From: Syntrophomonadaceae bacterium
Lineage (GTDB): Bacteria > Bacillota > Dethiobacteria > DTU022
Direction of reading: 5' to 3'
NCBI GenBank assembly: GCA_007119965.1
Contig: SKOR01000044.1
Coordinates: 8,270-72,269, forward strand
DNA: 64,000 nt
The notes beneath the pieces are model-generated. The model ran no database searches. It was not told the DNA's origin and saw nothing but the letters and a program-made list of their open reading frames with translations. Shown piece after piece: positions 1 to 64,000 of the stretch. How positions within the stretch are numbered: the first letter of the stretch is position 1; the number at the start of each line of letters is the position of its first letter. Position numbers and translations under genes: made by a program.

Positions 1-1015
1 TAAAATATTCAACAGCAGCGGTTTTAAACTGTCTGATAAGTTTGAAGAAAAAATTGAGGAAATATATTTCGGCGATCAGGGCGCAGTGCCCCGTCCGGAA
101 GGCGTTGAACTTGGCCAGGCCCTGATTGACGGCGATGCCCTGGAGATCTATTTAAACCACCTTAAGGGCAGTTCTGCTTCCCTCGATGGGTTGAGCCTGG
201 TAGTCGACTGTGCCCACGGCGCAGCCTGCAGGGTCGCCGGTGAAGTGCTCCGGGACCTGGGCGCGGAAGTGAAAATGCTTCATGATAACCCTGACGGCAG
301 TTTGATAAACGTTAACTGCGGGGCTACCGATACAGCTGACCTGCAGCGCTCGGTAAAAGAGAGCGGGGCGTCAGCGGGCCTTGCTTTTGATGGCGACGCT
401 GATCGCCTTATCGCTGTCGATGAAAAAGGGGCAATCGTTGACGGTGATGCAGTGATGGCAATTTGTGCCGTTGATATGGCTGGTAAAGGACTGCTTAAAA
501 ATAACACCCTGGTTGCTACTGTTATGAGCAACGGCGGCCTCGACATACTGGCTGAAAAAGAAGGTTTTAAAGTGATCAGGACCACGGTCGGGGACCGCTA
601 TGTTTTAGAGAAAATGGTTGAAGGCAGCTATAATCTTGGCGGAGAGCAGTCCGGGCATGTTATCTTTTCCGATTACGCCACTACAGGCGACGGCCTGCTT
701 ACGGCTTTACAGCTTTTAAAAGTGCTGCAGGAAAAGCAGCGGCCTCTCTCCGAGCTGGCATCCCTGATCGAGCGCCTGCCCCAGGTACTGGTAAACCGCA
801 AAGTTGCAACAAAAGAAGGCTGGTCGGATAACCCGAAAATAAAGGCTGCTATTGAAAAGGTAGAAGAAAAGCTGGGCCGAAATGGCCGCGTTCTTATCCG
901 CCCGTCGGGAACCGAACCTAAATTCAGGGTCATGCTCGAAGCAGACCTGCCTGAAGCGCAGCTCGAAGAGTATGCCACCGAGGTGGCGGAAGTGATCGTT
1001 AGAGAGCAATCTTAA
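1..1015 (+). CDS. glmM: phosphoglucosamine mutase GlmM, 5'-truncated at window edge (C-terminal ~340 aa)
   Basis: The reading frame is open from base 2 and continues the ORF reported at 86..1015. The translation contains GlmM hallmarks: 'GGDGFKLSD'-like 'SSGFKLSDKFEE', 'LAFDGDADRLIAVDEKG', 'GGEQSGHVIF' and 'RPSGTEP'. The stop is TAA at 1013-1015. Confidence 0.9.
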   Translation, partial: KIFNSSGFKLSDKFEEKIEEIYFGDQGAVPRPEGVELGQALIDGDALEIYLNHLKGSSASLDGLSLVVDCAHGAACRVAGEVLRDLGAEVKMLHDNPDGSLINVNCGATDTADLQRSVKESGASAGLAFDGDADRLIAVDEKGAIVDGDAVMAICAVDMAGKGLLKNNTLVATVMSNGGLDILAEKEGFKVIRTTVGDRYVLEKMVEGSYNLGGEQSGHVIFSDYATTGDGLLTALQLLKVLQEKQRPLSELASLIERLPQVLVNRKVATKEGWSDNPKIKAAIEKVEEKLGRNGRVLIRPSGTEPKFRVMLEADLPEAQLEEYATEVAEVIVREQS

Positions 1016-1158
1016 CTATATTGTTATAAGGGTTAACAGGATAAAAGGCAATGGGCAGGTTTTTTAGCGAGGGTTATAAATAATCCCCTGCTTTGGTTAA
1101 TGTGCTATCAGCTATCCAAAACATATTATGATCTGTTATTACAATTGGGGGACTGTTT

Positions 1159-2997
1159 ATGTGTGGCATCGTCGGCTACGCCGGAAGCAAAGAAGTTAAC
1201 GCTATACTAATTGATGGTTTAAAAAAGCTGGAATACCGCGGTTATGATTCAGCAGGTATCGCCCTGCAGCATGATGGAAAGCTTTTGATCAGCAAGGCGG
1301 CCGGATCAGTGGCCGATTTGGAAAAAACGCTTACAGGGCAGGAAAATGCGGTAACTGTTGGAATTGGCCATACCCGCTGGGCTACACACGGACGCCCTAC
1401 AGACGAAAACGCCCACCCGCACAGCAGCTGCTGTGAAGAAATCGCCATAGTCCATAATGGAATAATTGAAAACCACAGCGCCCTGCGCCAGTGGTTAACA
1501 GAGGAAGCGGGCCATACGTTCCGCTCGGAAACCGATACCGAGGTTCTGGCCCACCTGATCGAGGATTATTATGACGGTGATCTGCTTGAAGCAATGCGTA
1601 AAGCAGTAAGCAGGGCTGAAGGTTCCTACGCCCTGGTTGCTATTTCTTCCCGTGAACCCGGCCGCCTTGTCTGCGCCCGGCAGGACAGCCCCCTGATTGT
1701 CGGCCTCGGTGACGGGGAAAACCTGATTGCCTCCGACATCCCGGCCTTGCTGGCCCATACCCGCAGCACCAAGGTTTTGGAAGACGGCGAATTTGCCTCG
1801 ATCAGTGCAGACGGGGTAGAAATCTTTGATGCTGACGGAAAGCCGGTAGATAAAGAAATACTTGAAATTACCTGGGATATTGAAGCGGCAGAAAAAGGCG
1901 GTTATGATCATTTCATGCTCAAGGAGATCATGGAGCAGCCTGCTGCCGTCAGGGAAACCCTTCGCCAGCGTATTGATTCTGTTAACGGCAAAGTGACCTT
2001 AAGCGAGCTCGGGTTTACTGCAGAAGAGCTAAACCGGCTGGAAAAGATCCATATCATTGCCTGCGGAACCGCATACCATGCCGGCCTTCTCGGTAAAGCG
2101 GTAATTGAAAAAATAGCGAACGTTTCTGTTGAAGCAGATGTCGCCTCCGAGTTCCGTTACCGCGACCCGCTTTTACTGGAAAACCAGATCGCTATAGTAA
2201 TCAGCCAGTCGGGAGAAACTGCTGACACCCTGGCTGCCCTGCGCCTGGCCAGGCAAAAAGGTTTAAAAGTGCTGGCTATAACCAATGTAGTGGGCAGCTC
2301 TGTATCCCGTGAAGCCGATGAAGTCCTCTATACCTGGGCCGGGCCGGAAATTGCTGTCGCTTCGACGAAAGCTTACCTGACCCAACTGGTCTCTCTTTAC
2401 CTGGTTGCCCTGTATCTTGGCGAGGCGCGCGGCAGTATTGATGCAGAAACTTCTGCCGGTTTGATCAGCGGCCTGAAATCCCTCCCGGCGCATCTCAAGA
2501 CAATTCTTTCTGAAGATAGCGTGGTCAAACTGAGGGATTACTGCGATCACCTTTCCAAATGGGACAGCGCCTTTTTCGTCGGCCGCAATCTCGACTACCC
2601 GGTAGCCATGGAGGGGGCTCTTAAACTAAAAGAAATATCCTACATCCATGCTGAAGCATATGCTGCCGGTGAACTGAAGCACGGGCCCCTGGCCCTGATA
2701 GTTGAAGGCATCCCGGTTATCGCCCTTGTTACCCAAAAGGCGGTTTTCGATAAGACATTAAGCAACATCCAGGAAGTAAACGCCCGCGGCGGCGCGGTAT
2801 TTGCCATCACCCAGGAAGGTTTCGAAGAGGTGGCCAGGCAGGTTGAATCGGTTTTCTACCTGCCCGCGATTGATGATCTCCTGGCGCCTGTTTTAAGTGC
2901 CGTTCCGACTCAGCTTATTGCCTATTACGCTGCCCTTGCCCGGAACAGTTCAGTCGATAAACCCCGCAACCTGGCCAAAAGCGTAACCGTAGAATAA
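1159..2997 (+). CDS. glmS: glutamine--fructose-6-phosphate aminotransferase (isomerising)
   Basis: A 612-aa ORF begins MCGIVGY (N-terminal nucleophile Cys2) and has two SIS domains, ending ...VDKPRNLAKSVTVE. It sits in the classic glmM-glmS order. Confidence 0.95.
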   Translation: MCGIVGYAGSKEVNAILIDGLKKLEYRGYDSAGIALQHDGKLLISKAAGSVADLEKTLTGQENAVTVGIGHTRWATHGRPTDENAHPHSSCCEEIAIVHNGIIENHSALRQWLTEEAGHTFRSETDTEVLAHLIEDYYDGDLLEAMRKAVSRAEGSYALVAISSREPGRLVCARQDSPLIVGLGDGENLIASDIPALLAHTRSTKVLEDGEFASISADGVEIFDADGKPVDKEILEITWDIEAAEKGGYDHFMLKEIMEQPAAVRETLRQRIDSVNGKVTLSELGFTAEELNRLEKIHIIACGTAYHAGLLGKAVIEKIANVSVEADVASEFRYRDPLLLENQIAIVISQSGETADTLAALRLARQKGLKVLAITNVVGSSVSREADEVLYTWAGPEIAVASTKAYLTQLVSLYLVALYLGEARGSIDAETSAGLISGLKSLPAHLKTILSEDSVVKLRDYCDHLSKWDSAFFVGRNLDYPVAMEGALKLKEISYIHAEAYAAGELKHGPLALIVEGIPVIALVTQKAVFDKTLSNIQEVNARGGAVFAITQEGFEEVARQVESVFYLPAIDDLLAPVLSAVPTQLIAYYAALARNSSVDKPRNLAKSVTVE

Positions 2998-3152
2998 TAT
3001 CAACAGAGACTTCGTGGAATAGTCATATCAGCTATTGCTTAAGCCGGGATAGAAAAGGGTTGCGGAAATAAAGAATAGAAATAGTGTTGGAATAAGTAAA
3101 TTATAATAGCTGACTCCAGTTATTTCACTTCAGGGAGAGGCGAATCTGACCG

Positions 3153-3293
3153 ATGCAGACAGCAGCCTGGTTGCTCTTTCTTGCCTGCGGCATTATCTAC
3201 CTTATTGCTTCCATTCGCGATCGCGATTTGCTGATGATTGCCGGCAGTGCCTGTTTCATAGTGGCCGTGATAATATTTCTCCTGCCGGCTTAG
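3153..3293 (+). CDS. putative 46-aa hydrophobic two-helix small membrane protein in the glnS leader region
   Basis: ATG at 3153 lies behind AGGGAGAGG at 3132-3140. The translation is MQTAAWLLFLACGIIYLIASIRDRDLLMIAGSACFIVAVIIFLLPA, ending in TAG. It is not in the ORF track because it is shorter than 60 aa. The only support is hydrophobicity and the SD. Confidence 0.3.
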   Translation: MQTAAWLLFLACGIIYLIASIRDRDLLMIAGSACFIVAVIIFLLPA

Positions 3294-3383
3294 CAGCTTA
3301 GTGATTCCGGCATTGTCTGAGCCCGCCGGCATGGGGAACTGAAGCAGAATAAACGGCGCCTGAAGATACAAAGGAGAATTGTT

Positions 3384-5090
3384 ATGACAGCGAAAAAGGA
3401 AACAGAAGGCAAAACAAATTTTATCTATACCATGATCAGGGAAGATCTTGAAAAAGGACTGCTTGAGGATCGGCCCGTTCACACCCGCTTTCCCCCGGAG
3501 CCGAACGGTTACCTCCATATCGGCCATGCCAAGGCAATCCTGTTGAATTATGGGATTGCCCGTGATTTTAAAGGCAACTTTAACCTTCGTTTCGATGATA
3601 CCAACCCGATTAAGGAAGAACAGGAATTTGTCGATTCGATTATTAATGATATTCGCTGGCTTGGGGCAGATTGGGAAGATCGCCTCTTTTTCAGCTCCGA
3701 CTATTTTGATGTAAAATACCGGTTTGCCCAGCGCCTGATTGAAGCCGGACGAGCCTATGTCTGCGATTTAAACCAGGAAGAAATCAGGGCTTACCGGGGC
3801 ACCCTGACCGAACCGGGAACCGAAAGCCCCTATCGGACCCGTTCGGCAGAAGAGAACCTCGACTTGTTCGAGCGAATGCGCAGCGGGGAGTTTGAGAGCG
3901 GCAGCCGCGTCCTCAGGGCTAAAATCGATATGGCTTCGGGCAACCTGAACATGCGCGACCCGGTAATCTACCGCATCCTCCATGCCGTCCATCACCGGAC
4001 CGGCGGCAAGTGGTGTATTTACCCGATGTATGATTTCGATCATCCATTTTCCGATGCCCTTGAGGGGATTACCCACTCGCTCTGTTCGATTGAATATACC
4101 GACCATCGCCCCCTGTATGACTGGGTCGTGGACAGCGCGGTTGAACTTATGCCTGAAGAAGTCAGGTTTCGTTCCCGCCAGACAGAATTTGCCCGCCTCA
4201 ACATGACCTATACGGTGATGAGCAAGCGCAAATTGCGCCGCCTGGTTGATGAAGGCCACGTTGAAGGCTGGGCAGATCCCCGTATGCCGACCATTGCCGG
4301 CCTGCGCAGACGGGGTATCACCCCGCAGGCCATAGCCGATTTCCAGGAGAGGGTAGGCGTATCCAGGGCGGACAGCACAGTTGATCTTGCTATGCTGGAA
4401 CACTGTATCCGCCAGGAGCTTGAAACCACGGCCCCCCGCCTGATGGCAGTGCTCGATCCGATCAAAGCGGTCATAACCAACTGGCCTGCCGGGAAAACTG
4501 AAATGTGCGAAATGGAAAACCTCCCCGGCAATGAAAGCGCCGGTACCCGCCAGGTGCCCTTCGGCAGGGAAATCTATATCGAGCGCGATGATTTCATGGA
4601 AGAACCCCCGAAGAAGTTCTTCCGCCTGGCCCCGGGCAGGGAAGTGCGTTTAAAAGGAGCCTACGTTATCTGCTGCGAGGAAGTTATTAAAGACGAGGAT
4701 GGAAATATTACCGAACTGCGCTGCACCTACGACCCGCAGACGAGAAGCGGATCTGATACAAGCGGTAAAAAAATCAAGGGTGTAATTCACTGGGTTTCAC
4801 ACGAACACGCTGCCAGGATTACGGTCAATCTATATGACAACCTCTTCACCATGGAAAATCCCGAAGGGGAGGCGGAAGTTGATTTCACCAGGAACATTAA
4901 CCCGCAGTCCCTGGTTGTCTGTGAAGATGTGCCCGCTGAACCGGCTGTTGCTGACGCAGTTCCGGGCAGCCGCTTTCAGTTCCTGCGCAAGGCATATTTC
5001 TATCTAGATCCGGAAGCCCCGGATAACGGGACGCCGGTTTTTAACCGGATTGTCCAGTTAAGGGACAGCTGGGCCAGGATGAAGAAATAG
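3384..5090 (+). CDS. glnS: glutaminyl-tRNA synthetase (class I)
   Basis: The 568-aa product has '[17 protein letters not shown]' (a HIGH motif in the GlnRS-type context, not the GluRS 'RFAPSPTG' context) and 'VMSKR' (KMSKS). The RBS is AAAGGAGAA. The stop is TAG at 5088-5090. Confidence 0.9.
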
Positions 5091-5187
5091 CTAGAGCTCT
5101 CAAGCACCTCAGAAACTTACTGCCGGCTTTTTTTTCAGGAGGCCTGCTTTAAGATACATTTAATGAAAAAAGCAAGGGGGGAACAGT

Positions 5188-6582
5188 ATGGAAAAGGTAA
5201 CAGTCAGCCAGCTGGTCAGGGGTGCTGAAAAATACGCTGACCAAACGGTAAACGTAAACGGGTGGGTCCGGAACAACCGCGACCAAAAAGAATTTGGTTT
5301 TATTGCCCTGAACGACGGCACCCATTTTAACACGGTGCAGGTCGTCTACGAAAAAGAAAACCTGGGCAACTACGACCGTGTGGCCAGGCTGGGCGTCGGT
5401 TCGGCGATAAGTGTAACCGGCCGGCTGGTGCTGACCCCCGAAGCAAGGCAGGCCTTTGAAATCAAGGCAGACCGGGTAGCCCTTGAAGGCGATTCTCCTG
5501 AAGATTACCCGATCCAGCCGAAGCGGCACAGCAGGGAATTTCTGCGGGAAGTAGCCCACCTGCGCCCAAGAACCAACCTGTTTACTGCAGTCTTCAGGGT
5601 TCGCTCCATGCTGGCCTTTGCTGTTCACCAATTCTTCCAGGAAAAAGGCTTTGTTTGCCTGCATGCCCCGATCATAACTGCAAACGATGCTGAAGGGGCG
5701 GGCGAACTCTTCAGGGTAACCACCCTGGACCCCCACAATGCCCCGCTGACAGGTGACGGGAAAGCAGACTATTCCTGCGATTTTTTCGGCAAAAAAACGA
5801 ACCTGACTGTCAGCGGTCAGTTGGAAGCGGAAGCTTTTGCCCTGGCATTCAAAAATGTCTATACTTTCGGCCCAACTTTCAGGGCGGAAAACTCGAATAC
5901 CCCCCGTCATGCCGCGGAATTCTGGATGATTGAACCGGAGATTGCTTTTGCCGACTTAAACGACAACATGAACCTGGCGGAAGAAATGATCAAATACCTG
6001 ATTAGCTGCCTTCTCGAAAAAGCCGAACCCGAAATGGCCTTTTTCAGCCAGTTTGTAGACAAGGGATTGCAGGAAAGGCTGCAGGATATTGTCACTGCAG
6101 ATTTTGCCCGGATCACCTACACCGAGGCGGTCGAAAGCCTTCAAAAAGCGAAAAAGAAGTTCGAATACCCCGTTGAGTGGGGCAAAGACCTGCAGACCGA
6201 ACACGAGCGTTTCCTGACCGAAAAGATATTTCACAAACCCGTTTTCGTTTCCGATTACCCAAAAGAGATCAAGGCCTTTTACATGCGGGTAAATGATGAT
6301 CAAAAAACTGCAGCCGCCATGGACCTGTTGGTTCCCGGGGTGGGAGAAATCATCGGCGGCAGCCAGAGGGAAGAACGGGCTGATGTCCTTAAAGAACGCA
6401 TGGCAGCATTTAATATCGAACCTGAAGAACTGCAGTGGTACCTTGACCTGCGTAAATACGGCGGAGTCAAACACGCCGGTTTCGGTCTCGGCTTTGAAAG
6501 GGCTATCATGTACTTCACCGGGGTTAGCAACATCAGGGATGTAATCCCCTTCCCCAGGACAGTTAACTCCTGCGAATTCTAA
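5188..6582 (+). CDS. asnS: asparaginyl-tRNA synthetase (class IIb)
   Basis: The 464-aa product has an N-terminal OB fold, '[24 protein letters not shown]' and a C-terminal 'GGSQREER...GFGLGFER' motif 3. The RBS is AAGGGGGGAA. Confidence 0.92.
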
Positions 6583-6767
6583 CCAGCACCATCTTAAGCG
6601 GCAGCGGCATATAGATACAATGCCGGTATTTTAACTGCCCGGCCAGCCGGTAGGTTTCCGGCAGCTGCAAGCGGAGCATTTCCTTGTCTTTCCCATCTCA
6701 GGAAGTGGAGTAGGTTGGGGTCCCGCGGGTCAAACCGGTTTATATAAACAATTATGGCGGACAAACT

Positions 6768-7502
6768 ATGACTGAACACTATGTAACTCACCAGGGGAAA
6801 AATATTGCCTTCACTGTTGTCAGAAAAAAGGTTAAAAACGTTAATCTCAGGGTTTGCCCCGATTCGACTGTGGTTATTTCCGCGAACAAAAAGGTCCCTT
6901 ATAGTTATATCGAGCAGCTGGTGAAGGATAAATTGCCCTGGATCATTAAAACCATGGACCATTTTGAGACTAAGCGCAGCATAAAAGGTAACCGGAAATA
7001 TATTACCGGGGAAATAATCGAATACCTGGGCAGCTATTACCCCCTGAAAGTAATCGAGGTTCCGGGCCGTGAAGAGGTGATCTTCGACAGCGGCGATTTT
7101 TTCCTTTTTGTCAGAGACGATAATGATCCAGTTTTAAAAGAGCAGCTTTTCGCGCAATGGTATAAAGATCAGGCAAAGGCATTGTTTGACCGGTCGCTGG
7201 AGAGAATGCACCCCCTGGTAGCCGGAGATGGCATTGAAAAGCCCTCAATTACAATTAGAACTATGAAAACCAGGTGGGGCTCCTGTTCCTGGAGCAGGCA
7301 AAAAATTACCTTAAATACGGAGCTGGTTAAAACCCCCCCGGAGTGTATAGACTACGTGCTGCTGCATGAACTGGCTCACTTCAAATACCATAAACACGAT
7401 GCCAGTTTCTACAGCTATTTAGCCGGACTGATGCCGGATTGGAAAGAGCGGAAACAAAGTCTTAAATCCTTCTCGGCCAATCTCTCTCTATGCCGGGGGT
7501 AG
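6768..7502 (+). CDS. YgjP/DUF45-family predicted metal-dependent hydrolase (M48-like, HExxH)
   Basis: The 244-aa product has 'WGSCSWSRQKITLNTELVKTPPECIDYVLLHELAHFKYHKHDASFY', the DUF45 signature with an HELAH zinc motif. The stop is TAG. Confidence 0.8.
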   Translation: MTEHYVTHQGKNIAFTVVRKKVKNVNLRVCPDSTVVISANKKVPYSYIEQLVKDKLPWIIKTMDHFETKRSIKGNRKYITGEIIEYLGSYYPLKVIEVPGREEVIFDSGDFFLFVRDDNDPVLKEQLFAQWYKDQAKALFDRSLERMHPLVAGDGIEKPSITIRTMKTRWGSCSWSRQKITLNTELVKTPPECIDYVLLHELAHFKYHKHDASFYSYLAGLMPDWKERKQSLKSFSANLSLCRG

Positions 7503-7539
7503 TAGTTCCCCTCTGCTTCCCATGGGTTGCAAACTGGTC

Positions 7540-8403
7540 CTATCCAAGGCAGCCCAAAATATGATTGCGCAGCTGCTTATAAGCCAGCGCCCCCGTTGTG
7601 TGTCCCTTACTGATAGTTTTTACAGGGCACTCTCCGTATGAATCCCTCTGCAGGCTGTACCTGACTAACTGGTCGTGTGCGGCCAGGAGGGGGAATACAT
7701 TACTGCTGTCCCTGTCCGCAAAGCCCTTTTCAAAGTTCAGCACAGCTTCAATTGCGGACGGGTTATTTTTTGCTTCCGGCGCAGTTGCCCTGCTGTATAC
7801 CGAATAAAGATAAGCATCGTGCATGGCCAACCCTGCCAGCAGTGGCGTATAATAGTCGGCGCTGTTATAGTGAATATGGTGGAGGTTGGTAATGAAACCG
7901 CCGAGGCTTGTCCCGGCCACAATAATTTCACCGACGCCTTTACTCCTGTTTTGCTGCACTAAGTGCTCGATCAGGCGGACAGAAACGGCCAGCATTGCTA
8001 CGACATTGGACAGGGTGCGGATACCCTGCTGAAAATCTTTCATAGACCGGTGAAATGGGGCCCTGACCAGATAAAGGTTCGCGGGGATATTTTCTTTTTT
8101 ATAAGGAAATATCCGGTTGAAGCCGTAATCAAAGGGGGTTTCGCTGGCGCCGTGATGATAGATAACAGAGGGGTGGTTCTCATCAATCCAATGGGCCAGG
8201 CGAAAAGCAGTATTCAGCTCGCCTGCCAGGGTGCCGGCTAATAATTCGTAGTCTCCTTCACCTGTAACCCGGGGGAATTCAAGCGAAATGTTCTCCAGGT
8301 TTACAGCAACACTTTCAGACTCAATACCTTCCCGAAAATACTTGGGCATGAATTTAGCCCCCAGGCCTACAGCTGCATTATCAATAATTCCATGAATGCT
8401 CAC
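7540..8403 (-). CDS. alpha/beta-hydrolase fold protein (GxSxG 'GTSLGG' nucleophile elbow)
   Basis: The 287-aa product has 'IIVAGTSLGGFITN' with downstream His/Asp candidates. It has no signal peptide. Confidence 0.6.
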   Translation of the reverse strand: MSIHGIIDNAAVGLGAKFMPKYFREGIESESVAVNLENISLEFPRVTGEGDYELLAGTLAGELNTAFRLAHWIDENHPSVIYHHGASETPFDYGFNRIFPYKKENIPANLYLVRAPFHRSMKDFQQGIRTLSNVVAMLAVSVRLIEHLVQQNRSKGVGEIIVAGTSLGGFITNLHHIHYNSADYYTPLLAGLAMHDAYLYSVYSRATAPEAKNNPSAIEAVLNFEKGFADRDSSNVFPLLAAHDQLVRYSLQRDSYGECPVKTISKGHTTGALAYKQLRNHILGCLG

Positions 8404-8474
8404 TTTACAGATCCCTCCATTTAATAAACTGTTTCCAGACTGCCGCCGGTTATCAAAACAGTGGTGCTAAAAGT

Positions 8475-9497
8475 CTATTGAAGATAAGTTCCTGCCTTAA
8501 TCTCGATAATACTCCGGTTGAACTGATCATTTTCCCTGTAGAAAGGGGTATGGGCAGACTTTTCAAAGACAACCAGGCCTTTTTGGGGTGCATCGATTAC
8601 TTTATAATACTTCTCTACCAGTTCAAGCGGAGTATTATAATCTTTTGCCCCGATCAGGAAGTAAACGGGAATTTCTGCTGCTGGAACCTGCTCAATAAAA
8701 TTGAACTGCATCATTTTGCTTTCATCGTGAAGGGGGCCACCACCCCTGGTCATGCCATCGAGCATACGGAAATAATCTATAAAGGTATACTCGGGCGCTT
8801 TGGCTGCAACCAGGGCCAATTGCCACAGCTCTACATCAAAGTTGCCGCCATAGGCAGCTACGAGCCGGGCCAGGTTCCTGTATTCATTGTGGTTGTAAGG
8901 CGGTTCACCGATTGCCTGCAGTTTACCCAAATCTTCCCGGTTATCATTCTGCTCAATTTCTTCTAACAGCCAGTTGTAGGCAATCCTTTCTGCCCTCTGG
9001 TTGTCGACAACCTGGCTCACGCCGATATAAGCATGGAACAGGTCAGGGTCTTCAGCGGCCAGTTCAATTCCCAGCAGGGTGCCCCAGGAATGCCCCAGCA
9101 GGTAAACCCTTTCCTGCCCCAAAAGATCCTGTAAGTATGCTATCAGTTCGCGGGCGTCATCCTTAAACTGTTCAACAGACATTGTCTTTATATCAAAACC
9201 GCAATGGTTCGATTTTCCCGCACCCCGCTGATCCCAGTGGACAACTACAAACTCTCTTTCCAGGCTTCGATCGAGATGGTGTGCCAGGGGCATCTGGGCC
9301 GATCCTGGCCCGCCGTGAAGCCACAACAGGACCGGGTTTGTGCGGTCCCGGCCGCGGACGGAAATCCACTGCTTCATATTCCCCAGTTCAATTTCTTCCA
9401 GGACTGCGATGCTTTCCGGGATTACATTGCCCCGGTCATCTTTGAACTGTGGAGTTGCAGGGGTAACCCCGAGGTAAAGAGCCAATGCAATTATCAA
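8475..9497 (-). CDS. prolyl aminopeptidase-like S33 alpha/beta hydrolase, secreted/lipoprotein; true start probably upstream (to ~9545, non-canonical start)
   Basis: 'LLWLHGGPGS', 'HWDQRGAGKS' and 'LLGHSWGTLLG' are proline-iminopeptidase family motifs. The frame stays open upstream of the TTG at 9497 and encodes the good signal peptide GEIIIKKLLAISAAGIALL. The only nearby start candidates are ATC/ATC/ATA at 9537-9545, directly behind GGGGAG. Confidence 0.75.
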   Translation of the reverse strand: MIIALALYLGVTPATPQFKDDRGNVIPESIAVLEEIELGNMKQWISVRGRDRTNPVLLWLHGGPGSAQMPLAHHLDRSLEREFVVVHWDQRGAGKSNHCGFDIKTMSVEQFKDDARELIAYLQDLLGQERVYLLGHSWGTLLGIELAAEDPDLFHAYIGVSQVVDNQRAERIAYNWLLEEIEQNDNREDLGKLQAIGEPPYNHNEYRNLARLVAAYGGNFDVELWQLALVAAKAPEYTFIDYFRMLDGMTRGGGPLHDESKMMQFNFIEQVPAAEIPVYFLIGAKDYNTPLELVEKYYKVIDAPQKGLVVFEKSAHTPFYRENDQFNRSIIEIKAGTYLQ

Positions 9498-9624
9498 CAG
9501 CGCTATGCCGGCGGCAGATATTGCTAAAAGTTTTTTTATGATGATCTCCCCCCGATATTGTTGTGAAACAAATTGCTTAATGGATTTCTACGGTTGTTAA
9601 TTAAGGAAGTCCAAAAAGGCCAGG

Positions 9625-9936
9625 TTACAGGAGATCTTGCACCGATTTTACTTTTTGGCTGATAGAGCTGTTTTTATCCCGCCGGTCATCGATCTTAATG
9701 CTGGTGCTGACCCGTGCCACGCCCAGGCGGAAAGGCACTTCGTGCAGGCGCCGGATCAGGGAGATGATTTGGTCCAGGTCTCCCTCGATAATTGTGCCCA
9801 TGGCAGTAAGTTCATACTTTAAGCCAGTGCTGTTTTCCCGCAGTTCCTTTTCACAGGCGGCTACGTACTGGCTCATGCTGGTACTGCCTGTTCCCAGGGG
9901 AACAATCGAAATCTCGACTACGGCCATTTTATCCAC
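9625..9936 (-). CDS. MTH1187/YkoF-family (DUF77) small thiamin/ligand-binding protein
   Basis: The 103-aa product has 'MAVVEISIVPLGTGSTSMSQYVAACEKELR...GLKYELTAMGTIIEGDLDQII', the typical family pattern. Confidence 0.75.
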   Translation of the reverse strand: MDKMAVVEISIVPLGTGSTSMSQYVAACEKELRENSTGLKYELTAMGTIIEGDLDQIISLIRRLHEVPFRLGVARVSTSIKIDDRRDKNSSISQKVKSVQDLL

Positions 9937-10224
9937 CCCCGTTAAAATTTCTTATATTATATCAAACAAATTACTGCCCGTGGGTATAAGGAATTTAATG
10001 CCGGGTAGTTCTAAGGCAACATGTTAACCAGCGCAGCCTAAACCCCCGGAAGTTGAAGCAGGAATTGATCTAAGGGCGTAGAATATAAGGTAAGGTCTGG
10101 AAGAAATAAGCATGCAATTTCTGAAATGGCTAATATTTTATTTTCAGGATTCAAATCTCTAAAGCGCTCGAGACTATTGCCCCTGAACATCCTTCCTGCC
10201 CGCTGCAGCGGTTAAAGAGGATTC

Positions 10225-11349
10225 ATGATGTTTATTGGCCAGAAAGAAGGACTTTTTATGCGCAGGGTTTCCCCTGGTATGGCCCGCCCCGGCATGATCT
10301 TAGCGAAAGGTATCTTAGGCAGCAATGGCCAGATCCTGCTCAGGGCTGGAGTTGAGATAAAAACTCAATACCTGGGTTACCTGAAAGGCCTGGGGATTGA
10401 ATATATTTACATCCGGGATAACAGGATTAATGATGTGCAGGTTGACGATATAATCATGGAAGAAACACGCCAGCAGGCCCGTGCCCTGATTAAGACAGTT
10501 ATGCAAAATGCAAAATCATCTCTTGCCCCGAATTTAAAAACAAAAAGCCTCAATATCTACAACGGGGAGATCGTCAGGACAGTAGTAAAAATTGTTGAAG
10601 AGTTGCTGGAAAATGAAGCGATGATGGTGCAGTTGATCGATATCAGGGCCAGGGATGAATATTTATTTGCGCACAGTGTAAACTGTGCGGTTATGGCAAC
10701 CCTGGTTGCGGTAAAAATGAAATATAATCCCGCCGAATTGAAATGCCTGGCGACAGGAGCCCTGCTTCATGATCTGGGTATGGTTGCCGTGCCGGAAGAT
10801 ATCCTCAACAAGCGCGAGTCGCTGACCGGTGATGAAAGGAAAACCATCGAGCGCCACCCCCTGTATGGTTATGAAATTTTTAAGAAAACATCTATTTTCA
10901 ATGCCTACGCCGGCACAGTAATTTTGCAGCATCATGAACGCTTCCAGGGGCAGGGCTACCCGCACGGTCTGACCGGACCGAAGATCAACCCCATGGCCCA
11001 GGTTGTCGGCATAGTTGATGCCTATGATGCCCTTACCTCAGAAAGGCCTTACCGGAAAGCTTATCCAACGCATAAGGCTGTGGAAATGCTCATGTCCCGG
11101 GGTGAAGAATGCTTCGATCTCAAGATCCTGCAAAGTTTCCTTTCTGTTATTGCAGCTTACCCGCTCGGTTTTCATGTCGTATTAAGCAGTGGTGAAAGCG
11201 GGTTAGTAATTGCCAATAATCCCGACTTTACGCTGCGGCCGGTCGTCAGGGTGTTATATACCGGAGAAGACCTGGCTCCCCATCCTGCACCTTATGACCT
11301 GGATCTTTCACAGGCCCTGAATCTGACCATTACAGAAGTCTTAAACTGA
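10225..11349 (+). CDS. HD-GYP domain c-di-GMP phosphodiesterase (single-domain type with N-terminal extension)
   Basis: The product has 'HDLGM', 'HHERFQGQGYP' (HD-GYP) and 'DAYDALTSERPY'. The start may be the internal ATG at 10261 (MRRVS). Confidence 0.85.
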   Translation: MMFIGQKEGLFMRRVSPGMARPGMILAKGILGSNGQILLRAGVEIKTQYLGYLKGLGIEYIYIRDNRINDVQVDDIIMEETRQQARALIKTVMQNAKSSLAPNLKTKSLNIYNGEIVRTVVKIVEELLENEAMMVQLIDIRARDEYLFAHSVNCAVMATLVAVKMKYNPAELKCLATGALLHDLGMVAVPEDILNKRESLTGDERKTIERHPLYGYEIFKKTSIFNAYAGTVILQHHERFQGQGYPHGLTGPKINPMAQVVGIVDAYDALTSERPYRKAYPTHKAVEMLMSRGEECFDLKILQSFLSVIAAYPLGFHVVLSSGESGLVIANNPDFTLRPVVRVLYTGEDLAPHPAPYDLDLSQALNLTITEVLN

Positions 11350-11380
11350 TCGGACAGACTAGTTATGGAGGTAGTCTTCG

Positions 11381-13198
11381 ATGGAAAATGATAAGCGGAA
11401 AGAAATAAGCAGTACAGAGGCAGAGCTTGATTTTCATAAAAACAGCAGTTTTTTTTCCGTGATCAGCGATTTCCTGGACTGCCTGGTGGTTATCCTCGAT
11501 CCTCAGGGCAGGATTGTATATTATAACCGGTTTTGCGAAGGCATTACCGGTCTTTCCTTTGAGCAGGTTAAAGAAGATTTCTACTGGGACCACTTTTGCC
11601 TGCCGGAGGAAACAGCCCTGTACAGGGCATTTTTTGCAAGTATTGATCCGGCGCGATGTCCTTTCGAACTGGAAACACAAATATTCCGGAAAGACGGGTC
11701 AGTTGCTACCATATTGTGGAAGCATAATACCATGCAAGGCCAAAATGGCACATTGCAATACCATATACTGACCGGAATAGATATAACCGCCTATAACAGG
11801 GCCAATAAGGCGCTTCAGGAAATTGGCGAGAAATACAGAACGATCATCCACGTTTCCCCGGTTACTGTTATTTCACTCGACTCAGATTGCAGGGTGAAAA
11901 ACTGGAGCTCTGCCGCAGAAAAATTACTGGGCTGGACAGAAAAAAATGTATTGGAAAAAAGCATATTCCTGTTTCTTAATGACCGGCAGGGAGTCCTTGA
12001 AAACTATTGCGGAAGAGCAATCCGGGGCGAGATATGCAATGATGTGGAGCTGACCTGTTTCCGCAAAGACGGCTCTGCCATTTGTGTCAACCTCTACCTC
12101 GCCCCGATACGCGATTATAACGGAATGGTTGAAGGTATTGTGATAATTGCCCTCGATATCACCGAGCGAAAGCGGGCCGAAGAAAAGATCAGCTATATGA
12201 GTTTTCACGATCAGCTCACCGGGGTCTATAACCGTCACTTCCTGGTTGAAGAACTGAAAAGACTTGATACGGCCAGGCAGCTGCCCCTGAGTGTAATTAT
12301 TGCCGATCTTAACGGGCTCAAGCTGGTAAACGACACTTACGGGCACCATGTGGGTGACGAGATGCTTACAACTGCTGCCGGTATTATCAGGAAATCCTGT
12401 CGGGAAGAAGATATTATCGCCCGCTGGGGCGGTGATGAATTTATGATTCTCCTGCCGAAAACTTCCCTGCAGAAGGCAAAGGCGGTCCAGGAACGAATTA
12501 ATGCCCACTGCTGCGGCATCTATGCCCGGGATATTCCTGTTTCTATCGCCTTAGGAGTGGCTGCCAAAGATAATGAGGCTATCAAACTGGAAGATACCCT
12601 GAGAGAAGCTGAAGACAACATGTATAACCACAAGCTGACTGATAGCCGCAGTACAAAAAAAGCTGTATTGTCTACCATGCTCAAAACCATTGCCGAAAAA
12701 AGTTTTGAAAAAGAGGCACATATCGTTCAAATGCTTGAGGTGGCGCAAAAGATCGGGCGGAAGTTAGACCTTACTGAGCAAGAGCTGAGCCGTTTAACCC
12801 TGCTGATCACCCTGCACGATATTGGTAAAATTAATATCCCGGGGGAGATCTTAACCAAGGAGGGGCCCCTGACTGCAGAAGAATGGGCAGTGATTAAAAA
12901 GCACCCTGAAACAGGCTATCGCATAGCGCGGGCCACCGAAGAGTTTGAACATGTTGCAGAAGAAATCGCGGCCCACCATGAACGCTGGGACGGCACGGGA
13001 TATCCGCAGGGCCTGAAAGGAAAAGATATTCCGCTCCTGGCCCGGATCACCGCAATTGCCGATGCTTATGAGGTAATGAGTAATGGAAGGCCTTACAGGA
13101 AAGCGATAAATAGCAGTGAAATAATTGCTGAATTTAAAAGGTGCTCAGGCACCCATTTTGATCCCGAGCTTGTTAAAGTTTTTATAGCGACACTGTAA
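11381..13198 (+). CDS. PAS-PAS-GGDEF-HD-GYP multidomain c-di-GMP turnover protein
   Basis: The 605-aa product has two PAS-like segments, GGDEF ('DLNGLKLVNDTYGHHVGD...RWGGDEF') and a C-terminal HD-GYP ('HDIGKINIP', 'HHERWDGTGYPQG'). Confidence 0.88.
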   Translation: MENDKRKEISSTEAELDFHKNSSFFSVISDFLDCLVVILDPQGRIVYYNRFCEGITGLSFEQVKEDFYWDHFCLPEETALYRAFFASIDPARCPFELETQIFRKDGSVATILWKHNTMQGQNGTLQYHILTGIDITAYNRANKALQEIGEKYRTIIHVSPVTVISLDSDCRVKNWSSAAEKLLGWTEKNVLEKSIFLFLNDRQGVLENYCGRAIRGEICNDVELTCFRKDGSAICVNLYLAPIRDYNGMVEGIVIIALDITERKRAEEKISYMSFHDQLTGVYNRHFLVEELKRLDTARQLPLSVIIADLNGLKLVNDTYGHHVGDEMLTTAAGIIRKSCREEDIIARWGGDEFMILLPKTSLQKAKAVQERINAHCCGIYARDIPVSIALGVAAKDNEAIKLEDTLREAEDNMYNHKLTDSRSTKKAVLSTMLKTIAEKSFEKEAHIVQMLEVAQKIGRKLDLTEQELSRLTLLITLHDIGKINIPGEILTKEGPLTAEEWAVIKKHPETGYRIARATEEFEHVAEEIAAHHERWDGTGYPQGLKGKDIPLLARITAIADAYEVMSNGRPYRKAINSSEIIAEFKRCSGTHFDPELVKVFIATL

Positions 13199-13392
13199 GG
13201 CACTCCGTTTATTGGTTTAATCCACCTGTATCTGCTCAGCCAACCTGCAGCTCCAGATCCTTTTGCAGGCGTGGGCAGATACATTCACCTGTTTTTTGAT
13301 TTGCCACGATCTTCATCGAAAAGCAGCGAAACTGTGAGCTAAAGTCCGATACGGGCAAGAGGCTTGTGAATATTTTAATTATTCAGGACTAT

Positions 13393-13420
13393 TGACAATT
13401 GTTTGCAGATAAACTATACT
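13393..13420 (+). promoter_or_regulatory. sigma-A-like promoter TTGACA-N16-TATACT
   Basis: TTGACA at 13393-13398 and TATACT at 13415-13420 sit about 60 nt upstream of a GGAGGTGGAG RBS and the ATG at 13482. Confidence 0.5.
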
Positions 13421-13481
13421 TAAGCCATCGGAATCATTTCAGATGTTTCCGAAGACCGTCATTCCCAGGGAGGTGGAGAAA

Positions 13482-13796
13482 ATGTTGGAGATGTGCACCC
13501 AGGAACGTGTTTGCCCTTCATGTAAAGGAAGTTTCTTCCCGGAAGAAAAGGTTGTTCACAAGACCTTATGCGGCGAAGATCTGGTATGTTCTCCGCCGGG
13601 GGAAGGTTACAAGGCGCCGGATTGCAAGACCTACGATTTCTGCTCAGAAAAATGTCTGGAAGAGTATGAGAGCAAGCTGCCAACCTGCGGCGTAGTTCCC
13701 GGTTGGAAACGTTACTTCGGCAGGATCAATAAAGTCGGCAGTTCAAGCGGTATTGCAGGAGCAAGGCCTCATCAACTGCGCAAGTATGGTAAGTAA
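13482..13796 (+). CDS. small Cys-rich zinc-ribbon / TRASH-like protein (104 aa)
   Basis: 'CPSCKG...C...C...YDFCSEKCLEEY' is a TRASH/YHS-like C-x2-C...F-C-S-x2-C arrangement. It has its own promoter and SD, and a rho-independent terminator follows. The overlapping ORFs in other frames (13399..13695 + and 13459..13683 -) are rejected. Confidence 0.55.
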   Translation: MLEMCTQERVCPSCKGSFFPEEKVVHKTLCGEDLVCSPPGEGYKAPDCKTYDFCSEKCLEEYESKLPTCGVVPGWKRYFGRINKVGSSSGIAGARPHQLRKYGK

Positions 13797-13820
13797 AAAG
13801 TAATTTGCCTCTTTATAAAT

Positions 13821-13867
13821 AGCCCGGCCTGAACCAATCTTTTGGAACAGGCCGGGCTATTTATTTG
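13821..13867 (+). terminator. rho-independent terminator
   Basis: The stem is AGCCCGGCCTG ... CAGGCCGGGCT (11 bp), followed by ATTTATTTG. Confidence 0.75.
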
Positions 13868-14318
13868 TTCTGCTTTAATAGCCGGATCTATAACCTTCGC
13901 AGATTTCAAATAAATGGCAGCATTACTTGTTAAAAATTTGCAGCGTGCATGCAAGAGGGTGTTTATTAGAAAAAAATATCAAAAAACCATAATATTAAAA
14001 TGTAACGGAGTTGTAACAGGCAGGTGCTATAATAAAGTTGATAGAAAAGGTAGCAATTATAATATAACAACACGATGCTTGAGAATCGGGCAAAATAACT
14101 TATGAGGGTGGTGCAAAAAACATCAGAAGAGGTCACAGGTATAGCCCGGCCGGACAGTACGCGAAAACATACCGGCCGAAGCATCTCTGACAAGTAGGCA
14201 ATAGTGATGGAATCTGATTATTTGTGATTACTAAAGCCAGGTAAAGTCACTGGTCAAACCGGCTCCACTTTATAAGAAGCAGATCTAATAGTTATTAATA
14301 GCAGGGAGGTTCATAAAC

Positions 14319-16877
14319 ATGAAATTCAACAAAATAAACTCTAAAGATATAAAGTCGTTAATTGCTGTTTTTATCGTAATATCAATGCTGCTGCTTCCCC
14401 TGGGCGCATTTGCAGGAAGTGGAGACGCAAGTGATGGTTCAGATACTTTAACCACCACAACCGGCAGCCCAGATGATTCAAACACTTCAGGCTCATCGGA
14501 CAGCGGAGATTCAGGCAGCACAGAAACCACCGACAGCAGTAATGATGGTGGAGAAAGCAGCCCAGGCAGTGATCGGGACTCAGAAAGCAGCGATGATGAA
14601 GCCGGAAAGGATGACGAAAGTGCAGATGACGGCACGGTTGAAATCAATACTACCGGCACTGAAGATGAAGAAGAAAATGAACCTGGTGCTGTAGAAGAAG
14701 GAGATAAGAAGGAAAGCACCTTCGATGACCAGGTTAGCGAAAACGATCAAGAATTAACAGCTGAAAATGCTGACGGAACCGGCACTGAAGAAAAAGGTGA
14801 TAAAGTTGTCGATGAAGAATCCGATGCACCTGAAACCGGAACCGATACTGTAGAAGATGATGAAGAAGCAACGGTTACTCCCATCCTGAAGAGCAATAGT
14901 GAATCAGACTCCCAGAAGCAGGGCAGCGATGATGAAAAGGAATCCGAAACCCCCTTTTCAGGCGATGATGATGAACAGGGAGCGGAAGAGCCAAATAGTG
15001 ACGGGTACGAGGATCAGAAGTTTGACGGCAACACATATTCTGCAGTAATAAAGCATATTGAAGAGCATGCAGACTATGATTCTGATTACGCAAAACATCT
15101 CGGTCTCGATGAGCTGCGATATTTTGAAGCGACGATAACCGAGATTGGCCAGAGCAGAATCGGTTCTGTTCAGATTACTGTTCCTGAAGGCTTCGATCTA
15201 AAAAATGAGGACTTCAGCTGGTCTTTTTCATCATTTGACAGTAACGCTTTTGCTGCCGGGGAATATAAGGACAATTGGGATGGCAGCATTGATGAAGATA
15301 CCGGTACCGTATCGCTATGGGCTAAGGCTGTTGATTATTACCTTTATTTCGGGGAATCGGTAACAGCCTTGTTTAAAGCTAAAACTCCTGCTGTCATAAG
15401 TCCGGAGGCCGAAGATAGGACTAAAGGCGAGCTGCCCGGATATGATGAAAATGGAGATTACAAGATTGGCATCTATGACTTTGAGCTGAGTGTTTGGACC
15501 AATGCCACAACAGATGAACTGGATGCAGGTGGAATCCGCATCCCCCTTTATGAAGATGGTTCAAATGCCGGAGACGGAACAGGAGTGGGAGTAAGCAATG
15601 ACCGCTTAAATACAATCTCGGAAGATCACTCGCTCACAATGGTTTGGGTCGGAGATGATGATTTTCATGAAGCACTGGAAGCCGCTACTGGTTATAACGT
15701 TATCGATAGTGCAGATAATCATCAGGGGCAAAGCAGTTACAGTGTAGTATTGAAAAGCGTAGTTGATGGTTCGCCCTCGACTTTCAACTTTGAGATTACA
15801 CACGATAAAGGGTCAGCGGGACAGAGTGCTCAGGCAATGGAAGAACTATGGATTATACTGCCTGCCGGTTTTGCTGCCGATGCCGGTTCTATCAGTAATT
15901 TGGCAGTTCAATATGATGATAACGGCGATATCACTACTGATTCAATCGAATTCGATTTTGCTAACGGCAGGATAGTTTGGAAGGGTAACTTAGGGCAACC
16001 AGAAATAACTGTATTTAATATAAGCTTTAATGCGACAGTTGGCCCTGATTCCGGTAATGTTTTTCAGACGGAAGCCCTGTGGTTCCCTAACGCAAATACC
16101 TCAAATAACGTTCCGAATTTGCATGCAAGTGAGGAACCGGCAGAAGTTGCTTTTCCGATATTCTCATCACAATCACTACCTTCTGAGCCGGTGGACGATG
16201 AAGGTTTTGAGGAAGATTTAAGCCCGACCGGTGATGAAAACGGCGGGGACGATAATAATATAATCCCCGGTGACGAACCAGTCGATGATCCTGACGATCC
16301 TGTCACCGGCACACCTGGCCTCACTGCTGCACCGTTGGGTGCCCCGGCTGCACCGGCCGCTGTCCCAGGGGCAGCACCTGAAGATGCACCGGCAGCTCCG
16401 GTGGAAGTTCCTGCGGAAGCAGCTGCCGAGGAAGCGCCGGTTTCGATTACTGAAGATTTTCCGCCGGAAGCACCACAGGTAGAGCCGGTTGCAGAAGCGG
16501 AAGCCGGAAGCTTTAATTTCTGGCCCCTGCTGCTGATCTTAATTCCCGCCCTGCTTTGGTTCCTGTGGGCCCGCCTGGTTTTGGTCCGCGTGCCAAACGA
16601 AAAAGGCGAGTATAGAACAGTAGCCCGCAAGCTAGCCCGGCGCAAAGATAAAAGGTGGTTTGTAGATGTTGAAAAACAACTGCAAGAATACCTGGAAAAA
16701 CACCGCGAAGTCCTGGTTGACTTCAGGGGCGGGCTGATCAAAGACGCTAAGAAGGCCGTATATTCTGGCGAGACAACCCTAAGTGAGGGTGAAAAGAGAT
16801 TCGCCCTGATAAACAGCCGGAGTTTCGTAAACTGGGTAGATGAGCTGAAAGAACGCACAGAGCGCATTGCAGGATAA
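14319..16877 (+). CDS. large secreted acidic cell-surface protein with C-terminal TM anchor and about 100-aa basic cytoplasmic tail; function unknown
   Basis: It has a signal peptide (MKFNKINSKDIKSLIAVFIVISMLLLPLGAFAGSG) and about 200 aa of D/E/S/T/G-rich low-complexity sequence. A roughly 350-aa middle domain follows, then a Pro/Ala-rich linker (PAAPAAVPGAAPEDAPAAPVEVPAEAAAEEAP). Next comes a TM helix (FWPLLLILIPALLWFLWARLVLV) and a K/R/E-rich tail. The upstream region is long and AT-rich. Confidence 0.7.
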   Translation: MKFNKINSKDIKSLIAVFIVISMLLLPLGAFAGSGDASDGSDTLTTTTGSPDDSNTSGSSDSGDSGSTETTDSSNDGGESSPGSDRDSESSDDEAGKDDESADDGTVEINTTGTEDEEENEPGAVEEGDKKESTFDDQVSENDQELTAENADGTGTEEKGDKVVDEESDAPETGTDTVEDDEEATVTPILKSNSESDSQKQGSDDEKESETPFSGDDDEQGAEEPNSDGYEDQKFDGNTYSAVIKHIEEHADYDSDYAKHLGLDELRYFEATITEIGQSRIGSVQITVPEGFDLKNEDFSWSFSSFDSNAFAAGEYKDNWDGSIDEDTGTVSLWAKAVDYYLYFGESVTALFKAKTPAVISPEAEDRTKGELPGYDENGDYKIGIYDFELSVWTNATTDELDAGGIRIPLYEDGSNAGDGTGVGVSNDRLNTISEDHSLTMVWVGDDDFHEALEAATGYNVIDSADNHQGQSSYSVVLKSVVDGSPSTFNFEITHDKGSAGQSAQAMEELWIILPAGFAADAGSISNLAVQYDDNGDITTDSIEFDFANGRIVWKGNLGQPEITVFNISFNATVGPDSGNVFQTEALWFPNANTSNNVPNLHASEEPAEVAFPIFSSQSLPSEPVDDEGFEEDLSPTGDENGGDDNNIIPGDEPVDDPDDPVTGTPGLTAAPLGAPAAPAAVPGAAPEDAPAAPVEVPAEAAAEEAPVSITEDFPPEAPQVEPVAEAEAGSFNFWPLLLILIPALLWFLWARLVLVRVPNEKGEYRTVARKLARRKDKRWFVDVEKQLQEYLEKHREVLVDFRGGLIKDAKKAVYSGETTLSEGEKRFALINSRSFVNWVDELKERTERIAG

Positions 16878-16969
16878 TCAGTACCGCAAAGTGCTTAAGA
16901 TAAACCGGGTAATCTAGCAGCGGTCGGCTAAAGATAACAGCCGGCCGCTTTCTTATATGGGCGGTTATT

Positions 16970-19717
16970 TCAATATTCTTTTGCCACTTCTTCCAGGAAG
17001 TATTTCACCGCTTGCGGGTCAAAGTGGCGGCCGCTTTCTTTTCGTATATAATCAAGGGCCGCTTCCCTTTTCCAGGCCAGCCTGTAGGGGCGGTTGCTGG
17101 TCAGGGCGTCAAAAACGTCAACCACGGTAAAGATGCGGGCTGCAAGTGGGATTTCCTCGCCCTTCAGGCCGCGGGGGTAGCCGCTGCCGTCCCACTTTTC
17201 ATGGTGGCAGTAGGGTATTTCCAGGGCCGAGCGAAGATAGCTGATCGGGGCCAGCAGTTCATAGGCAAATTTTGGGTGCTCCCGCATAACAGCCCACTCT
17301 TCATTTGTCAGTTTACCGGTTTTTAGCAAGATAGAGTCGGGGATACCCACTTTCCCGATATCATGCAGCAGGGCGCCCCGGCGAATGTGGATCAGCTCGG
17401 AGTCCGGGACTCCGATAGCTTTAGCCAGGTGGACGGCCATTTCTGTGACCCTTTTACTGTGCCCCTCTGTTTCATGATCGCGCAGGTCGAGGGCCCGCGA
17501 CCACCCCTCGATAGTAGCTTCATAGGACAAAGATAAATCAAGATTGGCCTGTTTGAGGTTGTCAAAGAGCTGGCTGTTGTAAACGGCAATGGCAGCCTGG
17601 TCGGCCAGGGCTTCTAAGAAATCGAGCCACTCTTTTTCATGGTTATAAGGTCGGGACTCGAAAGCAGCAAGCACTCCTTTAACCTCGTTTTTAACGATTA
17701 ACGGCACACTTATGCAGCACCTGAACTCTTCTGCGGCGAGCATTTGAGACCATCTGTTATCAAAATAAACGGCTGAGTCCCTGCTGATAATTGTGCGGCG
17801 CTCCCGGGCAGTTCTGGCGAGAGCATTTTCACCGGGTTTCAGGCGAACCTGCTCTAGTGCGTTTGTTTTAAAACCCTGCCCCGCAGCGAATTCAAGCTCA
17901 TTAAGCTGGGGGTTAAAGGTGAACACAGCAGCAGAATTAACATGGAGCTGGTTGACAACCTCTTTGAGAAGGACATCCATCGTCAGGTGGAAGTCCTGGC
18001 TGGTAGTTATTGCTTTATCAACGGCCCGTGTGGCCTCCAGTTTGTGCAGTTGGTATACTGTTTCCTCGTAAAGGCTGATCCGTTGGATGGCTGTTCCGGC
18101 CATTGCGGCCAGGGAAGAAAGCAGCTTAAGCTCCCCGCAGCTTATTTCGCGCGGGCTGGGAACGGAAACAGCTAAGACCCCCACTATCTTCTGCCCTGCC
18201 TGAAGAGGTAAAAATGTTCCTGCCCAGCCCGGCGGTATCTGGGTTCTAATATCAGGTTTAACAAGGGGATCCCCAGCCAGATCGCTGGTGATATAAGGTT
18301 TCCCTGACATGAATACTTTTCCGCTGACACCTTCGTCAGATTTCAGGTTTGCTTCATCCAGCTGTGAAAACCAACCGTGGGCTGCAGAGAAGTGCAGGTT
18401 TTCATTAGAGGTGTGGTAGAGCCAGATTGCCCCGGCTTCTGTGTTTATAGCGGCCAGGACTTCATCGAGCAGGATGGGCAGCATCTCTTCAAGGGTTTCG
18501 GCACTGCGCAGGGCGGATGAAACTTTATAGAGCGTTTCCAGTTCAGCAAGTCGTTTTTGAAGCGATTCTTCAGCCTTTTTGTGCTCAGTAATATCAGCAA
18601 CAGAAACCGAGACACGGGAATAGGTGCTTTCATGGTCTGACGCTACAGACCAGTGCACCTGAACAAACAAGAGTTCTCCCTCCAGGGTCAGGTGGGGCAA
18701 TTCAAAAAAAAGTTCTTTTTCCGACTCAGCAATCGCAAGCAGTATATCTATAAAGGCTTCATGTGATTCTTTTAAAAATATATTGTTGAATTTAGAGAAA
18801 AATTCTTCTTTGGATTTTGCTTTATACAAATTTATGGTCGCCCGGTTAACGTCGATGATTTGTACCAGGCCGGCCAATTCCTGCACTAAGTCCGGGTGCT
18901 GCACAAGATAAGAGCGCAGGTCCTGGTCTAACCTGTTTTTCAGTTCATCAATGCGCTGTTTAACTGCTGAGAAATCCTCTTCCCATAATGAAATCGGAGA
19001 ATCTTCAAATAGCTGGCGATATTTCCTTTCACTCTGCAGTAATATTTCCCGGGACTGCTTTTCTCTTTCCAGGTTATTCAGCCAGTGTTCAGTTTGCCGT
19101 TCGCTTTTTTTGTGATTCAGGTATTCATCCGGCTCAATGTAGTATAAGTTCCGGTAGGCCTGGGTGCCCCAGATTAACAGTGGATGGGTCAGCATGGCTC
19201 CTTTTATTGTTTCAGAGTCGTGTTTTGAGCGGTTATATTGGCAGAGCGCCAGGCAGGAGTAGCCGGGGAAAAAGTCGCGGTTTAGTTTTGCTTCGTATCC
19301 GAGCAGTTTTTCTGAACCAGATTTTTCGTGTAAAGCTGAACTTATTTCACCGGTTACCCGCAGGGCGGAGTATCCCTGGCTGAGGGCCTTTTCTGTTTCA
19401 GCGATCATGAAGTCAGGGTCAAAACAGCCTTCCCAGGTGGGGGTATCTTTCTTGTTGAATATGTTAAACTGACCCCTGTTTTCAGCTTCTGACAGGTCCA
19501 GACCGGCATCCAGAAAATAAGTTTTAACCTGTTGGTTAGAGGCATCATCAGCAACATAAATGCATTTCTCGTTCCGTTCAAAGCCTGAAAGGATGAAAGG
19601 GACGATTACCTCTACCCACTCTTCGTAAGAATTGTAAATAAGGCAAAGATGATCATGAGGCTCGAGAGAGGCCAAAAGTTCATTTAAATCAGGCGAAAAT
19701 TCCTTGTCGTGATTCAT
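16970..19717 (-). CDS. MEDS-PAS-GAF-GAF-HD-GYP multidomain signalling phosphodiesterase
   Basis: The 915-aa product starts with 'DHLCLIYNSYEEW...EKCIYV' (a MEDS-like domain). Coiled-coil/PAS and two GAF-like regions follow, then a C-terminal HD-GYP ('HDIGKVGIP', 'HHEKWDGSGYPRG'). Confidence 0.85.
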   Translation of the reverse strand: MNHDKEFSPDLNELLASLEPHDHLCLIYNSYEEWVEVIVPFILSGFERNEKCIYVADDASNQQVKTYFLDAGLDLSEAENRGQFNIFNKKDTPTWEGCFDPDFMIAETEKALSQGYSALRVTGEISSALHEKSGSEKLLGYEAKLNRDFFPGYSCLALCQYNRSKHDSETIKGAMLTHPLLIWGTQAYRNLYYIEPDEYLNHKKSERQTEHWLNNLEREKQSREILLQSERKYRQLFEDSPISLWEEDFSAVKQRIDELKNRLDQDLRSYLVQHPDLVQELAGLVQIIDVNRATINLYKAKSKEEFFSKFNNIFLKESHEAFIDILLAIAESEKELFFELPHLTLEGELLFVQVHWSVASDHESTYSRVSVSVADITEHKKAEESLQKRLAELETLYKVSSALRSAETLEEMLPILLDEVLAAINTEAGAIWLYHTSNENLHFSAAHGWFSQLDEANLKSDEGVSGKVFMSGKPYITSDLAGDPLVKPDIRTQIPPGWAGTFLPLQAGQKIVGVLAVSVPSPREISCGELKLLSSLAAMAGTAIQRISLYEETVYQLHKLEATRAVDKAITTSQDFHLTMDVLLKEVVNQLHVNSAAVFTFNPQLNELEFAAGQGFKTNALEQVRLKPGENALARTARERRTIISRDSAVYFDNRWSQMLAAEEFRCCISVPLIVKNEVKGVLAAFESRPYNHEKEWLDFLEALADQAAIAVYNSQLFDNLKQANLDLSLSYEATIEGWSRALDLRDHETEGHSKRVTEMAVHLAKAIGVPDSELIHIRRGALLHDIGKVGIPDSILLKTGKLTNEEWAVMREHPKFAYELLAPISYLRSALEIPYCHHEKWDGSGYPRGLKGEEIPLAARIFTVVDVFDALTSNRPYRLAWKREAALDYIRKESGRHFDPQAVKYFLEEVAKEY

Positions 19718-19822
19718 GCTGTCAGGGATTAGTCAGGCCCTCCAGTGGTGAAAGTTCCTATATTTAAACAAACCGGTAACAAGCCTGCGCGTCTTGCAGG
19801 ACTCAACAACCATTGCCAGGAT

Positions 19823-20038
19823 TCAGGTTGCGGTAGGATCCTGTCCCGGCTCAAAATCTTCCGGCGGCAGCGACGGCAGGTTAGTTAAATCTGCGCCGCA
19901 GTAGGGGCAAATCCAGGATCCTTCAATATCCGCTGAATGTGAAGCCCGCTCACAATTGGTGCATATTTTTCGATGCATGAAAACGGACCCTCCGTTCCAT
20001 TCAACCGTTATTGTAAAGCATAAATATAAATAGATCAA
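19823..20038 (-). CDS. small zinc-ribbon protein (71 aa)
   Basis: 'CTNCERASHSADIEGSWICPYCGADL' is a C-x2-C...C-x2-C ribbon. It lies in the divergent intergenic region between the two HD-GYP paralogues. Confidence 0.35.
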   Translation of the reverse strand: MIYLYLCFTITVEWNGGSVFMHRKICTNCERASHSADIEGSWICPYCGADLTNLPSLPPEDFEPGQDPTAT

Positions 20039-20372
20039 TAAATGCTATTTATATCTGCTCAGCTAAGCTGCCAGAAGAGATCCGGCTCACTTTGGAAACG
20101 TAAGCAGCTGCTATTTACTTAAGGGATCACCTGCTGGCTAAAGATTTAGCATTTCTTATATTATATCTTCGACACTCTGCACTGTAACCCTTTTGGGTTT
20201 TATTTATTGCGGTTCCTGCGGCCCGCTGTTAGCATTCACCGCCGGCTGAATCCGGTGTGGCACTTACCGTTCCGGGCGGTTGAGAGCAATTCTATCTATA
20301 TTTATTGAAGGAATCAGATTACCATTGTAGAAAAGGATTTAAAGAAGATTCAGGAGAGGCAAGGTAACTTTT

Positions 20373-21584
20373 ATGAAACAAGAGCATTCAGGAATCACCA
20401 GTCGGATAACTTTATATTATTTTGTCCTGGCCAACCTTTATATTTATGTTTCAGACCAGCTGTTGTTTATGTATGTTACCGATCCTGCCATACTCGTTCG
20501 CTGGCAAACCTATAAAGGGTGGATCTATATAGCAGTGACAACCCTGTTACTCTATATTCTGTTAAAAACCCAGATCAAGAAACTACTCTCAGAAGTGGAG
20601 GAACGTAAGAAGGCTGAAGCTGCTGAAAGGGCCTCGGCAATTCACTGGCAAAAAACATTTGATGCCAGCGCAGATGCAATATGCCTTGTAGATCGCAGCA
20701 AAAAAATTCTGCGCGCTAATGCTGCGCTGGCTAACCTGGCAGGTCAGGATGTTGAAGAAATAATCGGAAAAAACTGTTGTGACACTGTGCACAAAGGGGA
20801 AGGTGAATTTCCGGATTGCCCGCTTCCGGATACGGGCAACTTGCAGTCCCGTGAAGAGACTGAAGTTCAAATAGAAGACCGCTGGTATCACATCAGTATA
20901 GATCCGGTCATGGATGAAAAAAACAGGCTGCAAAACATGGTACATATAATGCGTGATATTACACAACGGAAACAAATGGAGGCCAACCTTCAGCAGGTCA
21001 ACCAGGACCTTCTGCAGGCGTACGATGCTACAATTGAAGGCTGGTCCAGGGCTCTCGACCTGCGTGATCATGATACGGAAGGCCACAGCAAGCGTGTAAC
21101 TGAAGAAACAGTATACCTGGCTGCAGTACATGGGGTCCCGGAGCCTGAATTGGTCCATATCCGCCGCGGGGCACTGCTGCATGATATCGGCAAAGTGGGT
21201 ATCCCTGACTCCATTTTGCATAAAACCGGTAAATTAAATCCCAATGAATGGAAAATTATGCGTGAACACCCGAAACTTGCCTATGATCTGCTGGCCCCGA
21301 TCGATTACCTGCAGCAGGCTTTGGAAATACCCTACTGCCACCATGAAAAATGGGACGGCAGCGGCTACCCCCGCGGCCTGAAAGGGGAAGAGATTCCCCT
21401 GGCAGCGCGTATCTTTGCCGTGATTGATGTTTTTGACGCCCTGACCAGTGATCGTCCGTATCGACCGGCCTGGAACCGTAAAGCGGCCCTGAAACATATC
21501 CTGAACGAAAGCGGCAGGCATTTTGACCCACAAATTGTAAAATTGTTCCTTGAGCTTGTTGATCCTGGCAGGGATGGCACCTAA
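20373..21584 (+). CDS. membrane-anchored PAS-HD-GYP c-di-GMP phosphodiesterase (paralogue of 16970..19717)
   Basis: It has two N-terminal TM helices and a PAS domain. The C-terminal roughly 190-aa HD-GYP domain is nearly identical to that of the upstream gene ('EGWSRALDLRDH[DE]TEGHSKRVTE...HHEKWDGSGYPRGLKGEEIPLAARIF'). Confidence 0.88.
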   Translation: MKQEHSGITSRITLYYFVLANLYIYVSDQLLFMYVTDPAILVRWQTYKGWIYIAVTTLLLYILLKTQIKKLLSEVEERKKAEAAERASAIHWQKTFDASADAICLVDRSKKILRANAALANLAGQDVEEIIGKNCCDTVHKGEGEFPDCPLPDTGNLQSREETEVQIEDRWYHISIDPVMDEKNRLQNMVHIMRDITQRKQMEANLQQVNQDLLQAYDATIEGWSRALDLRDHDTEGHSKRVTEETVYLAAVHGVPEPELVHIRRGALLHDIGKVGIPDSILHKTGKLNPNEWKIMREHPKLAYDLLAPIDYLQQALEIPYCHHEKWDGSGYPRGLKGEEIPLAARIFAVIDVFDALTSDRPYRPAWNRKAALKHILNESGRHFDPQIVKLFLELVDPGRDGT

Positions 21585-21659
21585 AGCGGACGAACGCCCC
21601 AGGCACGTGCCGGGTGAATAAATTATGAGATATAAATATGATAAAGGAGGTATTTGATT

Positions 21660-23672
21660 ATGGAAAATTCAGCAGCCAATAATCATTCGGGACATAACGG
21701 TCATGATAAACACGCCGGTCACAGCCCGGATATGTTTCGTGACAAGTTCTGGCTTTCCCTGGTTATGACCCTGCCGGTTGTATTCTGGTCAGTCCATATT
21801 CAAAACCTGCTCGGTTACCGGGCGCCGGAGTTTACAGGGTCGGATTGGATCCCCCCTGTTTTAGGCACCGTTATCTTTTTCTATGGAGGCTGGGTCTTTA
21901 TCCAGGGCGCGGTGCGGGAGCTTAAGAGTCTGCTGCCCGGGATGATGACTCTCATTTCTCTGGCTATAACCGTGGCGTTTCTTTTTTCATGGGTGGTGCA
22001 GTTTGGGTTGATTGAGGCGGAAGCGCTCTGGTGGGAACTGGCTTCCCTGGTCACGATCATGCTCCTGGGACACTGGATCGAAATGCGTTCTATCGTTCAG
22101 GCTCAGGGTGCCCTGCAGGAGCTGGCGAAACTTCTCCCCGATACCGCTACAAGGGTTACAGAACAGGGAGAAGAGGAGGTTGCGGTAAGTGAACTCAAGG
22201 ACGGAGATATTATACTCGTCCGCCCGGGTGAAAGCATGCCTGCGGACGGGCTGCTGCAGAAGGGAACAAGCGATGTAAATGAAGCGATGATCACCGGCGA
22301 GTCAAGGCCGGTTAAAAAGTCAGAAGGTGATGAGGTTATAGCCGGCACTAACAACGGTGCCGGTTCGCTGCGTATCAAGGTTACCGGTACCGGTGAAAAC
22401 ACTAAGCTTTCCGGGATAATGCGGTTGGTAGCTGAAGCGCAGACCTCCAAATCAAGGGCGCAGAACCTGGCTGACCGCGCTGCCCAGCTGCTAACCGGTG
22501 TAGCTATTTTTGCCGCGGTAGCAACCCTGGTGATCTGGCAGCTTATAGGTATGCCCATCGATTTTACTATTGTCAGGGTTGTAACCGTCCTGGTTATCGC
22601 CTGCCCCCATGCCCTGGGGCTGGCCGTGCCCCTGGTTGTGGCAATTTCTACAACGCTGGGCGCCCTGAGCGGACTGCTGGTGCGCGACCGGTTGGGGCTA
22701 GAGGAAGCCCGTAATCTGAACACTGTAATCTTCGATAAGACCGGCACCCTGACCCTCGGTGAGTTTCGGGTTGTTGATATGGCTACAGTTGAAGGGGTTA
22801 CCGGGGAAGAAGCGCTGCGTGCTGCTTCCGCTGTCGAGCAGGAATCTGAGCATCCCATCGCCAGGGGCATTGTGAATACGGCAGGGGACAGGGAGATTAA
22901 AATACCTGCAGCCGATGATTTCCGGGCCCTGCCGGGCAAGGGGGTTGCAGCTTCGGTGGACGGTATAGAATACCATCTAGGCGGCCCTGCTCTGCTCAAA
23001 GCGGAAGAAGAAGAAGTGCCTCCTGCGCTTAAAGAGTCATCTGAAGCGGCGGCCGAACGCGGCCAGGCCGCAATTTTCCTTCTGCGCGGCGGTCAGGTTA
23101 TTGCCCTGTTCGCGGTAGCTGATGCGATCCGGCCGGAGAGTCGTGAAGCTGTCCGGGCCCTGCAGGATCATGGTATCGAAGTAGCCATGCTGACCGGCGA
23201 TGCGCAGGCTGTGGCCGACGCCGTAGCAGCAGAGATCGGTATCGATACTGTTTTTGCCGAAGTACTTCCCGAGGATAAAGCTTCCAGGGTTAGGGAGATC
23301 CAGGCGATGGGGAAAAAGGTAGCCATGGTCGGAGACGGAGTTAATGATGCCCCTGCCCTGGCTACTGCCGACATCGGGATTGCCATCGGTGCGGGGACAG
23401 ATGTGGCTGTTGAAGCAGGGCATATCGTACTGGTCAGGTCCGATCCCCGCGATATCCCAAAGATTGTCACCCTGTCCCGGGCTACCTATGGCAAGATGGT
23501 GCAGAACCTGTGGTGGGCTGCAGGGTACAATATAATTGCGATTCCCCTCGCTGCCGGGGCTCTCGCTGCGTGGGGAATCCTGCTCACCCCGGCCGTGGGT
23601 GCCGTTTTGATGTCGGCAAGCACGGTGATCGTGGCAATTAACGCGCAGCTCCTGAGGCGCCTGGCGCTCTAA
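21660..23672 (+). CDS. copB: P1B-type heavy-metal (copper) translocating ATPase, CopB-like, with His-rich N-terminal metal-binding tail
   Basis: ATG at 21660 is 9 nt after AAAGGAGG. The N-terminus is 'NHSGHNGHDKHAGHSPD'. The product has the TM 'CPH' motif ('IACPHALGLAVP'), 'DKTGTLT', 'GDGVNDAPAL' and 8 TM helices. Confidence 0.88.
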   Translation: MENSAANNHSGHNGHDKHAGHSPDMFRDKFWLSLVMTLPVVFWSVHIQNLLGYRAPEFTGSDWIPPVLGTVIFFYGGWVFIQGAVRELKSLLPGMMTLISLAITVAFLFSWVVQFGLIEAEALWWELASLVTIMLLGHWIEMRSIVQAQGALQELAKLLPDTATRVTEQGEEEVAVSELKDGDIILVRPGESMPADGLLQKGTSDVNEAMITGESRPVKKSEGDEVIAGTNNGAGSLRIKVTGTGENTKLSGIMRLVAEAQTSKSRAQNLADRAAQLLTGVAIFAAVATLVIWQLIGMPIDFTIVRVVTVLVIACPHALGLAVPLVVAISTTLGALSGLLVRDRLGLEEARNLNTVIFDKTGTLTLGEFRVVDMATVEGVTGEEALRAASAVEQESEHPIARGIVNTAGDREIKIPAADDFRALPGKGVAASVDGIEYHLGGPALLKAEEEEVPPALKESSEAAAERGQAAIFLLRGGQVIALFAVADAIRPESREAVRALQDHGIEVAMLTGDAQAVADAVAAEIGIDTVFAEVLPEDKASRVREIQAMGKKVAMVGDGVNDAPALATADIGIAIGAGTDVAVEAGHIVLVRSDPRDIPKIVTLSRATYGKMVQNLWWAAGYNIIAIPLAAGALAAWGILLTPAVGAVLMSASTVIVAINAQLLRRLAL

Positions 23673-24087
23673 AGGCTGCAGTAGAAAAGGCAGTTTATAA
23701 AAGCAGAGAGCGGAAATGTTGATGACATTAATCTTTATAGTATGGTTTGTACTACTGTGTGCACTGGTGTCTGGCATTTTTACGGGATGGTATGATGATT
23801 CCTTTAGAAGGCGAGGTGGTCTGGTTGCTGCTGGAACCGATTATAACGCCTGATAATAGCAAATCAGCATAAGTGATTTGAAAGCTCTCTTTGCTCAGGC
23901 GATGTCTGAGGGTGCTGCAACTTTACCCTGCCAGGTGCTGTTAGTCTAACCCGTGATCTAAAAAACCATCCACAGCTGCAACTGATGGAGGATATCTTAG
24001 AAGATAAAAGAATTACTATATTATAAAGCGGTTAAGTAAACAGCTAAACCGGGCAGCTTACCTTAAATAAGGAGGTCTGAATAAAAT

Positions 24088-24714
24088 ATGTTCGTCAGAG
24101 ATTATATGTCCGCCGATCCGATCACCATTGAGCCCAATGATTCAGTTGGTGATGCTCTGGAGCTTTTAAAAGACCATGCCATCAGGCGCCTTCCGGTAGT
24201 GTCGAAGGGCAGGCTTGTCGGCCTGGTAACTAAAACAGATCTGATCAAGGCTTCACCTTCTCCGGCTACCAGCCTCTCTATTCATGAAATTAACTATCTC
24301 TACCCCAAAATAAAGATTAGGGACATCATGACGAAAGAAGTTGTTACAATCGGTCCTGGTGCTGCTATCGAAGAGGCTGCAGTTACAATGCGAGAAAACA
24401 AGTTTGGCACCCTTGTTGTTGCTGAGAAAGGCGCCTTAGTCGGTTTGATTACTGAAAGCGACCTGTTTAAAGCTTTTATTGATGTTTTCAGTTTTGATCG
24501 CCCCGGAATCAGGGTTATGGTCGCCTTCGATGATGAGGTGGGTGAATTGGGCAAGCTCGCCTCGCTGATCAGTTCCCTGGATATTTTTATTATCAGCCTG
24601 ATTATAACCTATGCTGTGGACGGCAGGGCTAATGTTGTGATGCGCCTGAAGAGCGATCACAGAGAGATGGTAGTTGATGAACTGGAGAAGAGCGGATACG
24701 ATGTAATCGGTTGA
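24088..24714 (+). CDS. CBS-pair domain protein with C-terminal ACT-like domain
   Basis: Two CBS motifs ('RRLPVV..GRLVGLVTKTDL' and 'GTLVVAEKGALVGLITESDL') are present. Confidence 0.75.
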   Translation: MFVRDYMSADPITIEPNDSVGDALELLKDHAIRRLPVVSKGRLVGLVTKTDLIKASPSPATSLSIHEINYLYPKIKIRDIMTKEVVTIGPGAAIEEAAVTMRENKFGTLVVAEKGALVGLITESDLFKAFIDVFSFDRPGIRVMVAFDDEVGELGKLASLISSLDIFIISLIITYAVDGRANVVMRLKSDHREMVVDELEKSGYDVIG

Positions 24715-24721
24715 TGCAAAA

Positions 24722-24934
24722 GGTGTCTAGGGGACGGTTCCTGAAACACCCTCTTGCGTCTAAGGGTGTCTAGGGGACGGTTCCTGAAACACCCTCTTGC
24801 GTCTAAGGGAATGAGTTAAAACTGCTGTGGAATTGAGGTTCGGGGTTTGGATTTTGTTTAAGCGTAAAAAAGGTGTTTCAGGAACCGTCCCCTATGCACT
24901 AAAAAGGTGTTTCAGGAACCGTCCCCTATGCACT
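24722..24934. repeat. composite palindromic repeat block: 2x43-bp tandem unit (24722-24807), spacer, then 2x34-bp tandem unit (24867-24934) carrying the inverted 23-nt core TAGGGGACGGTTCCTGAAACACC
   Basis: Exact tandem copies were read directly from the sequence. The A and B units are reverse complements over the core, so the region can fold into a long hairpin between convergent genes. The same core recurs at 53692-53760. Confidence 0.85.
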
Positions 24935-25690
24935 TTTTGTTTCGGCGACGAAGGTAAGTTTTGGGTCGGAGTTGGCTGACGGCTCCAGGCTGAAGCTGGG
25001 GTAGGTGCCCAGGATTTTGAACCCGGTTTCTTCTAATACCCTGGTAACCAGATCCGGTTCATGGTCTTTTTCATGGTGGTTCTCCTGAAATTTCTTGTAT
25101 AAGCCGTCTGTTGTTTGTTGAAAAACGGTCAGGTGGGCTGACCAGAGGTCTTCTTTAGAACTGTAGCTGCTTTCCACGATTAAGGTGAAATCATCTTGAT
25201 CGGCCCAGGATAGGCTTTTGGTGTCGCCGCCTGAGCGGAGCGACGGGCGGGTCAGATCGAAGATAAAAAGAGAAGCAGGGTTCAGGGCACTGTAAACCTG
25301 GTTAATCGCTTCGATTAATTGTTGTTCACTGAGGAGATAGTTTAAGCCGTCCTGAAACAGCAGGGCTAAGTCGTATTTTTCCGGCAGCTCAAGGCGGCAG
25401 AGGTTTTGTTCATAAAATTTAACCGGCAGCCTTTTTTGGGCTGTCTTGCTGCGGGCCCGTTCGAGCATTGCAGGGGACAGGTCAACACCTGCGGTTTGAT
25501 AGCCTCTGTAGGCGAAAGGCAGTGTAGAGCTGCCTGTCCCGCAGGCCAGGTCGACTATGGAACGGGGTTTTTTTGCGAAGCGGACGAGCAGCTGTTCCAC
25601 ATAATCGGCCCAGGCTTCATAATCGACACTGCACATAATCTGATCGTAAATATCGGCGAAACCGGTGTAGGCCTGGCTGGTTTTTTTCAC
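24926..25690 (-). CDS. class I SAM-dependent methyltransferase
   Basis: 'VDLACGTGSSTL' is methyltransferase motif I. The product is 254 aa. The stop codon overlaps the last repeat unit. Confidence 0.75.
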   Translation of the reverse strand: MKKTSQAYTGFADIYDQIMCSVDYEAWADYVEQLLVRFAKKPRSIVDLACGTGSSTLPFAYRGYQTAGVDLSPAMLERARSKTAQKRLPVKFYEQNLCRLELPEKYDLALLFQDGLNYLLSEQQLIEAINQVYSALNPASLFIFDLTRPSLRSGGDTKSLSWADQDDFTLIVESSYSSKEDLWSAHLTVFQQTTDGLYKKFQENHHEKDHEPDLVTRVLEETGFKILGTYPSFSLEPSANSDPKLTFVAETKSA

Positions 25691-25742
25691 TGTTATATTT
25701 GATGCTCCCTGTCTGAGTATAGAATCACCCTATGGTTTGATT

Positions 25743-28301
25743 TTACTCCGGCCCCCTGGAAATAACAAGATCAACCTCGTATCCGCTCTCCACGGTTGTC
25801 CCCGGGTCAGGATCTTGCTCGATTACCCGACCGATTTGAACCTGATCGTGGTGACGCTGTTCAACCGTCCCAACCTCAAGGTTAACCCGGGCCAATCTCA
25901 TTTCGACCATGCCCTGTGACGAGCCGGTTACATCGGGAACATCTACCGGCCCTTCAGCTTCTTCTCTTCCGAAAAGGTTTAATCCCGTATCCGGCCTGGA
26001 AGGCATTTCCTCGGCATCTTCAGGCCCCCTGCCGGGGCCGCCTCTCGAAGACCACCGCTCATCAGTTTCAATGTATTCCGGACGGTTGTAATATCCGTCC
26101 TCATGCATATCGCATTCTTCACCGGGGGCCTGGCCGGCAATGAAATAGTCGGTGATCACGGTATCTGCCGCATGGCAATCATCATTGGGCCGCAGGCCGG
26201 ATTTATCGCATACAGATATTCGCACAATATCACCCGGGTCTTCAAACTCTTTTACTTCCAGGTCTTCAAATGCCTTCAGAAATACCTCGCGCAAAAATAC
26301 AGTTGAGTAACGCCAGCCCTGTTCGATCCGGCCCATCCTCGGCTCATCGTAGCCCATCCAGAAGGTAGCGACCAGGTTGGGAGTATAGGCAGCCAGGTAG
26401 ACATCCTTGTAATCATCTGTAGTGCCGGTTTTAGCCGCTACCGGACGGTCGATTTGCAGTTCGCCACCCAGGTAACCGGTTACAAAATCCTGCAGGATAT
26501 CGCTGACCAGGAATGCCGACTGCGGGCTCAGGATCTGTTCAGTTTCAGGGTTTCTTTCAAAAAGCGTATTGCCGTGGCGGTCAACGATTTTTTCAACGGC
26601 GTGCAGATCGACCCTGACACCCTGGTTGGCAAAAACACCGTAGGCCTGGGCCATATCGATGGATGTGACCCCCCTGTGCAAACCACCCAGGGTCAGGCTG
26701 AGATTGTCTATCTCTTCCGGGTACAGGGTTGAAATGCCCATTCTTTCTGCGTAGTCGGCCCCGGTTTGAGGTCCGAGATCCTCGTAAGCGCGAACCGCGG
26801 GGATGTTGTACGAATAAACCAGCGCTTCTCTTGCCGGGATCATTCCCCGGAATTTGTAGTCAAAGTTTTCCGGAAACCAGCCCTGTTCTTCTTTTTTATA
26901 CGGGGAATCGTCCAGGGTTGAGCCGGCGCCCGCCAGGGTGCCCTCTTCGAAAGCCGGGCCGTAAGTTGTAATCGGCTTAATAGCTGACCCGGGTTGACGC
27001 AGATGGTTAAAACGCAGCAGTTCGTCTGTCCCTCTGCGGAATTCACGGCCTCCGCCCAGGGCTTTAATTTGCCCGCTGGCCGGGTCCGCTACCACGATTG
27101 CGGCCTGAGGTTGCGCTACGCCGCTGTCTTCATCGGTAAATTCTTCCAACTGGTCCGCTGATAAGCTTTCTCCTGCCGGAAGGTTTGAAATTGCTTCCCT
27201 GGCCCTGGACATATTGACATAAAAAGTTTCAGGGTACAGTTCTTCCTGCCCCAGCACATCTTCCACATGGCCCTGCAGCGAAGGGTCGAGGGAAGTGTAA
27301 ATACGCAGCCCGTCTGTATATATGGCCTGATAGGCTTCATCACGGGTTTCAAAAGTTGGGCTGGCCATTAAAATTTGAATTAATTCATGGTGCAGTACAT
27401 AGTCTACATAGTGCGGGTAAGGATAATCGGGGCTGCGCTGCTCAGCGTAATCGAGGGCCTCACTAAGCGCCCGGCTGTACTGGGATTCTGAAATAAACCC
27501 GAGCCTCTTCATGTTATAAAGTACGCTTTGCATCCGTTCTTCCGCTGCCGCAATGTTGTCGATCGGGTTGTAGTAGTTGGGCATCCGCACCGCACCTGCC
27601 AGCATGGCCGCTTCGGGTATTTCCAGCTCATCAACGCTTTTATCGAAATAAGTCTCGGCTGCCGCTTCGATGCCGTAGGCGCTGTTGCCAAAATAGATCC
27701 GGTTTAAATACATCTCCAGGATTTCTTCCTTACTGTATATGCGCTCTATTCGTATAGCCAGGTAAATCTCCTGCACCTTACGTTCTAAAGTGGTCTCAGT
27801 TGTTAAAAAGGCATTTTGAGCCAACTGCTGGGAAATAGTGCTTGCTCCCTGTATAATTGAACCGGCCCGCAGGTTGACATAGGCGGCCCTGATGTTGGCG
27901 GTGAGATCAAAACCGGAGTGTTCATAGAATCGTTCGTCTTCAATAGCGATAAAAGCCTGCTCTACATAATCAGGTACTTCATCTAAATTGACCGCAACGC
28001 GGTGCTGTTCACCATGCAGTGGGGCTACCACTCTCCCGCTGCTGTCGAAAATATATGATGTTTCCACCGTTTCCAGGTATGTCGGGTCAAGTGGCGGGGC
28101 ATCGTTTATATAGCTGCCCACCACTGCCGCAGCACTGCCTCCGCCAACCAGAAGCAGCAAAAACAAGGCAAGTATTATTATTACCAGGCGGCGGTTTTTC
28201 TGACGTGGCCTGAGCTCATTACCTTCCCGGTTATTCTGAGCATCAATAGGAACTTTTTTTTCAACCAATTTTATATTACCCTCCTCAGTATAAATAAGCA
28301 T
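25743..28301 (-). CDS. class A penicillin-binding protein (bifunctional transglycosylase/transpeptidase, PBP1A)
   Basis: It has an N-terminal TM anchor. GT51 motifs ('AFIAIEDERFYEHSG', 'GASTISQQLA') are present. 'SAIKP' (SxxK), 'KTGTT' and an acidic/Cys-containing C-terminal tail follow. Confidence 0.9.
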   Translation of the reverse strand: MLIYTEEGNIKLVEKKVPIDAQNNREGNELRPRQKNRRLVIIILALFLLLLVGGGSAAAVVGSYINDAPPLDPTYLETVETSYIFDSSGRVVAPLHGEQHRVAVNLDEVPDYVEQAFIAIEDERFYEHSGFDLTANIRAAYVNLRAGSIIQGASTISQQLAQNAFLTTETTLERKVQEIYLAIRIERIYSKEEILEMYLNRIYFGNSAYGIEAAAETYFDKSVDELEIPEAAMLAGAVRMPNYYNPIDNIAAAEERMQSVLYNMKRLGFISESQYSRALSEALDYAEQRSPDYPYPHYVDYVLHHELIQILMASPTFETRDEAYQAIYTDGLRIYTSLDPSLQGHVEDVLGQEELYPETFYVNMSRAREAISNLPAGESLSADQLEEFTDEDSGVAQPQAAIVVADPASGQIKALGGGREFRRGTDELLRFNHLRQPGSAIKPITTYGPAFEEGTLAGAGSTLDDSPYKKEEQGWFPENFDYKFRGMIPAREALVYSYNIPAVRAYEDLGPQTGADYAERMGISTLYPEEIDNLSLTLGGLHRGVTSIDMAQAYGVFANQGVRVDLHAVEKIVDRHGNTLFERNPETEQILSPQSAFLVSDILQDFVTGYLGGELQIDRPVAAKTGTTDDYKDVYLAAYTPNLVATFWMGYDEPRMGRIEQGWRYSTVFLREVFLKAFEDLEVKEFEDPGDIVRISVCDKSGLRPNDDCHAADTVITDYFIAGQAPGEECDMHEDGYYNRPEYIETDERWSSRGGPGRGPEDAEEMPSRPDTGLNLFGREEAEGPVDVPDVTGSSQGMVEMRLARVNLEVGTVEQRHHDQVQIGRVIEQDPDPGTTVESGYEVDLVISRGPE

Positions 28302-28786
28302 TCTTAAAAGGAAAGCGGCCTGGTGCTGCAGTAATAGGCAGACCTCATTGTTCCAGGCCTTATCGGCTCATTAATGGGATTATAGATGTGAAGATATGGC
28401 AGCGGGCCTGTTTGAGTCCCAGTGACTTAATGTAACAGGCGATTGCTTATAGCAGAACTTGATCGGCTAAGTGTAGCTTTCTGGATATCTCTCGTTTTTA
28501 ATGGAAATGCTACTCTTCAGTATTGCCGTGGATATGCCTGTGGTTACTGCGTAGAAAGGTTAAGCATCGTCGTTATTTAATTGTCTGTTACTTAATATGA
28601 TAAACATGTTCAATAAACTTTGTCAATGGGATCTATTGACTGCATTTAACAGCTATTTACAGCAGGTTGTGCGGTTCCCGGTTTCGCCTCAGGCATATTC
28701 ATCAAATATGCAACAAAACTTCACGGGATCTTCATATTTAACCCTTAAAATGTAGTCAGAGTCAAAAATGAAAGGGGAAATGAATT

Positions 28787-29107
28787 ATGTCAAAAAAACT
28801 AATGGTTAGCTTATTAGTGGCAGTTGTTGCTGTAACCCTATTGGTATCTGTCGCAGCAGCCCAGGAAAACGATTCAACCCTGGAATCTCTTTACGAACAA
28901 ATGCATGAGCTGCGCCGCCAGGTTATCGAAAGACAGGTTGAGCTCGGTGTTTTCAGCGCTGAAGAAGGCGATGAACGATTGGAGTTTATGGATCAGCGTT
29001 TTGAGGAAAGACGTGAAAGCGGCTCCGGCTGGTTTTCCGGTATGCACGGCTGGAGATGGGGCAGCGGCGATTCTGCTCGGGGGTACGGTCACTGCCGGAA
29101 TTATTAA
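28787..29107 (+). CDS. small secreted protein (signal peptide, 106 aa), unknown function
   Basis: The signal peptide is MSKKLMVSLLVAVVAVTLLVSVAAA. The C-terminus is charged and Gly/Trp-rich. A terminator follows. Confidence 0.5.
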   Translation: MSKKLMVSLLVAVVAVTLLVSVAAAQENDSTLESLYEQMHELRRQVIERQVELGVFSAEEGDERLEFMDQRFEERRESGSGWFSGMHGWRWGSGDSARGYGHCRNY

Positions 29108-29126
29108 ATCGAAAAAATGAAACTGC

Positions 29127-29165
29127 ATAGATAGGCCGCCTCCGTGCGGCCTATCTATCTTTTTG
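29127..29165 (+). terminator. rho-independent terminator
   Basis: The stem is ATAGATAGGCCGC...GCGGCCTATCTAT (13 bp), followed by CTTTTTG. Confidence 0.8.
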
Positions 29166-29205
29166 CTGTCCGATTGTTTACAATATAGATAGGCTTGCTT
29201 AGGAG

Positions 29206-29910
29206 TTGAGCAGATTGGATGCGCCAAAAATCCTTGTTGTTGATGATGAAATAAAAATAACCCGCGTTCTCCAGGCTTATTTGGAAAGGGAAAAGTATCC
29301 TGTGCTTACTGCTCATAACGGACAGGAAGCTTTGAGGCTGGCCCGGGAAGAAAAACCCGACCTGATAATCCTCGACCTTATGCTGCCAATTGTAAGCGGC
29401 GAAGAGGTTTGCCGTCAGCTTCGCCAGGAGGGTTCCCGGGTTCCAATTATTATGCTCACAGCAAAAACTGCCCTTGAAGAGAAAGTAAAAGGCCTGGCCA
29501 TTGGCGCTGATGATTATGTCGTGAAACCGTTCAGCCCGCAGGAGATAGTTGCCAGGGTTAAGTCGCACCTCAGGCGTAGTGACCCCGACCACGGCCCGCT
29601 TACAGATGTGCTGGTCCTTTCCGGAGGTGCTCTGGAGATCGACATCCCGGCCCATCGGGTCAGCTGGGAAAACCGCAGTATTGATCTGACCCCGACTGAA
29701 TTTAATTTATTGGTACACCTGGCCCGCCAGCCAAAACGCGTTTTTACCCGCGCACAGCTTGCCGATGCGATTTTTGATTACGACAGTATCATGGAGGAGC
29801 GGACTGTCGATGCCCATATAAAAAACCTCCGTCAGAAAATGCAGCGCGCAGGAGCTCCGCTTTTAGTAAAGACAATATACGGGGTGGGTTACAAATATGA
29901 AGAAAATTGA
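29206..29910 (+). CDS. OmpR-family two-component response regulator
   Basis: It has a receiver domain ('ILVVDDE', 'DLIILDLMLP', 'K' at 'VVKPF') and a winged-helix DNA-binding C-terminus ('GVGYKY'). Confidence 0.9.
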   Translation: MSRLDAPKILVVDDEIKITRVLQAYLEREKYPVLTAHNGQEALRLAREEKPDLIILDLMLPIVSGEEVCRQLRQEGSRVPIIMLTAKTALEEKVKGLAIGADDYVVKPFSPQEIVARVKSHLRRSDPDHGPLTDVLVLSGGALEIDIPAHRVSWENRSIDLTPTEFNLLVHLARQPKRVFTRAQLADAIFDYDSIMEERTVDAHIKNLRQKMQRAGAPLLVKTIYGVGYKYEEN

Positions 29911-31381
29911 TCTGAAATCACCCCCGCCCCTGTGGGTCCGGATTGTATTTTACTTTTTACTGCTATCTGCAGTGATCCTGCTGCTGTTTCAGGCCATATT
30001 TGGCTATTCACTGGAAAGGCATCTCCAGGCTTACAGCAGAGACCGGGAAGAAACCCTGAACAGCCAGATTGTAAATACCTTAATAGAGTATTATTCGGCA
30101 GCCGGCAGCTGGAGCGGAATTCAGATGCCTCTGCTTCATGCAGCCATGAGCACCGGCACCCGTTTACTACTGTCCGATGCGGAAGGGCAGCTTATTGCCG
30201 ATACCGGCCTGGGCAGACATCAGCATATGCGGATGGTGCCGGCGCAGCAGCCGGATTTATCAGGCACTGAGAACTATTACTATGTTTTAAAAGAAGGGGA
30301 TGTCACAATTGGCGAATTGACCATTGCCCACCCGGTAACGGCAGAAATCAGTATCTGGCGGCAGCAGGACTTGATACTACAAGATGCATTATCCAGATCC
30401 CTGTTGTGGACCGGCTTAATCGCGATCAGCGCTGCTCTCGTTTTAGGCGTACTGTTCTCCCGCCGGCTAACCAGCCCGCTGGAAGAGATATCCAAAGCCG
30501 CTGTCCGGATCACCAGGGGCGATTATTCCCGCCGGCTTCCCGGTTACCGGAGCCGGGAACTCAACAACCTGGCGCAGTGTTTTAACCAATTGACCCATCA
30601 CCTTCAGGAACTTGAAAAACTTCGGAAACGTTCCGTTGCCGATATCTCGCACGAACTGAGAACGCCGCTGGCTACGCTGCGCAGTTATGTCGAGGCAGTC
30701 AGAGATGGGGTGCTGCCGGCCGATGAAAATACCATGGCTGTCCTGTTGGACGAAGTTATGCACTTAAGCCGGGTGGCTGTAGCCATGGATGAACTGGCCA
30801 GCGCAGAGAGCAAACAGCAGGATCAGGCCGCCCGTGAAACGGTTAACCTGAACCGGTTTTTACAGGACAAGGTTGCTTCTTTCGAGCCTCTTTACCGGGG
30901 CAAAGGGCTGGCTCTCAAACTTAGCCTGCCGGAAAAGCAGATCAATGCTTTTCTGGATCCTGCCGCGCTGCGGAAAATTTTCGGCAACCTCCTTGAGAAT
31001 GCTTACCGTTATACCGGCCAGGGCGGAGAAGTCGAGGTGACCCTTCAGGAAAACCCGGAATATGATCCCGGGGCTGTTCCGCCCCTGGGGCAGGAATCCA
31101 TGCCTGATCAGCCAGCGGATCAGGGGTTGAAAGATATGGTGCTGATTAAGGTAAGGGATAGCGGTATCGGTATCCGGCAGGAACATCTGCCCTATATTTT
31201 TGAACGCTTCTTCCGGGCCGATTCTTCCCGGGAAAGGGAGCAGAGCAGGGCCGGTTCCGGAATCGGTCTGTCCCTGGTCAGGGAGTTAACCAGGTTAGCC
31301 GGCGGGTTTATCTCCGTCAGCAGCCAACCCGGCCAGGGCACAACATTCTACCTGTACCTGGAGCAGCAAAACAGGTTATGA
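29897..31381 (+). CDS. sensor histidine kinase (TM-sensor-HAMP-HisKA-HATPase)
   Basis: The H-box is 'SHELRTPL', the N-box 'LLENAYRY' and the G-boxes 'DSGIGI' and 'GSGIGLSL'. It overlaps the RR gene by 14 nt. Confidence 0.9.
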   Translation: MKKIDLKSPPPLWVRIVFYFLLLSAVILLLFQAIFGYSLERHLQAYSRDREETLNSQIVNTLIEYYSAAGSWSGIQMPLLHAAMSTGTRLLLSDAEGQLIADTGLGRHQHMRMVPAQQPDLSGTENYYYVLKEGDVTIGELTIAHPVTAEISIWRQQDLILQDALSRSLLWTGLIAISAALVLGVLFSRRLTSPLEEISKAAVRITRGDYSRRLPGYRSRELNNLAQCFNQLTHHLQELEKLRKRSVADISHELRTPLATLRSYVEAVRDGVLPADENTMAVLLDEVMHLSRVAVAMDELASAESKQQDQAARETVNLNRFLQDKVASFEPLYRGKGLALKLSLPEKQINAFLDPAALRKIFGNLLENAYRYTGQGGEVEVTLQENPEYDPGAVPPLGQESMPDQPADQGLKDMVLIKVRDSGIGIRQEHLPYIFERFFRADSSREREQSRAGSGIGLSLVRELTRLAGGFISVSSQPGQGTTFYLYLEQQNRL

Positions 31382-31409
31382 TCAACATAATGGAGGCAGT
31401 TGAACAAAA

Positions 31410-31601
31410 ATGGATGGAACGAAAAAAACCGGCCTGAAAATTGGCAGCAAAGTAAAGATTGTCCAAAAGCAGGATCAAAACAGCGGCGTCCTTACCGAAG
31501 GGACAGTGAAGGCTATTCTAACCAAATCAACGAACCACCCGCATGGCATAAAGGTGCGGTTGGAGAGCGGCGAGGTCGGCAGGGTTAAAACAATCATTTG
31601 A
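31410..31601 (+). CDS. YwbE-family (DUF2196) small protein
   Basis: The 63-aa product 'GSKVKIVQKQDQNSGVLTEGTVKAILTKS..HPHGIKVRLESGEVGRVK' matches the YwbE pattern. The overlapping ORF at 31400..31588 is rejected. Confidence 0.65.
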   Translation: MDGTKKTGLKIGSKVKIVQKQDQNSGVLTEGTVKAILTKSTNHPHGIKVRLESGEVGRVKTII

Positions 31602-31660
31602 TCGGGCGGTAATGCTTCCGGGCAGTACGGGTAAAAATATGAAGAATTAGTTTGTTGGGT

Positions 31661-32815
31661 TTATTCATTGTCCCGTTTAACTGCCGACAGCCAATCATCG
31701 ATCAGTTCCCAAACCTCTTCATTTTCCAGCCCGCGCCTCCAGCCGGCAATACCGGCGAGCTCATAGCGATGAGCTAATTCGAGGCGATAACTGATTGATG
31801 TGGTATCTTCGAGCCACATTTTATAGGTCAGGCCATCTTTCGAGTAGCTTGCAGTGTTCTGCCGGGCTTCTCCGTCCCACTCAATTTCAGCTTCATTGTC
31901 CTCAATAATGTCTTCCGCCCTGTGCATGGAGTAGGACCAGCTGTTGAGGACTGCCGGTTGTTCGCCCGATTCGTCAATTTCCCACAGGCGGGTGTAAAAG
32001 GGGATCCCCAGGATTAGTTTTTCAGGGGGCACCTCTTTTAAGACCTGCCTGAGGCCGCTTTCCACCCAGGGCAAAGAAGCAACAGAACCGGCTACTGGTG
32101 AGGAAGCCCAGTGTTCATCGTAAGCCATCAGGATGATGTAGTCTGCCGCTTCAGCCAGGGCGGCGCGGTCGTAGCCGAGGCTCCAGTATGCTGAAGTCGA
32201 GAGCATGGTTACATCAACCGAGAGGATGATGTTTTCTTCGCGGCAGCGCTCTGCCATTTCGCTAATGAATTCAGTGAACAGATCACGGTAATCGGCATGG
32301 AAGTTTTCGAAATCAATATTCAGCCCCTCCAAGTCATATTCAAGGGCCAGGCCAATAAGTTCTTCAACGATATTTTGCCTCACCTCTTCGTTGCTGAGAA
32401 AGGCTGCAGTAATTTCAGGATCAAAGTTGTTGGTAACCAGGGCCCAGATGTCGTAACCGCGTTCCCTGGCCCAGGCGAGGTATTCACTGTCAAACTGGCT
32501 GCTTATGGTGCCCTCTTGATCTGTAATGTGGAACCAGGTCGGTGAGACAATTTGGACAGAAGGCATCGGGCCGATTGATGCAGGGTCATACCCGATTGCA
32601 GCATACTCCCAGGTGATAACCAGCGGATCGGGCCGTTCAGGTTTGTCGTTTTCCAGATCCTGCTGTGGCGATTCGACCGGGGCAGCGACGTTGTAGGCGT
32701 AGTAGGCCCCTGTAGAAAGGACTGCCAGGGCAAAAATGATCACTGCCAAGCTAATTAGTTTTTGGTTTATAAAAAACGGGCGGTTATTGCGTCTCCTCTT
32801 TCCAGGTAGTGTCAA
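31661..32815 (-). CDS. glycoside hydrolase family 18 protein (YdhD/YaaH-like spore peptidoglycan hydrolase type), membrane-anchored
   Basis: It has an N-terminal TM anchor. 'LEGLNIDFENF' matches the GH18 DxxDxDxE catalytic motif. The (beta/alpha)8 pattern is present. Confidence 0.75.
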   Translation of the reverse strand: MTLPGKRRRNNRPFFINQKLISLAVIIFALAVLSTGAYYAYNVAAPVESPQQDLENDKPERPDPLVITWEYAAIGYDPASIGPMPSVQIVSPTWFHITDQEGTISSQFDSEYLAWARERGYDIWALVTNNFDPEITAAFLSNEEVRQNIVEELIGLALEYDLEGLNIDFENFHADYRDLFTEFISEMAERCREENIILSVDVTMLSTSAYWSLGYDRAALAEAADYIILMAYDEHWASSPVAGSVASLPWVESGLRQVLKEVPPEKLILGIPFYTRLWEIDESGEQPAVLNSWSYSMHRAEDIIEDNEAEIEWDGEARQNTASYSKDGLTYKMWLEDTTSISYRLELAHRYELAGIAGWRRGLENEEVWELIDDWLSAVKRDNE

Positions 32816-33177
32816 CGTAAGAATCCCTCCGGTGTCCTGCTGTGAATAATCTTTGTATCTGCTGCTCGTCTCATCAGGGCTCTGCAGGTTAGCTGAGCAG
32901 GTGCTAATTTTTTAAAGTATAGCACAACCCGGGGCTTTGCTGAAACAAAATACCCGGCTGCCTGATCCGGAAGCCACTAATTTACAGGATGATCGATTAG
33001 CCTGTGCAGGGTAAATTTTTCTGCTTGCAGGTACGCATGATCATAGCTTTGCCGGTCAGAACTGCAGTGAGGAGGTCCCCGGGACGCTGTTTTTTTTAAG
33101 GACAACGCTATTAAAAACTGTTTGCTGCAAAGTTGATTTCTTATAAAGGATGTAAATGTCTGCTGCAGCTGCTTTTG

Positions 33178-33207
33178 TTGAAGGCAAGGGTGTTTTAAGT
33201 GTATAAT
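33178..33207 (+). promoter_or_regulatory. sigma-A-like promoter TTGAAG-N18-TATAAT for cysE
   Basis: TTGAAG is at 33178-33183 and TATAAT at 33202-33207. Confidence 0.5.
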
Positions 33208-33230
33208 TTGAATGTAAATATTTCTATTGA

Positions 33231-33263
33231 GAACGTTCGAATGATGATAAAACCGTTCGATTT
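33231..33263 (+). promoter_or_regulatory. direct-repeat candidate operator (AACGTTCGAAT ... ACCGTTCGATT, 20-bp periodicity) in cysE 5' UTR
   Basis: Two 11-mers share 9/11 nt and sit two helical turns apart, between the -10 and the cysE start. Confidence 0.3.
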
Positions 33264-33277
33264 GTTTGGAGGGATAG

Positions 33278-34261
33278 TTGATGGCAGACCATGGCAAAAA
33301 AAGTGACACCAGTTGCCTCACCGAAGAAGAAATCCTGGCAGGCTATCGGAAAAAGCTGCCCGGGGTAGTAAAAAAGATTATCGAAAATTGCAGCCAGCAG
33401 AAATGTAACAGCCACGTTGATTATGAACCGATTCCATCTAAGGAATCTGTGGTAAACATAATCAACAAGTTCATGGAAATCATATTCCCGGGTTATTTTA
33501 ATCCTGAAAAGCTTGACCCTGTTAATTTGCACTACACTATCGGGCAGGATGTTACACAGCTCTACATGATGCTTTCCGAGCAGGTGATCAGCAGCATCCG
33601 GCACGATTGTATCCGTTACAACCTGACCTGCCGGGAGTGTATAGATTCCGGTTACGACATCACCCTTAATGTTCTGAAACAAATTCCGGCGGTTCGGGAC
33701 ACCATGGAAGCAGACGTTAAAGCTGCATATGAGGGGGATCCTGCTTCACGGAGCTATGATGAAATTATTTTCAGCTATCCCGGTATTTTCGCCATTACCG
33801 TTTACCGGGTAGCAAACCTGCTCTACAGGCAAGAGGTACCGCTTTTGCCCAGGATTATGACCGAACATGCGCACGGTCAAACCGGTATCGACATCCACCC
33901 GGGGGCTGATATTGCCGAACGCTTTGTGATTGATCATGGTACCGGGGTCGTGATCGGTGAAACGACCACAATCGGTAAAGATGTCCGAATCTACCAGGGC
34001 GTAACTTTAGGCGCTCTATCCCTGCCCCGCGGTGCAGGTGATAAATACCGGGGCCGGAAGCGCCACCCCGATATTGAAGACGACGTGATTATATACTCGG
34101 GGGCGACAATTCTTGGAGGCAATACAACCATCGGTGCAAGGTCCGTAATTGGCGGCAATGTCTGGCTGACCGATTCGGTGCCGCCGGATACGCAGGTAAT
34201 CATGGAAACGCCTCAGCTCATTTATAAGCAGGGTCCGGGGGAAGGCAATTCTAACAGGTAA
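33278..34261 (+). CDS. cysE: serine O-acetyltransferase (long form)
   Basis: It has a SATase N-terminal domain and left-handed beta-helix hexapeptide repeats ('IHPGADIAERFVIDHGTGVVIGETTTIGKDVRIYQGVTLG'). Confidence 0.85.
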   Translation: MMADHGKKSDTSCLTEEEILAGYRKKLPGVVKKIIENCSQQKCNSHVDYEPIPSKESVVNIINKFMEIIFPGYFNPEKLDPVNLHYTIGQDVTQLYMMLSEQVISSIRHDCIRYNLTCRECIDSGYDITLNVLKQIPAVRDTMEADVKAAYEGDPASRSYDEIIFSYPGIFAITVYRVANLLYRQEVPLLPRIMTEHAHGQTGIDIHPGADIAERFVIDHGTGVVIGETTTIGKDVRIYQGVTLGALSLPRGAGDKYRGRKRHPDIEDDVIIYSGATILGGNTTIGARSVIGGNVWLTDSVPPDTQVIMETPQLIYKQGPGEGNSNR

Positions 34262-34459
34262 ACTGATCCGTTAATCTGTAACTGCTGCTTTTCTCAGCAG
34301 GGGAAAAGATCTATAATAACAATTAGAGCTCTGCAGGTTAAATAAAAGAAGAATATCGGAAAAACAGTCGGCGGCCCTGCCAACTCAAACATGGAATAAG
34401 CATTGATCAAGATGCCGCCTGCCCCGGCTCAAACAAACCAAACGGAGGCTTGATGATCA

Positions 34460-34651
34460 ATGTGCATGGTTACGCTGTACAGGGGAAGCGTCAAAGAGGA
34501 AAACAAGCTGGCTGAAAAAGTAACCAGGTATTCACTGAACATTTCCAATAAGAAGCTGACTGTTCACCCCATGCTCAAAGAGCCGCAGGTATTTGAAATT
34601 GAAAAAAATATAAGCTGGGATGAAGCTAATGACTCCATGATTATCGAATAA
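34460..34651 (+). CDS. hypothetical small protein (63 aa)
   Basis: GGAGG lies 11 nt upstream of the ATG. There is no recognisable motif. Confidence 0.25.
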   Translation: MCMVTLYRGSVKEENKLAEKVTRYSLNISNKKLTVHPMLKEPQVFEIEKNISWDEANDSMIIE

Positions 34652-34937
34652 TATTCAGGGAGCCAGGTTGCCTGCCCCACCATTGAACCCCTCTGCCGGA
34701 TTTATTGACCAGCCAGGGAAACCCTTTTTCCGTGACCGGCAAATACTAACCAGGCTTTTCAAACCGAAATGGATGCAATGATCAGCGAAGGTGTAAAAAA
34801 CTGATCCTGAAAAATGATCAAAGAGACTGCAGTTAGTAAGACGAGAAAATGGCTGGATAATAATGCATGGCAGAGGATGGCCATCTACTGTTGGTAAATA
34901 TAGTGATTTTCTACAGGATTGCAGGGTCAGGGGAAGA

Positions 34938-35426
34938 TCAGAAGAACAAAAGATCAACAGCGTGGGCGATAAGCCCGGCCAGGATGCAAAAAAGAAACCC
35001 CAGGGCCATCCGCAATGCGGTGAATCTGATGCCTAAGAAGCTGCTTTCAAAAGGTATTTTTGAGAGGCCCAGGTAGGTCCATCCGACAAGCAGCGCCACG
35101 GTTGTCCCGAGGCCGGCGCCGGCATGGTAGATGGTAGCTATGATCGGGTAGGAAGCATAAGGCCCGAAAGCCATCAGCATTCCGCCAAAAGTGCCGAGCA
35201 TAATTCCAGTAAATCCGGCTTCCTGGGCCAGCCAGCGTCTGATAAATTCTTCCGGGATTATAACTTCCAGCAGGCCGGCCAGCAGCATGGCCAGGAGAAT
35301 AACCGGCAGGGCAAGAGTAAGCTGCCTGAAGCTGCTTTTTAAGCCGGCCCAGTGCCTGCCGCTCCGCAAATTGATCATAAAAAGGATTACGGCCAGGATT
35401 AAAAAAACTATAGTCGGTATTGTCAT
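34938..35426 (-). CDS. predicted permease, C-terminal half-subunit (DUF318/UPF0718-like two-component membrane permease)
   Basis: It has 4-5 TM helices. 'FGGMLMAFGPYASYPI' is homologous to 'AGGLFPGGPYIFYPF' in the upstream subunit. It overlaps the upstream gene by 4 nt. Confidence 0.55.
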   Translation of the reverse strand: MTIPTIVFLILAVILFMINLRSGRHWAGLKSSFRQLTLALPVILLAMLLAGLLEVIIPEEFIRRWLAQEAGFTGIMLGTFGGMLMAFGPYASYPIIATIYHAGAGLGTTVALLVGWTYLGLSKIPFESSFLGIRFTALRMALGFLFCILAGLIAHAVDLLFF

Positions 35427-35971
35427 TGCCGGCCGCCCTTCTCCCGGTTTTCGCCGCTAAATCCATCAGGTAGAAAGCGCCTGATGAGCAAACCCATGAC
35501 AAATGGGAAGGGAAGGGTAATGATATTTCTTAAGAGAGCCAGGCCAGGGGTGGTCAGGCTGATTTCCAGGGGCAGGCGGGTAAAGTCATAGTTCTGTTTG
35601 CCGACTACGAATGAAAAAATCAGGTAGAATGGAATACTTTTATCTTTAAACCCGGCCAGGAAAGGGTAGAAGATATATGGACCGCCCGGGAAGAGGCCGC
35701 CAGCGATGGAACTCATGGCGATACTCTTGCTGCCTGAATACTTATCCAACCACTGTTTGATCATCTCCGAAGAAATCAGTACCTGCAGCTGGCCGATCAC
35801 GATAAAGGCGACAATTATAAGCAGGAAGGCCCGCATTGCCGTCCGGCCGGCCTGGGCCAGGCCTTCAGCAACAAGCCCGGTTCCCCCAAGAGAATAGACT
35901 GCCACTAAGACAAGCAGCACGGCTGTTAACAGGATAAAGGCAGTTTTTTTCACTAAGCGCCCGGCCTCCAA
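35423..35971 (-). CDS. predicted permease, N-terminal half-subunit (DUF318/UPF0718-like)
   Basis: It is the translationally coupled partner of 34938..35426 and shares the internal-repeat motif. Confidence 0.55.
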   Translation of the reverse strand: MEAGRLVKKTAFILLTAVLLVLVAVYSLGGTGLVAEGLAQAGRTAMRAFLLIIVAFIVIGQLQVLISSEMIKQWLDKYSGSKSIAMSSIAGGLFPGGPYIFYPFLAGFKDKSIPFYLIFSFVVGKQNYDFTRLPLEISLTTPGLALLRNIITLPFPFVMGLLIRRFLPDGFSGENREKGGRQ

Positions 35972-36242
35972 TCTCTATGGATAGGAATTTCTACGCTGCC
36001 GGCCCGTTTCCTCTTCTCAACCCTAAAGTTCCATTCCGGGAAAGGAGACAGGGGAAAGGGGACAGGCAGGCAGTCCCACCGCTAATTGCCAGAAAGGGGC
36101 ACTCGGCCTGCCTCTTTCTCACCGGCACCCTGTGCCCTGCCGGCAGCCTTTCCCGTGCAGTTTGACAATTAGATGCCCGCCGGCAGGGAAAAGGCGATTA
36201 ATGTTGAATACACTAGAAAATAATCAGGACAGGAAGCCGATT

Positions 36243-37253
36243 ATGTCGACTATCGATGATATCGCCCGCCTGGCGGGAGTTTCCGGTGCTACTGTATCGA
36301 GGGTGATCAATAATGCGCCGAATGTTAAACCGGAAACCCGGCAAAGGGTTCAAAAAGCAATTGCTGAGCTAAACTACTACCCAAACAGCCTGGCCCGAAG
36401 CATGAGAAGTAAAAAGACCAACAGTATTGGCCTGCTTCTGGCTGATATTACCAACCCCTTTTACGCCGAAACCGCTAAAACGATCATTGAGATAGCGGGG
36501 AGGCACAACTATTCCATTATCCTCTGCACCACCAATAACGATATAAACGAACAGCAAAAATATATCAATGTCTTGCTGCAGAGGAAGGTTGACGGTTTTA
36601 TCTTTGCTTCCGTGCACTGGAAAGATTCTTCGCTGCAGGAAGTTGTCTCCAGCGGCCTGCCCTATATACTCTATAACCGCAAGGCGGAAAAAAGCGCCGA
36701 CCTCAATTACGTTGTCCTCGATAACGAACTGGGAGCTTTTATGGCAGTTGAGCACCTCTACAACCTGGGCCACCGCAGGATAGCGATGATTCGCGGCCCG
36801 CATTCCTTCTCCACGGGCAGGGAAAGGGTGAGCGGTTATATGAAGGGCCTGAAACATTTCGGCCTATCCTATGACCAGGAAATCGTGGTCCAGGGGAAGT
36901 ACAGCGAACAGCAGTCGTTCGAAGCTGCTATAAAACTGCTCAAAGCCGACAATCCGCCCACGGCAATCTTTGCGTCCAATGATCTGATGGCACTCAGTGC
37001 TTTTGATGCCATAGTTTCCTCTGGCCTGAGAATTCCAGAAGATATTTCCCTGGTCGGTTTTGATGATATCGAGATTGCCTCCCACAAGGCAATTGAGCTT
37101 ACTACGGTATCCCAGAACAGGAACATGATGGCAGAGATAGCTATAGTGAGCCTGCATAAGATGATCCGGAATGATGATCTTCAACTGCCGGTCCAGGTCG
37201 TTCTCAGGCCGAAACTGGCTGCCAGAAAGACCTCCGGGAAACTGCTTCGTTAA
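36243..37253 (+). CDS. LacI-family transcriptional regulator
   Basis: The HTH is 'MSTIDDIARLAGVSGATVSRVINN'. It is followed by a periplasmic-binding-protein-like sugar-binding domain. The start is the ATG at 36243 rather than the track start at 36132. Confidence 0.85.
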   Translation: MSTIDDIARLAGVSGATVSRVINNAPNVKPETRQRVQKAIAELNYYPNSLARSMRSKKTNSIGLLLADITNPFYAETAKTIIEIAGRHNYSIILCTTNNDINEQQKYINVLLQRKVDGFIFASVHWKDSSLQEVVSSGLPYILYNRKAEKSADLNYVVLDNELGAFMAVEHLYNLGHRRIAMIRGPHSFSTGRERVSGYMKGLKHFGLSYDQEIVVQGKYSEQQSFEAAIKLLKADNPPTAIFASNDLMALSAFDAIVSSGLRIPEDISLVGFDDIEIASHKAIELTTVSQNRNMMAEIAIVSLHKMIRNDDLQLPVQVVLRPKLAARKTSGKLLR

Positions 37254-37319
37254 AACAAATATATTATCCACAAAAGAAGGGATAATTTAATTTGCATAGA
37301 ATATTTAAATTAGAAAAAA

Positions 37320-37333
37320 TGTAAACGTTTACA
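37320..37333. promoter_or_regulatory. perfect 14-bp cre/LacI-family operator TGTAAACGTTTACA
   Basis: It matches TGWAANCGNTNWCA at 14/14. It lies in the AT-rich region between the LacI gene and the AOR operon. Confidence 0.6.
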
Positions 37334-37427
37334 TAATTAGCTCCATTAGAACATTATGTTCATTGAGCAATTGCCTTAAAACGGCTTCATTACGGTTAAT
37401 ATTACTCTAATTTCACATGTAAACGAT

Positions 37428-37441
37428 TACAACACTTAAAA
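37428..37441. promoter_or_regulatory. second cre/LacI-type operator TGTAAACGATTACA
   Basis: It matches the same consensus, 108 bp downstream of the first site and just upstream of the MoaD-like/AOR genes. Confidence 0.55.
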
Positions 37442-37445
37442 GGGC

Positions 37446-37730
37446 ATGTTTAGTGACATTAAGTTTATTTTGGCAAATACCATCATTTGTTTGGAGGGGC
37501 GGCCGATCATAACAGTCAGATTTATAAGCGCCCTGCAGGATTACGTGCCTGCCGCAGAAGTAAAAGTCAAGTATTATCCCGGGCTTACGGTCAGGACAAT
37601 CCTGGAAGAGTATAAACTACCGGCCGGGCAGGTGGGCCTGGTGCTGGTTGATCAGAAAGCAGAAACCGTAGACTGCGCTCTTAAAGACAATTCGACAGTT
37701 GAACTCTACCCTATTTTCGGAGGAGGCTGA
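37446..37730 (+). CDS. MoaD/ThiS-family small sulfur-carrier-like protein (ends in Gly-Gly)
   Basis: The C-terminus '...VELYPIFGGG' is a beta-grasp with a diglycine end. It is immediately upstream of AOR, a common arrangement. The true start is probably internal. Confidence 0.6.
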   Translation: MFSDIKFILANTIICLEGRPIITVRFISALQDYVPAAEVKVKYYPGLTVRTILEEYKLPAGQVGLVLVDQKAETVDCALKDNSTVELYPIFGGG

Positions 37731-37732
37731 GC

Positions 37733-39604
37733 ATGAGTTATAACGGAAAAATACTGAAGGTTAACCTTTCATCAGCGGAAGTAGAGATTGAAAAAAAGGA
37801 GGAAGATTTTTACCGGCGCTATTTCGGCGGTCACGGAATCGGCCTGTATTACCTTTTGAATGAATCCGGGGAAGAAACCGATCCCCTCGGGCCGGACAAC
37901 CCCCTGGTATTTGCTCCCGGCCTTTTAACCGGTCAAAGGATCCCGGCCGTACCCCGCTACATTGTCATGGCAAAATCACCGCTGACCAATGCGCTGGGTA
38001 AGTCGGAAGCCGGAGGTTGGTGGGGGCCCGAGTTAAAAAAAGCCGGCTTTGATGCAATTGTGATTACCGGGGCATCGCCGAAACCGGTTTACCTCTGGAT
38101 TAAGGACGGCCAGGTGGAAATCAGGGATGCGACCCACCTTTGGGGCCGTGAAACCGGGGAAACGCAGGATGGAATCCGGGAGGAATTGGATGACAAACGG
38201 ATCCAGGTAGCCCAGATTGGCCCTGCCGGGGAAAACCAGGTCCTCTACGCCAATATTGTCAACAACCTGGCTCACTTTAACGGGCGAAACGGCCTTGGCG
38301 CCGTGATGGGTGCCAAGAATCTCAAGGCCATAGCAGTGCGCGGAACGGCAGCCCCGGAAGCAGAAAACGCTGAGCAGTTAAAAGAAATATTTAGCTGGGC
38401 TGTCGATAATATCAGTGAGCACCCCCTCGGCTCCATGCTCCACAAACATGGCACCCCGGGAGGAATAAAGACGGTCAACGCCCAGGGCGGCCTGCCGACA
38501 AACAACTTCGCACTCGGAGTCTGTGATGATGCCGAAGAGCTTGCCTCAGAGCAGTACAGCCTGAAGCCAAAAGGTTGTTACGCCTGTCCGGTGGTGTGCA
38601 AGAGAGTGGTGGAAATTAATGAGGGCGAAATAAAAGTTGACAGGAGATATGGTGGCCCGGAATATGAGACCCTGGCGGCTATCGGTTCAAACTGCGGCAT
38701 TAGCGATCTGAAGATAGTAGCCAAGGCTAACGAATTGTGCAACCGTTATACCCTGGATACCATCTCGCTTGGCATGACCATTTCTTTCGCCATGAGGTGT
38801 TTCGAAGAAGGCATTATCGGTACTGAAGATACTGACGGCCTGGAGCTTAAGTTTGGCAATAAAGAAGTTATTCTGCCCCTGGTTGAGAAAATTGCCCGGC
38901 GGGAAGGTTTTGGTGACTTGCTTTCCCGGGGAAGCAGGCGGGCGGCCGAAGTATTCGGCCCTGAAAGCGAGAAGTTCCTGGTCGAAGTAAAGGGCCAGGA
39001 AGCGCCCATGCACGATCCGCGGATAAAAAGCGGTCTCGGACTGCAGTATGCCCTTTCGGTTAACGGTGCCGATCACTGGTATGCCCAGCATGATCCTTTC
39101 TTTGCAACTGCCGATGGTTTTGGCGTCATAGAAATGTCGGCTCTCGGCATCACGGAACCGGTTGAACCGCTTGATACCGGCGCCTCCAAGGTCAGGATGA
39201 TTTTTTATACCAGCCTCCTCAACAGCGCTTACGATGTGCTCGGGGTATGCATGTTTGGCTATGTCGCCCGCAGCCTGATTCCCCTGGACAAACTTGCCGC
39301 TGCTGTGAAAGCGGCAACAGGTTGGAACACAAGCTGGTGGGAAATGATCAAGGCCGGGGAAAGGGCCCTGGCCATGGCCCGGGAGTATAACCGCCGGCAG
39401 GGTTTGGCAGCCGCCGATGACAGGCTGCCCCGGTTATTCTACAGTTTTCTTGAAAAAGGGCCGTTTGGTGGAAAGATAACCCTGGAAAAAGAACAGTTTG
39501 AAGCGGCGGTGGCTTTATACTACGGTATGGCCGGTTGGACTGCTGAAGGCGGAGTCACTGAAAGCAAGCTTGAAGAGTTGGGACTTGCCTGGCTTAATCA
39601 GTAG
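37733..39604 (+). CDS. aor: tungsten-containing aldehyde:ferredoxin oxidoreductase (AOR family)
   Basis: The 623-aa product has the N-terminal AFOR_N domain ('GKILKVNLSS', 'GGHGIGLYYL'). 'CYACPVVCKR' is a Cys cluster for the 4Fe-4S centre. The C-terminal AFOR_C domain is present. Confidence 0.9.
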   Translation: MSYNGKILKVNLSSAEVEIEKKEEDFYRRYFGGHGIGLYYLLNESGEETDPLGPDNPLVFAPGLLTGQRIPAVPRYIVMAKSPLTNALGKSEAGGWWGPELKKAGFDAIVITGASPKPVYLWIKDGQVEIRDATHLWGRETGETQDGIREELDDKRIQVAQIGPAGENQVLYANIVNNLAHFNGRNGLGAVMGAKNLKAIAVRGTAAPEAENAEQLKEIFSWAVDNISEHPLGSMLHKHGTPGGIKTVNAQGGLPTNNFALGVCDDAEELASEQYSLKPKGCYACPVVCKRVVEINEGEIKVDRRYGGPEYETLAAIGSNCGISDLKIVAKANELCNRYTLDTISLGMTISFAMRCFEEGIIGTEDTDGLELKFGNKEVILPLVEKIARREGFGDLLSRGSRRAAEVFGPESEKFLVEVKGQEAPMHDPRIKSGLGLQYALSVNGADHWYAQHDPFFATADGFGVIEMSALGITEPVEPLDTGASKVRMIFYTSLLNSAYDVLGVCMFGYVARSLIPLDKLAAAVKAATGWNTSWWEMIKAGERALAMAREYNRRQGLAAADDRLPRLFYSFLEKGPFGGKITLEKEQFEAAVALYYGMAGWTAEGGVTESKLEELGLAWLNQ

Positions 39605-39817
39605 TAAAGCAAGAATAGCCCTACAGGGAATGCTTTCTTAGAGATATAGACGATTACATCATGCCGCAGCTTACAACTTAGAACTGCACCAAGATAAATG
39701 AAGCTTTAAACATCAAGATCAGGCAACCAGATTAGATCATCAAGAATGGTGTAATCGTCTATGTTAAATCTGAAAAGGGTAAAGAAATTTATTAATCAAG
39801 AAAGGAGCTGTGTGGTT

Positions 39818-40972
39818 ATGGTAAACCCGTTTACCCTACCCGGCGTCAACTATTACGGCCGTGGAGCCCTGGGCAGCCTGGGGCCGGAATTAAAAAACTA
39901 TAAAGCAAAAAAGGTGTTTCTTATCTCTGACCAGGGGGTCGCTTCGGCCGGACTTGTTGACAGGGTTGCCGGTGAGATTGAAGAAGCAGGAGCGGGGGTT
40001 GTCAGGTACCTCGATGTCACTCCTGAGCCAACCGTTGAAGAACTGGAGCAATGCCTGGAAAAGTTCAGGGATCATGACTGTAACCTGATTATCGGCCTGG
40101 GAGGCGGCAGCCCCCTGGATGTGGCCAAGGGCGTATCGGTTTTGGCAACTAACGGCGGCAGCATTCTCGATTATGTCGGCCTCAACCTGATTCCCGGGAA
40201 AGGTGTCCCCAAGTTCCTGATTCCGACAACAGCCGGCACGGGAGCGGAGGTAACTAAAAACGCCATCTTTACCGATACAAAAGAACATTTAAAAAAAGGT
40301 GTGGTCAGTATACATCTGCTGCCCGAAGTGGCGATTGTCGATTCCGGGTTAACCTACTCTGTGCCGCCCGGCGTAACTGCAGCCACGGGAATGGATGCCC
40401 TGACCCACGCTATTGAGTCATACACCTCGCCCAGGGCTAATATCCAGACTGATCTCTACGCCCTGAAAGCGATTGAATTAATTGGGGCCAGCCTCAGGCG
40501 GGCTGTCTCCTTTGGCAGGGATGAAAAATCTCGGGAAGATATGGCTCTCGGTTCAGTTTTTGCCGGCATCTCCCTGGCTAACGCAGGAGTTGGCGCCGTT
40601 CATGCCTGTGCCTACCCTATCGGCGGGCAGTTTGGCACCGGGCACGGGGAAACCAATGCCCTGTTGCTGCCTTACATCATGGAGTACAACATGATTGGCG
40701 ACCTCCAGAAGTTCGCTAATATTGCCCGCGCCATGGGTGAGGTTACCGGGAAGCTGTCCCTGCGGGAGCAGGCTGAGTTGGCCTGCAAATCTGTTTTTGA
40801 GCTGTCCCGTGATATCGGCATACCACAGAAACTGAGTGAATTCGGGATCAGGAAAGAGGATATTCCCGGGTTGGCTGAAGCAGCGGTTAAAGTAACCCGT
40901 TTGATGGATAACAATCCCAAAAAGCTGACCCTGGAAGAAGTGGAGGCCTGCCTCTTTAAAGCGCTGGATTAA
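39818..40972 (+). CDS. iron-containing (group III) alcohol dehydrogenase
   Basis: 'GGGSPLDVAKG' and the metal-binding His motifs ('HAIESYTS', 'HACAYPIGGQFGTGHG') are present. ATG at 39818 is 10 nt after AAAGGAG. Confidence 0.88.
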   Translation: MVNPFTLPGVNYYGRGALGSLGPELKNYKAKKVFLISDQGVASAGLVDRVAGEIEEAGAGVVRYLDVTPEPTVEELEQCLEKFRDHDCNLIIGLGGGSPLDVAKGVSVLATNGGSILDYVGLNLIPGKGVPKFLIPTTAGTGAEVTKNAIFTDTKEHLKKGVVSIHLLPEVAIVDSGLTYSVPPGVTAATGMDALTHAIESYTSPRANIQTDLYALKAIELIGASLRRAVSFGRDEKSREDMALGSVFAGISLANAGVGAVHACAYPIGGQFGTGHGETNALLLPYIMEYNMIGDLQKFANIARAMGEVTGKLSLREQAELACKSVFELSRDIGIPQKLSEFGIRKEDIPGLAEAAVKVTRLMDNNPKKLTLEEVEACLFKALD

Positions 40973-40995
40973 TGATGTGTGAGGTGTAAAACATT

Positions 40996-41760
40996 ATGGG
41001 AAAACTATCTGTTGACCTGAAAGGCAAAACTGCCATAGTGACCGGGGCCGGTAAAGGGATCGGCAAAGCAATAGCCCTTTCCCTGGCTGAGTCCGGGGCC
41101 GGGATTGTTGCTGTCAGCCGGACTATGAAAGACCTGGAAACGCTTAAGGCAGAAATAATGAAAGGAGGTGGAGAATGTTCCATTATAAGCTGTGATGTGC
41201 AAAATGTTAGCCAGATCGAGCAAATGGCAGAGCAGGCCGCTGACGAAGCGGGGCAAATTGATATCCTGGTTAACTCTGCCGGGTTAAATATCCAGGCCCA
41301 TACCCTTGATGTAACCGAGGAGCAGTGGGATACGATTATGAACACCAACCTGAAAGGCGCATTTTTTGCATCACAGGCTGTGGCAAAAAAGATGAAGCAG
41401 CATCAAGAAGGCCGGATTATAAACATTACTTCGCAGATGGCCCTGGTGGGTTTCTACAAGAGAGTGGCTTACTGCGCCAGTAAGGGCGGGTTGACCCAGG
41501 CCACCAAGGCCATGGCAGTAGAACTGGCAGAGTATAATATCAAGGTTAACTGTGTGGCTCCGACATTCCTGAAAACCCCCCTGACTGAACCGATGTTCGA
41601 AGATCAGGAGTTTTACAACGAGGTGATCAGCAGGATTCCCCTGGGTAAAATTGGCACCCCGGATGACGTTGTCGGCGCAGTATTATACCTGGCCTCAGAT
41701 TCGGCCGAACTGGTTACCGGAAGCACCGTGCTTGTTGATGGTGGCTGGGTAGCCTGGTAA
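40996..41760 (+). CDS. SDR-family NAD(P)-dependent oxidoreductase
   Basis: 'TGAGKGIGKAIA' is the Rossmann motif, 'NSAG' is present, and 'YCASKGG' is the catalytic YxxxK. Confidence 0.88.
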   Translation: MGKLSVDLKGKTAIVTGAGKGIGKAIALSLAESGAGIVAVSRTMKDLETLKAEIMKGGGECSIISCDVQNVSQIEQMAEQAADEAGQIDILVNSAGLNIQAHTLDVTEEQWDTIMNTNLKGAFFASQAVAKKMKQHQEGRIINITSQMALVGFYKRVAYCASKGGLTQATKAMAVELAEYNIKVNCVAPTFLKTPLTEPMFEDQEFYNEVISRIPLGKIGTPDDVVGAVLYLASDSAELVTGSTVLVDGGWVAW

Positions 41761-41804
41761 TTCTACCTTAGTAAAGTGATGTTAATAAGATTGGAGGATG
41801 TTAT

Positions 41805-43169
41805 ATGACCGTTCTGAATACTGTAGGAAACAAACTTTCCGATGTTTCGGAAAAGGTAATGCCAAGCCCCTTAATTTTTGCTCTTTTGCTTACATTCGTT
41901 TCATTTGTCCTCGGCATTACCCTGGCCGGGAACACACCGCTTCAAATGATCGACCACTGGTACGCCGGGTTTTGGGATCTGTTAGCTTTCGCTATGCAGA
42001 TGGTTCTCATCCTGGTTACCGGCCACGCCCTGACCCGGGCGCCCCAGGTCAGCAACTTGATCAAGAAACTGGCCGGCATCCCCAATAATAACCCCCAGGC
42101 TGCCGCATTAACTGCCCTGTTGGCCTGCCTGGTCGGTTACTTCCACTGGGGTTTCGGCTTGATCGTCGGCGCCCTTTTCGCAGTAGAGGTGGCGAAGCAG
42201 GCTCACCACAGGGGAATTAAACTGCACTATCCGCTTATTGCCGCTGCAGGTTATACCAGCCAGCTGGTCTGGCACGTTGGCCCCTCGAGCTCTGCTGCCC
42301 TTCTTTCGGCAACACCGGGCCATATATATGAAGATCTGATTGGCGTGGTTCCCCTTGCCGAATCAGTATTTTCTATTTACTCTATCCTGCTGGCAATCAT
42401 GCTTTGCCTTGTAGTTATTCCGGTAGCCTTTTACTTTATGGCACCGAAAACAGGTGAAGGCGCAAAGACAATCGCCGATATGTCACCGAAATTGCTGGAA
42501 GAGGACGAACATGGTATCGAAAATGATGTCATCGAAAAACCAACCTTCGGCGATCGACTGGATAACAGCAAGCTTATTGCCATCATAACTGCCATTATGG
42601 GAGCTGTGGCCATTGTACTCTATTTTTACGCCAGGGGTTTCACCCTCGACCTGAATATCTTTAACTTTATCTTTATCGTTCTCGGCTTTATACTGCACGG
42701 CACCCCTGAACGCTACGCTAAAGCAATCACCGAGGCTGTCAAGGGCGCTGCGGGCATCATTTTGCAGTTCCCCTTCTACGCCGGAATCATGGGTATGATT
42801 CAATACTCGGGGCTGGCCTTAATCGCTGCAAACTGGTTCCTCGGATTCGCTACTGCTGCTAACTTCCCGATTATTGCCTGGTTAACAGCAGGTGTGATGA
42901 ATATATTCGTACCTTCCGGTGGCGGGGAATGGGCTGTTATCGGCGGAATCATGAGTGAGGTATCATTGGCTCTTGGCGTACCGATCGGCAAAACTATTGT
43001 CGCCTACGGCTGTGGTGATATGTGGACGAATATGCTTCAGCCGTTTTGGGCTATCGCCCTGCTCGGTATTACCCAGCTTCGGGCCAGGGATATCATTGGT
43101 TACACCCTGACGATCATGTTAATTACCGGGCCATTTATTGCTCTTGGCCTCTATTTCTTCCCCTACTGA
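41805..43169 (+). CDS. atoE: short-chain fatty acid transporter (AtoE family)
   Basis: The 454-aa polytopic membrane protein has an N-terminus 'MTVLNTVGNKLSDVSEKVMPSPLIFALLLTF', typical of AtoE/SCFA transporters. Confidence 0.75.
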   Translation: MTVLNTVGNKLSDVSEKVMPSPLIFALLLTFVSFVLGITLAGNTPLQMIDHWYAGFWDLLAFAMQMVLILVTGHALTRAPQVSNLIKKLAGIPNNNPQAAALTALLACLVGYFHWGFGLIVGALFAVEVAKQAHHRGIKLHYPLIAAAGYTSQLVWHVGPSSSAALLSATPGHIYEDLIGVVPLAESVFSIYSILLAIMLCLVVIPVAFYFMAPKTGEGAKTIADMSPKLLEEDEHGIENDVIEKPTFGDRLDNSKLIAIITAIMGAVAIVLYFYARGFTLDLNIFNFIFIVLGFILHGTPERYAKAITEAVKGAAGIILQFPFYAGIMGMIQYSGLALIAANWFLGFATAANFPIIAWLTAGVMNIFVPSGGGEWAVIGGIMSEVSLALGVPIGKTIVAYGCGDMWTNMLQPFWAIALLGITQLRARDIIGYTLTIMLITGPFIALGLYFFPY

Positions 43170-43204
43170 TCGCTCTGAGGCGATTCCAGTGAATCTATCA
43201 TCAG

Positions 43205-43243
43205 GCGCTGCTACCGGTGTTACACCGGTGGCAGCGCCTTTCC
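43205..43243 (+). terminator. rho-independent terminator after atoE
   Basis: A 16-bp stem GGCGCTGCTACCGGTG / CACCGGTGGCAGCGCC with one mismatch is followed by TTTCCC. Confidence 0.6.
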
Positions 43244-43392
43244 CGCAGGCCTGCGCATCAACCCGGGCAAAACGGGTTGTCCTGGATGATTGCGGTATGG
43301 AGCAGTTCATGAAGGAACTGTTTTTCGCGTTATGGGGAACCATGAAATGGCAGTGTGGGATTTATCCACGTGAGTATAAAAATAGCAGGCAT

Positions 43393-43420
43393 TGACACGG
43401 TATTTTGGGTAAAGTATACT
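43393..43420 (+). promoter_or_regulatory. sigma-A-like promoter TTGACA-N16-TATACT upstream of nifS
   Basis: TTGACA is at 43393-43398 and TATACT at 43415-43420. Confidence 0.5.
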
Positions 43421-43560
43421 TAAACTATAGCAATTGTATATAATTTTCATTGATGCCGAAGAGGGGCTAGAAATTTTAAGATGCATAGCCCAGGCTGAAA
43501 TTGTTTCAGGTTAGGATAAACGGACCAGAATTATTGAGGGTTTATTGGGAGGTTATATTG

Positions 43561-44715
43561 ATGAGAGAGATTTACCTGGACAATGCTGCTACAACAGCGG
43601 TTCTTCCGGAGGTTGCTGATGCAATGCGCCCGTATTTAACTGAAATTTATGGGAACCCTTCCAGCCTGTATTCTATCGGGCAGAAGGGGAAGCGCGCGTT
43701 GGAAGGGTCGCGCAATGAGGTTGCCTCCGCCATAGAAGCCGAACCTGAAGGAATTATTTTTACAAGTGGCGGCACAGAAAGCGATAACCTGGCCATAAAA
43801 GGTTTTGCTTATGCAAACAGCGACCGGGGCCGGCACCTGGTTACCTCACCCATTGAGCACCATGCTGTCCTAAATGTTTTTCATGAACTCGAAAAACAGG
43901 GGTTTGAGGTGTCCTACCTTCCCGTTGACCGGTATGGAATGGTTGATCCTGAAGCAGTAAAAAAAATAATCCGTCCCGACACCATCCTGATCAGCATCAT
44001 GCTGGCTAACAATGAAATCGGCACGATCGAGCCCCTGAAAGAAATCACCGCCCTGGCTCATGAGCGGGGGATAGCAGTTCATACCGATGCAGTCCAGGCT
44101 GTAGGCAAAATCCCGGTCAGCGTTAAAGAACTGGGAGTAGATATGCTCTCTCTGACTGCTCATAAAATTTACGGCCCCAAGGGTACCGGGGCTCTTTACA
44201 AGCGCGAAGGCATCAAGCTTGCCCCACTTTTTGAAGGTGGACACCAGGAAAAGATTTTACGTCCCGGCACTGAAAATATTCCCGGGGTGGTCGGCCTGGC
44301 CACCGCCCTGCGCCTCGCTACCGGTAACCTTGATACTGAAGCTGCCAAAATATCGGCTCTGCGCGACAGGCTTGAAAGCGGTATTCTATCACGCATTGAT
44401 AATGTAACTTTAAACGGCCATTCTCAACAAAGGGTGTCGAATATAAGCAGCCTGAATTTTGCTTTCCTGGAAGGGGAAGCCCTGCTCCTGGCCCTCGATA
44501 CAAGAGGAATTGCCGTATCGACAGCTTCAGCCTGCAGCGCTGATTCTGATGAACCTTCTCATGTCCTTACCGCAATTGGCCTTGACCCTGTCACAGCCAG
44601 GGGGACACTTCGCTTTTCACTTGGCATAAATAACACTTCAGAAGAGATTGACTATGTTATCGATGCTGTAGCCGATGCGGCAGAGCAGCTTCGCCAACTC
44701 TCACCGATGCGTTAA
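43561..44715 (+). CDS. nifS: cysteine desulfurase (class V aminotransferase, NifS/IscS type)
   Basis: The N-terminus 'MREIYLDNAATT' is preceded by GGGAGG. 'SLTAHKIYGPKGTGALY' carries the PLP lysine. 'SASACSA' carries the active-site Cys. Confidence 0.9.
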   Translation: MREIYLDNAATTAVLPEVADAMRPYLTEIYGNPSSLYSIGQKGKRALEGSRNEVASAIEAEPEGIIFTSGGTESDNLAIKGFAYANSDRGRHLVTSPIEHHAVLNVFHELEKQGFEVSYLPVDRYGMVDPEAVKKIIRPDTILISIMLANNEIGTIEPLKEITALAHERGIAVHTDAVQAVGKIPVSVKELGVDMLSLTAHKIYGPKGTGALYKREGIKLAPLFEGGHQEKILRPGTENIPGVVGLATALRLATGNLDTEAAKISALRDRLESGILSRIDNVTLNGHSQQRVSNISSLNFAFLEGEALLLALDTRGIAVSTASACSADSDEPSHVLTAIGLDPVTARGTLRFSLGINNTSEEIDYVIDAVADAAEQLRQLSPMR

Positions 44716-44803
44716 CCGGTTGGCCCTTGCTTAAGAAAAAGAGAAGGCCGGTAATATCACGGCAGCCCCGGATGATATAATTTATTACTGGAGAAGATGA
44801 ACT

Positions 44804-45298
44804 ATGGTCAAAATTCAGCCTTATGAAGAGAGTGATTGGAAGGCCATCTGGCGGATTATCGAGCCCGTGTTCCGGCCTGGTGAGAGCTATTCCTTTTCGC
44901 CGGAGATAAGTGAAGAAGAGGCCCACAGGGTTTGGGTGGAAATGCCTGAGACAACATATGTTGCCCTGGATCATAACAGCTTTATCCTTGGCACATACTA
45001 GATCAAACCAAACCAACCGGCCCTGGGCGCCCATGTCTGCAACTGCGGTTATATCGTTGCAGAAGCTTCCCGTGGCAAAGGGATTGCTTCAGAAATTTGT
45101 GAGCACTCGCAGTCTGAAGCTGTATCAAAAGGATTCCGGGCAATGCAGTACAACCTTGTTGCAGCAGCCAACCAGGGTGCCGTCCGCCTCTGGCAGCGGC
45201 ACGGATTTTACATAATAGGATCACTCCCCGCAGCATTCCGTCATTCAAAACTTGGCTTTGCAGATGCCTTTGTGATGTATAAACTGCTGGTGGACTAA
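44804..45298 (+). CDS. GNAT-family N-acetyltransferase interrupted by an in-frame TAG (44999-45001): pseudogene, stop-codon readthrough, or pyrrolysine site
   Basis: The first 65 codons (MVKIQPYEE...FILGTY), the TAG, and the next 99 codons are in one frame. The downstream part contains the GNAT acetyl-CoA motif 'RGKGIAS' and the beta4-alpha3 core ('IKPNQPALGAHVCNCGYIVAEASRGKGIASEI'). The total is 164 codons, a normal GNAT length. Confidence 0.5.
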
Positions 45299-45655
45299 GT
45301 CGAATTTCAGCCAACTCCAGCCCTGTGAATAATCAGACGCTATCCGAATGAAGCCCTCCCGGTTAATTGAGCGAGAGGGCTTCATGTTGGGAATATCCCA
45401 GGCTGGTTGTAAGAGCAGGGGACGGGGCCCTCTTTGATTTGGGTTAACCCTGTCGGCGTGCCCGGTATTCCCATGCTTATGTTGACAGCCTGCTGACGGT
45501 TCAGTTTTTTTCGGTCGAATTTCCGGCAAATAAACGGGCTTAAGCATTTAGGGTTAAATAAAGCGATGCAGTTAGATCAGTCAGGCCCTTCTTCATAGTG
45601 TTTCCCTCAGACACAGGTTGAAAGCCGGGGCAGTTTGCTTTATCTTTAACCTCTC

Positions 45656-47323
45656 TCAGGCTTGTTTTTCGCTCTGCATAGTCTGATAGATGTAGTAGCC
45701 GCCGTTTAGGTTGCGTACTTTATTAAAGCCATTATGGATAAGAATTCGTGAAGCCAGGTATGAGCGCAGGCCGGCACTGCAGTAAGTAATTGTTTCCTTT
45801 TTTGGATCAAGTACTTTCAACTGGCTGCGCAGCTGGCCCAGGGGAATATTAATGCTGCCCGGAATTATTCCCTGCTTGAGTTCTTCCGTTTCACGGACAT
45901 CAACGATCTGGAGGCGGCTCATGTCTGTTTCGGTTAATTCCTCTGTTTCAATAGTTTCATAACCAGACTTTAACATGTTGCCTGCGACAAAACCGGCCAT
46001 GTTGACCGGATCCTTTGCCGATGAGTATGGCGGGGCGTAGGCCAGTTCCAGTTCCTGCAGATCATTAACACTGCCCCCGAGACGCAGGGCGGTTGCGAGC
46101 ACATCGATCCGCTTTTCTACGCCGCTGAATCCCAGGGCCTGGGCGCCCAATACTTTTCCTTCGGGGTTAAACAGCAGTTTCAGGGAAAGGGGAGACGCCT
46201 CCGGGTAATAGCCGGCATGATCATTAGGGTGAATAATTATGCTGTGGTATTGAATTTCGGCCTCTTTCAGAATTCGCTCATTGGCGCCTGTTGTGGCCAC
46301 GGTCATATCAAATATTTTCAGTACAGATGTGCCCTGGGTGCCATTGTAGTGTTCAGAATTTCCGACAATGTTATTGGCGACTATCCGCCCCTGCTTGTTG
46401 GCAGGGCCGGCCAGGGGAATTACCGCCGGCTTGCCGGTAACCAGGTGTTTTACTTCAACTGCATCGCCTAAGGCATAAATTGAAGGGTCATTAGTCTGCA
46501 TTCGATCATTGACCTTAATACCCCGCTCAACTTCCAATCCCGCTTCCCTGGCCAATTTTGCCTCCGGCTTGACGCCAATCGAAAGGATTACCAGGTCGGT
46601 TTCCAGCAGTTCACCGCTGTTCAATTCAACATTCAGGCCGCCATTTTCAACTTGATGAAATTGCTTAACCCCATTGCCCAGCCGGAGATTTACATTATGG
46701 GTGCGCAGGTAATGTTGAACCAACAGGGCCATATCGGGGTCAATTGGCGGCAGGACCTGGTGGGCAAGCTCAACAATTGTAACATCCAGGCCTCGTTGGT
46801 GCAGACTTTCGGCCATTTCCAGGCCAATATAGCCGGCTCCCACTACTACAGCTTTTTGCGGGTCTTCCCCAGCAAGGTGACTGAAGATCCGATCAGTGTC
46901 GTTAACGCTTCTCAGGCTGAAAATGCCCTCGCTGTCGATTCCCGGCAGCGGCGGCCGCAGCGGTTCGGCTCCCGGTGACAGGACTAAGTAATCATAACTT
47001 TCGCGATATTTCCGGCCACTGCCCAGTTCAATAATTTCTATTTCTTTATTCTCCCGGTCAATTCCGACGGCTTCATTTAAGGTCCGGACATCAACATTCA
47101 TCCATGCTTTAAATTTTTGGGGCGTCATAACGAAAAGGTCGTCCCTTGCTTCGATTGTTCCCCCAATGTAGTAAGGAAGACCGCAGTTGGCATAGGAAAC
47201 ATACTCGCCACGCTCCAATAGTATTATCTCAGCCTCTTCGCTCATACGACGCAAACGTGCAGCGGTAGAAGCCCCGCCGGCTACCCCGCCAACAATAACA
47301 ACTTTCAGTGACATAGAAAGCAA
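45656..47323 (-). CDS. CoA-disulfide reductase with C-terminal rhodanese domain (CoADR-RHD)
   Basis: It has an FAD/NAD pyridine-nucleotide-disulfide oxidoreductase fold with 'SYANCGLPYY' (the CoADR redox Cys) and a C-terminal rhodanese with 'CSAGLRS'. Confidence 0.85.
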   Translation of the reverse strand: MLSMSLKVVIVGGVAGGASTAARLRRMSEEAEIILLERGEYVSYANCGLPYYIGGTIEARDDLFVMTPQKFKAWMNVDVRTLNEAVGIDRENKEIEIIELGSGRKYRESYDYLVLSPGAEPLRPPLPGIDSEGIFSLRSVNDTDRIFSHLAGEDPQKAVVVGAGYIGLEMAESLHQRGLDVTIVELAHQVLPPIDPDMALLVQHYLRTHNVNLRLGNGVKQFHQVENGGLNVELNSGELLETDLVILSIGVKPEAKLAREAGLEVERGIKVNDRMQTNDPSIYALGDAVEVKHLVTGKPAVIPLAGPANKQGRIVANNIVGNSEHYNGTQGTSVLKIFDMTVATTGANERILKEAEIQYHSIIIHPNDHAGYYPEASPLSLKLLFNPEGKVLGAQALGFSGVEKRIDVLATALRLGGSVNDLQELELAYAPPYSSAKDPVNMAGFVAGNMLKSGYETIETEELTETDMSRLQIVDVRETEELKQGIIPGSINIPLGQLRSQLKVLDPKKETITYCSAGLRSYLASRILIHNGFNKVRNLNGGYYIYQTMQSEKQA

Positions 47324-47588
47324 CCCCTTTTTAAACTGATTACCTCAAATTATAACATAATATTAAGATTATGCAATGTGTCGCCGTGGGGAGAATACCA
47401 GTAAAAGGGGGCGGGAGTCACGCACTAATAATATTTGTAACTGCTCACGCCTCCAAAGGAACCCGGACCTTCGGTCAGCAGCAGGCGAAGCACTTTCTTA
47501 CCTCTCCGTTGCAGGTAAGGGTATCGGCAGCGATAATGCTTTTCCCCTGACTGCTGTTGCAGAAATAGAGACTGGCTGCTATACCAGG

Positions 47589-48122
47589 TTATACTGCAGT
47601 AACCGGCATGGCCTGCATCGAGTATTTTACACTGTCGTTCTCAACCGATCTGATGCCTATCTCTTTGAAGCCTTGCCTGGCATGGAAATCAAGAGATCGC
47701 TTGTTGGGCGGTTCAATCATGATCTCGCAGGTGATTACCGGGATGTTTTCTTTGCGGGCATAGTCAACAATATCCCTGTATAAGAGCGTGCCGATTTTGA
47801 GCCCCTGGTAAGGCCTGTCGACAACTATCCTGTCGATGTATAAAAACCTCTCGTAACGTTCTGAAAACCAGCGGTAGTTATCATTTACGTAAGGGACATG
47901 ATCTTTCATGGCGAGGATAAAAGCAGCGACATGCCCATTGACTTCAGCCACCCTGTGGTAATCTGACAGAGAATCGAGGTGGCGGGCTCTGTCTATGTCC
48001 ATAGCGCTGGTGTACTGAATTTCACAGGCATTCAGATAAATAATCCTGTTGTAGTCCGAATCTGCAGCATCCCGGATAAGAGTCTTGGGCAAATCCGGGC
48101 CCTGGTTGCTTAAGTTTTTCAA
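47589..48122 (-). CDS. GNAT-family N-acetyltransferase
   Basis: The 177-aa product has 'IVVDRPYQGLKIGTLLY' and the overall GNAT pattern. Confidence 0.7.
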   Translation of the reverse strand: MKNLSNQGPDLPKTLIRDAADSDYNRIIYLNACEIQYTSAMDIDRARHLDSLSDYHRVAEVNGHVAAFILAMKDHVPYVNDNYRWFSERYERFLYIDRIVVDRPYQGLKIGTLLYRDIVDYARKENIPVITCEIMIEPPNKRSLDFHARQGFKEIGIRSVENDSVKYSMQAMPVTAV

Positions 48123-48399
48123 AAGAATAGTCCCTCCTTTTTATAGCCATTATATATTTATATGTGACAAAGGTAAAATGCTTTAACAGCTGTTCTGCTG
48201 CACAGCAGTTGACTGAGCGCCAGTCTGAATGGCGTCTTGAAAAGCGATTACACCTATTGACACGATACCCCCCGTGGGTTTATAATTCATTTCAAGCGCA
48301 TATCCATAACTCTATTAGTCAGGCTTTTTGAGCCTGCGGCGCTCGCAATTAAGCGCAGTTTCCCAAACTATTGAAGAACCTGATTGAGGAGTCCATTAA

Positions 48400-48735
48400 A
48401 TGACTGAAAAAGGCTTGGCCAATGGGAATGAAGAAAACGATGAAACCTGTCACCACGCAGGTCACGGCAGTTACCAGGGAAATAAAAAAAAGATCCTTGA
48501 CGGCTTGAGCCGGACAGAAGGCCAGGTCAGGGGTATAAAGCGCATGGTTGAGGAAGAAAGGTATTGTGTCGATGTGCTGAACCAGATCGCTGCATCCAGG
48601 ATGGCGCTGGCCCGCCTGGCCATGTTAATTCTGGAAGATCACACCAAGGGTTGTGTCAGTACGGCTATCCTCGAAAAAGAGAGTGGAGAAAGTACCATAG
48701 AAGAACTGATGGAAGTGATTAAGAGGCTTATGTAA
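48400..48735 (+). CDS. csoR: CsoR/RcnR-family copper-sensing transcriptional repressor with His-rich N-terminal extension
   Basis: 'LSRTEGQVRGIKRMVEEERYCVDVLNQIAA' and '...HTKGC' carry the Cys-His-Cys Cu(I) ligand pattern. The N-terminus is 'CHHAGHGS'. Confidence 0.85.
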   Translation: MTEKGLANGNEENDETCHHAGHGSYQGNKKKILDGLSRTEGQVRGIKRMVEEERYCVDVLNQIAASRMALARLAMLILEDHTKGCVSTAILEKESGESTIEELMEVIKRLM

Positions 48736-48800
48736 GCTTTACAGTTTGAAGCGGCCGGATGCCGGCTTGTAATTTATTTGGCAGCAATTTAAGTTTTACA

Positions 48801-48850
48801 TAGAATTAGAAATGCTGAGGCAGTTTTATGCCTCAGCATTTCTAATTCTA
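48801..48850. terminator. perfect 21-bp inverted repeat hairpin (bidirectional terminator candidate) between csoR and the convergent cop operon
   Basis: TAGAATTAGAAATGCTGAGGC - AGTTTTAT - GCCTCAGCATTTCTAATTCTA. Confidence 0.6.
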
Positions 48851-48951
48851 TTATCCCTTCAGCACTACAAACAGATTTCAACAAATTACTCATTGCATAA
48901 TATTCCTGCGAAAAAGCTGCAGCCTGAATCTATACTGAATGTTTCAGCAGA

Positions 48952-49176
48952 CTAGTGGCAGCTCGGCTTTTGTCCTTTAAATTCTTCAGCATTGGATTCA
49001 GCCATACGGTAGAGAAAACGCTGCCACCAGTTTTTGCCAATATATTTTTCAGGATCGCCTTGAAATTGTTCCCGGCAACCCTGACAGCAAAATTCATATG
49101 TTATTCCATTATAAGAGTAAGTTGCATTAACCTTTTCTTCTGATAAAGTATTCTTGCATACAGGATCATAATACAT
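48952..49176 (-). CDS. YHS/TRASH-domain metal-binding protein
   Basis: 'DPVCKNTL...YSYNGITYEFCCQGCREQF' matches the YHS pattern. It is the last gene of the copA-copZ operon. Confidence 0.75.
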   Translation of the reverse strand: MYYDPVCKNTLSEEKVNATYSYNGITYEFCCQGCREQFQGDPEKYIGKNWWQRFLYRMAESNAEEFKGQKPSCH

Positions 49177-49232
49177 GGTTAGCTCTCCTTACTGACAAGC
49201 GATTCACTGCGGCCCGCTATGCGGGATCATCC

Positions 49233-49472
49233 CTAATGTTCAGACCTGGTTCCCTCATAACCGGCATCATTGACTGCCTGGATCAGGTTCTCTACATTAG
49301 TAATAGCAGTGTCGTATTCAAGGTAAGCCCGTTCATTGTTTAGATCAACCTGGACAGAAGTAACTCCCCGGGCCTCCTGCAGCGCCTTTTCGACGTGCTG
49401 GACACAGTGGTTACAACTCATTCCGGATATATTGATCACCGTCTTTTCCAGGTTACTTGATTGACCATTCAT
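49233..49472 (-). CDS. copZ: copper chaperone CopZ (HMA domain)
   Basis: 'GMSCNHCVQHVEKAL' is the MxCxxC motif. The product is 79 aa. Confidence 0.88.
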   Translation of the reverse strand: MNGQSSNLEKTVINISGMSCNHCVQHVEKALQEARGVTSVQVDLNNERAYLEYDTAITNVENLIQAVNDAGYEGTRSEH

Positions 49473-49501
49473 TATTATCTGCCTCCTCTGTCAAGCCATG
49501 A

Positions 49502-49522
49502 ATATACCCCTATTGGGTATAT
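49502..49522. promoter_or_regulatory. CsoR-type operator ATATACCC-N5-GGGTATAT upstream of copZ
   Basis: 8-bp GC-cored inverted arms with a 5-bp spacer (CTATT). It is the same architecture as the site upstream of copA. Confidence 0.6.
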
Positions 49523-49671
49523 TATAACAGTAATTTTGCAACTAGGCAACCCGGGCTGGTTAATTCATAACCGGTTGCGGTCATCAGCGGCAGCAGTCCG
49601 GAAAAGTTCAGGGCGAACCTGCAGGCTGCACGTCCCGTGGTCAGCGCGCAGATGCGGGGCCCTGATTTGTT

Positions 49672-52218
49672 TTATAAATTGTTACCGGTTTGCGCCGGTA
49701 TTTGATTCTCAGTCTCCGGTGCCTGGTGCCTGCGATCCAGGTAATCAGGTTTAATTCTGACTTTTTTAAGTAGCGTAGAGTTTAACACTACACTGATGGA
49801 ACTTGTAGCCATGGCGGCTGCCCCGATCATCGGGTGCAGTAACCCGAAGAAAGCTGCCGGGATAGCCAGGCCGTTATAAAACCAGGCCCAGAAGTAGTTT
49901 TGTTTGATCTTGCCAAAAGTGGCATTTGACAGCTTGATGGCCGCGATTACTGCGCTTAATTCGCCCCGGACCAGGGTAATATCTGCCGCTTCAATGGCAA
50001 TATCGGTGCCGGTTCCGATCGCAATCCCAACATTGGCCTGTTTTAAAGCGGGCGCATCGTTAATGCCGTCCCCAACCATAGCCACTGTCCCGTATTCCTC
50101 CTGCAGCTTCTTGATTTCGTCTACTTTTCCGTCGGGAAGCACTTCGGCCAGGACTCTGCTCATGCCAACCTTCCGGGCAATGGCGCTTGCTGTTCTGCTG
50201 TTGTCCCCGGTTATCATTGCTGTTCTGAATCCCATTTTTTCCAGCTCGGCAATCGCCTGTTCGGAATCTTCCTTTAGGGTATCGGCAACGGCAACAATCC
50301 CGGCCATTTCACCGCCTATGGCGATTAACATCGCAGTTTTTGCTTCGTCTTCGAGTTTTTCCATTTCATTTACATACTGTTGATATACTATTCCCTTTGC
50401 CTCCATCAGTTTGCGGCTTCCGATCAGGACCTGCTTATCGTTCACCGCTCCTTCAACCCCTTTGCCGGTTACAGATGTAAAATCTGCAACCTTTTGCAGG
50501 GTAAGGCCTTCAGCTTTGGCCTTTTCCACTATGGCTGCTCCGAGGGGATGTTCCGAAGCAGCTTCCAGGCTGCCGCCGTAAAACAGTAAATCGGATCCAG
50601 TGTAGCCGTTTACAGCAGAAATGTCGGTAACCTCCGGTTTTCCCTTGGTGATAGTCCCGGTTTTATCGAAGGCGATGATTTTAACATTCTTAATCGTCTG
50701 GATCGCCTCTCCTTTTCTGATTAAAATTCCATTTTCCGCGCCCAGACCACCACCGACCATGATAGCCGTTGGAGTAGCCAGGCCCAGTGCACAGGGGCAG
50801 GAGATGACCAGTACTGCGATTGTCGCCAGCAGGGCCAGGGAAAACTGCGGTAAATCAACGTTGCTCCACGGGAAGTTAAAGAACTCTACAATCGGAATAA
50901 AAAATCCCGGGAAAAGCGTCCACAACACGAAGGCGAGAACTGCGACCAGAATAACTGCCGGCACGAAAAAACCGGTGACCTTGTCCGCAAATTCCTGGAT
51001 CGGCACCTTGGAACCCTGGCTTTCCTCGACCATCTTGATCACCCGCGAGAGGAAGGTATCTTTGCCGATCTTGGTTGCCTTTACCTGAAGCATGCCTTGC
51101 TTGTTGATTGTAGAGCCGATTACTTCATCCCCGCTTGACCTCTCCACAGGCAGCGATTCGCCGGTAGCCATCGACTCGTCTATGCTGCTCCTGCCCTCGA
51201 CGACTACACCGTCGGTGGGAACCTTTTCACCGGGGCGGACAATCATAACCTGGCCAACTTCCAGCTCTTCGATCGGGACTTCGACTTCCTCCCCGTCGAT
51301 AATCACTCTTGCTTTCTTTGCTTCCATTTCCAGAAGCTTTTTAATCGCCTGGGAAGCTTTACCCTTGGCTTTCGCTTCAAGGAACCTTCCAACCAGGTGC
51401 AGGGTCATAATCGAGGCGGCCATCTCAATGAAAGATGTGATCGGAAACCATATAACAGCCAGGTTGAGCAGGTATGGCAGCAGTGAGCCCATCGATACCA
51501 GGGTATCCATATTCGGGCTGAGGGCTTTCACCGATTTAAAACTGCCCACGTGTGTTTCCCAGCCGGCAAAGAATATTACCGGAAAAGCAAGGACAAAAAT
51601 AATTGGCAAATAGTAAGGAATTTCTACCAGGAACATATGAACCATCATCAGGATCATAATCGGAGCGGCAAAGGATATGGCAAACCACATCCGCCGGGCA
51701 GCATGGGCCATTTTTGCCATTTCGTGATCCTGGATTTCCTTTCCCTTGCTGTCGACATCCGAACTCTCTATTACTTCGTAGCCGCTATCCCTGATAGTTT
51801 TCTTTAGTTTTACCTGGCTGGTTTCAGAGGGGTTATATTTAACAGTGACTTTTTCCGAGGCAAAATTAACTGTGGCTTCAGCAACCCCCGGCTTGCTGTT
51901 CAGGCTTTTTTCAATTCTCTGTGCACAGCTGCTGCAGGTCATGCCGGAAACAGTAAAAGTTATTGTCTTAAGTTCACTGCCGGTTAATTTTCCTTCGTAA
52001 CCGCTCTTTTTTACCACATCGAGCAGGGTGGACTCGTCAATCAAGGCAGAATCAAATTCAACATAGGCTTTCTCCATTGGAAAGTTTACCTGTGCTGACA
52101 GAACTCCCTCAGTCTTTTGCAGCGCCTTTTCAACTCTCTGGGAACAAGCGGTGCAGGTCATGCCGGATAAAGCAATAACCGTTTTTTCCGGTTCTGTTTT
52201 AGTTTCCGGGTTACTCAT
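49672..52218 (-). CDS. copA: copper-translocating P1B-1 ATPase CopA with two N-terminal HMA domains
   Basis: Two MxCxxC motifs ('[15 protein letters not shown]', '[15 protein letters not shown]') are present, plus the TM motif '[11 protein letters not shown]' (CPC), 'DKTGTIT' and '[10 protein letters not shown]'. Confidence 0.93.
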
Positions 52219-52253
52219 ATGTGTAGGCCTCTCTTTCTGTTCAGCTTCATCTT

Positions 52254-52280
52254 AAGATATACCCTATACGGGTATATCTT
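52254..52280. promoter_or_regulatory. CsoR-type operator AAGATATACCC-TATAC-GGGTATATCTT (11-bp arms) upstream of copA
   Basis: A perfect extended palindrome lies 36-60 nt upstream of the copA start on the minus strand. Confidence 0.65.
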
Positions 52281-52461
52281 AACAGACAATTGCGGTCAAT
52301 GCAAATCTTTTGTTTATCTACTGCTTTATTTCAAAGGATGACAATATCTTGCTGCCGGGATAAAAACTTAAGCCCTGGGCAGCAGGGATTCTGCCACCGG
52401 TTATGGAAATATTACGCGGAGAATGACTGCGCATTGAGTGCGGGGAGTGATACCTGACCAG

Positions 52462-53061
52462 GTGAAAAAATTAGTTATTGCTACAGGCAACAAAAACAAA
52501 CTGACAGAGATAAAAAAAATACTGGAAGGCCTGTCGCTTGAGATTAAAACGATTGCCGATTTTCCCGGGCTGGAAATGCCCGAGGAAGACCGGCCCACCT
52601 TTCGCGGAAATGCTGCTAAAAAAGCGGAAACAGTTTCCGCCTTTAGCGGTGAAATGGCTCTCGCAGATGATTCAGGGTTGGAAGTAGAAGCTTTGGAAGG
52701 CAGACCCGGTGTCCATTCAGCCCGCTATGCCGGGGAGGAGGGAGACTACGCTGCTAATAATCGGCTTTTACTGGAAGAACTGTGGAATATCCCTCCGGAA
52801 AAGCGCGGAGCCCGCTTTATTGCTGTTATCGCCATTGCTTTACCGGGAGGCGAGACATATTTTGCATCAGGGGTTTGTCACGGCCGGATAGCCGAAACAC
52901 CCCGCGGCAGCGGAGGTTTCGGCTACGATCCTCTGTTTGTCTATGAACCGACGGGCCAGACTTTCGCTGAAATGCCTGCAGCTAAAAAGAATATGATCAG
53001 TCATCGCGCCCGGGCCCTGCGCCAGGCGCGTGAACTGCTCGGCCGGCTTATGGACAGGTAG
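52462..53061 (+). CDS. rdgB: non-canonical purine NTP pyrophosphatase (RdgB/Ham1 family)
   Basis: 'KKLVIATGNKNKLTEIKKIL', '...DDSGLEVEAL', 'GVHSARYAG' and 'FGYDPLF' are present. The GTG start at 52462 is chosen by homologue N-termini; the track start is 52438. Confidence 0.82.
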   Translation: MKKLVIATGNKNKLTEIKKILEGLSLEIKTIADFPGLEMPEEDRPTFRGNAAKKAETVSAFSGEMALADDSGLEVEALEGRPGVHSARYAGEEGDYAANNRLLLEELWNIPPEKRGARFIAVIAIALPGGETYFASGVCHGRIAETPRGSGGFGYDPLFVYEPTGQTFAEMPAAKKNMISHRARALRQARELLGRLMDR

Positions 53062-53270
53062 GGAAGATACAACAGGTCCGTTAACCGTACCTGTAATCTA
53101 TAGCCTGAACCGGGCCGGCAATCCATAGAACATATTTAATATGACACCATAATATTATGCCGGTTGTCTTTCGTGACCGTTTCTGTCAAAAGGGCAGAAT
53201 ATCTTTTACAGGCTAAAGTTGAAATGCTTAATGGGGTTAAACAGGTTTTGCCTGATTACAAAAAGAGAGG

Positions 53271-53654
53271 ATGAAAAAAATGGCTAATATGATCGAGAAT
53301 TTTAAAAAGGTGATTGAAGAGTTAAAATCAGACCTGGGCGATGGGTTGCTATCCGCCGATATATGGCATATCAGGGATGCCCAGGGGCTGGCCGGGTATA
53401 ATACAAACCCCAAGGCAACAGCGCTATTCAACGAGGTTACTCGCGTGCTCGGAAAAACCCTGCAAGGTTCGGAATACCCCGGCTTGGGTGATTACTATTC
53501 AGTTCACCTCGATAACAACTCCCTGGTTGTGATTATTCTATTCGGCGACTACCAGCTTGGCATGACAGTCGATCTCTCAAAGACCACAATGGGATTATTG
53601 ATGAGCGTGGTTATGCCAAAGATACACAAAATGCTAAAAGAGTCGATATCTTAA
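53271..53654 (+). CDS. hypothetical protein, possibly roadblock/LC7-like
   Basis: The 127-aa product has a weak pattern of alternating hydrophobic beta-strands ('SLVVIILFGDYQLGMTV'). There is no firm motif. Confidence 0.35.
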   Translation: MKKMANMIENFKKVIEELKSDLGDGLLSADIWHIRDAQGLAGYNTNPKATALFNEVTRVLGKTLQGSEYPGLGDYYSVHLDNNSLVVIILFGDYQLGMTVDLSKTTMGLLMSVVMPKIHKMLKESIS

Positions 53655-53691
53655 CCTCCCACCGCTAAATTACCGGTAACCAATACCCGGG

Positions 53692-53760
53692 AAAAAGGTG
53701 TTTCAGGAACCGTCCCCTATGCACCCAAAAGGTGTTTCAGGGACGGTTCCTGAAACACCC
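53692..53760. repeat. second copy of the TAGGGGACGGTTCCTGAAACACC palindromic repeat family (B-type unit plus perfect 11-bp-stem hairpin GGTGTTTCAGG-GACGGTT-CCTGAAACACC)
   Basis: The B-unit sequence AAAAAGGTGTTTCAGGAACCGTCCCCTATGCAC is shared exactly with 24867-24934. Confidence 0.85.
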
Positions 53761-53780
53761 GCCGGAAGGAGCCTATCAGC

Positions 53781-55115
53781 ATTAATAATCAAACAGACCC
53801 AAATAAAACAGTATTAAGCTGGCCCCTGGCCGGTGACCCCGGTTCCTGGCGTTCAACGCTCTACGGGCTGCAATGGTTTGCCTTTGCCACTGCTAATGTT
53901 GCAGTGCTCCCGGTTTTTTTAGGAACTCAACTGGGGCTGGACCAGGCCGGCATCGCCGATTACGCCCAGAGAATGTTTTTCTTTGTCGGGTTGGCTTCCC
54001 TTCTCCAGGTAACTTTTGGTCACCGCCTGCCAATTATTGAAGGCCCTGCTGCTCCCTGGTGGGCAGTTATTGTCAGCCTGGCTGGGATTGCCACGGCCAT
54101 CGGTAAACCCCTTGAATTGGTGCGCACCGACCTGGTCGGGGCGATGCTGCTCTGCGGAGCGCTACTGGTGGTGCTCGGTTTTACCGGTATAGTTGGCCGG
54201 GTTATGAAACTTTTTACACCGCCGGTCACCGGGTGTGTCCTCATTCTACTATGCTTACAGTTAAGCGGGACCTTTGTCAGCGGTATCCTGGGGGCAAGCG
54301 CTGTAGATAATGGTTTTAATTATGCCCCGGTATTGATCAGTGCAGTGGTTATTGCCACGATAGTCATGCTTTCCATGAAAGCTCCTCCCCTGTTGAGGAG
54401 CATTAACGTGCTGATTGGTCTTGGCGTGGGATGGGCTCTCTATGCCTTATTCGTAAGTGAACCTGCAGAAGCGATTGAGCCGGCCCAGATTGTTCAACTG
54501 CCCCGGCTTTTTTCCTGGGGCTGGCCAACCCTTGATCCCGGCGTTACTATTACCGGGGTCATAATTTCATTAATCATCCTCGCCAATCTTCTGGCCAGTA
54601 TCGCAGCAATGTCTAAAGCTACCGATAAGCCCATGGAAGCAAAGGATTACAACAGGGCCGTTGTATTTAACGGGGTAAGCAACTTGCTGGCCGGAATCGG
54701 TGCATCAGTAGGCACGGTACCCTTTGCTGCTTCGACCGGCCTGGTAAAAATATCAGGGGTGGCATCGCGCAAACCGTTTTTTATCTTCTGCCTGTTGATG
54801 ATAGCAACCGGGTTTTTCCCGCAGGTAGGCGCATTCCTGGCCAGGATACCCCAGCCTGTCGGTTATGCCGTTTTGCTGGCCGCTTTTACCCAGATCTTAA
54901 TTGTCGGGCTCCAGGAACTGAAAAAACTGAACCTCGATCAGCGCGATTCCTTTGTAATCGGCCTGACCATTCTTGTCGGGGCCGGCGTGGCATCTCTGCC
55001 CGACGCCGCCCTGGTCGGCCTTCCCGATCTGGCACGCTACATCTTTGGAAACGCCTTGATTGTAGGGATAATTATTTGTTTGCTCATGGAACATGTTATT
55101 ATCCCCCGCAAATAG
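53781..55115 (+). CDS. NCS2-family nucleobase (xanthine/uracil-type) permease; N-terminus extended upstream of track start, probable non-canonical (ATT/ATC) initiation
   Basis: It is a polytopic membrane protein. The frame is open from 53754 and encodes the conserved N-terminal 'LYGLQWFAFATANVAVLPVFLG' (an NCS2 GLQ motif) upstream of the GTG at 53904. The strong SD GGAAGGAG lies at 53764-53771. There is no ATG/GTG/TTG between the SD and the conserved segment. Confidence 0.55.
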   Translation: MNNQTDPNKTVLSWPLAGDPGSWRSTLYGLQWFAFATANVAVLPVFLGTQLGLDQAGIADYAQRMFFFVGLASLLQVTFGHRLPIIEGPAAPWWAVIVSLAGIATAIGKPLELVRTDLVGAMLLCGALLVVLGFTGIVGRVMKLFTPPVTGCVLILLCLQLSGTFVSGILGASAVDNGFNYAPVLISAVVIATIVMLSMKAPPLLRSINVLIGLGVGWALYALFVSEPAEAIEPAQIVQLPRLFSWGWPTLDPGVTITGVIISLIILANLLASIAAMSKATDKPMEAKDYNRAVVFNGVSNLLAGIGASVGTVPFAASTGLVKISGVASRKPFFIFCLLMIATGFFPQVGAFLARIPQPVGYAVLLAAFTQILIVGLQELKKLNLDQRDSFVIGLTILVGAGVASLPDAALVGLPDLARYIFGNALIVGIIICLLMEHVIIPRK

Positions 55116-55119
55116 TTGG

Positions 55120-55170
55120 AAAAAAGGGGCTCAGAGGTGCCTTAAACACCTCTGAGCCCTTCTTTCTTCC
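55120..55170. terminator. bidirectional rho-independent terminator between convergent permease and mtbB
   Basis: AAAAAA, then GGGCTCAGAGGTG-CCTTAAA-CACCTCTGAGCCC, then TTCTTTCTT. Confidence 0.8.
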
Positions 55171-55230
55171 AGGTGCAGTCCAAGGGGGGAGGGGGTTTTG
55201 TGTGCTAATCCCGCCTCCGGCTTTCTTCGC

Positions 55231-56619
55231 TTAAAGGCCTGCCCTTTCCTTGAAACGTTCTACAGAGTTAATCTTGATATCGAGGGCCTTGGCAATATTG
55301 AACTTTGCTTCAATACCCTTGGGGAAGTTGTTCAGGTCAAACGAACGCCCCATACCCTTATCAGCCCTAATATCATACATCTTATCTGAATCGCTTAGAT
55401 CGATGGGGTCGACCCCCAGTTTTTCCGCTACATACTTTTTGGCTTCGTCGATCTTCATGCTCTTAGCGAGCTGTATCCGCAGAACCAGATCTCCGGCTGT
55501 GCGAATGCCACTCATGCAGGAAGAAACTCCGTGAGCCACTTCGAGGCTAAAAGTATCGCCTACCCCTATCTATAACCCGTCGGCCTTGCCGATTTCAATC
55601 AGCGCTTTATCGGCCCTGGTTACAGCGTCGATCGGCGGAATCTCGCTGGTCGGGATACCGCCGACACCCATGCCGACGTTAACGTGCACCGGGATATCTG
55701 CTGCCTCGGTGCAGGCTTTCACAAAGGTTACAGCGCGGGCAATGCCCCAGGGAAAGGACATCTTGGTGTTTGTATTGATTACGGCACCGAAAATGTTGGC
55801 CCCCGCTTTTTCTGCCAGCTTGACCTGTTTGTGCGGGTAAAGTCCGGCTACCCTTGTCCCGTCGTATTCAATTTTACCGTGCATCCCTAACACAAATTCA
55901 CCGGCGGCACCCATTTCAACACCAAAATCAGGGTATTTTTCCTTAATTTTTTCGGTAGCCAGCAGTCCGGCGAGAAAATCTGCATCACCGGAAGCTCCGC
56001 AGGTGTCGAGGTTAATGCCGTCAGCACCGGCCGCATACATTTCACCGGCCACGAAAACTATATCGCGGACAGCATGTTCAACCGCTTCTTCCTGGGCGGC
56101 TCGTGATTCATCAATCTTTCCCAACGGCAGTAGCTCTGACCAGTTTTCTACCGGACCGTCAGGCTTTGTGTAGAGGCCAAGATTCGGCATAGAACCGTAA
56201 AGAACCGGCATAACTGCGTTAAGCTGGGCAAGCTCCATGACCGGGGTTTCATTGTGAATAATCTGCTTTACAGCCTTGTAGCTGTAGTCCATGTTGCCGA
56301 TATCGACAGAGTCGGCACCTAAAATCTTTTCACTGACCAATACAGCCATCGAACGTTCCATGGCAATATTGGCATGATAGGTCATCTTACAGCTGCCCGA
56401 GTCGGAAGTGCTCACCACTTCCCGGCCTCGCTTGACACCTACAATGTTTCCCGGCATCGTAATGATCTCGAAGAGGTAATCCATCTCTTCTTCGGTCAAC
56501 TCAGGAATTTTACCGCGTTTAGCGGCATCTTCCACGCCTTTTTTTATTTCATCCTTAATTTCTTCCGCGGACATATAGACGCCGGAACCGTCGCCCATCC
56601 GTGTAAAAAATTCACCCAA
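55231..56619 (-). CDS. mtbB: dimethylamine:corrinoid methyltransferase MtbB with in-frame UAG (pyrrolysine codon) at 55570..55572
   Basis: The TTG start at 56619 lies behind AAGGAGGAG. The 349 codons up to UAG contain 'MPNLGLYTKPDGP', 'GADGINLDT', 'VLGMHGKIEYDG', 'VAGLYPH' and 'AGANIFGAV'. These match what I recall of MtbB ('MPNMGLYY', 'LAGLWPH', 'AGANVFGPV'). After the UAG the same frame continues for 112 sense codons ('IGVGDTFSLEVAHGVSSCMSGIRTAGDLVLRIQLAKSMKIDEAKKYVAEKLGVD...'), with no SD and only a GTG. The total of 462 codons matches the roughly 467-aa MtbB, which has pyrrolysine near 356. Confidence 0.8.
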
Positions 56620-56924
56620 AAATATCTCCTCCTTTACATTAGTTTAGGACTGGCCTAGCTAAGTATAATAGATGGCAGGGCAAACTTCAATCTATTTTAG
56701 CACCAGTAATTCTAAAGGGACAGGGTTGCGCGAGGAATGCCTGAATTAAAAATTTACCGGGTCAGCTGCCCTAAATAACAGATTGTTTTTTGCGCCGGGG
56801 GGGGCGCCGTAAATATATAACAATAAACCGCCTGCTGCCGCAGGGGAGTCAATAAAAACCTGTCTTGCACCTCTTATCCGGGTTGTCACACTGTTGGAAT
56901 GACGGCCCCTGCTTCTAACCTACA

Positions 56925-58097
56925 TTAAATCCGGTCACTGGCCACCGCAGAAAATTCCTGTTTAATTCTCTTCTGCAGTTCTATGTCTTTTAAGATCTTA
57001 TGTCCGGTTATAGCCATCGCCTGGCCTACGGTAAGCATGATGTTGTATGCTTCTTCACTATCGCAGAGCATGCTGAATTTGCGGGTGTGCCCGGGCACCC
57101 ATTGATCGGTAATGGCAACCATCGGGCGGATAGAAGGTGTGACCCGGCTGACATTTCCCATGTCAATTGAATCCATGCCTTCATCATGTGGGGAATCCAG
57201 GGCATAACCTGTTTCCCTGAGGCTCTCTGCAAAAAGATCTGCCATTACCCTGTTGCTGACCATCGCTTCGTAAGGAAAGCCTGATTCGGTAACTTCAAGG
57301 CTGGTGCCTGTTGCTATTGCCGCTCCCCTGGCGCAGGCGACTACCTTTTCAATAACTTCACCAAGATAGCGGCTGTCGCGGGCCCTGATAATAAAATCGG
57401 CCGCAGCCCGATCGGGGATAATATTGGGGGCCAGTCCGCCTTCGGAAACTATACCATGAATGCGGACATCATCTTTCAGGTGCTGCCTCATGGCATTAAT
57501 ACTGTTAAACGTCTGGATCACCCCGTCGAGTGCGTTTCTACCTTCCCACGGATCAGTTGAAGCATGTACACTTCGGCCGTGGAAGATAAACCTGTAATCC
57601 CGGCAGGCCAGTGATTCGACATGAATGCTGGTAGAACAGCCGGGATGAAACATCATCGCGGCATCCACGTCATCAAAAACACCCGAATTGACCAGCACTA
57701 CTTTGCCGCCCTCATCTTCTTCATTAGGGGTGCCGATAATTGATACCCGGCCCGGCATATCCCCCAGGCTTGCCGCCAGGGCGACACCCGCAGCCACCCC
57801 GGAGATGCCAATCAGGTTATGGCCGCAGCCATGGCCTATTTCCGGTAAAGCATCATACTCGGAACAGTAGCCGATATGGAAACCTTCCCCGCCATAACTG
57901 GCCATAAAAGCTGTTTTTAAGCCGCCGATGCCCCGCCAAACTTTAAACCCTTTATCCTCAAGGTATGTTGTGATCAGATCTAAAGCGAAAAATTCCTGCC
58001 CGCCAACTTCCGGGTTATTATAGATTGCCCGGGCCATTTCCACCAGTTTAACCTTTTCCTCATCGATCGTCTGCTGAATAGACGCTAATTCACTCAC
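56925..58097 (-). CDS. M20-family amidohydrolase/peptidase (AbgB/hippurate-hydrolase-like)
   Basis: The 390-aa product has 'GHGCGHNLIG', 'GTPNEEDEGGK' and an 'FHPG' metal-ligand pattern. Confidence 0.75.
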   Translation of the reverse strand: MSELASIQQTIDEEKVKLVEMARAIYNNPEVGGQEFFALDLITTYLEDKGFKVWRGIGGLKTAFMASYGGEGFHIGYCSEYDALPEIGHGCGHNLIGISGVAAGVALAASLGDMPGRVSIIGTPNEEDEGGKVVLVNSGVFDDVDAAMMFHPGCSTSIHVESLACRDYRFIFHGRSVHASTDPWEGRNALDGVIQTFNSINAMRQHLKDDVRIHGIVSEGGLAPNIIPDRAAADFIIRARDSRYLGEVIEKVVACARGAAIATGTSLEVTESGFPYEAMVSNRVMADLFAESLRETGYALDSPHDEGMDSIDMGNVSRVTPSIRPMVAITDQWVPGHTRKFSMLCDSEEAYNIMLTVGQAMAITGHKILKDIELQKRIKQEFSAVASDRI

Positions 58098-58491
58098 TTA
58101 TTTTCACCTGCCTCTTATAAAATATTAGCCCTTTAACATATGTTACCACATAGACCGCTTAAGGTAACCTTTTTTTTAAAAGAGCGGGTTTATTCAACAA
58201 AATTGCTTCCCAGCATAGTTAGCTTGCTGCCTGAAATAAGCATAAAGCGATAAACCATTCCTGTGAGCGTAACTTTGCCTGCATCTCCGGACCCTGAAGT
58301 GCCAAAGCACTGCTCCATTAATCTGAAGGTTAATGCCGGCCACAGCCTGGCCTGTCCGGAAAATATTATATATTGTGCCCCGAAATTTTGCCACTTCTTC
58401 AAAAAAGGATGAACCGGCCGCCTTGGAGAAATTTATATAAAGCCGGGGAAATCTTTTCCCTGTCCGGAAAAAAAGAGAGGAGGCGCATAAA

Positions 58492-59334
58492 ATGATCCCT
58501 GTGAGGAAGCTTGGCAGAACAGGCCTTTCCGTATCCCTTTTCAGCCTGGGCGGTGAATCGACAATTGAGAAAGCAGATCGCGCAGACGAAGCTGAAAGAA
58601 TAATTAACCGGGCCTTCGACCTGGGAGTAAACTACATCGATACTGCGCCCTACTATGGCCGGGGCGGAAGTGAAAGCAACATCGGACGGGTCATGGAATA
58701 CCGCCGGAATGACGTCTTCCTGGCCACTAAAACACCCGACCGCACCTACGACGGGACCATGCAATATGTCGAAGAAAGCCTTAAACGGCTGCGCACAAGT
58801 TACCTTGATCTCTACCAGCTGCACGACATGCAAACACCGGATGACCTGAATAAAGTTTTCGGGAAAAACGGTGCAATCAAAGCGCTTGAAAAATTAAAAG
58901 ACCAGAAAGTGATCCGCTTTACAGGCATTACCGGACACAAAGATCCCGACCTGCTCCTGCAGGGAATCAAGACATATCCTTTCGACTGTATCTTAATGTT
59001 TCTCAACGCCGGCGATGTCCATTACCTGCCATTCCAGGAGAAACTTCTAAAAGAAGCGGTGAAGCTTGAAATGGGTATTATTGCCATGAAAACTACAGCC
59101 GTTGGACGTATCTTCCAGCCAGGCGGCATAACTTCTATGAAACAAGCCCTCGGTTATGTTTTTTCTTTCCCCGTCAGTACAGCCATCGTCGGCATAACAA
59201 CTGAAGCAGAAGTAGAAGAAAATGCCCGCCTGGCCGCAGAGCTTAAACCGCTGAAAGCGGAGGAAATAAAGCACCTGGAATCACTGACCGAACCGTACGC
59301 CGAACAGGCCAACTACTTTAAGCACCACTGGTAA
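58492..59334 (+). CDS. aldo/keto reductase
   Basis: 'LGRTGLSVS', 'GVNYIDTAPYYG' and the 'YLDLYQLH' TIM-barrel AKR motifs are present. The RBS is GAGAGGAGG. Confidence 0.85.
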   Translation: MIPVRKLGRTGLSVSLFSLGGESTIEKADRADEAERIINRAFDLGVNYIDTAPYYGRGGSESNIGRVMEYRRNDVFLATKTPDRTYDGTMQYVEESLKRLRTSYLDLYQLHDMQTPDDLNKVFGKNGAIKALEKLKDQKVIRFTGITGHKDPDLLLQGIKTYPFDCILMFLNAGDVHYLPFQEKLLKEAVKLEMGIIAMKTTAVGRIFQPGGITSMKQALGYVFSFPVSTAIVGITTEAEVEENARLAAELKPLKAEEIKHLESLTEPYAEQANYFKHHW

Positions 59335-59387
59335 GGACAGCATGTTACTGGTTGTTATTTACAAATAAAATCTAAGGGAGAGTAAAA

Positions 59388-59762
59388 ATGGATCAAAAAA
59401 AGTTTGATGAAGGCCTTGCCGTCCGTAAAGAAGTGTTGGGGGCAGAGTATGTGGATAATGCGCTCAGCAGGATGAATGATTTTAATCGACCCATGCAGGA
59501 GCTCGTAACACAGTATTGTTGGGGAGATATATGGCAAAGGCCGGGGCTTTCAAGGAAGACCCGCAGCCTGCTTAACCTCGCCATGATTACTGCTTTAAAC
59601 CGTCCTCATGAACTGAAGCTTCATGTGCGGGGAGCGCTCAATAATGGTGTGACTGTCGATGAAATTAAAGAAGTTTTCCTGCAAAGCGCAATTTACTGTG
59701 GTGTCCCGGCAGCAATTGACAGCTTCAGGGTAGCAGAAGAAGTCTTTAAGGAAAGGGAGTAA
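59388..59762 (+). CDS. carboxymuconolactone decarboxylase-family (AhpD-like) protein
   Basis: The 124-aa product has 'QYCWGDIWQRPGLSRKTRSLLNLAMITAL', the CMD domain pattern. Confidence 0.7.
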   Translation: MDQKKFDEGLAVRKEVLGAEYVDNALSRMNDFNRPMQELVTQYCWGDIWQRPGLSRKTRSLLNLAMITALNRPHELKLHVRGALNNGVTVDEIKEVFLQSAIYCGVPAAIDSFRVAEEVFKERE

Positions 59763-59976
59763 TGTGGGCGGCAGCAGTTCTGACAGGCCAAAGCAGAACT
59801 TTAGAGAACTATGGGCCGGTAACCATTTTTGCAGCAGGCAATTAAGGGGTAATGGTGACGAGATGATTATTGACTAGCTTTTACTTCGGCCCGGATCCTG
59901 AAGGATATGGGCTGCTCAGCTGAGAAGGTTACAGGGCGGAGGCAGGGTGATCCTGACACCACTAGCTTGACCCATC

Positions 59977-60390
59977 TCAGCCAGCCTTCGCCGGTTGGCG
60001 GTTCAGATATGTGATCGAAAGCTGTAAGGCTGAAGCAAATATAACCCAGGCCAGGTAAGGGATGTTGATGTAGGTTACCCAGCTTAAGTGAGGCCAGACA
60101 GCTAGCAGCGCCCAGATCAGGGTGATCAGGACCAGGAGAATATCAACTGAGGCCAGCAGGTTGTTTTTAAGCCCGAACTGAAAATATGTAAAAGAAAAAT
60201 TAAAAATAAGGTTGAAGGCGAACGGGATTGCCACCACCCGGGAGAGCGCTGCCGTGGCGGTCTCGTAAAATACAGCGCCAAACGAAATAAAAATGATCAC
60301 GTACAGCACCGACCAGACAGGGCCGAAGAGCGAAGCCGGCGGGGACCACTTTGGTTTTTTTAGCTGTAAATACCAGTTGTAACTATCCAT
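59977..60390 (-). CDS. tspO: TspO/MBR tryptophan-rich sensory protein
   Basis: It has five TM helices and an N-terminus 'NWYLQLKKPKWSPPASLFGPVWSVLY'. Confidence 0.8.
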   Translation of the reverse strand: MDSYNWYLQLKKPKWSPPASLFGPVWSVLYVIIFISFGAVFYETATAALSRVVAIPFAFNLIFNFSFTYFQFGLKNNLLASVDILLVLITLIWALLAVWPHLSWVTYINIPYLAWVIFASALQLSITYLNRQPAKAG

Positions 60391-60426
60391 GCAAGCATTA
60401 TCTCACTTATGTATAGATAAATACAA

Positions 60427-61008
60427 TTACCGAAAGCATGGCGGGTTTGCCAGGCTTTTAATCATCAGGTAGTCGGTCTCCTGCTCTTTAACTTTTTCAA
60501 AGCCAAGCCGCTTATAAAGGTTGACTGCCCTGTTCTTTTTATTGACACTCAGCGAGAGTTTTTTAAAACCGATGGCATTTAACTCTGTAAACAAGTGCTC
60601 CATCAGTGTTGTGCCAATACCTCTGCCCCGGTAATCGGGCCGAACCGCAAAAACCAGCTCTGGCACAGCCGGGTCTATAAAACCGTAGCCCCCTGATGCA
60701 GCATCTTTAAACTGCCTGGTCCAGGCAGCACCTATCTTGTTACCATCAAGCTCTGCTATAACCCCGCAATCAGTTTCCTTCATCCAGTCATCTGTATACT
60801 TAAGAAGCTCCGGTATATCAATAATCGAGAAAGGAGGTTTATCAGCACCCGGTGGCAGGTGTATTGATTCATAAAGCATTTCTCTTAAAAATTGTTGATC
60901 TTCCGGCCCTGCTTTCCTTATGGTTGCCATATTAAGATCACCAGTCCCTTTGTTGTTAATTACGCCTAGTTTATCATATGTTTCCGGTATAATCCGCACT
61001 CTGTCCAC
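60427..61008 (-). CDS. GNAT-family N-acetyltransferase
   Basis: 'VRPDYRGRGIGTTLMEH' is the R/Q-x-x-G-x-G/A motif. Confidence 0.78.
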   Translation of the reverse strand: MDRVRIIPETYDKLGVINNKGTGDLNMATIRKAGPEDQQFLREMLYESIHLPPGADKPPFSIIDIPELLKYTDDWMKETDCGVIAELDGNKIGAAWTRQFKDAASGGYGFIDPAVPELVFAVRPDYRGRGIGTTLMEHLFTELNAIGFKKLSLSVNKKNRAVNLYKRLGFEKVKEQETDYLMIKSLANPPCFR

Positions 61009-61084
61009 TTAAAGTTCACTTTTGGCCTGATTTGGTGAATATGTAAAATGACTGGTATAATCTATCCAGCGGAGGTCTTGGTTA

Positions 61085-62062
61085 ATGGACAGATATGATG
61101 AACGCGATACAATATTTTCCCGGATGGAACTTGTTCCCGGAAGTGAACGCTACAAAACCTATTATGCAAGACGGCCGGAACTTGAGGAAACGGATGCCGG
61201 GCTGCGGTTCGCTGCCGGTGGAACCTACAGGGCGGGTGTAATTGAGCAGGCCCGGGTTAGCTCTGCTTTCCGTTTTTTGCATGACACCCGTCCCCTGGCC
61301 ACGGGCCGGGGTCAGGCTGCCGGGCTTAAGCCTGATCGTAAGCCCCCACCTGACAAAGAATCTTTTATCTTAACCGGCAGCATGCTCAGGGATATTGCTT
61401 TCGACTATGGTGCAGTTTCTTTCGGGTATTCAGCACTTAAGATGGAATGCTTTTACAATGTCCGGGGCCGGGGATATGAATACGGAAAACCGGTCAGTGA
61501 ACCGCTGCGCAATGCCCTGGTCTATGCTGTAGAAATGAAGCGGGAAAAAGTTGAAAAAGCTCCACGGGTTGACGAAACTTATGAGGTAGCCAGGGGCTAT
61601 ATCCGGGCTATGGTAATTGGCATGGCTCTAAGCTATTTCCTGCGTGAACTGGGCTACCGGGCGCGCTCACACCTGGAGGGGGAAAGCGAACTTGTTCTGC
61701 CCGCCGCAGCCCGCAGTGCAGGGCTTGGTGAAATAGGACGGATGGGCCTGCTTCTAACTGACATTTACGGGCCCCGGGTTCGCCTGGGTGCAGTAACTAC
61801 AGATTACCCGGTTGACGCACTTCCCGGGGAATATATGCCTGTACAGGAAGCAGGCAAGGTGAAACAGTTCTGCTCAAAATGCGGCATATGCGCCAGGCGC
61901 TGCCCCGGCAAGGCGATCCCTGAAGGTGAAGATTTAGCAGAATCAGCCGAAACCGGAAAGCCGCAGTGGACAGTGAACCCGGAATCATGTTATTCGATCT
62001 GGAAAAAATATGGCACGGATTGCGGTATTTGTGTCTCTGTTTGCCCCTACGGCAGCGCTTAG
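61085..62062 (+). CDS. 4Fe-4S double-cluster domain protein, RdhA/QueG-like
   Basis: The C-terminal 'CSKCGICARRCPGKAIP' and 'CYSIWKKYGTDCGICVSVCPYGSA' are two ferredoxin-type Cys motifs. The N-terminal domain is unassigned. Confidence 0.5.
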   Translation: MDRYDERDTIFSRMELVPGSERYKTYYARRPELEETDAGLRFAAGGTYRAGVIEQARVSSAFRFLHDTRPLATGRGQAAGLKPDRKPPPDKESFILTGSMLRDIAFDYGAVSFGYSALKMECFYNVRGRGYEYGKPVSEPLRNALVYAVEMKREKVEKAPRVDETYEVARGYIRAMVIGMALSYFLRELGYRARSHLEGESELVLPAAARSAGLGEIGRMGLLLTDIYGPRVRLGAVTTDYPVDALPGEYMPVQEAGKVKQFCSKCGICARRCPGKAIPEGEDLAESAETGKPQWTVNPESCYSIWKKYGTDCGICVSVCPYGSA

Positions 62063-62118
62063 CAGGCAGCCCGTTCCACTGCTGCCAGTATTGTTTCATC
62101 CAAAAGGAGGGCCGAAAA

Positions 62119-62814
62119 GTGATCTGGCCAGGGCAACCTGCGGAAGTAATAGAACGGATCCAGGGTGTAAAAGGTGAAATACAGCTTCAGCGCCGGGGCA
62201 GTGAATATGAAATAATCTATAACGGCGTATTTCTGATGGCCACTTATAATGGGGCTTCAGAAAAAGAATCTGTCAGGGAAGCGCTGCAGATTGTTTCCAA
62301 CCGGTTCATCGCACCTTTTAATGTCCTGATCGGCGGCCTGGGCGTTGGTTACAGCCTCCGGGAAGCTCTTGCCTGCAGCGGGGTTGGCCGAGTAAAAGTA
62401 GCTGAAATTGAACCCGCCGTTATTAAATGGAACCGCAGCTTCTTAAAGGAAGTTAATAACCATGCTCTCGAAGACTCCAGGACCTTGCTGGCTGTAAATG
62501 ATTTCCGCAGGGTTTTGGAAGAAGACGCTTCCGCGATTAAAGAATCCTTTGAAAAGCAGTACCATGTGATCATGGTTGATACCGATAATGGCAGCAGCTG
62601 GCTTTCCCTGCCTTCCAACAGTTTCTTTTACAGCCCGGAAGGGCTGCAGTTAATAAAAAACTGCCTGCAGTCCTCAGGTGCAGCCTGTTTCTGGTGTTCC
62701 AGGAGAGAAGCAGACTTTGAGGGAAGGCTGCAGGAGATCTTCAAACAGGTTAGCTTCCGTACTGTACTGGAGGAAACAGGCCGGGAAGGCTGCTACTACC
62801 TGGTTGAAAAATAA
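62119..62814 (+). CDS. spermidine-synthase-like (polyamine aminopropyltransferase fold) protein
   Basis: The GTG at 62119 lies behind AAAGGAGGG. 'VLIGGLGVGYSLREA', 'VKVAEIEPAVI' and 'VIMVDTDNG' match the spermidine synthase family pattern. The track start at 61966 would overlap the upstream gene by 97 nt. Confidence 0.6.
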   Translation: MIWPGQPAEVIERIQGVKGEIQLQRRGSEYEIIYNGVFLMATYNGASEKESVREALQIVSNRFIAPFNVLIGGLGVGYSLREALACSGVGRVKVAEIEPAVIKWNRSFLKEVNNHALEDSRTLLAVNDFRRVLEEDASAIKESFEKQYHVIMVDTDNGSSWLSLPSNSFFYSPEGLQLIKNCLQSSGAACFWCSRREADFEGRLQEIFKQVSFRTVLEETGREGCYYLVEK

Positions 62815-62979
62815 ACTGCCTGGGCAATATCCTCAAAGGTGCTATGGTAGTGCATCCTGGAAACGCAGGTATTCTGGTGGGGTTTTATTGCCGTACTGCA
62901 GCGCATGCAAATTTTAATTGAAATTTGTTATAATAAGTAAATAGTCGCGTTTCTTAAAACTGAAAGGGCTGGTGGTTAC

Positions 62980-63957
62980 TTGAATTTAAAAAGCCTGCGC
63001 AACCCGGACCTCTACCACGGCAGATTGGGTAAGAATTTTTTTGAAGGCTGGTATTTTAAATTGGTCGACAGGGATATGGAACACGCCTTTGCTTTTATTC
63101 CCGGAGTTTTTTTCAGCCCGGACCCGGAACACGACCATGCCTTTATCCAAATAGTGGACGGTATAAAAAAAACATATCGCTATGAGCGTTATCCCAGTAA
63201 AAAGTTTTCAGCTTCCCAAGATATATTTTCCGTTGATATTGCCGGCAGCAGCTTCGGCCGAAGCGGCATTTCATTTAATCCGGACGGTAACGCCGGCAAT
63301 ATCAACGGCGAGCTTGAATTCAGCAACCATCTTGCCTGGCCGGACAGCATTTTAAACCCGGGCAGTATGGGCTTTTACAACTACATCTTAAAGATGCAGT
63401 GTTACAGCCAGGTCTGCGCTATGGATTTTGACTTAAACGGCTCCCTGGAAGTTAACGGACAAATAGTTGATTTCAATGGCGGAAAAGGATACATCGAAAA
63501 AAACTGGGGTTCAGCCTTCCCGTACTCCTGGATCTGGATTCAATGCAACCATTTCCAAAAAGAGCGGGTTTCGTTAAGCTGTTCCCTCGGGCATATCCCG
63601 TTCCTCATTTCCAGCTTCAGGGGTTTCTTAGTAGGCCTTTATATCGGTGGCAGCTTTTATGAATTTACCACAATGAACCGCAGTACAGCAGAAGTGATCC
63701 AAAAGGGAACCGACATAACAATGCATTTAAAAAACAGGCACTGCAGCCTGACTATCGATTGTGAAACCAGCAGCGAAGACTTCATTCTCTTAAACGGCCC
63801 GCGCGGTGATCAAATGGTACCCCTGGTCTATGAAAACCTGCAGGGTCTGGTTCACATTACCCTCAAAGAAAACGCAGGCGGCAGGACAATCTTTTCTGAC
63901 AGCGGCCGCTGCGCCGGGGTTGAATACGGCGGAGAGCAAATGATGGTGCTGGGGTAA
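62980..63957 (+). CDS. tocopherol-cyclase-family protein
   Basis: The N-terminal 'HGRLGKNFFEGWYFKL' resembles the conserved VTE1 'FFEGWYF(R/K)' block. The product is 325 aa. Confidence 0.5.
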   Translation: MNLKSLRNPDLYHGRLGKNFFEGWYFKLVDRDMEHAFAFIPGVFFSPDPEHDHAFIQIVDGIKKTYRYERYPSKKFSASQDIFSVDIAGSSFGRSGISFNPDGNAGNINGELEFSNHLAWPDSILNPGSMGFYNYILKMQCYSQVCAMDFDLNGSLEVNGQIVDFNGGKGYIEKNWGSAFPYSWIWIQCNHFQKERVSLSCSLGHIPFLISSFRGFLVGLYIGGSFYEFTTMNRSTAEVIQKGTDITMHLKNRHCSLTIDCETSSEDFILLNGPRGDQMVPLVYENLQGLVHITLKENAGGRTIFSDSGRCAGVEYGGEQMMVLG

Positions 63958-64000
63958 TCAGGCTAATGCCCGGGAGTTTAGCAGGCAGGAAATAGAGAAA

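Follow-up and report, generated by a model that had tools for sequence, protein, structure and literature searches.

A probable REP/BIME-like interspersed repeat in the intergenic DNA of an uncultured soda-lake Firmicute

A block of repeats at 24722-24934 of the 64,000-nt stretch of DNA analysed here (the window) is probably a four-copy cluster of a new, lineage-specific short interspersed repeat that is REP/BIME-like and, in its arrangement, REPIN-like. Eight units are documented at three loci on two contigs of the same MAG, all of them intergenic, and the unit is found singly, in an inverted pair and in tandem dimers, with a 23-nt core that is identical (23/23) in all full units. The class is an ordinary one, that of small selfish or structural repeats, while the family itself is previously undescribed and its host is an uncultured soda-lake Firmicute. 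Proteobacteria have well-studied short interspersed palindromic repeats; to our knowledge, few such repeats have been described in Firmicutes, and we know of none from uncultured soda-lake lineages.

The repeat block and its 29-nt unit

The block was described in a first-pass annotation, made from the letters of the sequence, as two exact 43-bp and two exact 34-bp tandem arrays with 59 bp between them. TRF and a repeat finder reproduced this layout: TRF reported 24722-24809 (period 43, 2.0 copies, 100% match) and 24867-24934 (period 34, 2.0 copies, 100% match), and the repeat finder returned inverted arms of 33-39 nt that are 87-88% complementary. The block therefore consists of two exact 43-nt and two exact 34-nt units, and the reverse-complement relationship that had been noticed between the cores of the two sets is correct, as the core lies twice on the minus strand and twice on the plus strand, giving a unit order of minus, minus, plus, plus. 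A 21-nt form of the core, GGTGTTTCAGGAACCGTCCCC, is found at all four of these positions (two minus, two plus) and twice more at 53697-53759, a total of six occurrences in the window against 0.00 expected by chance (100 shuffles). The block and its neighbours are as follows.

24088-24714, plus strand: CBS-pair/ACT-domain gene, convergent with the methyltransferase gene; ends (stop codon) 7 nt ahead of the first unit
24722-24764, minus strand: A-type unit 1, with a 43-nt period; a 29-nt imperfect palindrome, GGTGTCTAGGG-GACGGTT-CCTGAAACACC, at 24722-24750, followed by the 14-nt tail CTCTTGCGTCTAAG
24765-24807, minus strand: A-type unit 2, an exact tandem copy of A-type unit 1; missing from assembly L001
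24808-24866, no strand: 59-nt spacer of unique sequence, whose outer parts prolong the inverted repeat imperfectly (GCGTCTAAG / TTAAGCGTA)
24867-24900, plus strand: B-type unit 1, with a 34-nt period; AAAAA followed by GGTGTTTCAGG-AACCGTC-CCCTATGCAC
24901-24934, plus strand: B-type unit 2, an exact tandem copy of B-type unit 1; missing from L001; its minus strand supplies K-S-A and TAG of the methyltransferase
24926-25690, minus strand: class I SAM-dependent methyltransferase gene, with the conserved end ...KLTFVAET followed by the repeat-derived KSA*; stop codon TAG at 24926-24928

As had been annotated, the block lies between convergent genes, the CBS/ACT gene on the plus strand and the methyltransferase gene on the minus strand, and it fills the entire 211-nt gap between them. 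The full 2+2 block measures 213 nt and a 1+1 form found in one assembly 136 nt, neither with a credible ORF, and no direct repeat of 4-9 nt was found flanking the block. A CRISPR array, already set aside in the first-pass annotation, was rejected, as there are only two direct copies per side, 5-14 nt separate the palindromes and the two sides are inverted. An integron attC site or gene cassette was likewise rejected, there being no GTTRRRY/RYYYAAC core and no integrase.

When all copies are aligned in one orientation, the true unit emerges as a 29-nt imperfect palindrome made up of an 11-nt arm, the 7-nt loop GACGGTT and a second 11-nt arm, CCTGAAACACC. The invariant 23-nt stretch, TAGGGGACGGTTCCTGAAACACC, corresponds to the last two G of the first arm, the loop and the second arm, so the unit runs from a variable arm (GGTG-YNTAGG-G) through the loop to an invariant arm, usually with an A/T run before or after it. 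The first arm reads GGTGTCTAGGG in units with the 43-nt period (A) and (A/G)GTGCATAGGG in those with the 34-nt period (B). At locus 3, the solo copy, it is CGTGCTTAGGG, and in the copy at 53731-53759 it is GGTGTTTCAGG, which yields a perfect 11-bp palindrome. Over the five variants, 6, 7, 7, 8 and 11 of the 11 arm positions form Watson-Crick pairs, and each imperfect variant has one additional G-T. Compared with random arms, the pairing of the imperfect variants has P = 0.034-0.0012, the lowest value belonging to the A-type arms (8 Watson-Crick pairs and 1 G-T out of 11, P=0.0012). The palindrome GTTTCAGGAAC, which had previously been picked out within the core, amounts to a GTT/AAC pair only and is not the relevant symmetry, because the palindrome is the 29-nt unit with its 11-nt arms around GACGGTT.

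At 29 nt, this imperfect palindrome falls within the 20-40 nt size range of REP elements. Imperfect units folded alone are no stabler than shuffled controls, whether as DNA (-3.2 to -3.8 kcal/mol, z -0.1 to -0.8) or as RNA (z +0.5 to -1.6), and they therefore lack the stable stem-loop that a REP unit forms alone; only the perfect copy at 53731-53759 is stable by itself (DNA, -11.8 kcal/mol, z -4.45). The classical REP 5' GTAG is also absent from all units, with CTAG, ATAG or TTAG in the variable arm instead. In REP palindromes, GTAG at the 5' side is reportedly conserved and serves RAYT recognition and cleavage.

The repeated entity is the unit only. No second match to the 57-59-nt centre of the block was found in the window, in L014 or L063, or in relatives (~140 kb of local and related DNA). 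Because the 59-nt centre is unique and only the units recur, the label of miniature mobile element, which had been offered for the block as a whole, is not supported.

Other repeated sequences were observed in the window. A 533-nt inverted repeat (16992-17524 / 21021-21553, 76% complementarity) joins a MEDS-GAF-HD gene (16970-19717, minus strand) and a PAS-HD gene (20373-21584, plus strand), and represents diverged paralogous HD-GYP-type domains in opposite orientation. Short acidic tandem repeats at 14652-14866 belong to an 852-aa ORF (14319-16877, plus strand) that has no Pfam match at E<=1e-5.

Copies at other loci and comparison with relatives

The second locus (53692-53759) lies 29 kb from the block, between a 124-aa hypothetical gene and a gene for a xanthine/uracil-type permease, and contains two units.

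53692-53724, plus strand: B-type unit, matching the B units of locus 1 at 33/33 positions
53731-53759, minus strand: perfect-palindrome unit, GGTGTTTCAGG-GACGGTT-CCTGAAACACC, spaced 34 nt from the preceding B unit and ending 4 nt short of the permease RBS GGAAGGAG (53764-53771)

The order here is plus, minus, with the GGGG ends pointing inward. Locus 2 shares 59 nt with 24867-24925 at 92% identity, and the unit-to-unit spacing is 34 nt both between the B units of locus 1 and between the B unit and the perfect unit of locus 2; no other linker recurs. The third locus is a solo B-like unit on a 235,856-nt contig of the same MAG, other than the contig of locus 1, and was found in GCA_007128785.1 (SKWR01000007.1) and GCA_007136415.1. 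It was reached by way of a JGI metagenome scan for the core, in which a single contig matched, and then by the identical rhodanese protein. The unit lies 11 nt upstream of the -35 box of the rhodanese promoter, which is near-consensus (TTGCAA-17-TATAAT). With 86% of the window coding, the intergenic placement of all three loci has a chance probability of ~0.003. The first-pass annotation had proposed a dispersed repeat family, provided that the core was not confined to two loci, and this proposal is borne out by three intergenic loci on two contigs.

Searches of wider collections returned no further copies. The exact 20-mer core had 0 matches in 185,579 species genomes. This result is silent on how many copies the source genome has, as that collection lacks the source species; the nearest relatives it contains are soda-lake 'Syntrophomonadaceae bacterium' MAGs, in which a flanking protein is 67-73% identical. 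Viral contigs gave 0 matches for the core 20-mer, while 17-mer matches were due to chance and do not extend, and blastn against plasmids and phages gave no match. An nhmmer profile search detected no degenerate copies of the units, and Rfam, at both gathering and permissive thresholds, returned only generic sub-threshold hairpins (miRNA-precursor) that were far below threshold. Logan k=31 contigs from eight sequencing runs all end inside units (L004-L006 at window position 24749, and also L008-L012). On the CBS side these ends fall 2-3 nt short of the point expected from the local tandem repeat alone, which hints at a further genomic copy sharing AAGGTGTCTAGGGGACGGTTCCTGAAACAC.

The annotation of the permease beside locus 2 (window 53751-53906) warrants comment. 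Its called GTG start (53904) removes 16 residues of the Pfam domain, which starts at residue 26 of a translation begun at 53781. The frame contains no ATG, GTG or TTG after the stop at 53751-53753, and the strong RBS GGAAGGAG (53764-53771), directly after the locus 2 repeat, stands ahead of ATC 53775 and ATT 53781; on these grounds, the start codon is probably non-canonical. The gene content also identifies the organism as a pyrrolysine-using soda-lake Firmicute, because the dimethylamine methyltransferase gene MtbB (Pfam Dimeth_Pyl; 55231-56619, minus strand) has a single in-frame TAG that is read through (...KADGL*IGVGD...) and a PYLIS_2 (Rfam) match is present at 55473-55572 (43.3 bits, gathering score 36).

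The window is ~99.9% identical to several metagenome assemblies. Two NCBI MAGs have the same 2+2 arrangement, whereas the ENA assembly L001, whose flanks are 99.9% identical, is 77 nt shorter and has exactly one 43-nt and one 34-nt unit, reflecting either a real strain polymorphism or an assembly collapse. An inverton was rejected, as the spacer has the same orientation in 4/4 assemblies and there is no promoter to switch. Relatives with orthologues that are 78-86% identical have no unit at matching places or elsewhere (~450 kb searched with at most 5 mismatches). In the closest of these, L018, in which the methyltransferase is 83% identical, the P-type ATPase and methyltransferase genes are directly convergent and 68 nt apart, and the spacer between them has neither the CBS gene nor the repeat. 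L018 and the window become homologous again at the nucleotide level precisely where the last unit ends on its outer side (…CA[C/T] on one side of the edge, TTTTTGTTTC on the other). Compared with L018, window positions 23673-24934 amount to an indel of 1.25 kb that comprises the CBS/ACT gene, the 415-nt spacer upstream of it and the block.

A clean empty site was found for none of the three loci among relatives that are 81-86% identical and rearranged or diverged (L018, L067, L069): L018 is without the block but also without the CBS gene, and L067 and L069 are diverged or rearranged. Neither a target-site duplication nor an excision of the block was seen. All three loci coincide with differences in gene order from the nearest relatives, although this coincidence with breakpoints is not significant because around half of all gene adjacencies are broken in these comparisons anyway. 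In the 81% relative (L069/L070), the 124-aa gene (53280-53654) is followed by a block of DUF2680, response-regulator and histidine-kinase genes; in the window, this block lies at 28874-31381, 22 kb away, beside PBP1A.

These comparisons bear on whether the units could be sites for a DNA-binding protein, such as a regulator or a nucleoid-structuring or recombination protein, kept identical by selection and not by copying. The solo unit placed 11 nt ahead of the -35 box in a near-consensus promoter, the position of locus 2 directly against the permease RBS, and the gene-order differences at all three loci would suit such sites. The 23/23 identity in all full units is far tighter than is usual for regulator sites, though, the four copies of the block lie between convergent genes where there is no promoter to regulate, an 85% relative retains the promoter without the unit, and the breakpoint coincidence carries no significance. 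We therefore regard this explanation as very unlikely. A sigma-54 promoter was rejected owing to wrong spacing. Near-identical copies that are absent from relatives and strictly intergenic argue instead for recent copying, and not for convergent binding sites.

Folding of the block and the ends of the flanking genes

The last three codons of the methyltransferase gene (K-S-A) and its stop are read from the last unit, so the overlap with the stop codon seen in the first-pass annotation is real, with TAG 24926-24928 inside that unit. Homologues of this methyltransferase end in ...KLTFVAE(T/K) with short unrelated tails, while the protein of the window ends in ...AETKSA*. The repeat thus stands in place of the original 3' end of this ORF. 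As for the T-run on the right of the block, it is a piece of the ancestral methyltransferase reading frame, because homology with L018 resumes at the unit edge and KSA* is read from the repeat.

The block had also been expected to form an extended hairpin, and a very long one is indeed predicted for RNA from both strands (z of about -13). The plus-strand transcript is predicted to fold into two stacked perfect stems at -134.5 kcal/mol (z -13.3) and the minus-strand transcript into two stacked perfect stems at -115.3 kcal/mol (z -13.1). In the 1+1 form of L001, the cores are 99 nt apart and the DNA is predicted to fold end to end (-35.8 kcal/mol, z -7.2), and at locus 2 a 20-bp stem is predicted. 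After the stem of the block, the plus-strand transcript continues with UUUUUGUUU and the minus-strand transcript with UUUUG. A consensus terminator scan called neither the block nor any other terminator-like site in the spacer; the block was missed because the scan has a loop limit of 8 nt and the loop of the block is longer. Since a predicted stem of ~30 + 30 bp (-115 to -135 kcal/mol) is flanked by an A-tract and a U-tract, the block is probably a bidirectional transcript-end element for the two convergent genes. Termination is not a general role of the repeat family, because at locus 2 no gene lies upstream on the strand that has the U-tract, and locus 3 consists of one unit only; these loci abut the permease RBS and sit upstream of a promoter, respectively.

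A purely local explanation would see in the block nothing but an intrinsic terminator hairpin duplicated in place, with no dispersed family. The exactness of the tandem copies, the A/T tracts beside the hairpin and a site between convergent genes, which suits a terminator, are all compatible with this idea, but it is contradicted by loci 2 and 3, with identical units 29 kb away and on another contig, and the T-run to the right of the block derives from the methyltransferase gene itself. We consider it extremely improbable. Elsewhere in the window, two perfect or near-perfect 23-nt hairpins with 4-6-nt loops are present at 48800-48851, just after a CsoR-like repressor gene, and at 13815-13864, after a 117-aa ORF; both probably serve as ordinary terminators or operators and have no connection with the repeat family.

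Likeness to known repeats and possible mode of spread

The units most closely resemble the REP, BIME and REPIN elements of Proteobacteria such as Escherichia coli and Pseudomonas fluorescens. In both cases a short imperfect palindrome is strictly extragenic and is present as singlets, as inverted doublets that form long hairpins and as clusters, with non-conserved spacers and in both orientations. REPINs of P. fluorescens are mobilised by RAYT Y1 transposases. The site of the block, between convergent genes, matches a known bias of REP elements, and BIMEs affect mRNA stability (PMC3184786). REPINs have been described as inverted REP doublets in both orientations, with non-conserved spacers of variable length, together with singlets in decay and long perfect palindromes that excision leaves behind (PMC3337134). 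Inverted units with a non-conserved spacer that together give one long hairpin are seen here in the L001 1+1 form and at locus 2. At the latter, a normal unit also has a long perfect palindrome as its neighbour, the pattern that results when a REPIN centre is excised; this palindrome has the form a-p^c-a^c and may, by analogy, hint at excision or transposition of a doublet.

Differences from these systems are also apparent. The sequence is unrelated to that of known REP elements and the host is a Clostridia-class Firmicute; the 5' GTAG is missing, the imperfect units fold weakly, and BIMEs do not typically contain direct tandem dimers such as those seen here with periods of 34 and 43 nt. Unlike for REPINs, no RAYT was identified, and the copy number may be low. 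The REP/BIME-like label of the first-pass annotation thus stands as far as extragenic placement, imperfect palindromes in single, inverted and tandem form, and the long hairpin are concerned, but not for GTAG or for the folding of single units. The cognate REP-associated tyrosine transposase that it had suggested looking for, whose gene often has REPs on its flanks, did not materialise: no RAYT (Y1_Tnp) or other transposase is encoded among the ~75 genes of the 64-kb window and ~20 kb of extra DNA from the same genome, together roughly 3% of that genome. RAYT Group 1 genes do occur in Clostridia and are linked to low-abundance repeats only (PMC5581495), which would fit a low-copy family.

Other families of small repeats share some of these features. 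Correia elements (CREE) of Neisseria, like other TA-flanked bacterial MITEs, are intergenic, ~100-160 nt long and TA-flanked, with inverted ends of at least ~26 nt, and they form a long mRNA hairpin that can affect transcription or RNA processing of their neighbours. Correia elements repeat as wholes, with a conserved centre and a duplicated TA, whereas here only the ends are repeated and TA lies inside the arm. BOX and SPRITE elements of Streptococcus pneumoniae are modular intergenic repeats of a Firmicute in which the number of tandem sub-units varies by strain, and SPRITE is terminator-like; the BOX modules A, B and C and their sequences are unrelated to the units described here, and BOX arrays are direct repeats, not inverted sets. 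The ends of the block also recall a GGGG...ACGCTAAG layout, which we take to be that of 38-bp Tn3-family repeats: as in Tn3-derived TIMEs, they start with GGGG and continue ~35 nt inward to ...GCGTCTAAG / ...ACGCTTAA. TIMEs of this kind have 38-bp Tn3-type IRs and a 5-bp AT-rich direct repeat (PMC4133298). The block has no such direct repeat (its flanks are GTCTA and TATGC), sequence outside GGGG is conserved, locus 2 is arranged inside-out and neither a Tn3 transposase nor a res site is present. A Tn3-type end was rejected on the absence of the 5-bp duplication.

The strongest competing account is that the block is a MITE, a non-autonomous remnant of a DDE-type IS whose 21-36-nt inverted ends are transposase-binding TIRs and which inserted at TA (IS630/Tc1-like, as Correia elements). 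Extra tandem units would then have arisen by secondary duplication or would serve as multiple binding sites, the single unit of locus 3 would represent a solo end and the ends of the parent IS would read TAGGGGACGG... MITEs are defined by TIRs, often a TA duplication, and a stable fold (PMC4133298, PMC3184786). The block has TIRs, lies under the 300-400 nt size limit and holds no transposase gene; the inverted repeat is prolonged imperfectly to ~36 nt (GGGG...GCGTCTAAG versus GGGG...ACGCTTAAA), the 136-nt 1+1 form is non-coding and folds end to end, and the right edge of the DNA that is novel relative to L018 is a unit end. TA adjoins the GGGG end, on the outer side of the core, in 7/8 units, but the next 6 nt outward are conserved too (GTG-Y-N-TA), and TA is therefore part of the palindromic arm and probably not target DNA. 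Furthermore, the element is not repeated as a whole, its centre being unique, locus 2 has the presumed outer GGGG ends on its inner side, there is no 5-bp duplication of the Tn3 type (GTCTA versus TATGC), and neither a parent IS in the DNA examined nor a clean empty site was found. A MITE origin is accordingly unlikely. A quite unlikely further reading, in which the units are REP-like, would be a previously undescribed system of this alkaliphilic, Clostridia-class lineage with an invariant arm and loop and a hypervariable arm, whose tandem or inverted dimers are spread by an unknown, possibly non-RAYT enzyme and serve as joints for the insertion or reshuffling of gene blocks such as that of the CBS gene.

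If the units are REP/BIME-like, as we favour, an enzyme whose gene lies elsewhere in the genome would insert copies of single units or inverted doublets at new sites; the best candidate is a hairpin-recognising HUH/Y1 transposase of the RAYT type that acts on single-stranded DNA, with a DDE transposase as the alternative. Tandem copies would be gained and lost by slippage or unequal recombination. Either convergent transcript could fold the block into a terminator and/or a barrier to 3' exonucleases, and such a transcript-end function would be a by-product or a co-opted use, and not the reason for the existence of the repeat.

A repeat of this kind can rewrite the 3' end of a gene and occupy a convergent spacer, where it probably stops transcripts from both sides. 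Assemblies built with short k-mers break at its sites, and if the number of units does vary between strains that are 99.9% identical, the repeat would be a useful strain marker in metagenomes. If a cognate enzyme is found, the REP/RAYT-type relationship between host and element would be extended to a new phylum-level context.

Follow-up and report, generated by a model that had tools for sequence, protein, structure and literature searches.

A probable young nonsense pseudogene: an in-frame amber codon in an Mpr1-like acetyltransferase gene of a Syntrophomonadaceae bacterium with a UAG-containing mtbB

A gene for an Mpr1-like GNAT acetyltransferase in an uncultured soda-lake Syntrophomonadaceae bacterium is interrupted at codon 66 by an amber codon (TAG) that is real, fixed in the species, confined to it, and derived from a tyrosine codon. 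The gene is best explained, with a probability of roughly 70%, as a young Tyr66-to-amber pseudogene of a dispensable accessory acetyltransferase. The stretch of DNA analysed here (64,000 nt of contig SKOR01000044.1, hereafter the window) also carries mtbB, a dimethylamine methyltransferase gene with a UAG at its pyrrolysine (Pyl) position, as a first-pass annotation of the DNA had stated. That annotation left three options for the GNAT codon: a nonsense pseudogene, a second protein made by Pyl insertion or a sequencing error. The first is favoured by the sense codon in relatives, the restriction of the stop to one species, the substitutions A25P and P33L, and the raised polymorphism of the gene; a selected Pyl protein is not supported, and an error is refuted.

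The frame opens with an ATG and closes with a TAA (45296-45298), and the single TAG within its 164 codons and the RGKGIAS block behind the stop are where the first-pass annotation had placed them (Table 1). The read-through sequence around codon 66 is ILGTY-O-IKPNQPALGAHVCNCGYIVAEASR (O, Pyl at the TAG), its downstream part beginning IKPNQPALGAH. No uninterrupted ORF covers the whole GNAT domain, which is broken by the TAG: the Pfam model Acetyltransf_1 (PF00583) spans the stop, matching residues 13-135 of the read-through product (E = 3.1e-12; 47.2 bits against a curated cut-off of 20.7; profile positions 2-116 of 116). Searched alone, the 98-residue piece 3' of the TAG still matches this model (E = 7.6e-9), and the 65-residue piece 5' of it has no Pfam match. 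Open stretches of 65-66 and 98 codons on either side of the TAG, both homologous to the family, are far more than chance would give. The N-terminal piece contains neither the acetyl-CoA loop nor the catalytic residues; all catalytic elements lie 3' of the TAG, and therefore the 65-residue product cannot be an acetyltransferase.

Table 1. Features of the interrupted GNAT gene and of mtbB, in coordinates of the window
Feature	Position	Strand	Remarks
GGAG ribosome-binding site, putative	44790-44793	+	10 nt 5' of the ATG; seen by eye, role presumed
Whole Mpr1-like GNAT frame	44804-45298	+	164 codons including the TAG, then TAA terminator
N-terminal 65 codons	44804-44998	+	Sole product under standard decoding
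Codon 25	44876-44878	+	CCT (Pro) in the window strain, GCT (Ala) in 7 other assemblies; Ala is the consensus (111/120)
In-frame amber TAG, codon 66	44999-45001	+	Position ancestrally Tyr (TAC/TAT)
C-terminal 98 codons and TAA	45002-45298	+	Holds N80, RGKGIAS and N123
N80 codon	45041-45043	+	3' of the TAG
Acetyl-CoA loop RGKGIAS, residues 90-96	45071-45091	+	3' of the TAG
N123 codon	45170-45172	+	Equivalent to catalytic Asn178 of Mpr1
mtbB, dimethylamine methyltransferase	55231-56619	-	Pfam Dimeth_Pyl; TAA terminator
PYLIS_2 match in mtbB	55473-55572	-	Rfam, 43.3 bits, above the gathering score
mtbB Pyl-position TAG	55570-55572	-	112 further open codons before the TAA

None of the ORFs that overlap the locus in antisense or in another frame matches a Pfam model, and those at 44657-45034 (-), 45003-45314 (-), 44910-45215 (+) and 45245-45547 (-) were dismissed as shadows of the gene. 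A scan of the locus for promoters and terminators returned nothing beyond shuffle expectation; it did not score the imperfect hairpin at 45350-45383 as a terminator.

Judged from its members, the Mpr1-like GNAT family is large and tightly conserved: 4,615 homologues were found at E <= 1e-5, the best of them full length (164 aa) and 74% identical. The closest solved structures are an uncharacterised GNAT of Kribbella flavida (4H89, E = 3e-34) and yeast Mpr1 (3W6X, E = 8e-13), and the motif LGT[FY]YIKPN...H.CN.G is common to the window GNAT, 4H89 and Mpr1 (PDB 3W6S, 3W6X). The substrates of Mpr1 are cyclic secondary amines, which it acetylates with Asn178 as a catalytic residue (PMC4964394). The window GNAT is offset from Mpr1 by 55 residues, so that its N123, invariant among the homologues (120/120), corresponds to that asparagine. 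N80, present in 119/120, corresponds to Asn135 of Mpr1, which we take to have a role in substrate binding. Similarly, the acetyl-CoA loop R/Q-x-x-G-x-G/A is present as R90-G-K-G93-I-A95, with R90 conserved in 117 and G93 in all of the 120 homologues. Of the 87 columns in which the family is at least 90% conserved, the window GNAT retains 83, with N80, N123 and the loop among them. The 98 codons 3' of the TAG are approximately 76% identical to the best homologue and keep every key residue, and a young nonsense mutation would look the same. Mpr1 is an L-azetidine-2-carboxylate and cis-4-hydroxyproline N-acetyltransferase. The window GNAT, a bacterial form of 164 aa, lacks the N-terminal extension of the yeast enzyme and is interrupted at the tyrosine equivalent to Tyr121 of Mpr1.

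The fold was assessed on the closest intact homologue (P0001, 74% identical) and not on the window protein itself. The AlphaFold model of this homologue (pLDDT 75.5) has the GNAT alpha/beta fold, and its top Foldseek match is 4H89 (E = 4e-14, TM 0.71), followed by PAT/YncA-type GNATs. In this model residue 66 closes the beta-strand formed by residues 61-66, which agrees with the earlier placement of the TAG in a strand where homologues carry an aromatic residue. Tyr (89) or Phe (28) indeed occupies this column in 117 of the 120 homologous proteins, and another residue in 3. At the DNA level, codon 66 is TAC in 48, TAT in 12, TTC in 17 and another sense codon in 3 of the 80 genomic homologues, and a stop in none (0/80); all five Bacillota/Syntrophomonadaceae MAG homologues read LGTYYIKPNQP. 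Since relatives have a Tyr codon at this position (TAC or TAT in 60/80), the TAG is one substitution away from its ancestral codon, as the first-pass annotation had proposed.

A TAG conserved in orthologues would have been the mark of recoding, and neither the 80 genomes nor at least 120 metagenome contigs contained one, and a dedicated scan for stop codons found none either. In that scan, 241 million metagenome records were searched with the pattern GGN ACN TWY TAR ATH AAR CCN AAY CA, which detects TAG or TAA at codon 66; it gave 0 matches, and a control pattern with TAY at this codon gave at least 120. Additionally, no intact allele more than 74% identical was present among 5.8 billion proteins, and in a scan of genome contigs that did not include the source species the best match was 77% identical. 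Among approximately 200 family members read at the DNA level, 5 (~2.5%) have in-frame stops elsewhere (5 TGA and 2 TAA codons); therefore, broken copies of this gene are not rare.

Some of these stops are worth recording individually. In metagenome contigs Ga0194012_1000735 (L117) and Ga0316189_10027456 (L155), TGA replaces conserved cysteines of the same GNAT family (Cys79 and Cys99, respectively), and L117 and L192 also have TGA at Trp44. The TGA codons in L117, L155 and L192 could be pseudogene lesions, sequencing errors, selenocysteine codons or signs of TGA-recoded lineages. A homologue from a Chloroflexia MAG (L041, CAVOHX010000016.1) is otherwise intact and has an in-frame TGA at codon 8, where either the true start lies further downstream or the allele is a nonsense allele, probably.

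Seven further assemblies of the species were reached through NifS homologues (99-100% identical) and through the 51-aa fragment downstream of the stop. Three are NCBI/ENA records (GCA_007128785.1, GCA_007136415.1 and ERZ27301262) and four are Logan assemblies (SRR7083934, SRR16248207, SRR16248213 and SRR16248218). All seven are syntenic with the window at 99.7-99.9% identity, and SNPs set them apart from it. Several samples are probably from the same lake system; the assemblies are to be read as independent assemblies of one population and not as independent lineages. The TAG is present at codon 66 in all eight assemblies (8/8). Public gene calls split the gene into 65 aa and 51 aa, and the identical 51-aa downstream call is found on 13 contigs. 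For annotation purposes, both calls are fragments of one broken GNAT.

Within the species, 27 sites vary among the assemblies across 39561-50299. Four of them fall in the 495 nt of the GNAT gene, where 1.1 are expected (Poisson P = 0.027), approximately three times the local density. Two are synonymous and two non-synonymous: A25P, found only in the window strain at a position conserved in 111/120 homologues, and P33L, found only in SRR16248213 at a position conserved in 116/120. Both are radical substitutions at highly conserved positions, and neither derived residue occurs among the 120 homologues. This polymorphism fits relaxed constraint, although the signal is weak (P ~0.03), and the N:S ratio of 2:2 is not distinguishable from the 5:9 of the neighbouring genes. 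Among the eight assemblies there is no non-synonymous polymorphism 3' of the TAG and no second disabling lesion (further stop or frameshift). Therefore the pseudogene, if it is one, is young, and with 83/87 conserved columns kept, decay is not demonstrated and the gene is only compatible with a young event. The first-pass annotation had taken a sense codon in orthologues together with other decay as the signature of a simple pseudogene; the former was found (Tyr/Phe), and of the latter there are A25P and P33L, at conserved positions in single strains, and no second lesion. In comparison, mtbB has 1 synonymous polymorphism in 1,389 nt. The upstream NifS-like cysteine desulfurase gene (43561-44715, +) varies among strains at 4 non-synonymous sites and 1 synonymous site, an N:S ratio that is unusually high for a housekeeping-type gene compared with its neighbours.

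The gene is patchily distributed. In the soda-lake sediment Syntrophomonadaceae bacterium MAG SKZS01, whose NifS is 85% identical, NifS is adjoined by ThiF and the GNAT is absent from the locus. The window GNAT is nearest to homologues of Desulfobacterota (73%), those of Bacillota being 59-67% identical, and was probably acquired horizontally. Its absence from the 85% relative and its affinity to Desulfobacterota argue for an accessory gene and would fit a dispensable one. Two more intact GNAT genes lie in the 64-kb window, at 47589-48122 (-) and 60427-61008 (-), and with several small acetyltransferases the organism would more readily tolerate losing one. A second apparently split gene in the window, for an ArsP_1-type permease (34938-35971, -), consists of two adjacent overlapping ORFs of 162 and 182 aa. 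The same two-ORF arrangement (161 and 175 aa) is present in the 85% relative (L085-L088), and thus it is conserved and not a lesion.

TAG is a normal terminator in the window, where it ends 9 of 44 genes, including those for a full-length Gln/Glu-tRNA synthetase, aldehyde:ferredoxin oxidoreductase (AFOR) and Ham1, all with complete Pfam models. The frames beyond these terminal TAGs stay open for 0-45 codons, much as they do beyond TAA and TGA. Long homology-backed extensions past a TAG occur in the window only in mtbB (112 codons) and in the GNAT gene (98 codons); other sites with at least 60 open codons on both sides of a TAG are antisense or out of frame relative to annotated genes and were discarded.

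The TAG of mtbB is kept in all 3 other assemblies that cover the gene. No pyl genes and no tRNA-Pyl lie within the 64-kb window, and Pyl decoding is therefore deduced from the conserved UAG-containing mtbB: the organism very probably has tRNA-Pyl and decodes this UAG as Pyl. The mtbB gene is isolated: its neighbours encode a xanthine/uracil-type permease and an M20 peptidase, and neither a corrinoid protein gene nor any pyl gene is near it. A 2014 review describes mtbB as almost exclusive to Methanosarcinales (PMC3941956), which makes a copy in a Syntrophomonadaceae-like soda-lake bacterium noteworthy.

In the passages of PMC8211752 and PMC3941956 that cite Prat et al. 2012, Pyl decoding in bacteria is described as condition-dependent, and UAG decoding in Acetohalobium arabaticum as dependent on the carbon source. 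As in A. arabaticum, TAG stays a frequent terminator in the window bacterium, and Pyl decoding is therefore presumably handled by regulation; by such regulated decoding the UAG of the GNAT gene could be suppressed incidentally. No sign of regulation or suppression was seen in the window bacterium, and its pyl genes are presumed.

Four other readings of the GNAT codon were weighed against a nonsense pseudogene. The suggestion that the true codon is TAT or TAC and was misread or misassembled has in its favour that one substitution separates TAG from either; however, seven further assemblies, which derive from different runs and MAGs and have SNPs nearby, contain the TAG, and 13 contigs carry the identical 51-aa downstream call. 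These refute an error at the consensus level and leave it a practically nil probability. Genome-wide reassignment of TAG, or a GNAT made as two polypeptides by reinitiation after the stop, would account for the open frame 3' of the TAG and nothing more, and both were rejected as very remote. Reassignment conflicts with the full-length, Pfam-complete housekeeping genes that end in TAG. As for reinitiation, the first in-frame ATG, GTG or TTG after the stop is the ATG at 45143 (codon 114), beyond the acetyl-CoA loop, and there is no ribosome-binding site 3' of the TAG. A stop that is leaky without Pyl, with near-cognate readthrough (e.g., Tyr or Gln at UAG) sustaining a useful enzyme, is also improbable. 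Interspecies conservation of in-frame stops, with dN/dS < 1, is reported to be widespread in bacteria (PMC7918605), and the GNAT gene is free of other lesions. Yet this stop is common to no other species, purifying selection leaves no signal within the species, where the trend is opposite, and UAG, which closes housekeeping genes in the window, is normally an efficient terminator.

The most consequential alternative is selected Pyl recoding, in which the UAG would be a conditional switch and GNAT(Pyl66) would be made only when methylamines induce a pyl cassette. It is unlikely. The window also holds mtbB, whose UAG is at the Pyl position and has a PYLIS match, the GNAT TAG is fixed in 8/8 assemblies, and the frame is clean with catalytic residues conserved behind it. 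Pyl insertion needs no cis element (PMC8211752), the condition-dependent decoding described in the cited passages of PMC8211752 and PMC3941956 would suit such a switch, and archaeal precedents exist in RdmS, Thg1 and transposases (PMC12626013, PMC8211752). True Pyl codons, both in bacterial mtbB, mttB and mtmB and in these genes of Methanosarcina, likewise are in-frame UAGs followed by conserved coding sequence, in organisms with a Pyl-dependent methyltransferase. The usual criterion for recoding is that at least two different sequences have the same recoded codon (PMC1976440), whereas the GNAT TAG, seen only among sequences of one species (>=99.7% identical), fails it. Moreover, the UAG of mtbB is at the family-defining Pyl position of a nearly invariant gene, whereas that of GNAT replaces a tyrosine, in one species, in a gene with raised polymorphism. 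The site is a beta-strand Tyr/Phe, not a Lys-like or catalytic residue, and the strain-specific radical substitutions point to relaxed constraint. No PYLIS-like fold was detected 3' of the GNAT TAG (MFE -28.3 against a shuffle mean of -29.5, z = +0.34), nor any Rfam PYLIS match there even at E <= 10; an Atu_Ti4 match at the locus (E = 9.5) is attributed to chance. The lack of pyl genes and tRNA-Pyl in the window also counts against this reading. As a selected product, the second Pyl protein envisaged by the first-pass annotation is thus not borne out, the TAG being found in no orthologue from the genomes and metagenome contigs searched, and physical readthrough without a cis element may still occur. 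If this reading were true, GNAT(Pyl66) would be the first Pyl protein from bacteria that is not a methylamine methyltransferase, and its gene a case of expression gated by genetic-code expansion.

For a young nonsense pseudogene, the proposed sequence of events would be short. A single TAC or TAT to TAG substitution at Tyr66 became fixed in the uncultured soda-lake species, and under standard decoding translation ends after 65 residues. A fragment without the acetyl-CoA loop and without both conserved asparagines would leave the GNAT inactivated. When the pyl genes are on, Pyl-tRNA would compete with the release factor at any UAG, and since no cis signal is required for Pyl insertion, full-length Tyr66Pyl protein may arise in some amount. 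Given that the organism very likely has tRNA-Pyl, the GNAT stop may be leaky; ambiguous reading of UAG outside methyltransferase genes is known from Methanosarcina (PMC12626013). Such protein would be an incidental by-product, and nothing indicates selection for it. Loss of GNAT function, relaxed selection and incidental suppression are what we infer from the fixed stop and its context.

In nonsense pseudogenes of bacterial accessory genes, as here, a single stop arises from a sense codon that relatives keep, and the premature stop removes essential parts of the protein. The GNAT gene resembles them also in lacking its catalytic part, in being patchy and apparently dispensable, and in belonging to a family with other broken members. 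It differs from them in being very young, with no second lesion, and in residing in a genome that very probably has an amber-decoding tRNA-Pyl, so that inactivation may be incomplete under some growth conditions. As it stands, it is an ordinary young pseudogene, of practical value chiefly for the correction of gene calls, and its further interest lies in two points. The contrast between mtbB and the GNAT gene in the same genome shows how a selected Pyl codon can be told from a chance amber mutation. Additionally, an amber mutation that has become fixed in nature offers a ready reporter, in situ, of UAG leakiness in Pyl-decoding bacteria, and as such bears on the view that bacteria handle Pyl by regulation and not by codon avoidance.

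Elsewhere in the window, an 852-aa ORF (14319-16877, +) and a 287-aa ORF (7540-8403, -) have no Pfam match at E <= 1e-5. Signalling proteins of the HD-GYP/HD_5 type are encoded in a cluster at 16970-19717 (-), 10225-13198 (+) and 20373-21584 (+). One of these proteins has an N-terminal MEDS ('methanogen/methylotroph DcmR sensory') domain and GAF domains, and the cluster could be relevant to the sensing of methylated substrates.

Follow-up and report, generated by a model that had tools for sequence, protein, structure and literature searches.

A dimethylamine methyltransferase gene with a predicted in-frame pyrrolysine codon in an uncultured soda-lake bacterium

On the minus strand of the DNA analysed here (a stretch of 64 kb, referred to as the window), a 349-codon open reading frame (ORF) resembling the dimethylamine methyltransferase gene mtbB ends in TAG, and the frame continues beyond it. 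Is this an interrupted gene, or a single gene in which UAG is decoded as pyrrolysine (Pyl)? The gene belongs to an uncultured 'Syntrophomonadaceae'/Dethiobacter-related bacterium of Cock Soda Lake sediment, represented by the MAGs GCA_007128785.1 and GCA_007136415.1. Judging from sequence evidence, we consider it very probable that this is a single intact gene for dimethylamine:corrinoid methyltransferase (MtbB), with UAG at codon 350 decoded as Pyl. The features of the gene are the following.

55231..56619, minus strand: full mtbB reading frame of 462 sense positions, one of them UAG (predicted Pyl), then TAA
55573-56619, minus strand: 349-codon ORF before TAG, with a TTG start
55570..55572, minus strand: UAG, codon 350, predicted pyrrolysine codon; TAG at the homologous column in 75/75 loci
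55234..55569, minus strand: C-terminal 112 codons, the translation of which requires UAG read-through
55231-55233, minus strand: TAA stop of mtbB
56628..56634, minus strand: Shine-Dalgarno sequence AAGGAGG, 8 nt upstream of the TTG start (56619), read from the sequence
56662..56690, minus strand: promoter-like TTGAAG-17-TATACT 5' of mtbB, 9/12 in a consensus scan, a pattern match only
55127..55159, minus strand: terminator-like hairpin of the intrinsic type (15 bp and a T-run), common to the convergent permease gene

The upstream ORF ends in ...GGG TTA TAG (55570-55572, minus strand). Ten codons (IGVGDTFSLE) bridge this TAG and the GTG that opens a 102-codon ORF (55231..55539). A sequence-only reading of the locus had described the 349-codon ORF, the 10-codon in-frame bridge into a GTG-initiated ORF lacking a Shine-Dalgarno sequence, and a joined product of 462 codons with UAG as codon 350. 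On re-reading, all these coordinates and counts turned out to be correct, and the frame is open up to TAA. When all TAG-joined ORF pairs in the 64-kb window were considered, mtbB was the only one free of antisense shadowing. Since the gene is followed by an intrinsic-terminator-like hairpin, it appears to form a single-gene transcription unit. The predicted tryptic peptide across UAG is ADGL-O-IGVGDTFSLEVAHGVSSCMSGIR.

The proposed identity holds for the joined 462-residue product, which matches two MtbB profiles from end to end. It scores 496.4 bits against TIGR02368 (profile positions 4-464 of 466), above the equivalog cutoff of 369.1, and 622 bits against PF09505 (positions 2-462 of 463). 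In both cases a single HMM alignment crosses the TAG junction. Homologues likewise do not stop at residue 349 but align past TAG into the downstream region. We found no structural relative of MtbB in PDB by sequence. The AlphaFold model of a full-length homologue, P0023, has an overall pLDDT of 62.7, dropping below 50 past residue 350, and its structure matches are limited to the generic TIM-barrel. With the C-terminal third modeled this poorly, it says nothing about the Pyl site.

TAG follows the ..DG[LI] motif at the homologous column in 75/75 bacterial and archaeal loci, each with a conserved in-frame tail; these loci span Bacillota, Thermoleophilia/Actinomycetota, Aminicenantes and Methanomassiliicoccales. 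In databases, nearly all of the homologues are truncated at 349-352 residues. Public gene calls also split the present gene, wrongly, into ORFs of 349 and 94 residues, the latter of which matches PF09505. Because of such split calls in these MAGs, Pyl use is hidden from routine annotation. Compared with close relatives, the post-TAG tail is 76-89% identical, with dN/dS of 0.03-0.15 over 105 codons (pN of 0.05-0.15 vs pS of 0.5-0.8). Against L001 and L017, the closest relatives, where mtbC is likewise not adjacent, the tail has dN/dS of 0.03-0.04 at pS of ~0.65. Such low ratios, with synonymous sites near saturation, indicate that the tail is translated, and these substitution patterns demonstrate purifying selection on the 112 post-UAG codons.

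The same data bear on two other explanations. One is that the stop arose through an error of sequencing or assembly, or is a plain nonsense mutation in an ordinary gene. Nothing beyond the stop codon itself speaks for it. Three independent assemblies (SKWR01000017.1, SLGZ01000101.1 and ENA ERZ27301263 k141_353912) contain the identical sequence, and TAG is present in all 75 loci, so TAG is not a sequencing error. The interval 55540-55572 is likewise free of frameshifts and errors: the three assemblies agree there, and conservation extends to the 10 bridging codons. Two conditions that the sequence-only reading had named as refuting it, alignment confined to the first 349 residues and an error in this interval, were thus examined, and both spoke in its favor. 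We regard this explanation as already refuted, its probability being negligible. The other explanation does without pyrrolysine: a near-cognate or suppressor tRNA might read UAG as a canonical residue, or the ORFs might encode two separate polypeptides that assemble. Homologue P0023/L094 has TTG (Leu) and no stop at the Pyl column, suggesting that a residue other than Pyl is structurally tolerable, and gene callers do call the 94-residue ORF in the tail. However, 10 conserved codons lie between TAG and the first possible start in the tail, and that start is not preceded by a Shine-Dalgarno sequence. Moreover, all 75 loci have TAG, never a sense codon, over very deep divergence, which is understandable only if no other codon can specify the residue. 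The readable pyl-bearing neighbourhoods of relatives all contain tRNA(CUA) and/or PylS nearby as well. We therefore consider decoding or assembly without Pyl to be very unlikely.

Decoding as Pyl agrees with what is established about the role of Pyl and about bacterial Pyl-containing MtbB (PMC1976440, PMC6778437, PMC9842639), known since 2007 from the Olavius algarvensis delta-1 symbiont (PMC1976440). Like methanogen MtbB, the protein matches the full profile, has a similar length (~462-467 residues) and UAG at the same column, and its gene includes the mtbB pyrrolysine insertion sequence (PYLIS). The archaeal homologues L036, L053 and L057 are 49-51% identical to it, with UAG at the same alignment column. 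In contrast to the methanogen genes, it resides in a bacterium, forms a lone transcription unit and coexists with TAG as a frequent ordinary stop. In archaea, mtbC, mtbA or pyl genes are usually adjacent (PMC3941956), whereas here they are not. Among bacteria, the delta-1 symbiont and 'Candidatus Formimonas warabiya' DCMF also have mtbB with in-frame UAG. The DCMF gene (L022), likewise split by gene callers, shares 75% identity in the N-terminal part and 66% over the tail, and its TAG is in register (PMC6778437). Both genomes have a demonstrated pylTScSnBCD set, whereas none was seen in the window, and in DCMF mtbC directly follows mtbB, which is not the case here. The lineage is also different, namely, soda-lake Dethiobacter-related bacteria (PMC6146748). 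Bacterial MttB (Acetohalobium arabaticum, Bilophila; PMC7593587) similarly carries UAG-encoded Pyl where UAG is otherwise a stop. However, MttB (structure and mechanism in PMC9842639) belongs to a non-homologous family (PF06253 vs PF09505) and acts on a different substrate, trimethylamine.

As TAG terminates 9 of the 40 ordinary genes in the 64-kb window, a conditionally expanded genetic code is plausible in this organism. For the same reason, genome-wide reassignment of TAG was rejected. Apart from mtbB, the window has no genuine TAG-joined ORFs, nor does it have a second PYLIS match that would point to further Pyl genes.

How might Pyl be supplied? We found none of pylT, pylS, pylB, pylC, pylD, a corrinoid protein gene or RamA in the 64-kb window or within ~4 kb past its end. 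In the window, ARAGORN detected no tRNA genes and the pylT pattern had no matches; no B12-binding protein was detected either, so the cognate corrinoid gene is not adjacent to mtbB. Candidate PylSc proteins, picked on the basis of source pattern, acidity and resemblance to Desulfitibacter PylS (P0148, P0192, P0160, P0168, P0158, P0222, P0219, P0237 and P0275), all came from other assemblies. Those of their assemblies with at least 8 kb of sequence correlate with the window in tetranucleotide composition at r of at most 0.65. While mtbC directly follows mtbB in L002-L004, L006-L009, L011-L016 and L018-L031, it is absent from this position in L001, L005 and L017. In addition, the M20-peptidase/permease neighbourhood of the window mtbB was seen in no other locus checked. 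Without the adjacent mtbC of most close relatives and with an unmatched neighbourhood, the gene could be a translocated spare copy. The idea of an M20-peptidase/mtbB/permease functional unit was rejected because none of the relatives conserves these surroundings.

It might be argued that such an isolated gene is a relic, in which the pyl machinery was lost after mtbB left mtbC and only a truncated, inactive product of 349 residues is made. The copy is indeed orphaned, having no mtbC, pyl or other methylamine genes nearby; its surroundings are unmatched in the other loci checked, and no pyl genes could be located in this genome, the PylSc candidates mapping elsewhere. On the other hand, the 112 codons after TAG contain neither a stop nor a frameshift, and their dN/dS relative to L001 and L017 is as low as given above. 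TAG, the Shine-Dalgarno sequence, the terminator and a synonymously constrained hairpin (see below) are all intact. Any loss of pyl genes would have to be very recent. We consider a relic very unlikely and favor a functional, Pyl-containing MtbB.

Related genomes and soda-lake contigs provide further context. In many more distant relatives, tRNA-Pyl and/or pyl genes occur within 10 kb of mtbB, and pylT adjoins it in L025, L026, L028, L029, L031, L034, L035, L038 and L131. Contig L131, the tetranucleotide composition of which correlates with that of the window at r = 0.875, carries a linked mttB(TAG)-mtbB(TAG)-mtbC-pylT-pylSc-B-C-D-Sn array. Its MttB, MtbB and MtbC are 77-87% identical to their counterparts in L032/L033, and the source MAGs of the latter (SLPH01 and JAXHVH01) also hold window-type mtbB. 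The soda-lake MAG SLPH01 combines window-type mtbB with TAG-containing mttB and a second TAG-containing mtbB. In MAG DAHVVW01, pylSc and mtbB are on different contigs, which indicates that dispersed arrangements exist. L171, a Kulunda soda-lake sediment contig of window-like composition, carries pylSc; the encoded protein recurs in an unannotated NCBI record, and a 71% relative is labelled Dethiobacteria (MAG). From this related evidence we infer that the pyl cassette and corrinoid partners are probably encoded elsewhere in the present genome.

If so, a pylT/pylSc-pylSn/pylBCD cassette would supply Pyl-tRNA(CUA). Since this organism also uses TAG as an ordinary stop, Pyl-tRNA(CUA) would have to compete with RF1 at UAG. 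Full-length MtbB would then bind and activate dimethylamine via Pyl and methylate a corrinoid protein, presumably encoded elsewhere as no mtbC is adjacent to mtbB. The methyl group may pass to tetrahydrofolate and enter the Wood-Ljungdahl pathway, which has been reported for soda-lake Dethiobacter-related bacteria (PMC6146748). Dethiobacter-related 'Syntrophomonadaceae' are reported to account for >5% of the sequences recovered in all five metagenomes of soda-lake sediment (PMC6146748). The gene marks this abundant but uncultured group as a probable pyrrolysine user and dimethylamine consumer, which bears on the question of which organisms compete with methylotrophic methanogens for soda-lake methylamines. 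For pyrrolysine biology in general nothing changes: the type of recoding is known and the lineage is new.

Does the mRNA itself contribute to decoding? Two further features are relevant here.

55473..55572, minus strand: Rfam RF02509 PYLIS_2 (mtbB pyrrolysine insertion sequence), starting at UAG
55483..55498, minus strand: hairpin core, 75-90 nt past U of UAG, with a 6-bp stem and AGAU loop

A consensus structure for the mtbB PYLIS was proposed by Theil Have et al. 2013 (PMC3639795), and the element is considered non-essential in the literature (PMC3639795). RF02509, the sole Rfam match in the 64-kb window, scores 43.3 bits (gathering score 36) over model positions 1-100, and its match begins at TAG in 18/18 relatives tested. 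The gene matches the UAG-proximal hairpin of the Rfam model poorly, the inner part being left unmatched (local end). Within that helix, 33 of the 69 sequences leave pair 11-34 unpaired. The distal hairpin overlaps an Rfam helix. Its core reads A GCC GG AGAU CU GGU U, with pairing that reaches 55475-55506 in the window sequence, and it is the centroid structure. Unlike the Rfam consensus, in which pair 78-87 is unpaired, it has a continuous 6-bp stem (75-80 with 85-90) that includes this pair.

Both positions of pair 78-87 are codon third positions, and they combine as CG (49), GC (6), UA (5), UG (5), AU (2) and other (2). For pair 75-90 the counts are CG 24, AU 14, UA 14, UG 3, GC 2 and other 12. 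Each of the two pairs is unique among ~445 third-position pairs of the same spacing in the gene. Overall, 88% of cells are paired, vs 26-43% when the partner is slid, and on the NJ tree the paired columns have undergone at least 10-14 changes per column. Codons 375-381 form the gene-wide minimum of synonymous entropy (0.31 vs a mean of 0.80), reached in 1 of 3000 permutations. Comparative analysis thus strongly supports the view that the hairpin at +75 to +90 is maintained by compensatory changes at synonymous sites. Covariation argues strongly for this distal hairpin and weakly for the UAG-proximal helix.

A broader reading would combine these observations: the AGAU-loop hairpin may be a functional cis-element of mtbB mRNA in bacteria and archaea, tuning UAG-to-Pyl decoding or a coupled mRNA fate, in this lineage for an isolated mtbB whose pyl and corrinoid partners are scattered and work in trans. 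We offer it tentatively, as a possibility that is less likely to be right than wrong. If true, no recoding signal for pyrrolysine would have been validated by covariation before this hairpin, and abundant Dethiobacter-related acetogens or syntrophs would reach methylamines otherwise credited to methanogens. Either way, the covarying hairpin is a testable candidate in the long debate on an mRNA context signal for Pyl decoding. In the broader reading, its upkeep would involve many independent compensatory changes across Bacillota, Actinomycetota, Aminicenantes and Methanomassiliicoccales. Within Thermoleophilia the synonymous-constraint test is uninformative, as diversity is low throughout the gene. 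The folding energy of the whole post-UAG region is not unusual (z = -0.74); the local hairpin alone stands out.

The sequence-only reading had proposed that mtbB (55231-56619, minus strand), the gene for a dimethylamine:corrinoid methyltransferase, carries an in-frame UAG for pyrrolysine (Pyl). On re-reading the sequence, every coordinate and count given there for the two ORFs and the TAG proved correct. The locus comprises the following features.

56925-58097, minus: M20-family peptidase, neighbour of mtbB
56690-56662, minus: promoter-like site 5' of mtbB (pattern match)
56634-56628, minus: Shine-Dalgarno sequence AAGGAGG, 8 nt 5' of the TTG (read from sequence)
56619 (TTG) to 55570-55572 (TAG), minus: N-terminal ORF, 349 codons (read from sequence)
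55473-55572, minus: match to RF02509, beginning exactly at the UAG; 43.3 bits, gathering score 36
55483-55498, minus: core of the distal hairpin, which extends over 55475-55506 (columns 67-98 of A1, our mtbB alignment); from centroid and covariation
55231..55539, minus: downstream ORF, 102 codons, GTG start, same frame as the 349-codon ORF
55159-55127, minus: terminator-like hairpin, 15 bp, 3' of mtbB
53904-55115, plus: xanthine/uracil-family permease, convergent neighbour of mtbB

The first ORF closes with GCC GAC GGG TTA TAG, and past the TAG the frame runs on through ATA GGG GTA GGC GAT ACT TTT AGC CTC GAA to the GTG of the second. The joined frame ends at a TAA (55231-55233) and has 462 sense positions, the TAG being codon 350. 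A six-frame scan of the window revealed several TAG-joined ORF pairs; all but the mtbB pair are antisense shadows of a real gene.

The main test set beforehand was whether homologues align past codon 349 and across the stop, and they do so end to end. With the TAG filled, the 462-aa product matches TIGR02368 (the NCBIfam equivalog model '[dimethylamine--corrinoid protein] Co-methyltransferase') in one stretch over profile positions 4-464 of 466, scoring 496.4 bits (cutoff 369.1), and Pfam PF09505 over positions 2-462 of 463 (622 bits). Since both matches span the TAG, homology continues straight across the stop. The best 120 relatives in a collection of 5.8 billion proteins are nearly all 349-352 aa long; gene callers truncated them at the equivalent position. 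Public calls likewise break mtbB into a 349-aa and a 94-aa ORF, each of which matches PF09505; such mis-splitting of UAG genes is known from other genomes with Pyl (PMC6778437, PMC7593587). The PDB yielded no sequence relative of MtbB. A frameshift or sequencing error around the TAG, which had been named as a possible objection, is contradicted by the presence of the region in three assemblies with MtbB halves 100% identical: SKWR01000017.1 (GCA_007128785.1), SLGZ01000101.1 (GCA_007136415.1) and contig k141_353912 (262,834 nt) of ENA ERZ27301263.

We then considered conservation of the UAG. A homologue scan (one genome per species) gave 76 related loci. TAG follows ..DG[L/I] in all 75 that reach that position, and behind it lies a conserved in-frame tail of ~110 codons with the consensus (I/V/L)G(V/H/T)GD....H......(M/I)(S/G)G(I/M/V)(R/K)(T/A)(A/T)GD(L/M)V.R... 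These loci come from Bacillota (soda-lake and others, Desulfosporosinus, Syntrophaceticus, Paradesulfitobacterium, 'Ca. Formimonas warabiya') and, beyond them, from Thermoleophilia/Actinomycetota, Aminicenantes and archaeal Methanomassiliicoccales. For the 105 codons 3' of the TAG, the window was compared with 23 relatives of 73-92% protein identity: non-synonymous differences are 0.05-0.22 and synonymous ones 0.52-0.81, with dN/dS, where computable, of 0.03-0.15 (0.015-0.06 for the N-terminal part). A never-translated stretch would not stay so conserved. This purifying pattern is our main argument that the UAG is probably read through, hence decoded as Pyl, in the clade. At the sequence level, mtbB is shown to be intact, full-length and under selection, with the UAG of its family.

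Departures at the Pyl column were seen in two relatives. P0023 (L094, 10001-11401, JADQBM010000005.1; also L095), an MtbB homologue of full length with 63% identity to the window protein, has TTG (Leu) there, one base from TAG, and no stop; its gene is solitary, without mtbC (encoding the corrinoid protein), and structure prediction gave a low-confidence model. Such an MtbB lacking Pyl is unusual in this family. At the protein level, P0043 has Q at this column.

Rfam gives a single match in the window, RF02509 ('PYLIS_2, pyrrolysine insertion sequence mtbB'), an already catalogued element that is also matched at the own TAG in 18/18 relatives tested (43-89 bits). The family rests on a predicted consensus (PMC3639795). 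We tested its helices for covariation in 75 aligned sequences, counting columns from the U of UAG. The UAG-proximal helix is weak: in 33 of 69 sequences, pair 11-34 does not form. Support is good for the distal helix, which is best described by an uninterrupted stem (columns 75-80 with 85-90) with an AGAU loop and is also the centroid structure of the post-UAG mRNA segment. Two of its pairs join codon third positions: 78-87, absent from the Rfam consensus (CG 49, GC 6, UA 5, UG 5, AU 2, unpaired 2), and 75-90 (CG 24, AU 14, UA 14, UG 3, GC 2, unpaired 12). Among ~445 third-position pairs of the same spacing, each is unique in its pairing level together with five pair types. Over the stem 88% of cells pair, compared with 26-43% after shifting the partner by 1-3 columns; the columns tested changed at least 10-14 times each on a neighbour-joining tree, and the compensatory changes at synonymous third positions span bacteria and archaea. 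The hairpin coincides with the gene's strongest synonymous-site constraint: in 30 Bacillota sequences, codons 375-381 form the whole-gene minimum of synonymous-codon entropy (0.31 versus a mean of 0.80), reached by 1 of 3000 permutations. GGA and CTG within these codons are invariant in 30/30 Bacillota, and GGA is kept in high-G+C Thermoleophilia too. Covariation and codon constraint thus show a conserved predicted RNA hairpin 3' of the UAG. Because at +75 nt it is too distant to touch a UAG-paused ribosome, its acting in UAG decoding is a hypothesis only.

Stop codons of 40 window genes are TAA in 22, TAG in 9 (22%) and TGA in 9. As TAG closes 9 of 40 genes, it is neither reassigned nor avoided, and being an ordinary stop, it leaves Pyl insertion either to compete with termination or to await conditional pyl expression. 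This would fit the 'conditional' expanded code of the earlier reading. Two TAG-ended genes (6768-7502 and 37733-39604) have a second in-frame stop immediately after.

Profile scanning of ~40 window ORFs found no pyl gene, corrinoid protein, MtbA, RamA or other methylamine methyltransferase. Neither tblastn with relatives' PylSn, PylSc, PylB, PylC, PylD, MtbC and RamA nor a pylT (tRNA-Pyl) pattern gave a match in the window, and ARAGORN found no tRNA there. With a promoter-like site, its own Shine-Dalgarno sequence and a terminator hairpin, mtbB forms a transcription unit on its own. Most close relatives have mtbC within ~30 nt of the mtbB stop; directly 3' of mtbB it is missing in the window and at three related loci (L001, L005, L017). 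The peptidase/permease context (53904-58097) occurs in no other relative examined (L002-L024). The window mtbB is thus an 'orphan', and its partners must be encoded elsewhere.

PylSc searches yielded many candidates, and ten tracings of these to contigs all ended in other assemblies, none in the host genome. PylSc matches include Zhaonella formicivorans (P0211) and Desulfitibacter sp. BRH_c19 (P0174); the latter also has an MtbB match of 76% identity (P0035), and a separate MtbB match, P0031, reaches 77%. Genes for pylT and/or other pyl functions lie within 10 kb of mtbB at L025-L029, L031 and L034-L038. At L028, a 17-kb contig of a Syntrophaceticus-like MAG, there are two tRNA-Pyl copies (2907-2978 and 17339-17410). 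In MAG DAHVVW01 pylSc and mtbB are on separate contigs, so a dispersed arrangement does occur.

The closest relatives include SKW*/SLG* accessions and 'CSSed' names, i.e. Cock Soda Lake sediment MAGs, such as 'Syntrophomonadaceae bacterium CSSed162cmB_188' (L001; 92-93% identity to the window mtbB). Soda-lake MAG SLPH01 has a window-type mtbB (L070, 83% identical) and, on another contig, a TAG-mttB, a second TAG-mtbB and a non-Pyl mttB paralogue (L032, SLPH01000121.1, 974-5486):

974-2452: mttB(TAG)
2553-3938: mtbB(TAG)
4005-5486: mttB-family gene, above the TIGR02369 cutoff, with a PYLIS_3 match and ATT (Ile) at the Pyl column

Tetranucleotide composition sets the window's clade apart from the other loci compared: r to the window is 0.86-0.96 for most close-relative loci (exception L003, 0.60) and at most 0.65 for the pyl loci of the PylSc candidates. 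Of 80 metagenome PylSc loci, two lie within the clade's range or close to it. L131 (r = 0.875) encodes a sigma-54 activator, mttB(TAG), mtbB(TAG) and mtbC, directly followed by pylT, pylSc, pylB, pylC, pylD and pylSn; its mttB/mtbB/mtbC products share 77-87% identity with their counterparts from L032/L033, whose source MAGs also carry window-type mtbB. L171 (r = 0.841; Kulunda soda-lake sediment metagenome) has a solitary pylSc, without pylBCD within 7 kb, a hint that the pyl genes of soda-lake bacteria are scattered, which would mirror the orphan mtbB. This pylSc (4262-5095, SL_3KL_010_SEDDRAFT_10013089) lies between GH130-like and glycerophosphodiester phosphodiesterase genes. Its protein also occurs in one unannotated NCBI record, and a relative at 71% bears the annotation 'Dethiobacteria bacterium'.

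By analogy with established MtbB-family knowledge (PMC9842639, PMC2933860), PylS would charge tRNA(CUA) with PylBCD-made pyrrolysine, and the Pyl-tRNA(CUA) would decode codon 350. Pyl in MtbB would bind and activate dimethylamine, and the methyl group would pass to Co(I) of a corrinoid protein and, in an acetogen-type bacterium, presumably on to tetrahydrofolate and the Wood-Ljungdahl pathway. A Pyl-MtbB in a bacterium, the Olavius delta-1 symbiont, was described in 2007 (PMC1976440), and another is known from 'Ca. Formimonas warabiya' (PMC6778437; our L022). The Cock Soda Lake study described >50 Dethiobacter-related MAGs with Wood-Ljungdahl genes and makes no mention of pyrrolysine in them (PMC6146748); we found no literature on Dethiobacter or soda-lake Syntrophomonadaceae and pyrrolysine. 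New, to a modest degree, are the soda-lake Dethiobacter-related lineage, the orphan arrangement and the covariation that supports the distal hairpin.

Elsewhere in the window, Pfam gives no match at E <= 1e-4 for ORFs 14319-16877 (plus, 852 aa) and 7540-8403 (minus, 287 aa). At 34938-35971 (minus), a 182-aa and a 162-aa ORF lie side by side with a slight overlap, each matching the N-terminal half of ArsP_1; they are either a permease in two parts or a half that was duplicated. A dense signalling cluster (10225-21584) encodes four HD-GYP-type (HD_5) proteins, and a copper-handling cluster (48122-52218, with L077/L078 gene calls) includes a small HMA protein, a YHS/TRASH protein and a CsoR-like repressor. 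Individual members of the two clusters are:

11381-13198: PAS-GGDEF-HD protein, signalling cluster
16970-19717: MEDS-GAF-GAF-HD protein, 915 aa, signalling cluster
49672-52218: CopA-type P-type ATPase with two HMA domains, copper cluster

MEDS is the methanogen/methylotroph DcmR sensory domain. At 62980-63957 (plus) lies a tocopherol cyclase family match (PF14249, 110 bits) adjoining a spermidine-synthase-like ORF and a 4Fe-4S ORF, an odd grouping in an anaerobic member of the Bacillota.
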